From Glaucostegus cemiculus (taxonomy: Eukaryota): DNA of 64,000 nt. The notes under the pieces are model-generated. The model saw nothing but the letters and a program-made list of their open reading frames with translations. It ran no database searches and had not been told where the DNA came from. Shown here piece by piece: positions 1-64,000 of the stretch. The stretch is from positions 20,088,001 through 20,152,000 of the forward strand of contig CDPCPM010000037.1 of NCBI GenBank assembly GCA_976551045.1, in the 5' to 3' direction. Both the position numbers and the translations under genes were made by a program. Position 1 is the stretch's first letter, and each line of letters starts with the position of its first letter.

Positions 1-327
1 CAAGATAATCAGAGGGACAAGCAAAGTATTTTCCTCAAAATGTAAAGTCTAGAATGAGGGGCATGGCCTCTGGATAAGGGATCAGCCATTTAGGACTGAG
101 ATGAGGAGGAATGTCTTTATGGAAAAGGCCACAAATCTTTGAAATTCTTAACTTCAAGGGGATGGCAGATGCTCAGTCATTGAGTACGTTCAAGACAGAT
201 CAATAGATTAGACACTAAAGTAATCAGGGCATATGGCAACTGAATGGAAAAATGGTCTTGAGGCACAGGATCAACCATGACATGAAATAGCAAAACAGGC
301 TTGAAGTGCCTTATGGGCTAATTCTTA
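1..327 (+). mobile_element. Old CR1 LINE 3' fragment (end of ORF2 plus 3' UTR), truncated by the window edge
   Basis: Decayed match to the CR1 C-terminal SRTRGH..L.IRG..FRTEMRRNFF region (tctagaatgaggggcatggcctc...tttaggactgagatgaggaggaat), followed by a 3' UTR-like tract. Confidence 0.7.
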
Positions 328-335
328 TAAATGAT

Positions 336-600
336 TGAGAAGGCTGGGGTTTTCTATTGTAAAAAAGACTAGGAAGAAACCTGCCAGACATTTTTAAAAT
401 CATGAAGAGTTTCCATTGGGTTGCAGGGAAAGACATTCCACTTGTGGGAATAAGGGTTACAAATATAACAAAGAACATAATGAATCAAATAAAGTTAGGA
501 GGAATCAGTTTATACAGGGATTGCCGCGAATATAGAACACACTGGGATGTGATTGGCTGGTAGAGATTTAAGAAGAGATGATGCCGACATGAAGAAAAAG
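336..600 (+). mobile_element. Second, highly decayed CR1 3' fragment
   Basis: gagaaggctgggg...tttaaaatcatgaagagttt...aagggttacaaatataa...aggaggaatcagtttatacaggg follows the order of CR1 ORF2 C-terminal motifs. Confidence 0.5.
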
Positions 601-1611
601 CAGAGACAGGCACATGGAGGCTGCATGGAAAGTGGTAATCAGGTGAAATTCAATGCTATAAACTCTATTACTCTACATTAAAACCATGGGGTCAGGTACT
701 TCTGCTGGAAGCTTAAACCTCGGCCTCGAGAGATATGAAGCAATAAATAAGGAAACTGTTCTGAAATATACTATAAAGCTACCAAATTTATGCAATCAAC
801 AATGTACCCAGCAAATTAAGCTAGTGCAGTAGTGGGATTTTTGCCAAGAATATTGCTTTATATGTTTGGGTTAACATCGCACTACAGCACATTTAATGAA
901 TGAGCTCTTTCAACATCACTAATATTGTTCAATAATTCAAGAGGCCACTTACATTCAACTCTATTTTGTAACTTTATTTAGATTCACTATTTATAAAGAA
1001 CTATTTAAAATATATAAACAAGGAGTCAATAAACTGAAGGCTTAATAACGAAAAGATACAAATTTGTATTTGAAGAAGAAAGAAATAATTTCAAAGGTTC
1101 TCTATTGTCAAAATAATGTAAGTGTAATTCATGAGGACACTGGCAATGAAAATGACTTTAAGATAGATGATGGATGGTCCTCATGGATACATAAAATGCA
1201 GCCTCAATAGTCTGCTGCTGGCATCTTGACAGTAATATGCCTTTTGTGACTTGAACAATATCATCATATACTAACTGAGCTTGCCAAATCTGCATTGGTA
1301 TTTTTCTTAACATGGTAAAGAAAGTTAAATTTTCCATTTTGATACTGCTTGCACAGAATTAGGAAGCCCCTACCAGGAAACTGTGCCCTCAATATTACAG
1401 GAGCAGGTTTCACAGCAATGAAGTTTTAATTTCACAGCGCAAGTCAAGTTTTTAAATAACAGTCTGCACTTCAGAAGTCAGATTGATTGACAAACTTGGT
1501 TTCCAGTCAACTATGAAGATTCCAGAGCAGATCAGTGCCGTGGGGTTCAGAAACTGCAGCTACTACTATGAACATTGAATAAGGAGAGGTTGAATGGTGG
1601 TACGTGGAAGT

Positions 1612-1665
1612 AACACAGAACGGTATAGCACAGAACAAACCCTTCGGCCCACAATGTTGTGCCCT
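1612..1665 (-). mobile_element. CR1 3' tail fragment
   Basis: tatagcacagaacaaacccttcggcccac is the reverse complement of the tail gtgggccgaagggcctgttttgtgctgta seen at 26146-26173. Confidence 0.7.
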
Positions 1666-3995
1666 CAGAGATTAAAATACATACCTAAATATCTAAAGCC
1701 AAAGAAACTGTTTCACACCCCAAATTCCAAAGCAATCTACCCATCAATTTCATGCTTTTACTCTGCACAGAATGCAGCAGTTTGTGCATTTCCTGATTTG
1801 TTTGTTTGACATTTTCTGATAATATTCACTTTGTCAAGCTATTAATTCGTATCTATTTACTAAAAATTTATGGGTTCCATTTTAATAATGGTTGGGTTAA
1901 AGAATTCTGTCTGTATTCCATGTTTAAGAAACTTCCCCTAATTTTCCCTTAATTTAGCCAAGAAAACTAACAGATCCATAAATTGTTTTGCATCACAAAA
2001 TTTGCACTAAAAAAGTAACAGAAGTGTACTTGTCAAAAATTCAATTGTGACAATGGCCCACAAGGTGCACAGGCCACACATGTAGAAGCAGCCCTTGATA
2101 TATTTTCTACATGAATGTAAATTTCGTATGAGCACAAGTATCTACAACAGCTGAGCAAGTGGAAGAATTTAGGTAGATAGATGGTTGAGAGGGAGGGGTA
2201 AAAAAAGGAAATATAATATCACAATTGAGAGGGGCAGAAAATGGGTGCAGGGAGCTTAAACTGAGAATGAGGAACGAGACTTCAAGGGTTACAGTGGAGA
2301 GTTGGGCTGTAGTGGTCACAGATTGGCTCCTCGGTATGCTTGCAAGCAGGACATGGCTCAGGCTATGGGCCCCCAAGGTAGACTGATCGGTGGTTGCAAG
2401 CATTGGATGTCACTTCCACCTCGGAAGCAGGCCTCGCATTTATTGTGAAAGCCTACTTCTGCATGAGTGCTCCATACCATCTGTGGTTCAAGTGTATGCA
2501 ACTGGATTTCATACAAGTGACATCCAAACATAAATTGTATGCCCTTAGAATCTTCTGCACTTTAAGTTGCATCCATCACATAACAAGTCATATGCTGAAA
2601 GGGCACAGGAGCAATCTTCTGTTGTTTTCTAACAAAACTTTTCCTTGTGTATCTGAACTTTGTGTTTTGTGACATAATTTCCAGACTTTACAGTTTGCAG
2701 AAGAGTGACATTAATGTTAAGGATGAAAATAACTGAATTTCTTATTCACTAAATTTCTGAAAATATACATTTAACTACAGTTTCAATGACTGGTTTCAAA
2801 AATTTGTATTTGTGCCTAACCTTTGAGTAGCATTAATCCTCTTCTGACTGAAAAATGAAAGCTGATGTATATTTCCTGTATAAAAATTAGGTTTATTTGT
2901 TTGTGAAATTTCATAATTAAGTTAACAATTATAAAACTTTAAAGTTGTCTGGACATATGTAAACCAGCTCAGATCTGGTGTTAAAAGCAGGACCATTTTG
3001 TTTTCATATTAGAACCGGTACTCAGTCTATGTAAATTTCTTTTAATTTTATAGTATTAATGATAGTAAAAGCCCACATTTAAAATGTTATAAAAAATAAT
3101 ACAGACATGACAAAACAGTTAGTACATATAACTCATTCTCCCAATAGAAACTTCTGATATACTAATTGCCTCTTGAATAATAAGATTTTCCATTAGTGTG
3201 AACAAATGCTTCCTGCATTAGACTTTTAACTTCCCTTTTCTCAGATTGCTTCCATAATTCCTTGCATTGTAAGCACGGCTTAGCATAAAACAGAGCTCTG
3301 AATTAATAATTTCTTTTCCACCTCTACACACAAGGTCTTTCAAGATTTCCTTTCATCCATGAAGTACCAAGCTTTCTCGCCTTTTCAACATACTTCATTT
3401 AACTCGTAATTGTCACACAACTTAAATATAAGTGGGCACAGAATTGTGTGAAATGCATCTCCAATATCTGTTTCTGGCAGAGACTAATCTAGCTAACAAG
3501 ACAAAGTTGAGGAATAAAAACGCAAACCCATTTTGTAAGATAATCTCTAGTCACTTTGATTTATTCCCAATTAGACTTCTTCCATCAGACAATATTTCCA
3601 TGCAACCATCATTAAAAATTGGAAATGATTGTACAAGGTCAATTAATAATTCCAGTCGATAGCAAGCATAGTATAATTGGTAATAACTTCAAGAACCACA
3701 GTCCGCAGCAGGATTCAACCCACTGGATTTTGAGCATATATCATTTACTTGTAAGAGCAATAGCAATATATAGTTAAAAAAGATTGGTTGGAACAACATT
3801 TCAGGAGTGTCATATCACTGTGCAGAACAGATACTGGTGTGAATCTTGTAGCTTAGTGCCTATTGCTAATTTATCACATCAGCTGGGTTATCAAGAAAAT
3901 CTCGTGCAGAGGGCAAGAGTAAATTCAAGAGGGAACATTATGGTAATTTGACTTTACTTCAAGCATGGGCTTGTTTGAAACTTGACACTTATTTA

Positions 3996-4268
3996 CACAA
4001 TACAGGCATTCAGCCTACAGAGTCTATGACAGCTCATAACAGAGCAATCCCATCAGCCCCATTCACCCACTTCTTATTTCCCTTCTTATTTCTTTGTACC
4101 CCTGCAACATAATTCTCTCTCACATACTCAACTCCTCTGAGATTTTTGTCATTTACCTACACTAAGGGGTAATTTAGAGAGCCAATTAATCTACCAGGAA
4201 ATTGAAGCACCAGCTGCATGAGAAAACGTGCAAATGTGCAAACTCCACACAGACACCACCCAAAGTCA
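3996..4268 (-). mobile_element. tRNA-derived V-SINE (HE1-like), 5'-truncated
   Basis: Shares tgcaaactccacacagaca and ccaattaatctacc with the copies at 15366-15669 and 41715-42064. Confidence 0.7.
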
Positions 4269-7200
4269 TTATGGCACCACCATCTGGCCCCATCAATACA
4301 AGGATATGGATGATTCAATGTAGGCAACAGACAGGAGCAGGGAGAGAGTCAAGGATTGTGCTATTAAGTACTCACGGTAATGGGCTGCTAGGAATCAGGC
4401 ACAAATATGTTTCAAATTCAACTTGGACCAGAAATATAGGGAGAAGGCAACTTCCACACAACCTTGGTAGATTTATTCTCAGAACTCAGCTGTATCTCAC
4501 CAATCAGCCGTCTACCTAAAACTGGCATGAAATGCCAGCTAACTGCAGGTGGGACTGCTGTTGGTGGCAAAAAGATAAATGACTGGGAATGGGTTTTGTA
4601 AGGATTGCTTGGGAGTGAGGAGGGTGAATAGGGGATGGTGGCAAAAAGCACAAGCTGGGACGGTACTCCTCTTGGCCCATGAGGAAAGTTTAAAAAAAAC
4701 TCTAATTTAAAAGGTTTCAGAACACTTTAAACAGGGGGCTATGGTGATTGCTTAAGGGAATGGGAAACTTTCTTTCTCCTGACCCCCAAAAGTTCAGTAG
4801 AAATCTTATTTTAAGTAACTTCTGCTGGCTCAGATCCCCTTCCTGTGTCCTATCTGGTGAGAGAGGTAACTGCTAAAATTACATTCAAGGATCCATGACA
4901 TCACACAGACTGCAATCTGCATATTTAAAGAATTACAATGACTGTTTCTGGCAGGTGACCTTGATGCCTCCTCAAAATAGGAGTTTAAAAAAGAGCAGGA
5001 TTTTATCTGTCTGATTTCAGCAAGGTTTAAATCACCGTTCCAATCTACCTCGTTAGGAAATTCTATATAATCCTAGAAGACTAATTTTTAAAGAATTTAT
5101 AAACAGGAACCATAGGTTTGATGGACAACCACATGGGATGTACCCCTCATAAATTATCCAGCAGCATATTTTTGCAGGAAATGTGCTCTTACATTGTGGT
5201 TTCTTTATCTTTTGTTGGTTAATAATTTGACAAGCAGTCCTGTAAAAGAATAACAGGAAAGCTTGAGGAGGTAATGTTACAAAGTTCGCAACTCACCAGA
5301 AGCATTCATACATTACAAATGCAGAATACCTCTGGGTTCATTTATAGCTAAGCCATCATCTTATTAAAGTAGATGAATCATTCTTGCAGAAGAGCTAAAC
5401 CCTGCCTAATTCCTCTCAGGCACAGAAGAAAACCCACAACCGGAAAGCTGTGTTGCTCGCAAGTGAACAGGCACCATGCCAAATTCTGAGCTGCAGGTTT
5501 TTTTCTACTTCCAACTGACTTGAAACACCTCCCTCCACTTCTTCCTCCCACTCTAGCTTGCAATATTAATTTTAATTGAGCTGGGCTAAGTCAGAGGCCT
5601 GCTGTGAAGTTTTCATGAGAATCCTAATAGAAAGTGGTGCAAAACAACCTTCAAACTTATTTGCTCCATAACACTCCTCCTTCTTTTGCCCATATGCATA
5701 GCCTAACACTACAAGTCAGACTCCAGTGGAAGCTAAATGCCACTTTAACATACAGAAGCCTTTAGTATGCTAGGTGTGTGTGGGTATTCTCCATAGTGCA
5801 TGTTGCTCTGAGGAAACTCTAGCTGCAAATTACCCCGAGCCCGAAGAACTGGAGACTGCACTCATGAAAGAAAATCTATCACTTCCAGAATGCCTTATGG
5901 ACTCCTGCGCTCTGCTAGTACCCATAGACTCTGACAGAAGCTGATAAATTGAAATAGCATTTAGTCCATGTCTTAAGAGACCCTCTAATGACATAGGGCA
6001 TCTCTCCAATGAAAGCTCATCATGATATTAGAACAATTAAGTACTGGCAATGTTATAATACACTACAGTTATCCATTTATTTGGCATGATAAACAAAGCA
6101 TGTAGATCATTAATGAATCTGTCATGCATTATGGTCCACCAACTATGTTCTCCATACTGTTTATTTATTGATGCAGAAACAGTTTTGCAAAATTTGCCCT
6201 TTTATCAGCACAGTTCTACTCCAGCACCAAAAGTAAAAGCATGATGTTTTTGTCATATATTTTTCTAAGATAGAAATATATCTTAGTTCTCTAATTCCAT
6301 TTTGAAATGCACAACATTAAAATGTATGTAAAATCAACTCTGTGCACACATTTGTTATTGAAAATGTGACTGCCCTGTGGAAGCTACAAAATATTTATTT
6401 TACATTCAAGAAATCCTCAGAATTAATCCAATTATTTTATTATTTTTCTTTGTCTTCATTTTCTTGTTAAAAATGGTATTGTATATGAAATATACATACT
6501 CTTCTCAGTGTTTTATTGCTCTTGCTGTCTGAAAAATACGTTACCGACTGCAGGGGCTAGACTTGTAACAGTTTCATTTTGTATTCATCCCCAGACATGC
6601 TGACAACATAAAGTGATTTCCTTGGCGTGGCCTTAATATCAATGGTTGCAGTTGCTAATTCCTTCACTGTACTAGCTACAATGTCCCTCAGGGGTGGTCC
6701 AACCTTTTCACTGACTCGGCACCCTGGGATTAAGTTGGTTTATCCCTCTGAGAGGCAGCACGAGCAAGCCTTCATGCTTGCAGAAGAGCTGGCATTGCCA
6801 TGGTAACTCTGCTTCTCTCTGCAGCACAACCAATGAGATGCTCCGAAGAACTAACAGTGAAAGATGTCCTTGGCTGTCAGACTAGGCCTCGGGTCTTTCC
6901 TCCGTGATGATTTTCATTCTGGATTACTGACCTCCCACTTCAAGTTTTCCACTGAGATATGACTAGTCATATAATGGGTAACGCTCACACTAAGCTCATA
7001 GCCTGCCAGCCACAATAACTCAGACAAGACACAGCAAGCAGTGAATGGAAGAAAATACATTAAACCCAGTACAGTGTCTTCAATCTTTTTATTCCTAAAT
7101 CATAAATAAATTCAGTTAATTACAATAAACAGCTTGCCACATTTCTCAATTTGCTGCTTTCTAAAGTCAAATCTTTTTTTCAGATTTTATAAATGAGGGC

Positions 7201-9309
7201 CATATTGCTGGATTTGCTATCTCCGCTATGGTAAAGCCTGAGCTATATTTTATCCTTAAGCTGGAGAGGCAGATAGGCAATTTGTACTCTACTGCCAATC
7301 ATGCCTCCTGAAGGGCAAGCAGGAGCAGTGCAAATTACTCATCTGATTATTTTCCCTAGTCCCTTATGGGGAATTGCATCGGCCAAAAAACTTGAAAAGT
7401 TGTTCACGGCTTGTGAAGGATGGAACCATCCCACTGTTCTGTGACTTCATCCTAAATCTAGTGGGTAGAGTCATTTTAAATATTCAGATGGATGCCCTGT
7501 GTCTGTAACCTTTTGCCCTTTTCCAGCACAAAATATGGTGTTATGCTGAGGTTTTGGAAGGGCATGAGGACTGACTGGATCTATTGGAAAGAGCACTTCC
7601 TGCAGGAACTCCTTAACCTCTCACCCCAAGAATGCACTCCGATCCTATGGTTGCAGGGGGAATCCACTGGACATAACCTCAATGCAGATTGCAATCAATG
7701 CAGATCACATTCATAAAGCAGCTTGGAAATCGTCTGCTCCTATCACGTCTAAATTTTGTTGTTTCTTTAAAAAACTGGAACTCTGTCTAACTAAGTTCCT
7801 CCTCTGCAACATGGGAATGAAATTGGTTTATACAAGAGCTCAAAATAAGCTCAGTTTTGATACTGTGCCTAATTTCCTTATGGATTTAAATCATGATGAC
7901 AAATATAGGATTCTGAACCAATGGAAGGAAGTAAAACAGCAGATTCAGAACCTCAGTAATATAATTTAATGAATGGACTATAGATCCCTTTTTCTTCCCC
8001 CGGCAACTTTTGTATAATTAAAATAAACAGTGTGTATACTTAAAACACAGTGCTCAGAAAACAAAGCCATTGTATGTGACAGGTATCCATTAAATTTATT
8101 GCTCTCTGCTGGCTTTTGACTGTTATCCTCTGGTCTTTTCAGTACTTCTTTTACTTTGAATTCTGCTTCAAAATCTTCTCATTTATTGAAATGCACTAAT
8201 GCCAGGTTTGATCTGAGGCTCCAGGCAGATTTTGCTCATACCCCCTCATCCTTTCTTAGACTACCATGTGATTTTAAGCAAGATGTTCATACAGGCTTTT
8301 ATCAAGGTTCATCAACTTCCAGCACAATATAATGTGACAACAGTACAGCTTTAAAGCAAGCTGAATAACATTTTGCTGAGTCTGGGTGTTCTTGCTAAAG
8401 AATGGATGGTAAAGAAATCTAATCCCACTGGCCCATAGTTCTATATGTTGCTGCTTCCAACACACAGTTTCGCTATGCTGCAAAACATTTTGTTAGTACA
8501 TTGAAAATGAAAGTGTCAGAAATCTGTTCTTCCTGCAAGTTCTTTTGGAGCTAGCCACGATAATAGCAGGAATGAAGCCACAACACTTCGTCTTATATTA
8601 TCAACTAATTTCACATGACAAATCAGAGCTGATCTGTTCTGAGAAAATGCCACTAACCTTAAAGTGCAACTGCTTTTCTTTCTTCCTTAAATGCAGAGTC
8701 TTTAAAACACTTTTTTATTTCAGACTTATAGGGAAAATTTCTTGTGATTGAAGCCTCGCTTGAAAGATGCAAAAATTGGAAAACTGGGTTGGATCAGCGG
8801 ATCTTCCAAGTAATCAACCTTGACTGACATTCGGCTTCATATCAATGTGTTTAGCAATTCGGGATGCTAATAATTTTTGATGAAATCATGAGAGCTGATC
8901 TTCGACCCAGTTTGACCAAATTTGCTTCAACAACCCTCCCTCCCCCAGAAAAGAAAGAAAATACAAACCATGGTATATAGCGTGATGTGACCCTTAATTA
9001 CACTACATTAACAAAAGCAATGCCCAACGCTGTAGGCAATGAATTCCAATTTAGTCTATTTAAAAAATTCTCAACTGTTAATCTTAACCTGACCATCTGA
9101 GAAAGAATTGCTATGTCAGTTCAATGGCTTTCCATAGTTGCATTTGTATAGCCATCAAAGCTATGCAAGTACTTATCCACTCATGTTGATATTGGAACTA
9201 TACATAATGCGATTAAACATTTGAACATTATGATAAATGTGTGTTTTTTCTACCACAGGTTTCTTGGACCCAGAGACAACCTTCTGTGTGACATAATTAG
9301 TAGAGCAAC

Positions 9310-9590
9310 CCACATTCAGTCCTGACCTCTGGTGGATTATGCATGTTTTCCCTCAGGTGTTCTGGTTTCCTCTCAAACCCAAAAGACATGCCGTAGGTAG
9401 ATTAATTGGCTGTAAGTTGCAAATATGTAGGTGAATGGTAGAATCTAGGGTGAGTTGATGAAAAGGTGACGGGGGGGGGGGGGGGGGGGAGGTGTGAAGA
9501 ATAAGTTACATAAAAATTAGTGCTGGAATAGGATTGCTCTGTGAGCCAGCATAGATTGGATGTAATGAAACAGCCTCCTTATCTGTCAAG
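9310..9590 (+). mobile_element. V-SINE (HE1-like), decayed, with an internal G19 run at 9471-9489
   Basis: caggtgttctggtttcctctcaaacccaaaagacatgc...ggtagattaattggctgtaagttgc matches the V-domain core. Confidence 0.65.
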
Positions 9591-11251
9591 AGAAAACATG
9601 GAAGCAAGTTTCTAAACTACTGTAGGATTTGCCTTTACTACTGCAGCATGGTGCCTGCTGGAACTTTATCAATTGATGTAACAGAGACATTTCTAATTTC
9701 ATAAATGGGAGAAAACAGTGCCCTTAGGCAGCTACAACCACGCTCTTCAGAGACCCCAGCAGTAAAATATTAAACATACCTCTCTTAAAAGAGAAGCATA
9801 ATAAAAATGTAATAAAGACATATCTTGAAACTCAACCCTGACAGGTGCCGCAATGTGCAAATATTAGACTACAAATTGTCTCCAAAGTTCATTCCCTTCA
9901 TTTCATTGAAAGGAATTTTGGAGGCAGAGTAGAATGCACTGATACAAATGTATAGCTTGATTTATGGGTGAATTTCGAGCAACAATACTTCCTTTACTTT
10001 CAAACATGTTAAGTCAATGCCAATATATAAATCAGCCAAGTTTTGCAGCACCATTTGGTAAACTTGCCCTGCATCCTTCAGCACATTGAAGTATGCACTA
10101 CATATGAATGGAAACATCAGGACAACAGATCAGGGGTCTGTGGGTTGTACTCGCATGTCACAGACCTCTTGATTTTTATTGCCACCACCAAACTTTTTAA
10201 TTCAAAAGTAGGGGAGATGCTACTTTTTTTCTTTTTACACTCAAACAGTGCAACCCCGCTCCTCACCCAACCCCACTTTGGGGCATCTGACAATTTCAAT
10301 GATGTTCTTTGTGTGATGTATTTCAATGTGAAATGAACATAAACATTCCACAACAGACACAAAATGCTACTTAAGTATGATTTATGTATTAAAAAAAGAA
10401 TGCAAATGGGTCCAATTTCTAAGAGTAAATCTCCTTAATTGGATGATTAGTAGAAATATATTAGAGGAGTCAATGACAAATCAAGTACAGAAAGATGAAC
10501 ATAAGGAAACATTTGATTCAGAAAAAAAGTTCTAAAAAATTACAATTTGATATCATTAAAATTTGCAATAACCATACATTACACCATAAGGAGTTGAACT
10601 CCACATATATTAATCAATCTCCATTGCCAGAGAAGTTAATTAGCTGTATTTACCAATTATCATTGTTAAAAGGTTGCATATGCTTATGATGGCACCACTT
10701 AATTTTCTGTGGCAAGCTGATTAATGGGCCACCACTCACCAGCTTTTTACCTGGTATAATGGCTACACTGCATGCCACTTAGCAGAGCTCTATCCACCCT
10801 GCTGAGGTCACAGAGTTTAGAAATTTCTTCCTCCGTGAAACCTGGACAATGCTCATCTCATTGACATTTGCAGGTCACATGCATGCACTGATGAGGGAAT
10901 GTTAATGGAATACACCTTAAAAACTGCTTTTCAACTTCATATGTAACACTGATACCCAAATTGTCGTTATTGCTAAGAAATCTGGGAATAAGAATTTCCC
11001 CACTGCAAATTTTACCATTGCACATTTCATGATCACACAAAATTATGAAACTTAAGTGCATAGAATGCTACTCTATAGTATCAAATCCAACAAATTATTC
11101 TGAAAATATCCTAATGCTATAAATGTAATCAAATCCTTTTAAGTGAAGTTTGAATAGCTTTGTTTCAACAAGGTTTCCAATAGCAGCACCCATTTTTTGA
11201 AATAACCAGTTCAATTTTTTTTATGGCAGTTGAATGTGTGCATGCCATTAC

Positions 11252-11355
11252 TAGAGTCATGAAATTATACAGCACGGAAACAGGGTCCGTACCTTTCATA
11301 ACACAGAAACATGGCTCAGCCCAATTTGTCCACGCCAACCAAGGTGCCTTCCTGA
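11252..11355 (-). mobile_element. CR1 3' tail fragment(s)
   Basis: tatacagcacggaaacagg...cagcccaatttgtccacgccaaccaaggtgcc is the reverse complement of a CR1 3' UTR end like 30835-30890. Confidence 0.6.
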
Positions 11356-11516
11356 ATTACTAAATCTTCAGATTTGAATTCCCTAAAGGGCATTACTGCA
11401 AATTCATTCTTACAAACAAAAACAAACTAAGGCCAATACAATGGAGATGCTAGGCAGAGATCAAACACGTTCTTTCAGTCAATAAAACTGCATTTGATAT
11501 CTTTAGAATTGGTATC

Positions 11517-12545
11517 AGGCAATCCCTCAGGGTTGAGGATGACTTGCTTCCACTTCAGTTTTGTGAATTCTGAAATGACTGAACAAGCCACTGTTGGCAC
11601 TGCAGGCCCTTCCACAGATGGAGCATGATGTGGTGGGCTGGAGGGTAATTGGTGATCCTGTGTGCAGGGATCCTGTGTTCCCAATGCATGAAATTCTCAA
11701 TCCCCATCCTTCTTCATCTCAAGTGGTCTTGGGCCACGGATTTCCAAGAGTCAGTGGTGAACTTGCATTTCTTCAAGGAAGATTTGAGCATATCCTTCAT
11801 CTTCCAACTGTCCAGTATTCCCTTCCTGTGACAGAGCCCAGAATAGAATGTCTGTTTTGGGTATCTGGTGTCAGGCACACCCAATGCAGTCAACTGGATA
11901 TAATTAGAGCCTCAAAATTAGAAATATTAGCCTGAAAAAGAACACTGATGTTGGGTTGCTTATCCAGTGAATTTGGAGGATTTTGTGGAGATGATGTTGG
12001 TAGCAGCTTTAAGCTGTCTGCTCTAGGTAGTCCAGGCCTCATAGGCATGTAGGGGGGGCAGAGGACACTGCTGCACTTTGGACTGCAAATTTGTTGCCAG
12101 GTCCACAGTTTTGATCCTCAAACACTCATTGCCCCAATCAACCAAATGTTGTGCTGGTTCATTGAAGGTAGTGGTTAATTTCAACATCAATGTCTGCCTT
12201 TGCTCACAGGTAGCTCTTGAGACATGAGAAGTTGTCCACATTTTTCAGGGTATAAGAGTAAGCCACTATTGTCAGTGGTACGTGAAGTACAGGAGAGGCA
12301 AGTTGGTTGAGGCCATTTTCTTGCAGATGTTGAGTATAAGGCCATTCCCCTCATATGCTTCAGTGAATAAATCAACAAGCCGTGAGGTGTGAACTTTGCT
12401 AAACTGTGCTTCTACATGTGAGAGGCACGTGTTGCTAAGGCCTGAGTTGTGAGTAGGGATGAAAAATATCTGGGACAAAGATTGGTAATCCAATTTGCCA
12501 ATGTTTCATTTACAGTCATTGCCTCATCAGCTGCCCATATCTCAG
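11517..12545 (-). mobile_element. RTE-clade LINE, decayed 3' ~1 kb (late RT to the C-terminal C2H2 region)
   Basis: Minus-strand translation VDLFTEAYEGNGLILNICKK resembles the post-YADD segment of RTE; the 3' end gtggaagcaagtcatcctcaaccctgagggattgcct resembles the ends at 19660-19703, 23660-23695 and 53090. Confidence 0.75.
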
Positions 12546-13904
12546 ATCAGTAATCAAACCACAAATAAGTCTTTATAGCCTCTTTTTGGTTGAATAAGCA
12601 AGCAGACGTTACTGCTTTCAAGAAGTTCTTTCACAACCATCACTGATTCATCGATAGATAAGTTTTCTCAAGCTGTAGCTTCTGTGCTCTCTTAGACTGA
12701 GCCAAAGAAACCATTTATCCTGGCCGATTTTCATATCCCTGCTGGATCACCTGCTCCATTAGTTTTCCTAATTCCTTCTTTGAGCCAGCTTCTCCATAAT
12801 CTACTTCCCTCTCTCCTTCAGTAAGTACAACATTTCTCACAATGTAAGGATGCCAACTATTGGGATAATTCTCATGTTATGTATGAAGACACTATGTAAT
12901 AACATTTCACTTTTCCTATGCTTATTACATTTGACACATTTAATCATCCCACCCAATTTGATCTTCATTGAAATCAATAGAAATTTGGAAAAGCTACTTT
13001 AATGACACTGTGCCATTCCTGCCTGATTTTCCTCTATTTCCTGCATCTAGTGAGGCAGCAAAACAGCAGATTACCAAAGCAATGCTGTGTTTGAAGTGAC
13101 CAGAAAATGCAACACAGTCAAAATCATTTTCTGCCTCTGCATCTTCTCCCTTTGGGGAGGCACTATCTACATACTGAGGTCTTTTGGAAGCTAATCACTT
13201 TTGATTTGGGAAAGTTAATCTCCAGTTTACAGAGGGCATGAAAATAATTTTTTGTTTGCCTTCGGAAATTACTAGATTACGGAAGTCAGAAAAAAGTATC
13301 AGCAAACACATGGTTTCTTTTTTTTATTTTTCAATACGTGACATTTGTTGATGGGTTTTCCCATGATATTGGGTGCTGTATTCTAGTTGATAAATAAACT
13401 ATATGCTGTCCAAGGACTCAACAAAGGGATGTCCATGGATTAGACATGATCCGAGTGGAATAAGGAACCCACTCTTTCTTAACCTGACACTTTCTTTCCA
13501 TCTTGAATGTTGCTTCTGATTTAGACAGTTTCCCTTCTACCACAGATATGTAGGACACTCAGAGATGGGGAGCAGAATGGAGGGTATGGTTTAGTTATTT
13601 GCTCTTGCTAGTCCTGCTGTACATAGAGTCCCGGGTAGATATTAGATCCTGCCAAAAATATTAATATCAAGATCAATAAAGTAATCCCAACCATTCCCCA
13701 ACTAAGACCCAGAGAGAGCTAGAGACCCTGTTCCTTTCTTGGTGTCACTCAGACTAAAGTGGATCAAAAGAAATCTCATTGATTGCTGGATCACTGTCAC
13801 CAATGCAACAGCCATGAGATTCCTCACTGCCAGTGGCATGGGAAAAGACCAGAAAGAGGGTGGCCAAAGGTTAGCCAGTTTGGTGAGCAGTAAGCTTTTC
13901 TGCC

Positions 13905-14064
13905 AGACACAAGAGACTGCACATATTGAAGTCTGGAGCAACACACAGAGTGCCGAAGGAACTCGGGATGTCCAGATGAAGGGTCTCGACCCAAAATATA
14001 GACTGTCCATTTCCCTCCACAGATGCTGCCTGATGCAGAGTTCTTCAGTGCTCTGTGTGTAGCT
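13905..14064. mobile_element. Short Penelope-type terminal-repeat element with imperfect inverted arms and a decayed hammerhead motif (+ strand, 13968-14005)
   Basis: Arms gcaacacacagagtgccgaaggaactc (13938-13964) and gagttcttcagtgctctgtgtgtagct (14038-14064) are imperfect inverted repeats; core gtc-CAGATGA-agggtctcgaccc-AAA-atat-a-gactg. Confidence 0.65.
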
Positions 14065-15365
14065 TCTCTGCTAGTCTAGCTGGCTTCTGAGTTGGAAAGA
14101 AGTAACTGTCATTGCAGGGTTGAATATCTGTCATGGAAATAAAGCAACTGCCATTCAAGGCATTTCAATCAAACAGTAAATATGTCAGCTTTTGACACTG
14201 ACATCAGAAAATGTCCTGCAAGGTTTGGAAGCTGGCATTCAACCAGGTCTCCACTCGTCGCCAGAGACTGCTATACCACTTTGAACATAAATAACAGTGA
14301 GTACCATTTGCTGCAATTGCTGACAGCAAGATTTAGCTCAATTGGTTTAAAAGAATACACAAAACAATGAAACCTATGTGAGTGGAGTTACATTATTATT
14401 AAATTGAAAAGGTTCTCTAACATCACTTTGATAATCCAGCAATATCAAGCTTTCAAATGCAAAATTTAATGCAACAAACAGTATAAAAATATTCAATTTA
14501 CTGCCTGAAAGTGGTTCCATTAGACCTATCTCAATCCTTATAATTTCACAATATAATAACCTTGCTTCTCAGGATGATTAGTTAAGTTATTAGCTTTACC
14601 ATCGGTATTGCAATGCATTTTAGCATTAATTACATAATGATCCTAACAATAGCTAACATATTATACTCCTATTATTCCTGGTTTCAAACTACCCTTGTAA
14701 AAGCCTAAAGAAGCTTAATGACTGAATCATCAACCAGATAAAAGGAACAGTGTTACAGCTCATTTATGACTAGCTAGAAGTATAGCTTCAAAACTATGAG
14801 AACAAAGAATTCACACAATCAAAGAGCCAGAAAGTTACATGATAAAGTTCCCCTCTAATTAAAAATGTATGGGTTTGTCTGATTTATTGTTTTTAATTAT
14901 CAAGAAAATCGTATTCTCAAGAACTGTAAAATTTAAAACTTTGGTGCAAATTTGTGTTTTGTAGTATACACTGGATACATAAAGTTCAGAAGTTCACTTC
15001 TGAAATTTAGTTCCATTGAAATCAATGAAAGCAATTTCAAAAGTGAAATTCAATGCACATGCCATATCACCAAAAGAATTTCTGCATGTTTTAATTTTCA
15101 ATTCATTTTCAGGATGTATATTGCTGGTACAGTTGTTGTTTATTTTCTGAGCATTGCCACTCTGAGAAAATTATGGTGAGCTGACTTATTGATTCACTGG
15201 CTGTCTGTTAGTATTGACTGTAAGACAGTTGCACGTCAACTACATTGGGACGACACGCGAATCAGATACTTTCCAGTAGGTACAGCAGATCTCTTTTCCT
15301 TAAGTACATCAATAAACTTTTCTTATGTATCCAAACACCTTTATGATCATTTTCCATATTTCTGT

Positions 15366-15669
15366 ACAATACAGGAAGAGACCATTTGGCCCATTGAGTC
15401 TATGTCAGCTCACACAGCAATCTTATTTCCCTACTAGTTTTCCATGTAACCTATTCTGCCCCATCAATTCTACCACCCACCTACACTGTGGGCAATTTAC
15501 AGTGACAATTAACCTACCAAACTGCACATCTTTAGGATATGGGAGGAAACCCATGTAGCCACAGGGAAACATGCAAACTCCACACAGACAGCATTGGAGG
15601 TCAGGATTGAACCCAGGACACTGGAGCAGTAAGGCAGCAGCTCTACTACCTGTGCCACTGTGCCACCCC
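15366..15669 (-). mobile_element. Near full-length tRNA-derived V-SINE (HE1-like)
   Basis: The minus strand begins ggggtggcacagtggcacaggtagtagagctgctgcc (A box), has B box GGTTCAATCC (15604-15613), then V-domain tgtgtggagtttgcatgt...ggtttcctcccatatcctaaagatgtgcag and a CR1-like tail. Confidence 0.85.
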
Positions 15670-15867
15670 TTTATTGATAACAAATTTCCACTTCCAGGTT
15701 CACCTAAAAATAAAGTTGAATTCTCAAATGGATCCCTTGGATTATTAGACCAGCTCCTGGATTACTGGTCTAGTAACAAAAGCACTAACTATAATACTCA
15801 ATACCAAATACACAGTCATACCATTGTTATCACTGCAGTACCTCACATGGCCACCACTTGTACTATA

Positions 15868-16264
15868 CAAGCAGTCCCCAAGTTACAAAAGTTCCCAAGA
15901 ACTGTTCATAACTCAAACTGTCCATTATTTGGAAATGGACAAAAAACAGTGTGTGTAAGAGGATCACAGACAGCTGTGACAAGAGAGCAAGCAGGTGCAG
16001 GGCGAAGCGACTGCCAGCCGACCTCACTGACTCGGTGAGTGAGCAAGTCTGCTCAGCATTCCCAGCTCTGCTCGGCTTGACCCAGCCCCCGTTTGTTGTG
16101 ACTTGGGGGGATGGGGGGGGGTGCGTAGGAGAGAAGGCATGTAGAAATAGCCAGTTCCCACCTGGCAGAAGATGCCGGCAAATCCATCCCACCGGTCTCT
16201 CAAATACTCGCTTTTATGTACAGGGTGTCTATAAGTCAGGCATTCATAACTTGGGGAGGAACTG
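15868..16264. mobile_element. Non-autonomous Tc1/mariner (pogo/Tigger-like) MITE, 397 bp
   Basis: TA on both flanks (15866-67, 16265-66); imperfect TIRs CAAGCAGTCCCCAAGTTAC and (reverse complement of right end) CAGTTCCTCCCCAAGTTAT share CA and TCCCCAAGTTA. Confidence 0.7.
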
Positions 16265-16639
16265 TAAGTACTACTGCATAATCTCTCTAGTCTATGCTTT
16301 TTTTTATATAAAGAAATACAATCTGTGTCTATATCAGCTCACTTTAGGCATCACAAATGTTGGAAATAATCAGTTTTTGTCTATGGTGTTCCACTTTGTT
16401 ACTTCAAACTCTTCCTTTAAATTAATGTCTTCTGATGAAATGAAAACTCCTTTGCTTAGAAACTGGAAAACAAGGTGCTATGCATTTGTAGAGTTATCAC
16501 AAATAGCATCAATAGACCTTGAAGAGTTGAAAACAACTATTTAGTTAGTAATACACTAAATATCAGGCCAACAAAGTATACTCAAGAGAGGAAAAAAAGC
16601 ATGAAAAAACTGGAAAAAGATAAATTATGCTAAGTAGTT

Positions 16640-16703
16640 TGACCTGCTTTTCTCCATGATGCTGCCTGCCCTGCTGAGCTCCTCCAGCATCATGATGTTT
16701 TTC
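16640..16703 (+). repeat. Fragment of the Penelope-type short repeat
   Basis: gatgctgcctgccctgctgagctcctccagca is the reverse complement of the arm at 48789-48820. Confidence 0.6.
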
Positions 16704-17974
16704 AGTCTTATCTGTTTACTCTGTTCCCATGCAGAATAAATACCCAGTAACTCGCACAATGTCCAGAACACAGTAAATATGCTAGTTGTTTATACCATGC
16801 ATGGTGAAAGGACAACCAACTGAACACCATTACCTTAAACTAATCCACTTCACCACTGACTGCACTGAAAAGAGGAATCTCCCATGTCCATTTTATTATC
16901 AGTGGGTACAGTATAATTACCATTAAAGAGGGCAATGGAGGTAATTGCTCACTGAATAAAAGCAATCCTATATTTTTCCCTTGTTTCAATTCCATAAAAC
17001 TATTCAAATACAAATCCTGAATTAAAAGGAAATACATAACAATTGTCTGTGAATCAATCCCTGTTGATTTAAAGAATTCAACTTTATAAAATATGTTAAA
17101 GACATTAACTGCAGACAATTCAACAAATACTTGATGAAAATGAAAGGATAATTCTGTATTGCCCTCCTCCTAACAAATGCACTGCAGGTGTACAACCCTT
17201 CCCCAATGAACACAAAATTATGCCCTGTAATATGTTCCCTGCTAAAGCACCTCCTCATTGATGTCAGGGTTCAAATAAATTTTTATGAAAGAAAAAGCAC
17301 ACAATAGATCTAGTTTAAATTTGTACTGCAGCCTGTGAAACAGAAACCTGGAATGTAATCCATCAGAGCCTAAGGTGCTTCACTTTTGTTACAGTTTCCC
17401 TGTCAAGCTGCAATATTTTGATAAAAACAAAAAATCCTGAAAAGACAGCTGGAAAGACACTGGAGGTAAAAAATGTGTTATCCTTTCAAGTGCAGATTCG
17501 ACAACTAAACTGATCTCTGTCTGAAACAATTTGTCTTTTCACATTAAGTATAAATTTTTTAAAATTTTAGATGCCCAGAATGGCAGCTATCACCATCTAT
17601 TCCCAATAACTTTTTAATGGCACTGCTATTACAGATTTAGTACAAATCTTTTAATGCAAAATAAAGCCTCACTCATTCAGAATTGGGAATTTAACATGCA
17701 TAATTTTCAAATATTCATTGCTAGTCAGTTAGGCTTTATATCAGAGTTACATCTACGATAATCTGATCATTACAAAATGTTACGAGATGGATGAAGATAA
17801 TCCAGTCTATTTTAAAGTACCTCCTACTCCTCTCCAATGAATATGCATTTTCATACAGTTTAAGAGCCAAAGAAGGTGACAGCGTGTCGAGGTTGATTTA
17901 ACATCCTTATTTAAATGCAGCATATTGCTCCAGAGGGCAGAACTCTAGTATAAATCATTACTTTAGAAATTATA

Positions 17975-18225
17975 AGAAACAGATAAATACTTACTGTACA
18001 AGAAATGTCTTTAGCAAGGGTAATTAGAATGTTGAACTTCCTATCATTTATCTATAGAAGTTAGGGCAAGCAGAATAGATGAAATAGGAGACAGATAAGT
18101 ATATGAGGGAAGAAGGAAAGGATAATATGCTAATAATGTTTGCTGAAGTAGCTTGAGAAGAGGCTTATGTGCAAATAAATGCTGGTGCTGATCAGTTGGG
18201 TAAACAGAATTTACAGTGCAGAAAT
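17975..18225 (+). mobile_element. Very old CR1 3' fragment
   Basis: aagaaatgtctttagcaagggtaattagaatgttgaac...gataagtatatgagggaagaagg resembles a CR1 ORF2 end and UTR. Confidence 0.45.
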
Positions 18226-18249
18226 AGGCCATGTAAATGAAGTAATCAA

Positions 18250-19060
18250 ACCTTTTAAATTATATCCTCCACTTAATTCCATCTGGGAAAGAGGAACTTC
18301 CCAGCTTGTTGGTTTGCCAAAAGTCGAGGCCTTGCAGAATGATGAAGTAATTCTTTTGTTAATGACATAATAACAGAAAATACTGGACACCACCTTGAAG
18401 CAAATGTTAAATGGAGACAAATTTGTACAGGCAGCCAAATTTGAGAAGGGAGTTTCTCAACTCTCCAGGTTGATGGGGTCAAATGCATTAGTGAAGTTGA
18501 TAAAGACCACTGAAAATGGTTGGTGCTGCTCTCTGCATTTCCCTTAGGAGTGTTGAATGGTGAAAGTCATCCATCGTGCCTCTAGATGGACAGAATCCAA
18601 ACTATGATTCAGGGAGCACCTTGTTAGCCACTCGGAGGAAATAGTTGAGGAGGACTGCAGTAATGACTTTTGTTTAGGCAGAGTGCAAAAGGGTTTCTCT
18701 GATTACCATGGTCAGATTTGTCTCTTGAAGATGGCCCTAATGTGGATGAAAAGGCTATGGATTTGTGACAGAAGTTCGCCACTGTCAAGTTTTAGAACTT
18801 CAGCAGGGATACCGCCTGCTCCTGAGACATCACTGTTTGTTCTTGTATGGCATATGAACTACTCAACTTCTTGTCAGTCAGGAATGTGGCAGGCTGCACC
18901 AAATAGATCACTGTAGGAGGTGGTCAAGGGTGCTTTCATCAAGGTCTGAGATGCAGTTAAGCAGTTCTTCAAAGTGTTCTTCCAGTGGGTGCCAATCACC
19001 TCTCTGCCTTTAAAGGATTGTTACTAGCCTGCATTGAGATCAAGCCTTTTGTGAACCTCA
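18250..19060 (-). mobile_element. RTE LINE reverse-transcriptase fragment, decayed
   Basis: The minus strand gives HFEELLN, LPES*FGFCPSRGT and KCREQHQPFSVVFINFTNAFDPIN, matching the RTE consensus LPESQCGFR..RGT / KCREQ..PLY.AFIDLTKAFD. Confidence 0.75.
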
Positions 19061-19119
19061 GTGTTAAGATGATGGCTAGCATGTCATAATGTAGCAGGAG
19101 CAAGATGGAAGTCAGGTGG

Positions 19120-19703
19120 GCAGCAGTCCCTGTCCTCTTATATGCTTTTGACTCGTGTAGTTCCTTTAACAGTCACCTCAAAGCACTGGAGAGATACCAC
19201 AAAAGCTGTCTCCACAAAACCACCCAAATCCACTGCTGCAATAAGCAAACCAACATCAGCATCCTTTCTTAAGCCAACATTCCTAGCAATGAGGTCCTAA
19301 CTACAGACTGAAGGTCAGGCTACATTGTTCATTTGCCCAACACCTGACTCCTGAAAGAGAAGCACCATTTTGAGCTTCATCATAGCAAGAATTTATTTGC
19401 TGGAGAAAGGAAATGATTCAAGGATATTCTCAAAGCCTCATTGTAACATCTCTGCCAACTCGTGGTAGTCCCTCACCCACAATCACTCAAAATGTAGTAG
19501 TATTTTGAATGGTATTGAGAACCTCAATCCATTCATTGGGAGCACAGAAAAGCCCAATGTAAGTGACAGAAACAGCACATCTACTGTCAAACTACTCACC
19601 GCCTCAGTCCCACATGGTAGACTCTGTAGGTCCCACAATGCCCTCATTAGATGCCTCAAACCCACAAAACTAGAAGAGAGGTCATCCACAATGACTGCCT
19701 AAG
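19120..19703 (+). mobile_element. RTE LINE 3' fragment, decayed
   Basis: Plus-strand HLKALERYHKSCLHK...TNISILS*ANIPSNEVL matches the RTE post-RT region; it ends in the same 3' terminus as the other RTE copies. Confidence 0.7.
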
Positions 19704-19794
19704 GAGAAAGAGGATGCTGGGATACACAGCAACCAAGCCCCACACAGAAACACTTCTGCAAACATCTATGCAGTAAATCTATTTTATGAAGTTT

Positions 19795-20015
19795 GTGGCT
19801 AGGATATTGGGAGAAATCCTTTGCTATTCTTCAAGTGGTGTTTATCACCTTCAGCAGAGGGCAGACAGTACCTTGGCTTAAATTCTCATCAGAAAGACTT
19901 CATTTCAACTTGCCTCAGTAATACACTGAAGTGTCAGACTAGATTATATGCTTTGGTTTCTGATGTGGGCTTTGAAACCACATATTTCTAACAACCACTG
20001 AACAAGAGATGACAC
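19795..20015 (-). mobile_element. Deu-domain SINE (SacSINE1/AmnSINE1-like) relic
   Basis: gagggcagacagtaccttggcttaaattctcatcagaaagac...cctcagtaatacactgaagtgtcagactagattatatgct...gtgggctttgaaaccaca resembles the reverse complement of the Deu domain and tRNA head. Confidence 0.6.
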
Positions 20016-22614
20016 ATTTAAGTAAAAGCTCATCCACCTCCTCTGACAACATCTCCACTGTTGATCTCCTCTACCATCAATACCCTGCACATCACCATTC
20101 CACAGAGGAGACACAAGAGATTCTGTAGATGCTAGAATCTGGAGCAACACACATTTTGTGTGTGATCACCATTCAATGCTTTGTTTACCAGCCATATCCA
20201 CACATCTGCTACAGAAGTAGAATGGAGAGATGAGTGTGGAGTTCTTCAACAGCAGGAAGGCCATGTTGCCAGTGATGCTACATGTATGAAACATATGGTC
20301 ACACATGGTAGAACATGCTTTGCATGCATAAACACACATAAATGCCTTTCTCTCACTAACACCACAAAGGTTTTACTGGAACAGAAGTGATAATTAAGTT
20401 TAAGACAACAGGTCAACTTTCACTGTTCCAAGATTAATGTTGCCCTATTACTTCTACTTAGTTATCTAGTAAAACCTTTGGTTCACTTTAAGGAATGTCA
20501 AGACATATTAGCTGGTATACAACTGTGACACACAATATGTTTAATACATATTTCACCCTTGAAAGTGTGATATGTTTTGTGGCGCATAAGAACTTCTAGG
20601 AATGGACAGAGCTCCAATGCGAGGCACCCCTCTATTCTGAGATGGTCAACTTCCGTGCCTGCAGCTAGAACCTATACTGACCTCCCACCATCCTTCTGGA
20701 CTCACCACCAAGTCTAGTGAAAGTTCTGGATTGGATTTGAGAAGCTAAATGTAAAAAAAGCAGCAATCCCGTTCATTTGAATGGTGTTACTGACTTTTGT
20801 TAAAAAGGCAGGAAGAATCTGCAGAGACCTCCTGTAGAATGGATCATGAAATGTTAACATATATCCCATTCATTCTAATATCATACTTTTAGAATTTTAT
20901 TTAATATATAAAAACCAATGCAAGCAATTATTTCCTACTGGCCACAGACATGCAACAGATGGATTTCTCTAAGCACTTCATTTACCCTCTGAGTGAAAAC
21001 TTTTAACTATTACTCATAGAGACTACACTGTGTTCTGAAATGAACAAGTTAGGTTAAACAGAAATCCATTTAAATAGTAGATGGCTTCTTTTCCATTAAC
21101 CCCACTACATCTGATTTGACAGAACATACACTACAGTTACTATATAATAAATTGTGCAAATGTATGCATGACTTCATTGTCCTATTATCATAAAATAACA
21201 TATTCACTTATTTACTAAGTAATAGTAGGAAACTGCTATTGGATTAGAAGGAACTCGCCACCTCTACATCCTTTCAAGCAACACTGTGCATATGGTCTGT
21301 GAACTATTACTGTTAGGAATTGTTCAGCCTACACTACTTAAGCAAGGTAATCTGCATCACATCTGCCGACAATCCACTCCGCAATAGTAATGAATGTGTT
21401 TATTTGGCATTGTTAAACCTCTGCACAAGAGTCCAAATCAGTTAGAGAAATCTAGGGTAATTTCACTTTACAAAAGTAGTAGTAAATCTTTGGGGAAAGA
21501 GGTGCATTTGCTTCTACAGAATAACCACCTGTACAACAATATTATTAGCTACTTTAAATCACAGGTGTCATTGCAGGCAACGAAATACAAATGAAGAAAG
21601 GTTTTATTTATATGTCTTCCAATTTGATTATTCCCTGATCTTATCTACAAATTCCAATGGGAGAGAGTAAAAGAATATCTTTGAATCCTAACAGTGCACA
21701 GCTAAGTTCCATGTCGTTGTTTTTGGTTACTGAAGGTTCAGTATTCTGATTTTCTCATGGACTGTTTTGCTCAACTACTTGCTACACAGCAGAATAATAA
21801 GATTTAAGCAGAGCTGCCCCACTGACGTCAAATCCCTGTCACAGTACCAATGGATGAAATTGCTGCAGATCTAATACACAGCATTTGAACTCCTTAACTG
21901 ACAATGAACCCATGAACTTGTGTATATGTTAATTACGGTACATCTGCTGAGCCCCAGTAATTAAAGATTAAAGGAAAAGACCTTTGCAGCAAATACGAAG
22001 AGAGCTTACTCAGCTTGAGTGTGCTAACGATCGGCCCTTTTAATTAACTGCGGGAAGATTAAATACATTTTTTAGTTAAATATGTCTATCTTCTACAGTT
22101 TTTATTTTCATACATGCTCTTTAATTTATGTAATCTGGTTCTTCAGATTTCTGTCTCTTCCCCCACTTACAAGCATGCACAAAATGCAGCCATTATCTAG
22201 CCAAAAGCAATGGGAACTGATCTGCCTCTAGATCTCAGCTAATCTCAGCATTAATCTGCTCACCAGGAGAATGGGCAGACATTGACCTTCCCTCTGGGGG
22301 ATCTGGTTAAACCCTACTTTGTGTCTCCTTTCCAACATAGTGACAGGGTTAATGAAGGGTTTTGAAACCAGTAACTAATTCACCATTTAAGATGGTACCT
22401 GGGAGAGCTCAGAAATATAAACTGAATTCACAATGCAAATATCATATTTGTAAGAAGCAGCTTATAGAGTAAAACCAGCACATTGTCCACTGCTTTTGAA
22501 AATAAGTGGCTGAATACAATACATTAACCATACTATATAATCTCATGCTTATGAATGTGGATGAATTATTTGTAGAGGTACTACTGAAAAGTGATGAGAA
22601 ATGCATCAGTCAAC

Positions 22615-22905
22615 TTAGGCACAATCAGCAATGAGATAAATAATTAATCCATTTTAGTGATCTTTGTTGAGGGATAAATATTGGATATTGCACTAGGAAA
22701 CTTCCAACTCTTCAAATAGTGGCCTGAGATCTTTCTGTTCAGTAAATGAACAGATGAGTTCTCAATTTTATATATTATTCAAATGACAGCGCTGATGACA
22801 ATGCAGTGTCCCATCAATTAAAATCCATTAGGTGCTCAATCTCTCATGGGACTTGTTGCATAATATTATTCAGTATTAAGAAGACTATCCACCACTGACC
22901 CAAGG
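22615..22905 (-). mobile_element. Deu-domain SINE relic
   Basis: gttgagggataaatattgg...ctcttcaaatagtggcctgagatctttc...gacaatgcagtgtccc...gtgctcaatctctcatgggacttg...tatccaccactgacc resembles the reverse complement of the DeuSINE consensus. Confidence 0.6.
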
Positions 22906-23294
22906 GCAACAGTATGGGTGCACTTATACCTACAGCTACAGTGTATCTCCAAATGGTTCAGAAGCATTTCAGAGGACAGGGATCACTGCTGCCTGCTGGA
23001 ATGTTTTGGGCCAGGTTTGAGGCCTTGATTTTCTTTACCTTTTTCCTCAATCGACCAAATGGCTAACTGCAGCATTGAAAGTGATTGTGACTTTCATCAC
23101 TGATGTCTGCCTTCACCTTTGGGTGACCCTTGACAAATAGGAAGTGGTCTACACTTTCTAGTATCACACTGTGCAGCATGTATTACAGAGACTAGGACTA
23201 CCTATAGCAGACACTTCAGGGCACTGGCGATATACTGCCAAGTGTCTCTGCAAAATCACTAAAATTCACCAGATAAACTAACCAATATAATTGT

Positions 23295-23695
23295 TTTCTC
23301 CCAAGCCAACATCTACATCACTGAAGATCTAGCAACACACAGTCAACTTGGCTGGGTAGGCCACATCATTCATATGCCCATCACCAGACTATATGATTAC
23401 TAGACAGAGGGAAAGATTCAAGCATGTATTCATAGCCTCTGAAGAAATTCAACACTTCCACTGACTCTTGGAAATCTCTGGCCCATGGTGACAGACCATT
23501 CAGGATGGCATTGAGAACCTTGAGACTATACATCTGAAGCACACAGAAGCTCTGCATAAGCTATAGGAGTGCACCACCTGACCCCTCAACCCCTTCCCTC
23601 AGCCAGACAGATCCTGCCTCATTTGTGGAAGTCTGTGCTCCCCACATTGACCTAATCAATCACATCAGAACCCACAAAACCAGAGCGGAAGCAGT
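23295..23695 (+). mobile_element. RTE LINE 3' end (may extend 5' to about 23050)
   Basis: SQANIYITE, WLGRPHH (WAGHI-like) and a C-terminal C..CG...SHIDLINHIRTHKTRAEA zinc-finger relic. Confidence 0.7.
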
Positions 23696-25379
23696 TGTGA
23701 CTGTATTTACATTATAAATGAAATCTGAATCGTGTTGCAGACCCTATTCTGATATTAGAACTAAGGTAGAACGTCTTGCTCTTCTGACTTTCAGCTTGAA
23801 TCTTTTCATTTAATTTGCACCCATAAGTTTAGGCACTGTTTATTCTACACTGGTTATGAATGTGTTTATTTAGCACTTTTAAATTTCTAGCACGTATTGG
23901 CTTGTGTTGAATTTTTAGCAGTTACTGCCTTTGGAGCACCTAGGACCATCCTGAGGTCAGGAACTGTTCTGTGCAAATAAGCCACATTTTTTTCTTATCA
24001 AGTAATTAAATTTAAAAATAGCAAAATATTTCGATAAGCACAGTCAAAGGAAAAGAGCTGTTATGTGCCTTGCCAAAAATCACATTGAAGGAAAACAGCT
24101 TCTATGTTACTTATTTTTTTCCTTTATCAACTGCATGCTCATTTTCATCCATTCCCATCCAGCTTATAGAATGTGTGATTCCTTTCCCAAAGTCAAAGGC
24201 ACATGTGCTGCAAGATATTCCAGGTAAAGAAACAGAAGTGCTCTGAATGACTGGCTGGTGTAACACAAGTGTCAATTGGCGCTTAGCTACAGGATCATAT
24301 GTGAATGTAATGCTACATATCCAGTGCTTTATCACATTATCCCCAATGTTACAGCATCACAGCTGGCACTATGTCTAATTGCCAGACAGCAGAAATGTTT
24401 CGGTTGAGATTTATTTCTCACATAGCAAACAATGTTCCTTCCTACGATGACTACTACTAACACTGAAACAGTGGTGTACAAACTTGCTCATCGTAAGATT
24501 CACTTTTAAAATAGTCCATGCCTCAATCTCCTGCTCTTAAATTTAAAGGCCAAAACATGCCCGTTAATCTGATTACTTTTTTTTCATTTAAGAAAGATAT
24601 ATACAATTTTACTGTCACTGGCCTCCAAAGGAATCTCTGATTACAAAATAAATTATGGGTTATCCTTTGTGTATTCATTGCAGTTACTCCTACTGTGCAC
24701 ATTTTAATATTCAATCAAATTTAAATATAAATTATGAATAATGAAAGCTTTTAAACAAAATTGTGCTCTAGTTAATGGATTTTTTCATTAGGGAAAGGAA
24801 ATAAGATGGCAAGGTTCAACATAATTTGAAATGCAAGGCAGTGTTCTAGTGACTGGAATCAAAATCTCAGTTGAAGAGCCCTCATTGTCTTAGATTTGTG
24901 TGTATGGGCTATGGAGCAATGAACAGTTACTTAAAAATTCTGACAAGGTCCAAAAGCTGTGAACAGTAAAAAAAAAAAGCTACACATTTTATAGACGCTG
25001 TAATGATGGGTCAGCAAAAACTTAGAATCTATGATATGAAAACTTCACTAATATATACAAATTATTACTGGGTCCCTTTGGTTAGATGAGATATTGAATC
25101 TTCTGCAAAAGAATCCCTCATTTCACAATTCAATATGATCAAGGTAGCATGTACTGACATCTTTTGAAGCCACAATAAACATTTAGATAATGATATCCTG
25201 TAGCTCACTACATTGTTCAACACCAATAGTTCTGTTAGTCATTCTTTCGGGAATTAAATGATATCTCAACAAAAACTTCTCTTTTTTTGCACCCAACCAT
25301 TGTTCATTCTTAATAGGCATCGCTTAAAAAGAAAAGAATAGCTGGTTCATTGAATTAGCAATACTGAACATGTATTAAT

Positions 25380-25490
25380 ACAAAAGCAAAATAGTCTAGA
25401 TGTTGGAAATCAGAAATAATAACAGAAAAGGCTAGAAATACTCCACATGAGAGAAACAGAGTTAATGGTCTATATTGGAGAATTTCATTA
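25380..25490 (-). repeat. Decayed Penelope-type short repeat
   Basis: aaaagcaaaatagtctagatgttggaaatcagaaataataacagaaaaggctagaaatactc resembles 53443-53500 and 42790-42830. Confidence 0.5.
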
Positions 25491-25551
25491 TAATGGAGTA
25501 TAAATGGGGTAACACAATAGCCTTCAACCATAAGAATGTGGACCTATCATT

Positions 25552-26188
25552 GTTAAGAAGGCTTATGGGATGTTAGCTTTTATAAATCGAGGGATTGAGT
25601 TCAAGAGCAGAGAGGCGATGATGCTGCTTTACAAAACTCTAGTTAGGCTGCACTTAGAATATTGTGTTCAGTTCTGGTCGCCGCATTATAGGAAGGATGT
25701 GGAGGAGTTGGAGAGGGTACAGAGGCGATTTACCAGGATGATGCCTGGATTAAAGGGTATGGAATATGAGGAGAGGCTTAAGGTGCTAGGGCTCTACTCG
25801 TTGGAGAGGAGGAGGATGAGAGGGGCCTTGATAGAGGTGTATAAGATATTGAGAGGAATAGATAGAGTTGACAGCCAGCGCCTCTTTCCCAGAGCACAGA
25901 TGCTCAAGACGAGAGGGCATAGCTTTAAGATATTGGGTGGAAAGTTCAGGGGAGATGTCAGAGGGAAATTTTTCACCCAGAGAGTGGTTGGCGCATGGAA
26001 TGCGCTGCCTGGGGTGGTGGTAGAGGCAGATACATTGGACAGGTCCAAGAGATCGTTAGATAGGCACATGGAGGAATGTGGAATCGAGGGATATGTGGGA
26101 GGAAAGAGTTAGATCATGTGACATTTGAAGGACGGCACAACTTGGTGGGCCGAAGGGCCTGTTTTGTGCTGTATTGTTCTATGGTTCT
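25552..26188 (+). mobile_element. Young 5'-truncated CR1 LINE (ORF2 C-terminus, ORF 25570-26112, plus 3' UTR)
   Basis: 180-aa uninterrupted frame (LYKTLVRLHLEYCVQFWSP...RGHSFK...FFTQRVVGAWNALP); ends in gttctatggttct; about 95% identical and ungapped against 38632-39268. Confidence 0.95.
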
Positions 26189-26945
26189 AAATCAAAGTTG
26201 CAATAACAGCAATGGCTGGGGAGGTTGATTAGGTACCTTGAAGATAGGTGGGTTGGGTTGAATGATTAAAGTATTAGGGTCCAGGAATTGGGGGTGGTGA
26301 CAGTAAACTGGGGGTTGGGAAGGGTATGGTGGTCTTGAGGTAATTGGACTGGCAGTTCACGATCAGGGGAAGCTGTGATTTACAGTAAGGTGCCTAAAGA
26401 AGCAAGGTTAGTGAGCTAGGGAAAATTAGTTCAGAGCTGGGTACAAATGAGTAAAAGGAGCTATCTTACATGGAGCTTCTTCAAAAGAAACACTGCTGTA
26501 CCAAGTGCACTGATCACATGATTTTTCTTCAAGGGTGAAATATGACTAGTAGCATTCAATCAAATTTCTGCTGCAAAATTAAATGCAAAGAAAAAAAAAT
26601 TGCAGCTGCCATACTGAATTCTGTAGTAATGAAGAAAACAAGATCCAGTACCTAGACCAATAAACTGGGAAATGCTACATTAGCTATAAGATGCAAAGAA
26701 AAGGAAGGAGAGCAGTGCACAAAAGGCAAGGTCTCTGATGAGATGGAAAGGCAGAAGAAATTAAATTACAAAAAGGAATGAGAGTACAATTCCAGATATT
26801 AAATTCAAGTATTGCTCAATGCACAGACAATACTTCCAAACTGAATTTGAAAAATTCAGTTATATATATTTAATATAATTCCACCATTTTATTTTACATA
26901 AATGCAGAAAAATGAAACTAATCCAGCTTTAGCATTTTAACTCTA

Positions 26946-27012
26946 AAATCAAAATCAAATTAAAGTTTATTGTCATATGCACAAGTACATGTATGCACAG
27001 GTGCAATGAAAA
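26946..27012 (-). mobile_element. 3' tail of a Rex1/Babar-type LINE
   Basis: Reverse complement reads ttttcattgcacctgtgcatacatgtacttgtgcatatgacaataaactttaatttgattttgatt, like the tail at 60520-60578. Confidence 0.6.
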
Positions 27013-27104
27013 ACAATGAAGTGATTACTAAATAACTAATGCAAAGTTTTAGAAATTGGACACATTTTTGGCATTGGGAATGTCAGATTAATCTGAATTG
27101 GCTA

Positions 27105-27480
27105 GTGCTAGGTCTTTTCTCCCTGGAGCAGAGAAGGTTAAAAGAGGTCAAGAATAAGGCATATAAAATTATGAGGAATAATAGATAGGATAGACTACAG
27201 AAAACACTTCCCCATATCAAAGGTAGATAAAGGACATAGGTTTAGAGTAAGGGGGAAAGAGGTTTTTAGGGGATATGAAGAGGCAGTCTTCACCCGGAGA
27301 GAGGTAAGAAGCTGGAATGCACTGCCTGAGAGAGTGGTTGAAGCTGGGTCACTGACATTAAAGAAGAGTCCAGATGAACATTTGAATCACTTAGGCATAG
27401 GGGTTAATATAGAAGGGTGCCCGCTGGTTGCTGTGTATGAGTTAGCTGAAATGCCCTGTTTCTATACTGTATGATTCTGT
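27105..27480 (+). mobile_element. Older CR1 3' fragment
   Basis: ctaggtcttttctccctggagcagagaaggttaaaagag...ggacataggtttagagtaaggggg...tggaatgcactgcctgagagagtggttgaagc, then a tail ending ctgtatgattct. Confidence 0.8.
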
Positions 27481-27632
27481 GAACTTAGGAAGTTGAATTT
27501 GCACTGGAAAACTTCTGAAAGCTCAGTACATAAACTACGTGAATTTAAGTGCTAATCTTTATTTTCCAGTTCACGACCTGGCACACATCCAATGTTAGAG
27601 CCAGGTTCTGATCTGAAATGGTATTTTAGCTT

Positions 27633-27702
27633 CACCTCAGCAAAAATACTTAGCAGTTGCAAAGCAACACCTCAGCAAAAATATTTAGCAGTAGCAAAGT
27701 AA
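27633..27702. repeat. 35-bp tandem duplication (2 copies, 3 mismatches)
   Basis: cacctcagcaaaaatacttagcagttgcaaagcaa / cacctcagcaaaaatatttagcagtagcaaagtaa. Confidence 0.9.
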
Positions 27703-28479
27703 CACTATAAACATCTGATTTAAAATGTTTAGCTAATGATTAAATCATAGTAACAAAAGGCATTCCTCCTTCCTCATTTATCTCTTCAATCATTCAGAAT
27801 GGTTGCATGATGTAAATTGATGGAATGCTATCATTTTACAAACTAGTCATTTCACCTTCCAGTCAAATTTTCAGAAGTTTGGAAAAATGTTAAGTATAAT
27901 AGTTTCAGGCATAAATTGCATATTTCTGCTCAAGGCAATAATAAACTTGTATTTCTAAAACAAACAAATGCTGTCTTCATTTGAAAAGCAATTTTAAAAC
28001 CCAATTTCCTAACCCAATCTCCTATAAATTATTTTGCAAATTCCGACAAATGGTGCACTTCTGAAGCCGTCCCAAATCAGATATTATCCTAACTAATGAA
28101 AAGGCTCAATGTTGGCTTTTCAAAACAAACTACCCAAAAGACAGATGCTCTTCTGACTTTCCCCACTGTCTTTTTAGGAAGCCTCTGATCTCAACTTGCT
28201 TGATATCTCCAATATTCCTTGTGGAAAGGTAAGAAAACTCATATTTCACCAAATAACCATCCACTGCACATCAGCTTCCCCAGTACATCTATCGGTTTCC
28301 CATTAAATGATTTTAATTCTATTAGTTAGACAAATTATTAAGTGAGGTGCATTTTACTGGACAATAGCAATACTTTTCTTAAGTCAAACTGGGTTGAGCT
28401 GAAGACGTGGAGTTTACATGATGACAACATGGCTCAAATGAACAAAAGTACAAGATATCTTCAGCATTCAAGAACATTA

Positions 28480-29175
28480 ATTGGGATATTTATAAAATAT
28501 TTCAGATTGTAACACCCTCTTGATCAGGAAAGACATCTTAAGTCCTGCTTCTGAAAATGTAGGCAATGGTAGACCTACTGCCTATTATATCTTTCTCAAC
28601 TGATGCTCACAGCAGTTGTACTACTGTCATACTGCTGTGCCGGAAAGGGTAATCTGGCCTCCTTAAGGACCATTCTTCTGGTCTTCCTACTTCAAACAGC
28701 AGCAGAGTGTCATCAAATCAAAGAATTATAATTGTCAACTTAGAAATCAGGCACTAATCAACTGGTCCTCTGTTGCTGGATACTTCTAACTGTACATCAA
28801 TAAAGTGGAATTCCACACAAACGTGGATACCACCAGTAACATCCTGTCATTCAGAGAATCCTGCAATGTTATAAATTGCAGTGTCCTCTGTTCTATGGCT
28901 GATTTTACATGAGCAAAGTGACAAAGGCTCTTTAACTAATGAACAATGTGCCTGCGTGAATTTGATGGATGGGTACACTGCAGGTTGAGTGATGTTATTG
29001 ACACCCTTGTGATATCAGGGAATGAGGTATAAATATTCATGATTCTAGTGACCTTAACTGTTACTGGCAAAAGGTCAGTTTCGAGGAGATGCCACAAATC
29101 CCTCAGTGCTCCCCTGGGAAAGCACAGATTGGGAAGGCAGTTGACTTCAGGCATCCCAGGGTGTATGTCTGTCAA
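28480..29175 (-). pseudogene. Decayed PIF/Harbinger (HARBI1-like) DDE transposase
   Basis: Collinear minus-strand motifs across frameshifts: LCFPRGALRDLWHLL, LPVTVKVT, NIAGFSE*QDVTGGIHV (IAGFP.VQG.IDCTHV), FHFIDVQL (FHSINVQL), WSLRRPDYPF (WLLGD.GYPL), ERYN, LRCLS*SRG (FRCLDRSGG). Confidence 0.75.
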
Positions 29176-29199
29176 TGATGGGGAAATTAAATTCAGGGA

Positions 29200-29320
29200 T
29201 GCCTGTGAGTTAAGAATTGGATGAGCACAGATATTATAGAGGGGTTTAGGGGTTTACAGAAATAGGGTAGGTAAGGTGATGGAAGGATTTGAAAACAAGG
29301 ATGAGCATTTTAAAATTATC
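29200..29320 (-). mobile_element. L2-like LINE fragment
   Basis: ggtttacagaaatagggtaggtaaggtgatggaaggatttgaaaacaaggatgagcattttaaaatt resembles the antisense of an L2 late-ORF2 segment. Confidence 0.5.
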
Positions 29321-29899
29321 AGCTTTGCAATGCTCATCATTTGAAATATCTTCATTATTTTCCCTGTGCAAAGCCAGCAACAGAGCAAGAATACACTGCT
29401 TTGTTTTTCACTTTACAGGATTTTGCTAAGGTATTCACATGGCTTTCTTAACTCCATGCATATTATGGCTTCATGATTTGTAAGCAGTACCACTTTATTA
29501 ATGGTCTGTTCATCTGGCTGAGTTCAAAAGGTGAAAGCAAACAGCATCATTCAACTGAAAACCTGTTGCTTACTTTCTTTCTGTTAGTTTTCCTCAACAA
29601 ATATGGAAAAGGCTTGTTTTTATATAGCACACTTAACATACTAAAGATACTCCACAGGAGCATTTTCAACTAAATCTAAAATTGAGCTATCAGTGGTGGT
29701 AGCATTGGCCCCCCAGAATTGATGATGATGCTTATCAGGTTCAATGTGCCTTTAGATGACCGAGAAGCCAGATTCTGGACATACACATACTTTGGCAGTG
29801 GTGATACATTGCTGCTTAGTGATGCTACAGTCCCAATTTGGTCCACTCCTGCTTCCTCTGCTGCTGTGACAGATAAACTTGGTCAAATAGGCAAGATAT

Positions 29900-31365
29900 A
29901 AGTAGTAAAAAGAAAACACTGATCAAGATGGTGAGGGAATTACACAGACAAGATGTTAAAGATGTAACTATTAAAACTGTCATTGTCAGGAGATCAGAAA
30001 TGTAGGAACTCAAGTATCCTGAGAAGTTGCAGAGTTGAAAGACCACAAAGACAGTGAGAAGCTAGGGTGATGACTATTTTAAAATCCAGGTGCTACTTAA
30101 ACTTAACAAATTGTGGAGCAGGTTGCTCAAGCACAAAAAGAATTTGTTGCAAATTAGGACAGATGACAGACGATCAGTTAACTTCAAGTTTAGAACATGG
30201 TGTGGAACAGAGAGACCTAGGAGTACAGATACATAGTTTGCTGAAAGTGGTGTCACAGGTAGACAGAGTGGTGAAGAAGGCATTTGGCATGCTGGCCTTC
30301 ATCAGTCAGGGCATCAAGTACAAGAGCTGGGATATTATGTTGCAATTGCACATGACATTGATGAGGCCACACTTGGATTAGTGTAGTTTTGGTCACCCTG
30401 TTATGGAAAGAACATCATTAAACTGGAAAGAGTGCAAAGAGGATTTACAAGAACGTTGCCACGACTCAAGGGCCTGAGTTACAGGGAGAGGTTGGACAGG
30501 CGAGGACTTTATTTCTTGGAGGCTGCAGGGTAACCTCAGAGGTGTATAAAATCATGAGGGACATAGAAGAGTGAATACACACAGTCCTTTTCCCCAGGGA
30601 AAGGGAATCAAAAGCTAAAGTGTATAGGTTTAAGGTGAGAGGGGAAAGGATTTAAAAAAGGGACCCGAGGGGCAACTTCTTCATGCAGAGGGTGGTGTGT
30701 ACCTGAAACGAGATGCCAGAGAATGTAGTTCAGTCGGCTACAATCACAGTGCTTAAAAGACATTTGGATAGGTAAAGGGATAGGAAAGGTTTAGAGGGAA
30801 TATGGGCCATACGCAGGCAAATGGGACTAGCTTAGGCACCTTGATCAGCATTGATGAGTTGGGCCAAAGGACTTTTTCTGTGCTGTATTACTCCAGGAGT
30901 CTAAGGTGGGCTGGCAGAAATCATCCAGGCATAACTGAGGAATCCTGCACCAGATAACTTGGAGCAAGAGTAAAGCTAGGTAATATTAGAGGTGGAAATG
31001 GCAGTTTTAGTGAGAGTATAGATAGGTGGTCCAATGCTAATCTCAGATCAAAAATTAGTTTGAAGTTATGAAGTTTTTCTGTTTATGGTGTGGGCCAGTT
31101 GATGAGCTTTTTATTTTGAATATTTAGTTGGTAGAAATTCTCTTCACCTGTGTTGGAAGTTGGAGAAGCAGATTGACAGCTTAGATGGAATATGGAAGTA
31201 AACGTTATTCATGACTGTGCAAATTAATTGTGAGTTATGAAATGATGTTGCCAAGAACCGGAACGTAGCAGAGCTGACAGACAGATTTCTGGGAAACACC
31301 AGAAGACTTGGGATGCACAGGAAGAGAACCCATTTCAGGTGATTCCCTAGCTATGACTGATAACC
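29900..31365 (-). mobile_element. Old L2-like LINE interrupted by the CR1 at 30196-30902
   Basis: Both flanks of the CR1 continue one decayed antisense LINE; the reverse complement near 31280-31300 gives GVSQKSV (GVPQGS motif relic). Confidence 0.5.
30196..30902 (+). mobile_element. Intermediate-age 5'-truncated CR1 LINE
   Basis: EQRDLGVQIHSLLKVVSQVDRVVKKAFGMLAFISQGIKYKSWDIMLQL...RPHL, then a frameshifted C-terminus and 3' UTR gttgggccaaagg...tgtgctgta. Confidence 0.9.
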
Positions 31366-33984
31366 TAATCTTGATTCCCTTTCACCCTCATCCCCCACCA
31401 TCCAAAAAAATGGTTAATTTACCAAATGAGCACAATAAGTAAATGCATGAATGTAGAGTGGGAAACTCCACACTTTCTACCAATGATTTATATCGACTAA
31501 TATTAATCAATGGCAAATCATTGATGTGGATCTGAAACAGGAAGTCTCTCCTTAATTGCTTATTCCTAAAACACACAGAGGTGTTAAAAACTCAAATAGT
31601 TGAGAATACTGCACAGAAATTTTGATATTCATTGACTGGAGCAATCAGAAACAAAAATAGAAAATAAAGCCTTCAGATAAAAATGAATCCAAAGAAACTA
31701 CACAGCATTACAATTCCAACTATCACAGATGTTAACAGTTAAACTTTGCAAAAGATCCAATAGGTTTGTGAAAGGTATGTAAAACTGCACATTGTAATAT
31801 CTCATTTGATCATAGTTGCTCTATTCCTAAACTCCTGTCACCCAACTTTTGATCATTTCTCTCAATACTCTTATCTGAAAAGAACTATTAATCTTAAAAA
31901 TGGCACCAATTAAAATGAAACCATTGAATAGTTAAGCAGAATGTCAGTGGCATGTTCTTTGCGATTTGAGCAGAAGTGGGAATATGGATTTCTGGACCCA
32001 TGCTTGACCAGTCAACCAATGTAAACAATCCTGATAACTGCATCAACAACAAAAATTTCCAGTCTCTGAACGGATATTGACACCTATCCACCAAAAAATA
32101 TACAGAAGGGATGATTTCCTATTTTAGCACTTGGGATAAATGCCAGTACAGAAGTAGGAAATTGTAAGTTCCCAGGCCATGATTTGCATTTATTAAAATT
32201 AAGCAATGGGCAATCATATTAACAGATTCAAAGCAGAAAATCTCCCATTAACTGATTATTCATAAAACAATTTTAATTAAACAAAGCTTTTTCCCATTTA
32301 AACTGTAAATTACGCTTGAAAAATTTCTCAATTGCCTCAATTCAAGTAAATTTTTAAACATTAATCTAACTTGGTTTTCTTGTTTTCTGTGGCATTTCTC
32401 ACCAGTGCGGCTTAGTTCATCTTGACTTCTATTAAATATTTTCAGTGAGAATGATATCAACAAAGTTAAATTAAGCACATTTTAAATATAACATATACTG
32501 CATGCTCTGAATCAAAAAATGGGTTTTAATTATTTGATGTCAAAACACAAAGTAAGCTTTTTTTCTTTTGTTATGTTCTTTATGGAGACACCACATAGAA
32601 GGCGAGAGTACAACATCACTACATAAAGCCTTTAAACAAGGTGACAAAGCAATCTGACAGGTCTTTTTGTTCCTCTCACGCATTTATTCTCTTTCCCCCT
32701 CCTCTGTGACTATGCTGACTCCTTGACAGAGTTTATGTCACTTTACACTAGCCCCCAGTGATGGATGAGGCACAGGCTGGAAAAGAGATTGACTGAAAAC
32801 CCACTGGCCATCATTTAATCACAGAGCTAAGACAGAGCAGCAAACTGTAAGATGGATGTGCATTACATGAGTGCTGTTAATGACAGAAAATGTATGCCTA
32901 CTAAATCTCAGCTGTTAGTCATTTGAGACTGAAGTAACTGACAATAACTGTGCGAATTAGATGTGCTAAATAATCTACACAAACTTTAAGAAACATGTGC
33001 AGAGAAATTCCAATGCTCCTAGATGGGTGTATCAGATGGAGGGTGCCAGGGCATACTAATGATTACTTTTGTCATTGAGCTGCTGCAAATTTCAGTAGCT
33101 TCCTTATGCCAAGTTCTTGCACACTACTAAAATGACATCACACTTTTCCACAATGGAAAATGAGTGGTAACAAAACCAAGGCTGGGCCTGGAGATTCGGT
33201 GGCAGTGGAGGAGGGAAGTGGTAGATAAAAGGGCCGGCAGCCACTGACAGAGGTTCATGGTCTAGGGGACAGGTTGGTGACAAGATACATAGCTGAGGTG
33301 TCTGATTAGATTAGGCCAGGATGGTGCAGTTTGGACAAGAGGTAGGGATGGGAGAAGTCAAGAATGCAGAGGTAAGTAGCTGAGGATCAAGACATCAAAA
33401 GGTTGTGAGCAAGGTTCAGATGGCAAGGAGGAATCCACGGCACAGCGGAGATCCCTGAATGTAAAAACCATGGGACATAACTTGCAGGGATCCAAATCCT
33501 GTGTTATTAAATCCCAGTTTTCCTGGAAGCTCCCAACAATGGGCACTCCCAGGGTAACTTAATCTAAGTACCTATTAGTCCTCCAAAGGGGGCATTCTAC
33601 GGGGAATGACGTCATTCCATATGTAAATGTTGCAGAAATTGCATCAATTATGCAAACATTCTGGGAGTGTCTGTTAAATTGCTGGTGTGATTGAAATGAC
33701 CTGGAAATACTTATGACCATATCTCACTCCAGGTAATGTCAACTATCAATTTTATAATGCTTGAAGAAAAACATGCCACTGTATTTCTACATCCTGGCTT
33801 GCTTGACTGTCTTGCCATATCTCAAAGAGCTGTACAGCAAATAAGAGGGATAAATTTTGATGAAGATATATCAGAGAATCCATTTCTAACAAAGAAAAAT
33901 TGACTGAAATTAAACTGAATTGTCATTTCTTTTGTTTTCAATTTCTCAACAAGTGGCTGCTTAACCTTGGTGTTGTGCCCAACT

Positions 33985-34090
33985 TCAAAGCAAAAATTGA
34001 AAAGGCAAGGAATACTCAGCAGATCAGGAAGAATCCATAGGAAATTAAAAGACCTGTATTCAGTTATAGAACCTTCCACAGATTGGAAAT
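33985..34090 (-). repeat. Decayed Penelope-type short repeat
   Basis: ggaatactcagcagatcaggaagaatccatagg resembles the family arm (actcagcaggtcaggcagcatc). Confidence 0.45.
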
Positions 34091-37000
34091 AGAAGCAAAT
34101 GAAAAAGATTTTGCAATAGAGACAAATGACAGAATTTTGATTTTTTTAAAAAATATTTGTTTCAGCTTTTCCCTCGTCCATCTCAACTATTCTATTTCCA
34201 TGGTATTTTAACTGGAAGGTGAAATGGCTTTTCTGAATTCCACAATAAATTTTGCCTTTATATTGATGGGCATGAATTTTGAACATGATGGACTTTCTCT
34301 GAGAGCTTAGCATGGATAGCTATAGTATGAAGATGTGGTCCACCTAACAGGTTACATTTTTAAATTATATGTGTTTTTGGTTCCGAAATGGGAATCCAAA
34401 ATGTTGTAGTTTGTGCTCCTTTACCACTCCAGGGATAAAATATTTAAGATTTCTATATTGTTATTGTCTTAAGGAATTGATTGAATGCTCTTACCTCGTC
34501 TTAATGAAACAGTGACGGTTGAAAAGGATCTGGCTGAGGAGCTTTAATGGAGGTCAATATAAAGAAAACTGTTGTGCAAGTGCAACTATTACTTCAAAAC
34601 CTAATAGTCATTTTAGGTAAGAAAATGGTCAGAGAATCACAAATCATGATTCAAACAGCTTCACAGATAATGGAAGTAAGAGACTCTCTAAAGTATTTAA
34701 TTATTTTTATGAGTGCCAAAGTAGGATTTAGGATCTGGGTACACACAAAACTAACCTAAGTCTCCTCCCAGAAAACCAATTACAATATTAAATCTGAAAG
34801 CCAAAATTTGGATTTCTTAAACCTCATTATTTGAGCATGGCCAGATTAATATCGCGCAAGTGAAATGCCCAAAATGGGCATTCCAGACCTTATCCTCTTA
34901 TAGAATAATTTCAGCAATAAGCACATCTGTCAGCAATTAGAACATCTGGAAAAGGATATCCTGTCTTAGGAAGTGTGTATATCTGTGTGATCATGTGGTT
35001 AGAATGTATGTGAGAAGTAGTGGATACAAATGGACAGGGAACACTAAACGGAAGTTTTTAAACATGTTACTGACTATGCAGAAAATCAGTAAAAATGTAT
35101 GAGATTTTGGAGATGCACACTAAGTATGGAAGGGCAACTCCCATACACGGCCAAAAATCAATTATGTGCAGCAGCATCCTGCAATATCAAACTTCAATTA
35201 TAGAACTAAGTTGGAGGGGAGCATTCTCACTAGAGGCAAGAAATAATTATAATGAAAGGAATTTTTTCACTATTACATTTTAAAATATTGTGAGCCAACA
35301 TTAAACATAGATGTTTTTTCATGATCTTCATAAATCCTGTTTCATTCATCCATTTCATTTTCACAATCATAGGATCTGAAACAAATCAATTTTTTAAATA
35401 AATTTATTGGGATACCCTGCACTTAATCATAAAATAGTCATCAACATTTACAAATCATTTTGTTAGCTATAAGATACTAGCCTGATTTGTATCTTCTTTG
35501 CCTTTCTGTTATGATGGTTATGGATTCAATCATGTATTGTATGGCTTACATTACTAAAATCAGTTACACTGTGTTTATTTTGTTAGTCTAATAGATTCCA
35601 AAAAAAATCCAATAGGTAGAAAATTAGTCTCTTGGCAAAATGGTACAATAAATTGAAATTATATTGTAATCTACTACAGAATAGTAGAATGAAACATGCA
35701 CTTAAAGCTAGAAGTCACACACAGGTCCTGATACTGATTGTGAAGGTCAGAAGACACAGTGTAGGAAAATATACCATTATTTTTGATGGAGGGAGAAAAA
35801 GAAAAACTGCCTGTCTGAAGGGTTGTTAAACTCCTGGCTCTATTTGTCAGGATAATAAAACAGATGCCTTCTTAGTTTAGGTACACAATGAGGCAATTAA
35901 AACAAGTTACTTTGAAGAGAAATTCTTAAAGCTACTGACCTATTATTTAAATCTCGAACCAATTTACTAAATTTTGAGTATTTTCAAAATAAACGGAGAT
36001 ATAAGAGACCCTGATTATCAAAACTGTTAATAGCAAAGTTAGAATGGCTTTCTTTTATTGAAATCTCTATTTGGACCTTTATCTTCCAGAGTCTTTATTC
36101 CCACAAGTACAATCTTTCAATTAGGCAGCTTTTAAATTTAAATGCCAGTCTATAATGGCACTACACTGGCATCTTCAACACAACAGTGTGGCAACAAAAT
36201 TGTCTAATTAATTTTAGTTTTCTTAAAAGTTAAAAAGAAATAATAGTTGAAGACACAGGCGGAATGAAAAATCTCACCTCTAATTGCAGTATCATTTATG
36301 TAAAATAACTGATCTTTAAAGGAAATTTGATTACATCCATGAGAAATGTTTGTTAGAAACCAAGTTTGTAATATTGAGTTTCTTATAATGGTCCATTTTA
36401 TTTTGATGTCAAGCCAATCATCTATCGCAATTCTGAATTAATTTTCATATCCAACATAATAACACACCTACCATGCCTCTGTGAACTCTCATTAGAACCA
36501 TTTACTTAGAGCCACTTTCTTGAGGGAAAAGTATGATGGTCCTATGAAGGTTTCATTACTTTCCAAGAAACCAGTCATTATTTGTACTGTAACCAGGAAC
36601 ATTGATAGAAAAGAGCTTTAAAAAGATCTGGGAAATTATCATTTAGGATTTCTCCAGTCATAAGGGAAGTGCTGACTTAAGGAGCTTCTTTTTAGACAGA
36701 ATAAACAGCATGATAACCTGACAATGTTTATGTGTTATTTCTCAAGGGAAATTTCATCCTCAGCCGGAATAACATTGGGGGACAGGGTGCAGATGACAAA
36801 AAAATTATGACCACGATACTAAAAAGAGGCTCTATAAATGCAAGTTAATGTAAAACAAACTCTAGGCCCTTGAAGATCAAAAGCTTAGTTTTCTAGCTGC
36901 AATGCAGCACAATAATGTAAAATAAAAGTAAAGCCCATACAAGACCTTAGCTAAAATTGCATTTCTAATTTTGAGTAAAATTGTACACGACATATCATTA

Positions 37001-38003
37001 TGAAAAAAACATACAAGACAATGATTAAAATTTCAACTACAGAAACTGAGGTGCGTTTCATTAGAGGAAGATAATTTAAAGGAGACCTTGGAGATTACAA
37101 GAGATTATGAAAGAGTAGAAGAGATAGATTCTTTTTAATGGATGACAGGACAACAATGAAAGAATTAAATTTTTAGACATTCACAAGACAGTTAAAGTGG
37201 ATTTAAGAAAATATGTCAAGGTACAGCACGATTAGAAAGTATAATTATTTACTATAAATTGTTGTTGAAGCGGAGTCCACAAATTTTAATTTAGAATTCA
37301 ATATTTGCTTTAAAATGTAAAATATTACAATTTTAGGAACCAATAAGAGTGAAATAAACCAGGTTCTTTATTTGGGAAAACTAATCAACTAATGTGATTG
37401 TCTATAATTTATCATAAGAATGGATGAAACCTTCATAAAGCTATTTATTCCAATCAGACATTATGTAGAATAAGAATCAATTGGCATGATAACTTGTCAA
37501 CAGGACCACAACTAGAATTAAAAATGCATGTTAAATACATTAAGAGATACAATTACGTAAAGTGAAATTCCACTTTTTAAAGAGTTTCTAGTTCCTAAGT
37601 GGTTATAGTTTATTCAGGTGGATTCCCCAATCTCTGTTGTACCAAACAAAACTGCCACTTATGACACAAGGCCCTGGAATACTTCCCAGTTTATGGTTAT
37701 TTCACAACTATCAAGATTTTGCATGGATCTCTGGCTGTTATACTCGATTTAACCAGTTACATGTGCTACATAGTTATTCAGTCATACGAGTGCATTCAGT
37801 TAAAATGCAACCACAAAATGTGAAAAAAAATAGATTTCATATGCTTTATCTTCATTCAGAAGGTGGACTATCAAAATCTTCTTGATAATATATTCCAACT
37901 TTAATCACATCTTTTATATACAATTAATTTACAAATCAGTTTAGGTATGCAAGTGCAAAGAAATTATTTAAATATTATATTTTCATGAGAGATCCTGCAG
38001 AAC

Positions 38004-39276
38004 TTTGTGAAGGGAAGATCTTGCCTCACGAGCCTGATAGAATTCTTTGAGGAGGTGACGAGGAAGCTTGATGAGGGCAGTGCGGTGGATGTAGTCTATA
38101 TGGATTTTAGTAAGGCGTTCGATAAGGTTCCTCATGGCAGGCTTCTTCAGAAGGTCAGAGGTCAAGGCATCCAGGGGAGGTTGGCTGTGTGGATCAGGAA
38201 TTGGCTTTCCTGTAGAAAGCAGAGGGTTGTGGTGGAGGGAGTGCCCTCGGATTGGAGGGCTGTGACTAGTGGTGTCCCGCAGGGATCGGTTCTGGGGCCT
38301 CTACTCTTTGTTATATTTATAGATGACTTAAATGAAGGAGTGGAAGGATGGGTTGGGTAAGTTTGCAGATGACACCAAGATCGGTGGTGTGGTAGATAGT
38401 GTGGAGGACTGTAGGAGCTTACAGAGGGATATTGATAGGATGCAGAGCTGGGCGGACAGGTGGCAGATGGAGTTTAATCCGGACAAGTGTGAAGTGGTGC
38501 ACTTTGGGAGGAAGAACTCCAGGGCAGAGTATGAGGTAAATGGCAAGGTACTTGGCAGTGTAGAGGAGCTGAGGGATCTGGGGGTTCATATCCACAGTTC
38601 ACTCAAAGTTGCCTCGCAGGTGGATAGGGCAGTTAAGAAGGCTTATGGGATGTTAGCTTTTATAAATCGAGGGATTGAGTTCAAGAGCAGAGAGGCGATG
38701 ATGCTGCTTTACAAAACTCTAGTTAGGCCGCACTTAGAATATTGTATTCAGTTCTGGTCGCCGCATTATAGGAAGGATGTGGAGGAGTTGGAGAGGGTAC
38801 AGAGGCGATTTACCAGGATGATGCCTGGATTAAAGGGTATGGAATATGAGGAGAGGCTTAAGGTGCTAGGGCTCTACTCGTTGGAGAGGAGGAGGATGAG
38901 AGGGGACTTGATAGAGGTGTATAAGATATTGAGAGGAATAGATAGAGTTGACAGCCAGCGCCTCTTTCCCAGAGCGCAGATGCACAAGACGAGAGGGCAT
39001 GGCTATAAGATATTGGGTGGAAAGTTTAGGGGAGATGTCAGAGGGAAGCTTTTCACCCAGAGAGTGGTTGGTGCATGGAATGCGCTGCCTGGGGTGGTAG
39101 TAGAGGCAGATATGATGGACAGGTTCAAGAGATTGTTAGATAGGCACATGGAAGAATGTGGAATAGTAGGATATGTGGGAGGAAAGAGTTAGGTTGTGAG
39201 ATGTTTGAAGGATGGTACAACTTGGTGGGCCGAAGGGCCTATTTTGTGCTGTATTGTTCTATGGTTCTATGGTTCT
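38004..39276 (+). mobile_element. Young 5'-truncated CR1 LINE carrying most of the RT domain, with a single +1 frameshift
   Basis: [46 protein letters not shown]; ORFs 38007-38360 and 38332-39192 join if one G is removed from ttggg near 38355; (GTTCTATG)n tail; candidate TSD AGAAC at 37999-38003 and 39277-39281. Confidence 0.97.
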
Positions 39277-41714
39277 AGAACAACCTATTTAAAATAGTGA
39301 ACTCTGCTTTTAGTTTGATGTATATGCCAGATGACATTGCTCTCAATTTCCGCTTGCATTTCCACCATTCTGTTAAAATCTCACACTTGTATAATTTCAT
39401 ATTAACCAGATATAACTCAAGTTTCTTTTGCTAGATAACTTCAACTGGTATAGTGGCAGAAAATTAGGAAGGTGAATCTCAGGTCACTCTACAAGTACTA
39501 TTTGGATTCTCTCCTCATCTCACCTCAGGAGGTAACTGGCTGGAAATTACGAACTATATTGAAAAGCACATTAAGCAGAGATCATACAGTGAATTAGTGG
39601 ACATCATGTAAGCAGATCAGTAGCTTAGAGTTTGGGCTAGGTGGCAAATTGGTGGTTAGAGAGTGGATTGGGTAGGAGAGGGGCGTGGGAGCTCCAGAGT
39701 GTTCATCAGGGAGCTGGGTAGGTTTCTTAAAAAGAGGATAGCTGAAGTAGGTTCCCAGCACTGGTCTGCTGAGACTTACTTAGATAGCACCAGATTGTCA
39801 AACTAACCATTCATCACATTTCTTAAGCCTTAAAAGGCAAACCCTGATTCATTCCAGCAAAGCCTTCTCATTTTGGCCAAAAATTTGGTCTGGAGCTTAT
39901 CTACATGCAAAAACTAGCCATGGCACAACAATCAAGCTGGACAGTGCCTTAAGAGCTGAGAGTGGCAGAGATGACATCCAGTAAATGGTTGAGTATAACA
40001 AAATAACTTTTGCATATGAAAGTTATATAGTGCTACTTTAAGGCTAGCAGATGATCCTACTCCAATGAAGCCATGTACCCTCTTTCTCAATCTTTGGACA
40101 CTTGGTCTAGTCTGCAGCCTCTGTGCATTAACTTAAATTGATAATTGATTTTAACCCACTTCTGAATCACAGCATAATCTGAAATGACATCAAAAGCATC
40201 CTTTTTTTTCATTATAGGCTAAATTTAAATAACTTAAAAATACTTTTTGCATAATGTTATTTCTTGGGATAATTTAAATTATGCTTCTTAAATAACTGGG
40301 CTAAGTGAGAATACTAAAGGGAGGGAGTTCATTTCTTAATAAAACAAAGTCACTTGTAACAAAAAACAATGGCAAAAGTAGGTACTGTAGAATTAGATCT
40401 GTGGCCAATATATGAATAATAGTGGCACTAGCAAGCTGACAGACATAATAACCATGCCTTCACGTGGATTTTAAGCTGCCATCCTTCATGCTGTGAAAGA
40501 GATGATTTACTCATCAAAATACTATTTGTAACATTCCTAAGTATTTTAGTTCACCACCATAACAGGACTCAAAACTGCACAACCAAATGCATCCAGCTTT
40601 ACTATGCATATTAAAACTTAAACTAAAGAAAAATCAACAGGTTTTCAATTAATCCATGGGCTACAAACTTTGCTGTAGATTAACAAAATTTGATGAATAT
40701 GGGTCAGTGCAATACACCTATTAATCACTTGTGTTGGTGCAGTCCAGGTCACTGCTGGTGAGAAAAGTCCATCCCACAGGAACACAAAAGCTCCAAAGAG
40801 TTCAGTGTTGCAACTTGGGACTGACAGCATTGATGTAGAGCAAATTAGAAGGAGGTGTGCATCCGTTGTGACACTAAACACCTTTTATTGCCATAACTGT
40901 CAGCAGCAGGTTGGATAATTGGCACTTTGATTTTCTCTTCCTGATGTCATCTCAGCACAGGTGATTTGTGAGAAACTGCCACGTTTTTGGATAAATTAAA
41001 CTAATATTTTACAGGCCAATGAAGAGTTTCTTGGCAGATTAGTGGCCAGAGACGGAGCAAGTCAGCAGATTGGTGTTAGTGAGGAGGCAGAGCAGGAGTC
41101 CATAGGAGATCTTACTCAGAGCAGACCTATCCGAGGTACTTTCCCAGTAAAGGGTTCCCTAGGGCATGACTTGCTCAGGCTGGTACTCTTTAATAACACT
41201 GAAGCATGTCTTACAAATGTAACGAAGACCTGCTTCTGCACGAGCTGCCTGTGGACAATATAAGCCACACGTGTGTCTATTAAAATCCTAGAATTGGGTA
41301 TACAAATGTGAGCTTCCACTATCTGATGCCATTAATTACGTCTAACCTAGGGTCTAGGAGGAAGCTTTGCTGGCTGCAAAGTGATTCTTTTAATATAAAG
41401 CTCTGACATCAAGAGACAAAAGGTATTAAAACTGAGTACGTTATTTACAAAACTTAAAATGTTTAAAATAAAATAAAACTATATCAACTAAAGAAATTAC
41501 AGGAAAACAAAATAATCAACAGTAACTTACCTTTCTCTTTGATTCCCAATCCAAAAATAGATGGAGTCTCAGATCTGAGAAGTAATTCCCCAGTGTAATG
41601 CTAGAGAATCTCAGCAAGACTGAGCTTATGGAGTCCAGTAGCAGACAGAACTGACAGGTTTGACATTCTGAATCTGTCAGAAAGTCCAGCACTACTGTGT
41701 TCACTTACATTTTA

Positions 41715-42064
41715 AGATGCGGTAACAGGCCATTTGGTTCATCGAGTTCACGCTGGCTCCCAGAGTAATCCCATTAGTCCAAGTACCTCTCTCTTTTCCC
41801 CATAATCTTTTCTATTTTACATACCCATCAATTCCCCTTTGATTGCTTAACAACTACCTATACTAGAGATCACTTACAGTAGACGATTAACAAACTAGCA
41901 TGTCTTTGAAACACAGGAGGAAACCAGAGGGTGTAGGGAAAACTCCCTCGATCACAGGGAAAACATGCAAACTCCATGCAGACAGTACCAGAGGTCAGGA
42001 TCAAACCCGAGCTGCTGGAGCTGTGAGGAAGCAGCAACACTACCTGCTGCACTGCTGTGCCACA
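41715..42064 (-). mobile_element. Near full-length V-SINE (HE1-like)
   Basis: Minus-strand head gtggcacagcagtgcagcaggtagtgttgctgc, B box GGTTTGATCC near 42000, V-domain gtatggagtttgcatgttttccctgtga-like tract, CR1-like tail. Confidence 0.8.
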
Positions 42065-42351
42065 GAGCACATATTCAGAGGCCCCAGGCTCACTGTCATT
42101 TAACTGTTGGGAACCACCTGAATTAGCCAGCAATATCTGGCACATTAAATCTATTGCAGTGATGTCTTTTTCATGAAGGGAGAGCCCAATGGGATTCTAA
42201 TTCAATGTGTCTCTGCTGACCTTCAGCACCATAACCACCAGCAGCAAGATAGATAATCCAACCCTGTAATTTCCATCTTGCAGATTCACCTCAACACTGA
42301 TGATTGGCTAGAAAATGAACAGTACCTTTTTCATTTGATGACACTGGCATC

Positions 42352-42480
42352 CAAGTCAAGTTGAGTTTATTGTCATAGGCACACGTACAGTGAGGTACAG
42401 GTACAATGAAAAACTCACTTGCTCGTAGGCTCAGACAGCACACGGAACATCAATTATACAAGCTAATATGAATCACACAT
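42352..42480 (-). mobile_element. Rex1/Babar-type LINE 3' tail
   Basis: caagtcaagttgagtttattgtcat...caggtacaatgaaaaact is the reverse complement of a tail like 60520-60578 and 26946-27012. Confidence 0.6.
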
Positions 42481-42789
42481 TTTCATATTGCTTTATGGTA
42501 TGGAAATGTCCAAAGGGGTATTATTTGATAGGCTGAGTGTCAAACATATTTACAAACACACACAGCAGCCAATGATAATGAAGGAAAAGTTCTAAATTCA
42601 TGGCAACAATTACAGAGCCTTAGACATTATTTTAGGGAGACCAGCAGTTATAAGTAGCGATATAACTGCCCCAAAGTTTTATACCACTGGCTCTTTCTGA
42701 CCAATACCAACATTATCTGCAATATAAGCCAAGACATCGCCCACAGGTGTATTAAGTACATCATCCATATATTAATCTATAAACGCCAA

Positions 42790-42860
42790 TAAAAGCAGAA
42801 ACTGCTAGAAATGCTCAGCAGGACAAGCAGCATTTGTGGAGAGGAATGTGGACAGAAATG
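42790..42860 (-). repeat. Penelope-type short repeat fragment
   Basis: gcagaaactgctagaaatgctcagcaggacaagcagcatttgtggagag matches the family arm. Confidence 0.55.
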
Positions 42861-42924
42861 CACAGAATACTCTATGTGCAGCCTAACTGGTGTTTTGTAA
42901 TGTTTCAGGGTAATAAAAATCAGC

Positions 42925-43280
42925 CTGCATTAGTCCAGCGGTAACTATGAAATCTCTGGACTGTTATAACAACCCATCTGGTTTACTTTTGTCATTCAGG
43001 CAACATGAAAAGCACAAGGAGAGATAGGCCAGTCTCTTATATTTCTCTTTGGCCATTCAATATTATATTTGATCTTCATCTTCAACGTTACGTTCTTGTA
43101 CTAACTCCACATGACTTAATGAAATATCCAAAAAATTGCCATCCTTGCCTGGTGTGCACTTGACACCGAAGTGCCTCTGAAATGAGCCCATTTACCTCTA
43201 GCTTTGGAGCAAATAGGGTTGAGCAATAAATGCTGGCCTTGTCATCTCACCCACATCCCATGAATGACTAAGTTAAAAAA
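42925..43280 (+). mobile_element. Old SINE-like element interrupted by an antisense CR1 tail (about 43003-43130)
   Basis: aacaacccatctggtttacttttgtcattcagg continues after the insert as ttgccatccttgcctgg...gagcaataaatgctggccttg...cccacatcccatgaatga, a recalled shark SINE/LINE 3' tail. Confidence 0.5.
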
Positions 43281-46200
43281 CATTACAATCCATGTGTGTT
43301 ATGCATAACATCATTATGGATATAGTAGCAATTGCTATGACAGAATCATGATTAATTATTTGTGTTCCATGGTAACTCATGATGGCTTCTTTTTCTATCT
43401 GTGCCACTCTCACTTTAAAAAAGAAAGTAATACCATCACCAAGGCTACCCTAAATAATAACTCCTTTTAGACAAAGGTTTCAAGTAGAAAAAGAGCAAAA
43501 AGTACAAGAAATTTGCACTTTGGTCTTGGTTGTGGAAGGATAGGGACACAATAGTGAGTCTAGATAGTCAATGTACAATGAGCAGTTTACTGCTAGCTCA
43601 ATGTATCTTCCACAGATGGTGTTGGACAGCTTCCAACATCTTGCTCAGCAACTAACACTACAATAAGTGATTCCACTGGGGGAAACTGCAATTTGTCTTG
43701 TTATGACCTTTACTGGACATGAAAGACTGAACAACAGTTCCATGGATTGGATTTCAAAGAAGTATCCTTATCAGTGGTTACATATCACTTATTAAAATTC
43801 CTTCAAAATACTTCAAATAAAAAATACACAAAAAACTTTGGTAAATTATCACATAGTTCCTGGGGAGAAAATTCTATTTTAATTTGGTCTCAGTTAAATG
43901 CACACAAGTTTGATAGACTTCTTCATTTAATTAAGACATTGTGCTTAATCTGAAAAAGATGGCTCTGTTGTTATCTCTTCACACCACCACTAAACCACAT
44001 AAGTTTTTCATCATTCTTATGATTAATAATCGTTTTGTTCACTTTGCTCATTAGCAATATTTTCTACTGAATTCTGTACAGCATTTAAACATTATCACTT
44101 ACTATTCATCATATTTCTTTATTGATTGTTTTGTGACATATAATGTTGAGAGGAAAATATCTAAAGATATTAAAATGATAATGAATGGATTAAAGTATTT
44201 TGTAAACATGATTATTATAACCAGCTATTGCATCTAACTGATAATGAAATCTACATATTTGTAAAATTGCATGATGGATATATTACAGGGCTCAGACAAT
44301 CATTTGGGTTAAAACAGTATTCAGAGTGATGTTATATGGTTATAAAGTATACAGGTTTTACGGAAATGTTCGGCCACAGAATAAGGATAAATTTAACAGC
44401 TGTTTTTATGCAGAAACCTATGCTTTTTAATCTATAGCTCTATGATGCACATGCCCTTCCTGTAATTAAATGTTCAGTAAGTACAGAACCTTTATGATCA
44501 CAACTTAGCAGGGTGAGATTTTAAATCATGGTTGGGATAATGAAAGAGATATACAAGGATGAAAAAAAAATCCTACAGTGATGAAAGGCTTTACGTGTCC
44601 TTTCTGTATATTTTGGTTTGGTCAAAGACCATTGTGCTTGACATGCAAAATGGTCAGAGCTATGTTTTAGCAGACTGAAATTCCATTTCTGAAACAGCTG
44701 GTCAAAATGTCATATCTTATCCTCCAAATCTGCTTGTTTGAAACTAACTCTGTGTATACTCAGATTTTTTTAAACAGCAGATTCAGTCATAATGCAGGAG
44801 GCAGCTGACTCCTCATCATATTTCAATACTTATTGTTTGGTTGAAATGTAATATTAATGGGAAAATACCCAGTGATCTAGTTCATACCAAATCCTAATAT
44901 ATACTTGCGACACTGCCTGATGGATATGTCTCCTAATTCCAACGTTCATTTCAAATATACCTGTGGGGAGCAGTTCCACAAAATTACACAAACTGCAAGG
45001 AACAATTCTGGGTACTCTTTCATCCTTTGTAACCTACTGTTCTAAAAGTGCTGGCAGAAAAACTTTTGAAGGCAAATTTTAAAGCTTTTCTTTTTGTTCT
45101 TCTTTTGCAGATTGGCAAACACATATTTTCAAGCCACATGAAAAAGCTCTGTCAAAAGGTGCTTTTATCCCAGTTCTGGACCCAGGCCTCTGCACCTCTC
45201 CACTTTCCTATTCCTAATGTTGCTACTTACAAATAGGAAACTAAATCATTTTGCAATTTCCTGAAAATTGTAATCAATGAATGAGAATTCCAATAGGTAG
45301 AGTACATTATTTATAGGACATATTGGCTTATATAGTGCTGGGTTTTGCCAGTGGCTCTATATAGAATTACTGACATTCCTCAGCCTTAGTGAAAGTAAGT
45401 TTCAAAACTGGAATCCAATGGTGAAGCTTGAGCTTGCTGAAATTTCCCAGCACTTATGCTCAGGAATTTGCACTCTAATCCTGAACAAGTTAGCCCTGGT
45501 GCAGGATTTACAAGCCCATTCATTTTACAGAAGGGTTGTGGGGCTGAGGAGGAGAAAGGCAAGAATGTGTTAAATTATTTTAATTATATCTATTTGGTTT
45601 AATGTTTAATATTTAATGTTTTTAATTATAACTATTTTGTATTTTTTTAAATTGATCCTACATAAAACATCTTGATGGATATAAGAGATGGTAACATGGG
45701 AGAAAGGCTTTCCTATCCATCAAAAATTTCCAGAAGGATTTCAGGGCATTTAATTACACCATCTGAGACTCTGCCAAAGCTCAGGCTTTATTGCTAAGTT
45801 CCAAGGTCATCTAGGTCAGTGAGCTCAGCCTTCTGGATCTGGAGCAGCTAAATTCAGGGGAATAGGGAGCTTATATGGCAAGTACAGGTGGTGCACACCA
45901 CTCAGGAAGATCCAGGCCAGTGTTCCTTGTCTGAAGTGTAGATGCCCTGCACAGTGTAAATCATAATCTAGTCTACAGTTTCTACCATTTTAATCATATA
46001 ATTTTCTTCATCATCCCTTATGAATGATATGTTGCCAACTAGTGGCAACAGGGAACAAAGTGGAAATACCATCTACAGTTGTATTTGGTGGAGATGCTTT
46101 ATCTAGGCAGGGCTATGTTACATGAATAAGACCACTTAAAATCTTACAATTTTAACTGGGCTTTGTGATTCTTAACAATTCATCTTTCAAAAGATCCAAT

Positions 46201-47610
46201 ACTTGTAAACTAAGTGTTCAAGATTAAAATAAAGAGAATGAATAAGGAATGGTAATTTCTCAGTGCTGGGATTATTCAATGACAATGGCCGGAACTGTGC
46301 AGACAGATATCCAGTCATTGTGAAGAAGACTGCCAGCTATCAAATATTCACAGCTCAGCACGTCTTGAATACTTTCACATGCAGAGTGGAAGGCTGAAGT
46401 CCAAGATAAACTGGAAGTCAAACTCCAGTGCTTCTAGCTATCCACTATGTTACTGGATTCACCATCGAGTCCAGTGGAAGAGCATTACTGAGCCAAGTAG
46501 AAGGGCTAGATATACTTCACATACAGTCCTTAGCTTTGGAAAGATGTGAAGTTCAGCAAATGTTTGATGTTTTAATTCTTTGTTTTTGTTTGTTTTAAAT
46601 TTTTACTTATGTAAATCAATATCAGTAGTTTTTGAATGTCTCCATCGGTGGGTGGAGACTCAGGACTGAACGAATGAGGCCTACCAGGCACCTGGATCCT
46701 GCTCCACCTCACTAGTCATCTGTTGGGTGTGGAGAGTTAGCTCAGTGGTATTCTACACCCAGAGAAGGTGTAAATGGGTGAGAACCATGGGTGGTGCATC
46801 TGGGAAGTCTGCTGGGTGCAGGATAGTCAGGCCCAATTTTAGTCTTTGAAGACAATGACAAGGATAAAGACAAGGATAGCATAGTGTTAATAGAAGCATC
46901 TTGAAATGATGTGCAAGTTTACAAAATTGCTAGTTGTGTGGGAGAGTTGTATGTGGGTCACATTATATAACATACATTTCTTCAGAATAAAGTGATCATC
47001 TGACAGTAAAAGGAAATTTCTTTAAAAAAAATATTCATTGCAATGACAAAAGACCTTTGTGTTCTGGGCCTTGTAGTAACTATGCAGTCACAAAAATGTA
47101 TCTGTAACAAATTCACTGATAAGGTTTTTTACTTTGTAAAATGTAATATCCAACTTTTCTTTCCCTCCTCCTTGTACAAGTTTCTATCTGGAATGCATTG
47201 AAATCTTAACTGCTGTGGAAAGAAGAGAAAAATCATTGATGTTTGCTTACTGGTTTTCATTTATCGGGGTTTGATAGCTGCTGCTAGATCATTCGGTAAT
47301 TAAAATTTAATATTTTTTAGAAGTACTAAGAAGATTGAATTATTTAATTAATGATTCAGTGGTCCAGATATTAATGAGAGCAAGACCACATTTTAAAGTG
47401 TTGCATTGTGGGGGCCTTAGCCAATTTGACACAGCAGCATTAGTGCACAATTTTAGTGGGTGTATTTTGTGCAATACTGATGGACTAAGGAGGACCTTAA
47501 GTGGACCAATACTGGTCACCTTTAGTGCACATCAAACGCGATTAACTTCAGAAGTTCCGTGCACATGCTGAAACTAACCAAATGATGTTATACTGGCACC
47601 TCTTAAAAAG

Positions 47611-47972
47611 CATAATCAAAGACCCCACCCACCCAGGACATTCTCTCTTCTTCCATCGGGGAGAAGATACAGGAGCATGAAGGAACACGACACCAGACTT
47701 AAGGACAGCTTCTACCCCACTGTGATAAGACTTTATACAATGAGATGGACTATGACCTCATGATCTACCTTGTTGTGACCTTGCACCTTATTGAACTGCA
47801 CTTTCTCTGTAGCTGTGACACTTTACTCTGTACTGTTAATGTTTTTACCCGTACTACATCAATGCACTCTGTATTCACTCACTGTAACTGCATTGTGTAA
47901 TGAATTGGCCTGTATGATCGGTTTGTAAGACAAGTTTTTCACTGTACAAGTGACAATAGTCAACCGATACCA
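47611..47972 (+). mobile_element. Rex1/Babar-type LINE 3' end
   Basis: IIKDPTHPGHSLF..PSGRRYRS...TTRLKDSFYP matches the Rex1 ORF C-terminus (compare 60220-60340), followed by a 3' UTR ending gtgacaatagtcaaccgatacc. Confidence 0.85.
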
Positions 47973-48039
47973 AGGGCAGAAGGGTAGTGACTCCAACCTT
48001 TGCAGAAAGTCACAAGTAGCTTGGAGAACATTCAGAGCA

Positions 48040-48565
48040 GCACGGACCCAGGAATTTCACTGATAACAGGAAGAAGTGGACATTTGGAGAGGGATCCTAC
48101 CTGCTAGAAGGCCTTGGAAACCATCCAGGCCCAAAATGAACCAATGTTAAGAGGAGGAGAACGGAGGGATCCAAGTTTGCAGTGGTGTCCTGGGGGCCTG
48201 GTCTCAGTGCAAGAAGTTTCATAATTTCACACAAGTTGTCAAAATTAGGGGAAAGAGCAACACATTCCATTTATCAACAACTGTTCTGCCACAGTACCAC
48301 ACTCACCACTATGTTAATAGTAGCACAGGTGTCACGTTACTTGCACTTCCATCTGTTCAACTACAGCAGGTATATCATACACACACAACAAACTCACTAA
48401 CATGTTTTTCACTCTTTTGTTGAAGGTTGTCTGCAACTGCAGTTTCCAGAAGTAGACTAGAGAAGGAGCCTAAAGTGCCCAGAGTCCTAGTCATTTGGAG
48501 GAGAGAAAGCTGGTGATCATGGACTCAGTCAGCACAGAGCCAATGACCAGTGTGGATTGGAAGTC
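48040..48565 (+). pseudogene. Decayed Harbinger-type Myb/SANT-like (ORF2) protein in two blocks
   Basis: EEVDIWRGILP...NQC*EEE...AWSQCKKFHNFTQVVK (about 48070-48243) resembles W.QCRKKFNDL; after an intron-sized gap, KVVCNCSFQK*TREGA...SHLEERKLVIM (from 48423) resembles K.AHN...TGGG...L..LEE.VL.I. Confidence 0.55.
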
Positions 48566-48747
48566 ATAGTGCAGGACAATGGTGTACTCATATGCCCCTC
48601 CTCATGTTGCCCACTGTTATAAGACTACTGAATGATCCCCTAGTACAATTAGATGGGCTCTTGACCTCACAATCTAACACGTTACGGTCTTGCACATTAT
48701 CATCTGCCTGCATGGCACTTCCTCTATAACTGTGACACTTTATTCTG

Positions 48748-48888
48748 TGACATAAAGAAAATTCTGCAGATGCTGGAATACACAAAAAGTGCTGGAGGAT
48801 CTCACCAGGTCAGGTAGCATCCATGGAGGGAAGAAAACCAAAAAAAAAAGTTGACTTTTCAGGTCGAGACTCTTCATCAGGACTGGAA
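48748..48888 (-). mobile_element. Penelope-type short element inserted with a candidate 6-bp TSD (ATTCTG)
   Basis: ATTCTG at 48742-48747 and 48889-48894; the host UTR reads through when the insert is removed. Confidence 0.7.
48850..48886 (-). ncRNA. Minimal type-I hammerhead ribozyme motif (best-preserved copy, probably impaired)
   Basis: Minus strand CCAGUC-CUGAUGA-AGAGUCUCGACCU-GAA-AAGU-C-AAC: both catalytic boxes (CUGAUGA, GAAA) and a GUC triplet are present; helices I-III carry substitutions. Confidence 0.55.
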
Positions 48889-51800
48889 ATTCTGCATTCT
48901 GTTATTGCTTTCCCTTGTACTACCTCAAAACACTGTTGTAGCGAAATGATCTGTATGGATGGCATGTAAAACAAAGTTTTTCACTGTACCTCAGTGCATG
49001 TGACAATAATAAACCAATTTACCAATTTAATATTCTCCTTGTACCAAAATATTTTTTTGCCTCATAAGCCGCAAATGGTTCAAACATTACATTTTGCCCT
49101 CTCCTCAATATGACCAAACTCATGTGCTTTTCTCACTGTGACCAAACCTACCATCATTACCTTGCTCTTGCTGCTGAGCAATAGGCAGAGGCTATGATCT
49201 GATTATCATGAAGAATAACATGCTCCGTGGAGCATACTGCACCATACCTTTGTATTCCATGAAGAGCTCCAGGTTCTTATATAGAATCTGGAGTGCCACA
49301 TGGCTGCCTGAAGCATCATGACAACAATAATCTGAGCCAACTCACATATCCATTCTTACTAACTCGGAAAGGAGATACATTTCTTTGCTCTACGAGCAGA
49401 AAGCAACCATGATCTCCTGTAAGCAGTTACGAGCTGCAAACTACAATATGTGGCACTCATCAGCTGTCAATGCCAAGAATGAAACCCAGGATAACAATGA
49501 CAATGATCTTGTACAGAGCTGTACAAGAACCGGTAGGTGGCTGGAGCTCAACCTGCAGATGGCAACAGATTTCTGTCACCCTTGATGTAGAATATCTTGG
49601 CACAGGAATGCATTAATCAGTAGACAGGCGTTTTGCTCCCAAAATCTCTTGGCAAACAGACTATCATGGTTTTTGTTCCTTCCTCCCTTCTCTTCAGCCT
49701 TGGATTTTGGTAGCTTGGTGTATCCACTATTAATACTCTCATAATCCAACTTTAAAAGGTAGCCTTAATCTCAGGATTTAGAAAGCATTGCTTCAAGGCA
49801 ATAGCCTTCAGGCATCTTAACTATGAACTTGTACAAATGACTGCCCAATAAATGTGCAAGTAATTGAAGGTCCCTTTAAATAATTCAACTTCAAACCTGC
49901 TTTCCTTGTGTTGCTCAAATCAAAATTCTATCTGCATATACGTGGATCAATTTTTTTTTTTACAGAGGAAGCATCAGTGGGGACATTCCAGGAAAATTAA
50001 CATCATCCCTGAGTGCATTGTGTGCTTGGACATGTGAATATTAAGTTCACAGATAGTCCTATTGAATGTCTGATTATATACCATGCACGCTATAAAGTCT
50101 TGACCATGCTTAGTGATCGATTTTTATGCTGCAATAAAATCAAGTAGAGCATAAAAAAAATTATGTGTTAAGTGACTGTATTTCCAGGCCATTAGGTCAG
50201 AATGAATGGATTGAAAACTTATTTAACAAAATCAGAGTTTGGAATTCAAATCACACCAAATGAACTACTAACAAAATAAGTAAAATAGAGAAATACTGTA
50301 TATACATGCAAATAATTCAAACTTCTAAACTGATTCAAATGTTTAACTTCTGCCCACCTGAAGATGAAAGCAATTGAATCTGTTTTGCAGTATCATTCTC
50401 AGAGAAAGCCTTGTGTGTTAAGCCTGAAGTCAGTTTCAAATCCCTTGTGGAATCTTAATAATTTAGTAAATTAAGTCCATTCTTAAAAATTGGATTCAGC
50501 AACATAACTATCCAAAGGACATTCAAACAGAATTCTGTGGCCAAGACAAAATGTTTATTTATTCTATGACCCATGATTCTGCTGCTATTTTAACATATAT
50601 TCTTTACCAGGAACATTGTTTTGTTTTATATATATAATGCAGAAAGGCACATACACACGTAAAAAGCCTGTTTTTTCCATTAGTAACAGACTTCTTCCTT
50701 GGCTTACATAACAGGAAATAGTGGGCAACTACCTATTATTTCCTAACCATTTTAATGCATGGAAAACAGTGAACAATGTACCAATAATTTCTTGCAATGT
50801 GCAGGCCATTTACTGACCATTTACTAATATCACCATCTTCACAAAGAAAGAACAAAGTCTTAATGTCTCATTGTACTATTAGGAAAAAAATGAACAATTC
50901 TCAGGCCAATATAGTATGTCTTGATCTTTCTCATAGTTGACCCTTAAAGCTGCAGCATATTGTGACTCAAAACAGCCATGTGGTGTTACTATCTTCAGTG
51001 TGTTAAAGGCTGGGCATCATTCCAGAGTTAGTTTCTCACTGTGATAGGACATGCAGTTAAGATGTTAGCGTGGCTTTGTTCTTTGACCTCAGAAGCAAAA
51101 GCATTCAATTTGGAGTACAATCAGGACATTACACTGTACATGCTACTCGCCAAATTGTCATCAGCAGTTCTCACTGATCTAATTGCGCATAAACATTTGG
51201 CATTCTCTTTGCTTAGCTGTGGTACAAGAAAGGAAGGTAAAGGGTCTGCAAACAATTGTGAAATCAATAGCAATTGGGTGGAGTTTGTGTTGAATGCATC
51301 TCGAACAAAGAGCAAACTAGATGTTTACAAATAAAACAGTAGACAAAACCTCAGCCCCTTCTTGCTGTTCAATATGTCCACGCACAGCTTGGAATACTAA
51401 TCAAGTGATTCATTTACTAAATATAACTTGCAGTTTTTAACAACATCTTATTCAAGGGAATTTTATTAACTTGATATAAAAGGGAAATATATGCCATAAA
51501 GACAAATATATAATGCTTTTCAAATTAGATTCATAAATTACTGTAAAGAAATCAGGTTACTACCCATTTAACTGGGTAGGAGCTCCAATCAAGTAGTATC
51601 CAAAGAATCCAAAGATTTTTTTTTAATGAAGGTATCAAATGCCTGCTGTTAATATTCATAGGGTTTAACTTCAAAGCGATTGTGTTCAAGACTAAATGCA
51701 GCTCCCATGGAAAATAATAATGTTGGAAACAAAAACTTAAGCTTAGAAGGTTTTTCCTAAGAAGCAGTCAAAATCATCCAAGTAAGAAATGCAGCAGTTG

Positions 51801-53089
51801 CATGGGTCTGGTCACATAACATATGGCATTAGCAGTGACTTAAATGTGTCATTATGGTTTTTTTTACTTTAGATGGAAATCTTTGAAATTTTACGGCAGA
51901 TGAATATGGCACACAAATAAAAATTAAACTTACCTCAGATAACATCCCCCATAAAAATAATTAACAGCGAAGCTTTGATACAATAAATCTCAAATTATCA
52001 TAAGCTGGAAATATGTATGTAAAGTAAAATGCATTCAAGCAACCAAATACTATATTAATGTTTCAGATCAGGGATGAATTTCTAGGCAACATTATGTTCA
52101 TTGCTCATTAAATTCAAAAATTCTTTGAAGTGACAGAATAAGATCACTAATTTTACTGAAAGAAAAGCTAAGGTAACATATGGCCCTGCATTTGATAAAC
52201 AAGGTAATAAACCACACAATAAGTGCTACATCTTAGCTCCATTTTGTAAATTGCCATCAGTCCATGCCTGCTTTTTAATGAAAGTGTTACAAACTAAATA
52301 ATTGCTGTGTTGCAACTCATGCTAAAAGACACAGCGGGCATCCGGTATAATTGAAAGTTATGTCACAGACATTTAACACTTCCAATCCAATGAAACATGT
52401 TATTAGAAAGGTAGCAAGTATGCTATCAACAGTTTGGATAAAGGAATCAGTCGGATAAAGGAATCGACAAAATAGTGAGACCACACAAAAAACATATTTA
52501 ATTTTATGTGACTCAAACTTGTATATTTTGGGATTCACAATCAGAGTTATACCTTACTACAATCATCTACCAGTCAGCTCTGTATTCAACACCCTACTCT
52601 TCAGTTGATCATCTATGGATCAAATTATAATTGATGAGTAATTAACATGTTTAACAGTTAGTAGAGAAAAAGGAATGGGGGAAAGAACTATTGGATTTGA
52701 GGGTTCACTCTGTTTTCTCCAAACTTGCTACATGACACCCATGCACTTTGGTAAACCCAAATGTTACAATGACTTGTTTTCAGCAGCTGTTAACTCCTAC
52801 AAGTTTTAATATTGATTTTTCCCTTGTCTTCATTTATACACAATTAAATGCATGTATTTGGAGTGCTGACATCCTTTGCTTGGGTGTTACGGATGCCATA
52901 TGAGAAACAGAATGACACTGATGGCACAGTGGGACTTTTGCAGCAAGTGATGTCTGATGCCACTATGGGGAGAACGTTAGCACTCACTTATACTAAGCTT
53001 TGAATGGGGGGATAAAAAGGCTGCTCATGATTTTTTTTGATTCAATAAAAGTGCTACCATTCTGCCAAAATTGCCAAATTCTTCTTCTA

Positions 53090-53360
53090 CCTCAGGATCA
53101 AGGATGACTCAGGATTTATGGGGTTTGTAGGTGGCTGAGACCAGTTTTGAAACTGCAGACTCTCCACAGATGGGGTGGGACATGGCTGACAGGCAGACTG
53201 GTGGGGAGTTTGCACTCTTCTGCTGCTTAGACAGGTCTTCTAAGTTTTCCCTGTGCATGACAATGCTGAATGCTCCTTCTATACTTTGAACAGTCAGAGG
53301 CCAGAGTTTCCCAGCAATAGTCCTCTTTTAACCCAATGTAGGTGAAACTCAGCAGCAGGG
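53090..53360 (-). mobile_element. RTE LINE 3' end relic
   Basis: ctcaggatcaaggatgact...gaaactgcagactctccacagatggg parallels 11525-11625. Confidence 0.6.
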
Positions 53361-53442
53361 AAGACCCACCTATGCAGAAAACATTCCCTAACACTAGCAC
53401 AATTAAAAGCATCAAACACTTAAAGGTTTGCTGATAGTTATC

Positions 53443-53660
53443 AAAAAGCAAAACACTATAGGTGCCAGAAATCTGAAATAAAAATCCTAGAAATATTCAG
53501 CAGTTAGTTTTCAGTCGATGAAGTTTCATGAGGAATAGGAAACGTTAGAAAACAACCATGTTTAAAGCTGGAGAGAAGGGGTGGCTGGAGAGATCAAAAG
53601 GAATGGCTGTGGTAGGCCAGATCAAGAGGGAATGAGTGACAAAGGGAGTATTGATGCCAG
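53443..53660 (-). repeat. Older Penelope-type repeat with purine-rich extension
   Basis: aaaagcaaaacactataggtgccagaaatctgaaataaaa...gaaatattcagcag arm followed by a GA-rich tract. Confidence 0.5.
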
Positions 53661-53799
53661 CTGAGAGAGGGCAGTGAAGGATTGCTAAATGCACCTGATG
53701 TGACTGGGAGGAGGATGATCACTTCTGGCTACGTTTCAAGTGCTTGATCCATTCTTGAGTCGCAGAAGTCTGTAGGGAGCAGCATGATATGAGCTGAAG

Positions 53800-54140
53800 G
53801 AGACATAAGAAACTGCAGATGCTGGAATCAGAAGCATTAAACAAATCTGTTGGAGGAATTCAGCAGGTCAAGCAGCATCAGTGGGGGGGGGGGGGAGGGA
53901 ATGGTCAACGTTTTGGGTTGAAACCCTGCATCAGGACTAAAAGTAGAGAGGGGGAGCAGTGAGACAAGGGACAGAGGTGATTGGTTAACCAAAGGGTAGT
54001 GAAGGATGATGGGCCAATTGAGCCTGGTAGGGGAGTGGAGAGAGGCGGAGTTGAAAGGCAGGTGGATGATAGATGGAGGCAGACAAAGAAAACAGAGACG
54101 GGGAGGAGAGGGGGAAAATGGAGACAGCTGGGTGGGTGTT
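53800..54140 (-). mobile_element. Penelope-type terminal repeat with a decayed hammerhead (53902-53939) and pyrimidine-rich upstream tract
   Basis: Arm aactgcagatgctggaatc...tggaggaattcagcaggtcaagcagcatc; minus-strand core UAGUC-CUGAUGC-AGGGUUUCAACCC-AAA-ACGU-U-GACCA. Confidence 0.7.
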
Positions 54141-55841
54141 AAGTAGGAACACAATGGCACCAGTGCTGGAATCTGATGAGTGAGGCGATGTCCTATGTGT
54201 TGAAGGATATTGGTTTGCTTCAGGATTCCACACAAATCAGATGCATCCAGTTGTGAGTACATTAGAAGACATTCCCGTTTCAATATAGCATGACAGTGAA
54301 AATAAGCAAAGGGCATGCAAGTAAGGCAAGCCTTGAAAGAGGAAAGATAATGAGGATGAGAGGGATTCATAGGAGGGGCCTGATTCTGTCAGGATACTGA
54401 GGGATCAATTCTCCTTTCTGAACATCCGTGATCAGTGTGTGATACATCTGTTCTCCTAAGAATGTTGCCATTGAAAGTACTCAACTACTTCAGTTGCACT
54501 GACAATTTCAGAGAAGTAAAAGGAGTGTATTGCCCATGACTTTCAAGGTGACCATGTCATGAACATAAGAAACAGAAGTAGTAGCCCATATAGATTCGCT
54601 ACCATTCAATAAGCATGTACGTATCCAAGTATCACCTCCATTTTCTTGCCTGTTCTTCCCAACACACAATTCCCAAGATGACTAAGGCAATTTCATGTCA
54701 ATTTCATGTCAATTTCCTTCCAAGCTGTAGATGAGTATATTTGAAACATTTTAGCGTTTGCTGACAGCCTACATTAGGGAGATCACTGAACTCTTCATTC
54801 AAAGGGAGCCAACTACATATCTTGTCAGAGACTGGCAGATGGAGAAACATATGGCTTTGTTAAGATTGCAAGGTTTCCTATGAACCAGTGAGCTGCGATT
54901 TGAAGCATATTGTCGCACAGGCCTACAGTTCAAGTCCATACCAGAACTGAAAGCGATTCTGCTCCCTCAGTGCTGTTTATAGGCAGAAAAACATGTAGGT
55001 GGATATCCAGCATCTTGGCTGCAGTCCATTTGTCATTGTTCCAGCTGTCTTTTCAACCTATGGATGAAAGAATGGTGGCCATTAGGCAACAGGGTCTGTT
55101 CCCCAGAATTGTGGCTCAAAACTGCAACCCAAACCGTGTGGGTGACATACAATGAAAGGCACGTAACTTGGTGAGCCTCTGGCATTCTGAAACAATGCAT
55201 CAGCTACCTTATCACTCTGGATGAGCCTTGTAGTTCTCAGAAGAGTGGATGTTAAGATTCATGGTAGTCCTTTGGCAGCTTGCATGCTGCATTTTACTTT
55301 CCTCGTGTCACTGACCTTCATAAGTTCTGCTTGATATCAATGCGAAAAGTTACCACAAAGTAAATACTTAAGTCCAAATTTATGAATTAGATGGCCTTCT
55401 GTGCACCATTACCTTCCCTAATTCTCCAAGGCAATGCTATCCAAACAGTACTGATGGAAGATAGCTGCTTTTCACTGCAGAGACTCCAGCTGACCTTGGA
55501 GGATACTCCTGCACAGTGAACATTGTTATTTTTCTGGCTGGTTCCAAAAGCATCAGGCATTTTGTGCTCCATACCTGTCAGAACATTTCTACTTCCATAC
55601 TGTCAAGTCATCATCTGAGCCTGCTGCAGTAGAACTTGTGTACAATCTTATTCTCTAGCCAGCCGGCAATTGTACTACCTTTTCCTCTTGCCTGGCTGTA
55701 CCTCAGCACAAGCAGATCTTGCCTCTTTGTTTTCCTTAAAATTAAAGTTTCCAAGCTGATGAATGCCAGTGTGAAATCAACTGATGGTGTGTCTTCATCT
55801 CTGTGTTTCTCACTGACAACATCATCTCCCCAAAGGAGATG

Positions 55842-55893
55842 TGTTACAGATTAGGTTGCTATTTGGTGAACGTCACTTTAAGATATAGTACAG

Positions 55894-55943
<50 letters not shown>

Positions 55944-56563
55944 TCATTATGACAACAGCAGAAGATAATGACATACTGACTTTTTGGTTCAGTCAGAAAA
56001 GAGAGAGAGGAAGAGTAAGGCATTGCATGCTGGTCTCTGTATCGATGGATGAAAAGCAATACCTGTGTCTGTCACTACAATGGATTTTTGGAAATAATCC
56101 AGTGGAGTCCACTTTGTCGTTAACCTGTGGAAGAAAACAGGTATTTCTGTGGACGGTCACGTCTCAAATGCCTTTCAGGGTGGCAGATACTTTGGAACAA
56201 AGCAGTGAAGATCATCAGTGATGGAAGTGTGGTATGGGTTCCATTATGGAACATTTGGATTTTATAATTTCTCTCTATTCTCTCTCTACATTTTCTCTTC
56301 AGTCAACGGTGGTTTTGTAAAAGCCTTTGCTCACGTTTCACCTTATGGCTTGTTGAACTGAACTTTGAGAACTATTCCTGAACTTGGAGTTTGGGAATTT
56401 GCCACACACACACTTCAGGTGTAGTTTTGGGGGTTAATGTTCAATGTCTAACATTTTTTCTTCTTTTTCTTTTCCTTTCTTATTATCATAAGTAGTTATA
56501 AATAAAATAGTTTCTAACACTTATACATGACTCAATGTGTTTCTCTTGTGCTGGTACGTAACA
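55842..56563 (+). mobile_element. Solo LTR, 722 bp (Gypsy/Ty3- or ERV-type)
   Basis: Termini TGTTAC...GTAACA (6-bp inverted repeat, TG...CA); perfect 4-bp TSD GATG at 55838-55841 and 56564-56567; AATAAA at 56501-56506. Confidence 0.88.
55896..55942. repeat. (GT)n microsatellite, about 23 units, inside the solo LTR
   Basis: Directly visible perfect dinucleotide run. Confidence 0.98.
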
Positions 56564-59394
56564 GATGACATAGATATACCAAGCTTTCTCCAGACAGCTT
56601 TGGTTGTGTGCCATAACTCACACATCAGAGTAAGCCACATAGTTGTGAATTTCTGTGTGACTGATGTTTCTGTACTCCTTGGAATACTCACAGTTTGAGA
56701 GATGTGGGCACAAGGCTTGCAGCAATGCTGGTGCTAGGAATGTAAAGAAATTAGTCCTGATTGACAGAGATTAGCAGATTAAACAAAATCTGAAGCAATG
56801 CATATAATGCTTGGATATGCTTTGAAGATGCTCAAATATTGAAATCATTGAAAATAAGGCCACTGAACTTTTAACAGTTCTGCATTCAGGCCCTTGGGAC
56901 TGGCTCCTGGTCCTGAGTTCCATGGCTAACTGGATCCTCTGCTTTTCAGCATGCACCTGCAGCTCCTCCAAGCCCCCTGCAGATAAAATCTTTTATTTTC
57001 CTTTCTGTTTCCTCCCCTATGCCAGTCCATCAGCCACAAGCCTTGCTCTATCCCATGTTGTATAATTTTTGTCTCATTTTCCAGGTCAATCTCAATCGTA
57101 AAGTGCCTCCCAATACTTCCCCTTTAAGAGATGACAATTGCCTTTAAGCAATTCAGGTTAGCCTACCAACTATAGTAGGCACCTGCTGAAATGTCCAACT
57201 AATTAATGGCATGGTCAGCATCAGCTTGACCTTCCAATCATTATAATTCGCAGTTAACATGGCGCTGGTGTGCTGATTGCACTACATTGTATAGACGTGG
57301 CTTTACAGGGCACTGTGGCCTTTATTTTGAGGACTAAAGTATTATATTCTATCACATTTAAGCCATTATTTCCAAAATCTTCAATTCAAATTATTAAATG
57401 TCAAATCACTTCTCTCCCGAGGTTACAGTTCAAGTCTACAGTGCTACTCTTTAACACCAGAGAACCTTAATCCAGGAAAAACACAAACTAAATTCTGTAT
57501 TTCAGTAGAACCTTTGGTGCTTTGCTACATGAAAAATCTTCTCAAGAATTCCAGTTTTCTTTGTTGCCACTGGAGAAAGAATCATTTTGACACATAAATC
57601 CTCTTTTACAATCACTCCCCAGATAGTATTTGTGAAGAATGTATGAGCCATTGAAATATTACACTCACAACCTTGAAAATAACAAATAGACTTTTTGTGC
57701 TATTTGGCAGCCCTTCCTAAATTTCTTGTTTTAAATTATACAGTAGTGTATGTTCCCTACTTTACTGAAGGATAATAGCAACAAAATCTATCTTTACAGA
57801 AATTGTCTTTTTCAATTTGGTCCTTAAACATTTTTCCCATAGTGTTTAGTTTCTGCAATTTATTTAAAGGGTCTTGCTTCAAGGTTAAAACCCCACGTCA
57901 CTAATCCAGAAGATTGGACATTGTAACATTAATATAATCTTTTTATGTGCACCATGCTGACATTACTTAATCATTTTTCTTTAAAAGAATTTTCCAACCA
58001 AATTGCACAACGTAGCAGTCCATTTTTATTTTGTTCCCTTTCCTCATGACTTTCACCTTGTAATTAGGCTTAAAACTCTAATTACGTGGGTCTGATTTAT
58101 AACTTAATGGGTTATAACTGCTTCCAGCACTTAGCATTTTTATCTTAACCTGCCTAGCCTATTTCTCATTCTTTTGCATATTTATCCTGAGTCGTAATGC
58201 ACCGAGAATAGAGGGACAACATATTCAGGGGAAAACTATTTTTAGTCTTTGCCTAGGATACTACATCAGTAACAGCTGGATTCATTTTATGAATATTCTA
58301 TGGGCCCTATGGCTTTTATTACTATTAATTTGGTAATTACTTTTGACAGTGAAGTTGAACAGCCTGGATCACAAGCAACTTTTCAAAATCAATATCATGT
58401 AAGGCAAGATTAAAAGGAAATACCATTTTGATTATGTAAATAAATGTTCACAATACAGAAAATACAGTTTTATTCATAACAAAAAAATCAATTAAAGCAA
58501 TTATTAAAAAAAGTCCAAAAATATTATTTCAATCTTAAATGTGGGACCTTTTAATTTGCCTGTGAATTAATTTACAATTACCCTGAGATTCTTGAGAAAA
58601 TGGAGGATTCCCAAAGAGGTTCACAGCATCTTCATTTTTTACATCTACATCAATTCTTTTAATCAAATAGCTTTTTTTTGCCTCAGTGTTTTCCAGTGTC
58701 AAGATGAATAGCCTCCTGGTCTTAAGAGTGGAATTCAGCAAAAACATACAAAAGCAAAGTGCCCTCTGGCAATAACATATTCAGCTATAACATGTCTTGA
58801 TGGTGAAACATGAGCAAGAAATAGGAAGTCGGTCTGCCTTATCCCAAGATTATGTTGAAGTGAACCCACCAACATTCTCCTGCTCCTCCTTTTAAATTTA
58901 CATAAAGATTGCAAGATCTGCTCCATTACCATACAATTCAAGTAGGCTCATAGATCTTGTAACCTCTTTTACAATATACTGATCTTCCTATCCATTTCTG
59001 ACACAATGCAATCTGTTCTTTGACAGGGGTCTTCCATTAGACCTTCATTCCTCCACATCTGCTAGAAGCACACCACAGCATCTTGAAGCTTTTAGTCTTC
59101 AGCTCAAATAATGAAAGCAATGACAGTGAATCACTCTCCTACATGCATTGAAATAACAATCATGAAGAATTTCATACTTAAAGAGCCAAGTTACTTAACT
59201 CCTTTTTGTAAATCAAATGATTGGCAAATTTTGCACTGACAGGAGATTAACAGCCTATTGTGTGTGTGTGTATAATATATATATATATATTAATGTATAT
59301 TAGTCAGACAAACAGCTGCTTAGAGTTTAATGTCATTCAATACATGGGGTCTATTCATGAATGCACATATTCCTCCTCCACTTACTGTACATCA

Positions 59395-60578
59395 CCCATG
59401 CTCTGGACCACAGGAACACGTATGTTAGGCTGTTGTTCATGGACTACAGATCAGCATTCAGCACCATCATCCTCTCAAAATTTATCATCCATTCCCACGA
59501 CCTGGGCCTCCATACCTCCCTCTGCAATCGGATCCTTGACTTCTTCACTTGGGAGACCACAATCAGTATGGATCAGAAACCTCATCTCGTCCTCACTGAG
59601 CATCAACACAGGCATACCACAGGGCTCTGTGCTTAGCCCCCTGCTCTACACCTATGATTGTGTGGCTAAGCTTAGCTCCAAAGCCATTTACAAATTTGCC
59701 AGTGACAGCACTGTTGTTGGCAGAATCATGGATGGCGATGAGGAGGCGTACAAGAGTCAGATAGGTCAGCTAGTTCAGTGGCGTCATAACAGCAACCTCA
59801 TGCTCAACTTCAGCAAAACCAAGGAACCAAATATGGACTTTCAGAGAGGAAGTCAAGTAACTACACATGAATCCTCATTAAAGGCTCTGCGGTGGAAAGG
59901 TGAGAAGCTTCAAGTTCCTGGATGACAATATCTCGGAAGATATATCCTGGGCCCTGCACATAGACGCAACCATAAAGAAGGTGTGCCAACATCTCCACTT
60001 GTTTAGAAGTTTAAGGAGATTCAGTATGTTATTGAAGACTCTGACAAACTTCAACAGATACACAGTGGAAAGCATTCTGATTGGTTGCATCACGGCTTAG
60101 TGTGGAAATAGCAATGTACAGGAACGCAAGAGGCTACTGAGAGTGGTGGACTCAGCCAGTTCCAGCATGGGTACAGCTTTCCCCACCATCAAGGACATCT
60201 ACAAGAGGAGATGTCACCATCATTAAGGACCCCCGCCATCTGGGCTATGCTCTCTTCTTGATGCTGCCATCAGGCAGGAGGTACAGGAGCCTGAAAACCC
60301 ACACCTCTAGGTTCAACAACAGCTTCTTCCCCCACTATCATCAGATCCTTGAACCAATCTGAAAAACCCAAACACTACCTCAGACTATATTTCTGTTTAC
60401 TTCCTCTCAACTTGTACTAATGTCATTATGTTTATTTTGTCATCTATGTATAACTTATGTTAATTTAAGTTTGTTTACTTACACTTGTAATGTACTGTGT
60501 TGCTGCTGCAAAAAATTAATTTTCATGGCATTTATACCCTACATATGTATGCTTATGACATTAAACTTGAACTTGACT
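59395..60578 (+). mobile_element. 5'-truncated Rex1/Babar-type LINE, frameshifted RT through the 3' tail
   Basis: NTYVRLLFMDYRSAFSTII...LCNRILDF, NTGIPQGSVLSPLLY, KFASDSTVVGRI, SFKFL..NISEDISW, VESILIGCITA; tail tgacattaaacttgaacttga. Confidence 0.92.
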
Positions 60579-61124
60579 CAAGTATGCTTTGGTGAGAAAC
60601 TCAACACAGAATAGAGATGGTACCCCAGAAATTCTACAACTTTTATTCATTAGGATCTTAACAAAATTCACAAAATTGCTCTAGAGCCTCTGCCCGTAAG
60701 GTGAACTAATGGATGAAAGGGCCTGAACAAGTGCAGTTCACAATGAGACATTCAGGAAATACCATCACATGCATGAACTGTGGACATTATGGGCCATTCA
60801 AACAAAAACAGACCTTCATAACAACGGATCTGATGTCTGCTTCAACACTGCTTCAAGGAGAGCTTGTGGAATTCAGATGTAGTTAAATGTGCATTATGAA
60901 CTGCTCCTTTTCTGAGGCTTCCTCAACTCTAACATCCTCCACTTTCTGCACTGCCCATCAACATTTAGCCAATTGCTAAATTGGTAACCACAGAATGAGG
61001 ACTTCTCCATGATTTAGGTAACATAGACACAAGTCTACTTTTGTATTAGCAATTTCATGATGCTAAATAGAAATATTTTTCAAACAAAAAAGCACTGGTA
61101 CTTTCAATACAAGCAATAAAGTCC

Positions 61125-61420
61125 ACAGAATCACAGAATACAGCAGAAAGAACAGCAATTTTTCCAATCGAAGCCACACCAGTTCTCTGCAACAGCAATC
61201 CAGCTAGTCTCACTTCCCTGCTCTCACCCTGTTATTCTGTTCCCTCCAACTATTTACTTGGTTCCCCTTTGAATTAAATCTGCTTTCATTGCCCCCACTG
61301 TCAGTGCATTTCAGACCCTACAATTTTTCCTCATGTTCCTTTCATTCCTTTTCCCTATCGCCTTCATTCCATGTCCTTTGGTTCTTGACCATTCAACCAG
61401 CAATCAGCCATTTCACACTG
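61125..61420 (-). mobile_element. Old CR1 3' end
   Basis: cacagaatcacagaatacagcagaaag tail repeat in reverse, followed by an antisense ORF2-end-like tract. Confidence 0.55.
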
Positions 61421-63064
61421 AATTAAGGGGAAAGAAAATTCTGATGAGGGACACAGTAAAAATGTTGATCTACTATTGTCAATACTGTGGTCCAAAGTTG
61501 TAAGTTTCACCCTATAATTTACTAACAAATTACACGATTCATGCAATGTTGTTGCAATGTAAGATGTGTTGAGAATTTTTACTCTTGTTCAATGTAAACA
61601 AGAAATGGAACAATGTAGAGAATCAAAAATATATTGCTAACTCTTCTTAAACTTGGTCTTTCACAAGTCTTAAAGATAAAATGCCACCACAATCCAGAAA
61701 AGTGTTTAAGATTATGTGTACAAATGAGACAAAATATTCTAACATGAATGTAACATTAAAATCTGGTCAAATTCATTTCCTTTTAGAATCCATTACTCAC
61801 CCTAATCTACTGGTATGAGATTTTCCAATGTGTGACTAATATGGAATGTTTGATGAGGCTTCCTCAATAAATTCATGTATGTAACATCAAAACACAATGT
61901 ACATTACATTTAAAAATTTGAAATACAATTACTGAAGTCTGGACTGTGCTGATATCCAAATGCACACAAATTTCTGGTAAATTAGTATTCCTAATAAAAT
62001 GATACAAAATTAACAGTGCAATAACAAAGCAGTACAATTCATAACATGCATTCACCCTTCAAGATGCAGGTTCCAATTCTCAATACTGTTAAATGTTTGG
62101 AGTGCATGTGTGCAGAGTTAGAGCCTCATCTGATTAAGTGCCATGATAGTTCTTAGTCCTAGTTTCAAAACATTTCAGTTTCAATCACATACTGTACTGC
62201 ATTCCACATATCTGGTGACTTAGAAAAACTAATGAAATGCTCTAGAATAAAGTTAAATTAAAACTTAAACAGTAAACCAAATTTTTTCAGTTTTACACCA
62301 TTGCTCAAGTTTAATAAGGCAACTCTGAAAGCTAAATAGTTAAAAAAAATTTGCCATGCCATTGGGTTTTTGTCCTTTATGACAGTTGGACAAATACTGG
62401 CTTTTTCACACCAAATACAATCCCTAGGAGTTATGTATCACACAAACCCTGATATATCATCCATAATTAAACTAACAGGAAGATATCATTGTTTACAGAC
62501 AGAATAAATGGCATTATCTTTGGCAATAATAAAAGCACAAATTCATTTTGATCATATTCTGATTCCATTACTTCCAATAACACAACAAATGAGAAGTCAC
62601 ATAAATGGGAATAAGGAAAACGAGGTTGCTTGTGTTGTCAAAATGGATTGCTACACCAAAAGCATCAATTCTTACTGCATGCAAGTGTTAGTGCTTGAAG
62701 TTAATAATTTTCCCCAGGAGCAGCTGGCTCATAAAAATTTCACGAGTGAAGTTTACAACAAGGATTGGAATTCAGCCACATTGTATTTTATTGCAGTTAT
62801 TGTGGGTCAAAGAACAAACTGTGACAGAGTGAACAGTGTTGGATATCAACTCAAAAATGTGAAATACCCATGTATTTAAACACAGTAAGATTAAAGCCTG
62901 GCTTTATTTTTCCGTCACTTCACTGTTATCAGAAAACTAAATGGTAAAGTCTCGACGGGATATTCTGCAGGGCAGTATAAATCACAGTTTTGAGCAGCAC
63001 AGGTTAGTCAATGACAGGCAGCATGTATTTGTAAAAGGGAGGCTATATAAATAAAAAGAAACAA

Positions 63065-63840
63065 GGAGGTTCAATGAAGGTAGCATATTAGATAAAGCTT
63101 ACATAGATTTAAGCAAGGTGTTTGTCAGAGTCTCATTGATCATTACAGTAAAAACTCATTGGATCCAAGGGAAAGCAGCAAACTGGATTAAAAATTGCAG
63201 TGGAAGAAAACAAAGGGTATGGTCAACTGGAATTATAGTGGCTGTCCCCTATGTACCATAGGGCACCATGTACAAGGCTCTGTACTAGATCCCTTACTTT
63301 TTGTGATGTACGTGTGCAGATCCATAATTTTGGATTTAAATGTAGGAGCCACCACTTAGAGGTTTGCCAATGACACAAAAATTGGCAAACTGGATAATGG
63401 TGAGAAAGTTGTAGGCTGCAGGAAGATATCAATGGATTGGAAAGGTGGGCTCAAAGGTGGACAGCGGAATTCAATCTGGATAAATCTGAGGTGATACAAT
63501 TGTAAAGGAACAGAAGAACCTTGGAGTGCATGTCTACAAAGTTAGCAGGGCAGGTAAATAAGGTGATATAGATGACACATGGCATACTGATGCAATTAAT
63601 CAACGCACAGAATATAAAAACCTAGGGAGGGCATGCTAGAGCTGTAGGCGAGACCATAGCAAGACAACTGTATGAAGTGCCGAATGCCACATTATAGGAA
63701 GGATCTGACAGTACTGGACAGGGTTCAAAAGAAGTTTACAAAGGTGTTACTGGTATTGACGAATTAATGTTAAAAGATTGATTAGGTTTGGAACAAAAGA
63801 GGCAGAGAGAAAATTTAATTGAGATGTATTAAATTGAGAG
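63065..63840 (+). mobile_element. Old CR1 RT fragment, heavily decayed
   Basis: FNEGSILDKAYIDLSKVF (compare [17 protein letters not shown]), QGSVLDPL, FANDTKIG, PHYRKD. Confidence 0.85.
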
Positions 63841-64000
63841 GCTGTATCATTTCCTCTGTACTTAGGTCTAATTCATTAGAACCTGCCACAAAAAGCAACA
63901 CACCAATTACTGAGCCCTGTGGAAACCCACTAATAACAGTCTTCCAGTCACAAAAACATCTGTCAAATTATTACACCCTGCTTCTTGTTACTGAGCCAAT

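Follow-up and report, generated by a model that had tools for sequence, protein, structure and literature searches.

The window (i.e., the whole 64-kb stretch of DNA analyzed here) contains three copies of a repeat with a hammerhead-like motif, located, as the original prediction had it, at 48848-48885 (minus strand), 53902-53939 (minus strand), and 13968-14005 (plus strand). The three copies represent three different subfamilies, in two of which the core is altered subfamily-wide (CAGAUGA and CUGAUGC). The first copy (48748..48888, minus strand) is a 141-bp stub of a terminal repeat (pLTR plus tail) that starts 8 nt upstream of ribozyme position C3, stops at the long 3' end (see below), and lies inside the 3' tail of another repeat. 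It is flanked on both sides by the predicted 6-bp target duplication ATTCTG (48742..48747 and 48889..48894, plus strand). Of 17 other copies of the host repeat without the insert, 10 read ATTCTG exactly once at this position. The motif within the stub (48848..48885, minus strand) keeps all of the core letters CUGAUGA, GAAA, and UC, but its palindrome has changed from ACGU to AAGU, helix I lacks C2.1-G1.1 and one further pair, and helix II contains an A-C mismatch. Its predicted fold (-4.9 kcal/mol; z, 0.03) is not the consensus fold, and the motif is likely inactive.

The second copy (53802..54193, minus strand) is a 5'-truncated member of the CUGAUGC subfamily comprising a pyrimidine-rich 3' UTR, the ribozyme, and a long tail. 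Its presence had been predicted correctly, but at about 390 bp with the 3' UTR it is longer than was proposed. A 14-bp duplication (53788-53801 and 54194-54207; 2 mismatches) is our basis for inferring its outer boundary. The copy has 67% identity to locus L304, extending back to about 54080; in 80 control windows, the sole equal match was the window containing the copy itself. Its motif (53902..53939, minus strand) carries the subfamily-wide changes A9C and G12A (the latter at a CpG) and is likely inactive. The third copy (13907..14060, plus strand) is an inverted, head-to-head unit with a long arm on the minus strand (13908-13972), the ribozyme and a short arm on the plus strand (13970-14063), and a 14-bp duplication whose two halves (13893-13906 and 14061-14074) differ at 2 positions. 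Its motif (13968..14005, plus strand) shows subfamily-wide U4A and G12A changes and loss of the palindrome, and it too is likely inactive. All three ribozymes are thus damaged in helices or core, in agreement with the expectation that each copy in the window is probably inactive. The accompanying claim that most lesions fall at CpGs needs correction in that the CAGAUGA and CUGAUGC changes are subfamily-wide and do not reflect CpG decay.

Six additional fragments had been proposed in the window, and profile scans recovered all six. These were a tail-only stub (20101..20164, minus strand; profile match, 20109-20153) with the 10-bp duplication ATCACCATTC at both flanks, a tail fragment without a ribozyme (16651..16694, plus strand), a decayed tail fragment (42788..42848, minus strand), and three decayed fragments, each of an older subfamily, namely, two tail fragments (25385..25464, minus strand, E = 7.7e-8; 53447..53505, minus strand, E = 0.002) and a fragment at 33988..34089 (minus strand; profile match, 33988-34038). 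In the reversed window, one profile set gave 0 matches and another profile gave one weak match (E = 0.44). By eye, ribozyme-like remains were also visible directly upstream of the 53447..53505 fragment. An Rfam scan of the window detected no hammerhead family at E ≤ 5. A tblastn search of the window with the L062 protein (described below) yielded no match, and the window therefore lacks the coding part of the element.

Across the 2.85-Gb genome, the 33-nt consensus of the original prediction had 194 exact matches, versus 0 for the reversed pattern. The pattern CTGATGA-N13-GAAACGT had 3,707 matches (18 in the control), as expected of a high-copy family, and the same core pattern with a 14-nt spacer had 1,009 (15 in controls). 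The predicted CUGANGA and GAAA core is the majority state in the main subfamilies; CUGANGA and GAAA-(N)-UH occur in type I order, except in the CAGAUGA and CUGAUGC subfamilies and in two of the three window copies. Helices I and II, an extra nucleotide after A9, and the G10.1-C11.1 pair are all present. An ACGU palindrome takes the place of helix III as the majority state in 9 of 9 clusters, many copies in this count having been picked by a pattern containing ACGU, and it is lost in two window copies. Judging from the sequence, this layout is that of a Penelope-type minimal type I hammerhead.

An intact natural copy was predicted to fold into helices I and II (-12.4 kcal/mol), with a z score (-1.67) that is not significant alone. 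Co-folding two intact copies gave a duplex different from the catalytic dimer, in a program that ignores core contacts; cleavage as a dimer would be expected from the literature. Helix covariation was thin: subfamilies differ by a single compensatory pair, and helix I has a fixed mismatch in three clusters. The C2.1-G1.1 pair was replaced by U-A in 20 of 34 older-family copies, U-A by U-G in 32 of the 52 copies of one cluster, and free position 7 varied in 6 of the 7 copies of another. The helix II variant GGGUU/AACCC, previously offered as evidence of pairing, is not independent covariation because the AACCC/GACCC split sits at a CpG site (12 of the first 30 subfamily loci read GACCC and 18 read AACCC).

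Coding remnants of reverse transcriptase (RT) and GIY-YIG endonuclease, whose presence next to the repeat was a point to be checked, were found beside the repeat end. Motif-selected copies reach upstream into GIY-YIG and RT remnants, and a coding remnant lies on the same strand within 1.5 kb of 21 of the 107 main-family loci. Among 30 RT-selected loci, the repeat end follows on the same strand, 1.1 to 1.5 kb downstream, at 22 (or at 21 of 29 if the locus of the query itself is excluded), while 8 have no such end within the 1.5-kb flank. Loci selected by the ORF N terminus have the tail directly upstream in 19 of 29 cases, and 7 of 29 are partial tandems. The tail codes for the first 28 or so residues of the ORF, and one locus (L317) is open for 157 aa from the tail ATG. 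The resulting unit of about 3.5 kb reads ribozyme, tail, N-terminal domain, RT, Cys linker, GIY-YIG, pyrimidine-rich 3' UTR, ribozyme, and tail. A 523-aa frame at locus L062 contains RT followed by GIY-YIG (Pfam E values of 0.0026 and 0.051, both below curated cut-offs); it has 274 homologues, many of them 800 to 900 aa long and annotated as RVT_1 plus GIY-YIG, and the closest named ones are from rays. Pfam searches with short fragments from locus L012 gave nothing useful, and NCBIfam and PDB sequence searches gave no match. Among 150 scored of 12,707 RT candidates, no intact full-length ORF was found, the longest open frame being 654 aa with one stop. Ahead of the endonuclease, locus L070 encodes C-X4-C-xx-C, matching the CX2-5CxxC linker described between RT and endonuclease in both Neptune and Nematis (PMC8557442). 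Assignment to Neptune on the basis of this linker, which is common to Nematis, is likely. Contigs from four sequencing runs (four organisms) contain thousands of related pieces, a kind of data that cannot reveal ends, strand, or cleavage.

The ends of the copies were tabulated after 27 of 160 motif-selected loci had been dropped for sharing >250 nt of downstream flank (i.e., duplicated blocks). Copies stop at about +98 or +133 from C3, two sites about 35 nt apart, and the distribution of 3' ends is bimodal (n = 107; 40 at +88 to +104, 46 at +120 to +144, 3 between, and 18 shorter). Inverted pairs combine one long and one short end in 34 of 38 cases (Fisher P = 1e-6), inside one 10- to 16-bp duplication. 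Duplications scoring at least 10 were found at 18 of 35 inverted, 5 of 25 short, and 4 of 39 long copies, compared with 1 of 396 shuffled pairs. The suggestion that short units insert is supported by the duplications at short copies; the best interpretation of these units is that they are truncation products of the long element.

On the basis of these results, we are confident that the repeats derive from the terminal repeat (pLTR plus tail) of a Penelope-like retrotransposon (PLE) that is abundant, encodes RT and GIY-YIG, and is likely of the Neptune type, each repeat being an insertion truncated at its 5' end. The minimal type I hammerhead motif of this terminal repeat is likely inactive in the window copies. 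The proposal of an independent non-autonomous ribozyme family was not sustained, since the same repeat end lies downstream of RT/GIY-YIG remnants and continues into the ORF N terminus in long copies, and since 5' boundaries and inversion junctions differ from copy to copy.

The 5' ends bear on a narrower version of that proposal, in which part of the short copies would come from a separate pLTR-derived short element (SINE-like or a retrozyme monomer) that is self-transcribed and moved in trans by PLE protein. Among 106 motif-selected copies, 41 start within 14 nt of C3 versus 12 in the next 45 nt, a pile-up that a SINE-like derivative would also produce. Target duplications occur at short copies, and a 400-kb sample of arbitrarily chosen DNA yielded 77 fragments, the majority of them short; this density of about one per 5 kb would extrapolate to roughly half a million. 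Moreover, a preprint reports pLTR-derived retrozymes in vertebrates, including one chondrichthyan (bioRxiv 10.64898/2026.07.22.740005). However, the starts near C3 cover a range of about 15 nt, those of tail-selected copies lie anywhere between +49 and -690, and long copies with endonuclease remnants exist in every main subfamily tested as well. A second same-strand ribozyme lies within 1 kb at only 16 of 133 loci, and three same-strand motifs occur at only 1; head-to-tail arrays with a ribozyme per unit were absent from these 133 loci and from the window, where Tandem Repeats Finder detected no array of the ribozyme repeat. We therefore consider such an element unlikely. Among 26 independent tail-selected copies (30 minus one second arm and three duplicates), 5' ends did not accumulate at the cleavage site (+28), and 5 copies started at +17 to +25, upstream of this site.

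A first test for selection on the core in genomic copies, in which the core diverged less than the tail (P = 0.002), was rejected because inclusion had required alignment to the core and because the free position 7 showed the same degree of conservation. When 57 copies were instead anchored by the UTR and tail, so that inclusion was independent of the core, divergence was 4.8% in the core and 6.6% in the tail (P = 0.13), and core plus ACGU was kept in 5. A role as host regulatory ribozymes, for which selection would preserve the motifs where they now lie, is highly improbable: the copy at 48.9 kb retains all core letters and the first comparison pointed that way, but helices or cores are broken in all three window copies, which fold no better than shuffles, the 400-kb sample has no fully intact copy among the 20 that span the ribozyme, and the unbiased comparison is not significant.

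Returning to the parent Penelope-like element, two of its sublineages have fixed core changes, U4A (CAGAUGA) and A9C (CUGAUGC), and are nonetheless widely spread. Both positions are conserved in the CUGAnGA consensus, and a change at U4 or A9 would be expected to lower hammerhead activity. Our literature search found nothing direct on measured effects of changes at these positions. The widespread altered-core sublineages and the 5' starts near the core both fit copying from uncleaved RNA. Tentatively, and with somewhat more doubt than belief, we suggest that the presence of these sublineages at thousands of sites (with normal ends and duplications shown for U4A) means that Penelope elements can transpose in vivo without ribozyme catalysis; that the template is uncleaved RNA, with its 5' end or the main RT stop at the first helix of the ribozyme; and that each inverted insertion starts at a near site on one target strand and at a far site on the other. 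Reasoning from the anole PLE, we propose that the protein of the element cuts both target strands, that reverse transcription is primed on an uncleaved RNA template at two tail sites, one per strand, and that most cDNAs stop early, many at the 5' edge of the ribozyme. Two intact motifs in the parent transcript would pair via ACGU and cut themselves behind GUC or GUU, with weak activity or with the aid of protein; this self-cleavage would probably be unneeded for insertion.

The motif resembles the minimal hammerheads described in pLTRs of metazoan PLEs (Cervera and De la Pena 2014, PMC4209133) in its type I layout, CUGANGA and GAAA boxes, extra nucleotide between A9 and G10.1, G10.1-C11.1 pair, and palindromic 15.2-16.2 positions, as well as in having several consensus families per genome and mostly single, dispersed motifs with some opposite-strand pairs. 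Unlike those described there, helix II here has 4 to 5 bp, and, with decayed fragments included, the density exceeds the 4,000 to 9,000 motifs given for coelacanth and Xenopus. No shark or ray turned up in the passages and two supplementary files of that article that were covered. As described for endonuclease-positive Neptune and Nematis PLEs (PMC8557442; PMC3846280), the element has a single ORF with RT, a Cys linker, and GIY-YIG at the C terminus, a pLTR that includes the ORF start, partial tandems, an inverted 5' copy, 5' truncation, a 30- to 40-bp tail at one end only, and target duplications. The duplications reach 10 to 16 bp here versus 8 to 10 bp in rotifer examples from these articles, and the present analysis quantifies the tail asymmetry (34 of 38). 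As in the Poseidon element PAc of Anolis carolinensis (Frangieh et al. 2024, PMC11167929), the ribozyme lies at the pLTR-ORF junction and two RT start sites, proposed ones in the present element, define the tail; PAc ribozyme mutants still insert in vitro, and RNA ends at the cleavage site were not seen. PAc, however, belongs to another clade and has been tested biochemically; the PAc ORF starts in stem II, whereas the ORF-continuing frame here begins about 24 nt after the cleavage site. Animal non-LTR retrozymes (bioRxiv 10.64898/2026.07.22.740005) likewise have a type I hammerhead, a pLTR origin, and dispersed monomers, but the preprint defines them as tandem repeats with a ribozyme per unit, an arrangement not found in the 133 loci or in the window. 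Our search of the openly accessible literature found no dedicated paper on a shark or ray PLE hammerhead, and the supplements of the preprint may list the family.

The ribozyme and the element anatomy as such have been published (described in PMC4209133, PMC3846280, and PMC8557442), and the main addition here is a very abundant PLE family of a cartilaginous fish, likely a ray. What the hammerhead does in PLEs has been stated as unclear (in PMC8557442), and cleavage was unnecessary in vitro for PAc (PMC11167929). The altered-core lineages and the strict pairing of long and short inverted ends would provide genomic evidence on Penelope priming and on the need for RNA cutting. The altered-core sublineages hint that self-cutting may be unneeded for jumping, and, if this is true, they would constitute a natural knockout experiment.

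The three minimal hammerhead motifs of the original prediction were confirmed by sequence inspection at 13.9, 48.9, and 53.9 kb of the window, and profile scans recovered all six further fragments named there, with no comparable match in the reversed window. The predicted 33-nt consensus was repeated genome-wide (194 exact matches in the 2.85-Gb genome versus 0 for the reversed pattern). Genome-wide pattern searches for the core yielded 3707 matches (control, 18) with a 13-nt spacer and 1009 matches (control, 15) with a 14-nt spacer, and 32 nt taken from the tail downstream of the motif matched the genome 8287 times. The exact-match counts are inflated because a dead stub was re-amplified inside a larger duplicated block present on several contigs; this stub, with a helix I mismatch fixed, accounts for most of loci L001-L005, L151, L154, L211-L217, and L224-L234. 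Forty 10-kb stretches placed at arbitrary round positions (400 kb) contained 77 end fragments versus 0 in reversed controls, i.e., approximately one per 5 kb when each arm of an inverted unit is counted and older subfamilies are included. The motif had no match in Rfam.

The majority motif consisted of a 5-bp helix I, CUGAUGA, an extra A, G10.1-C11.1, GAAA, a palindromic ACGU, and a GUC or GUU site, bearing out the proposed layout (CUGAUGA, GAAA, and palindrome). It matches the minimal hammerhead in the available text of PMC4209133, where the schistosome monomer does not cleave and dimer cleavage is low. Helix covariation between subfamilies was thin: there was one compensatory change (C-G to U-A in 20 of 34 older-family copies) and one wobble change, with free position 7 variable, whereas helix I mismatches were fixed in three clusters. 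In a CUGAAGA subfamily (a cluster of seven, including L117, L130, L143, and L165), the sole free core position is changed, which abolishes an ATG within the core. Decay was extensive, with 30 to 40% of CpG sites changed in genomic copies and the core plus ACGU retained in 5 of 57 copies anchored by the untranslated region (UTR) and tail. In these 57 copies, core and tail divergence (4.8% versus 6.6%) did not differ significantly (P = 0.13); an earlier comparison indicating core conservation (P = 0.002) was dropped as biased by its copy-inclusion rule. All three window copies were damaged and folded no better than shuffles, in line with their predicted probable inactivity.

A search for adjacent reverse transcriptase (RT) and GIY-YIG domains found remnants of both upstream of the motif: exact-motif loci were preceded by a pyrimidine-rich stretch approximately 350 to 430 nt long, with GIY-YIG and RT remnants further upstream. 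RT-first selection is a stronger test of linkage than motif-first selection. Among 30 loci picked solely by a 91-aa RT piece (150 scored out of 12,707 candidates), 22 were followed, 1.1 to 1.5 kb downstream and in the same orientation, by the ribozyme-bearing end; the count was 21 of 29 when the locus that supplied the query was left out. A 523-aa open frame at one locus (L062) showed weak Pfam matches to RVT_1 and then GIY-YIG, both below the curated cutoffs; it has 274 homologs, many of 800 to 900 aa with both domains annotated, and the closest named ones are from rays (~60 to 70% identity), which makes a ray the likely host. At another locus (L070), a C-X4-C-xx-C linker precedes the endonuclease. 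Linkers of this type mark Neptune and Nematis in the available text of PMC8557442, and the element is likely of the Neptune type. The ORF of the element also occurs in three ray gene models (P0002, P0003, and P0112) named as kinase-domain, chitinase-domain, and nicotinamide riboside kinase isoforms, likely through annotation spill-over or exonized copies.

Locus L073 is ~3.5 kb long and has a copy of the tail at each end. In 29 other loci selected by the ORF N terminus, the tail lay directly upstream of that terminus in 19, and 7 were partial tandems in which the 3' UTR also preceded the ribozyme; at L317, 157 aa are open from an ATG inside the tail. On the basis of the RT/GIY-YIG linkage, the tail upstream of the N terminus, and the partial tandems, we conclude that the window repeat is the terminal repeat (pLTR) plus tail of a Penelope-like element (PLE), with the ORF start encoded in the tail. 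Seventeen of the 29 N-terminus loci (in L313-L340; e.g., L314, L318, L320, and L333) jump after 255 to 860 nt, lengths that may be biased by the 300-nt query, to a second same-strand 3' end. The resulting units are short, contain two terminal repeats, and differ in their junctions; they are possibly template switches and come closest, among the structures found, to a short unit with two ribozymes.

After 27 loci with shared duplicated flanks were dropped and 26 older-family loci were set aside, 160 motif-selected loci left 107 copies. Their 3' ends fell into a short class (40 at +88 to +104 from core nucleotide C3) and a long class (46 at +120 to +144), with 3 between and 18 shorter. An inverted arm was present upstream in 39 copies, and 34 of 38 independent inverted pairs combined one long and one short arm (Fisher P = 1e-6); 29 of 68 solo copies were long. 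Among inverted copies, 18 of 35 were flanked by duplications scoring at least 10; the counts were 5 of 25 for short copies, 4 of 39 for long copies, and 1 of 396 for shuffled pairs. In the window, target duplications flank the copies at 13.9 kb (14 bp, 2 mismatches), 20.1 kb (10 bp), and 53.8 kb (14 bp, 2 mismatches). The 141-bp copy is embedded in the 3' tail of a second abundant repeat (48640-48747 and 48889-49030; related piece, 47736-47831), which served as an empty-site control: the predicted 6-bp duplication is genuine, because the insert is absent from 17 copies of this second repeat.

This layout is that of rotifer Penelope elements (inverted pLTR, 31-bp tail at one end, and first codons inside the pLTR, in the available text of PMC3846280) and of elements in the portion of PMC8557442 available. 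For an anole element, the accessible part of PMC11167929 places the tail between two RT start sites, with both target strands cut and extended. In the window family, both target strands may be primed, from two start sites; the template would be uncleaved RNA, reverse transcription would stop early, and dimer cleavage would occur in the parent transcript. Judged by its sequence, the family acts like, and fits the testable features of, a PLE with a minimal hammerhead, the ribozyme being putative. A search of papers, not of repeat databases, turned up none devoted to PLE hammerheads in sharks or rays.

The window also holds two LINE RT remnants (25534-26189 and 37989-39269), presumably CR1/L2-type as judged from translation. 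They share 95% identity across 638 bp, their open frames measure 192 and 286 aa, and they represent a young LINE family. An RT-like remnant at 59251-59925 (224-aa frame) is one that we take to be of non-LTR type.

The separate non-autonomous family that had been proposed was not borne out, although a short pLTR derivative could still exist as an independent element. In its favor, 41 of 106 copies start within 14 nt of C3, whereas 7 start in the 15 nt beyond and 5 in the 30 nt after that, a distribution in which motif-based selection conceals starts located further downstream. In tail-selected copies, however, starts ranged from +49 to -690 without a peak at the cleavage site. Moreover, junctions varied among copies, and each main subfamily tested had some long copies in which endonuclease remnants persist (21 of 107). 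The tandem copies sought were few: another ribozyme in the same orientation lay within 1 kb at only 16 of 133 loci, one of which had two more. The family thus departs from non-LTR retrozymes, defined by tandem arrays in the available text of bioRxiv 10.64898/2026.07.22.740005. For the PLE, the 5' pile-up near C3 may reflect a frequent reverse transcription stop at the ribozyme edge or at the RNA 5' end.

Changes at U4 or A9 would be expected to block hammerhead cleavage. Lineages with such changes account for two of the three window copies. CAGAUGA (U4A; the 13.9-kb copy) had 350 exact 27-nt matches; the canonical form had 481, and the forms with C or G at the same place had 101 combined. In copies not selected by motif, U4A was tied to a diagnostic downstream CC (9 of 15 versus 2 of 60; P = 2e-6), and 6 of the 20 copies that span the ribozyme in the 400-kb sample carried it. 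U4A ends and duplications were normal, and 3 of 29 loci reached endonuclease remnants. CUGAUGC (A9C; the 53.9-kb copy) had 698 matches to a degenerate pattern, mostly with their own tail, and at L304 this form is linked to remnants of the RT and endonuclease. Both positions belong to the conserved CUGAnGA box in the available text of PMC10085705. As alternatives to transposition without a working ribozyme, these lineages may retain residual or protein-assisted ribozyme activity, the A9C form may use a shifted register with the extra A, or both may be mobilized in trans. Insertion of the anole element persists in vitro in ribozyme mutants, according to the accessible part of PMC11167929. If the U4 and A9 changes do block cleavage, both lineages would have transposed without a working ribozyme, in agreement with the in vitro result.
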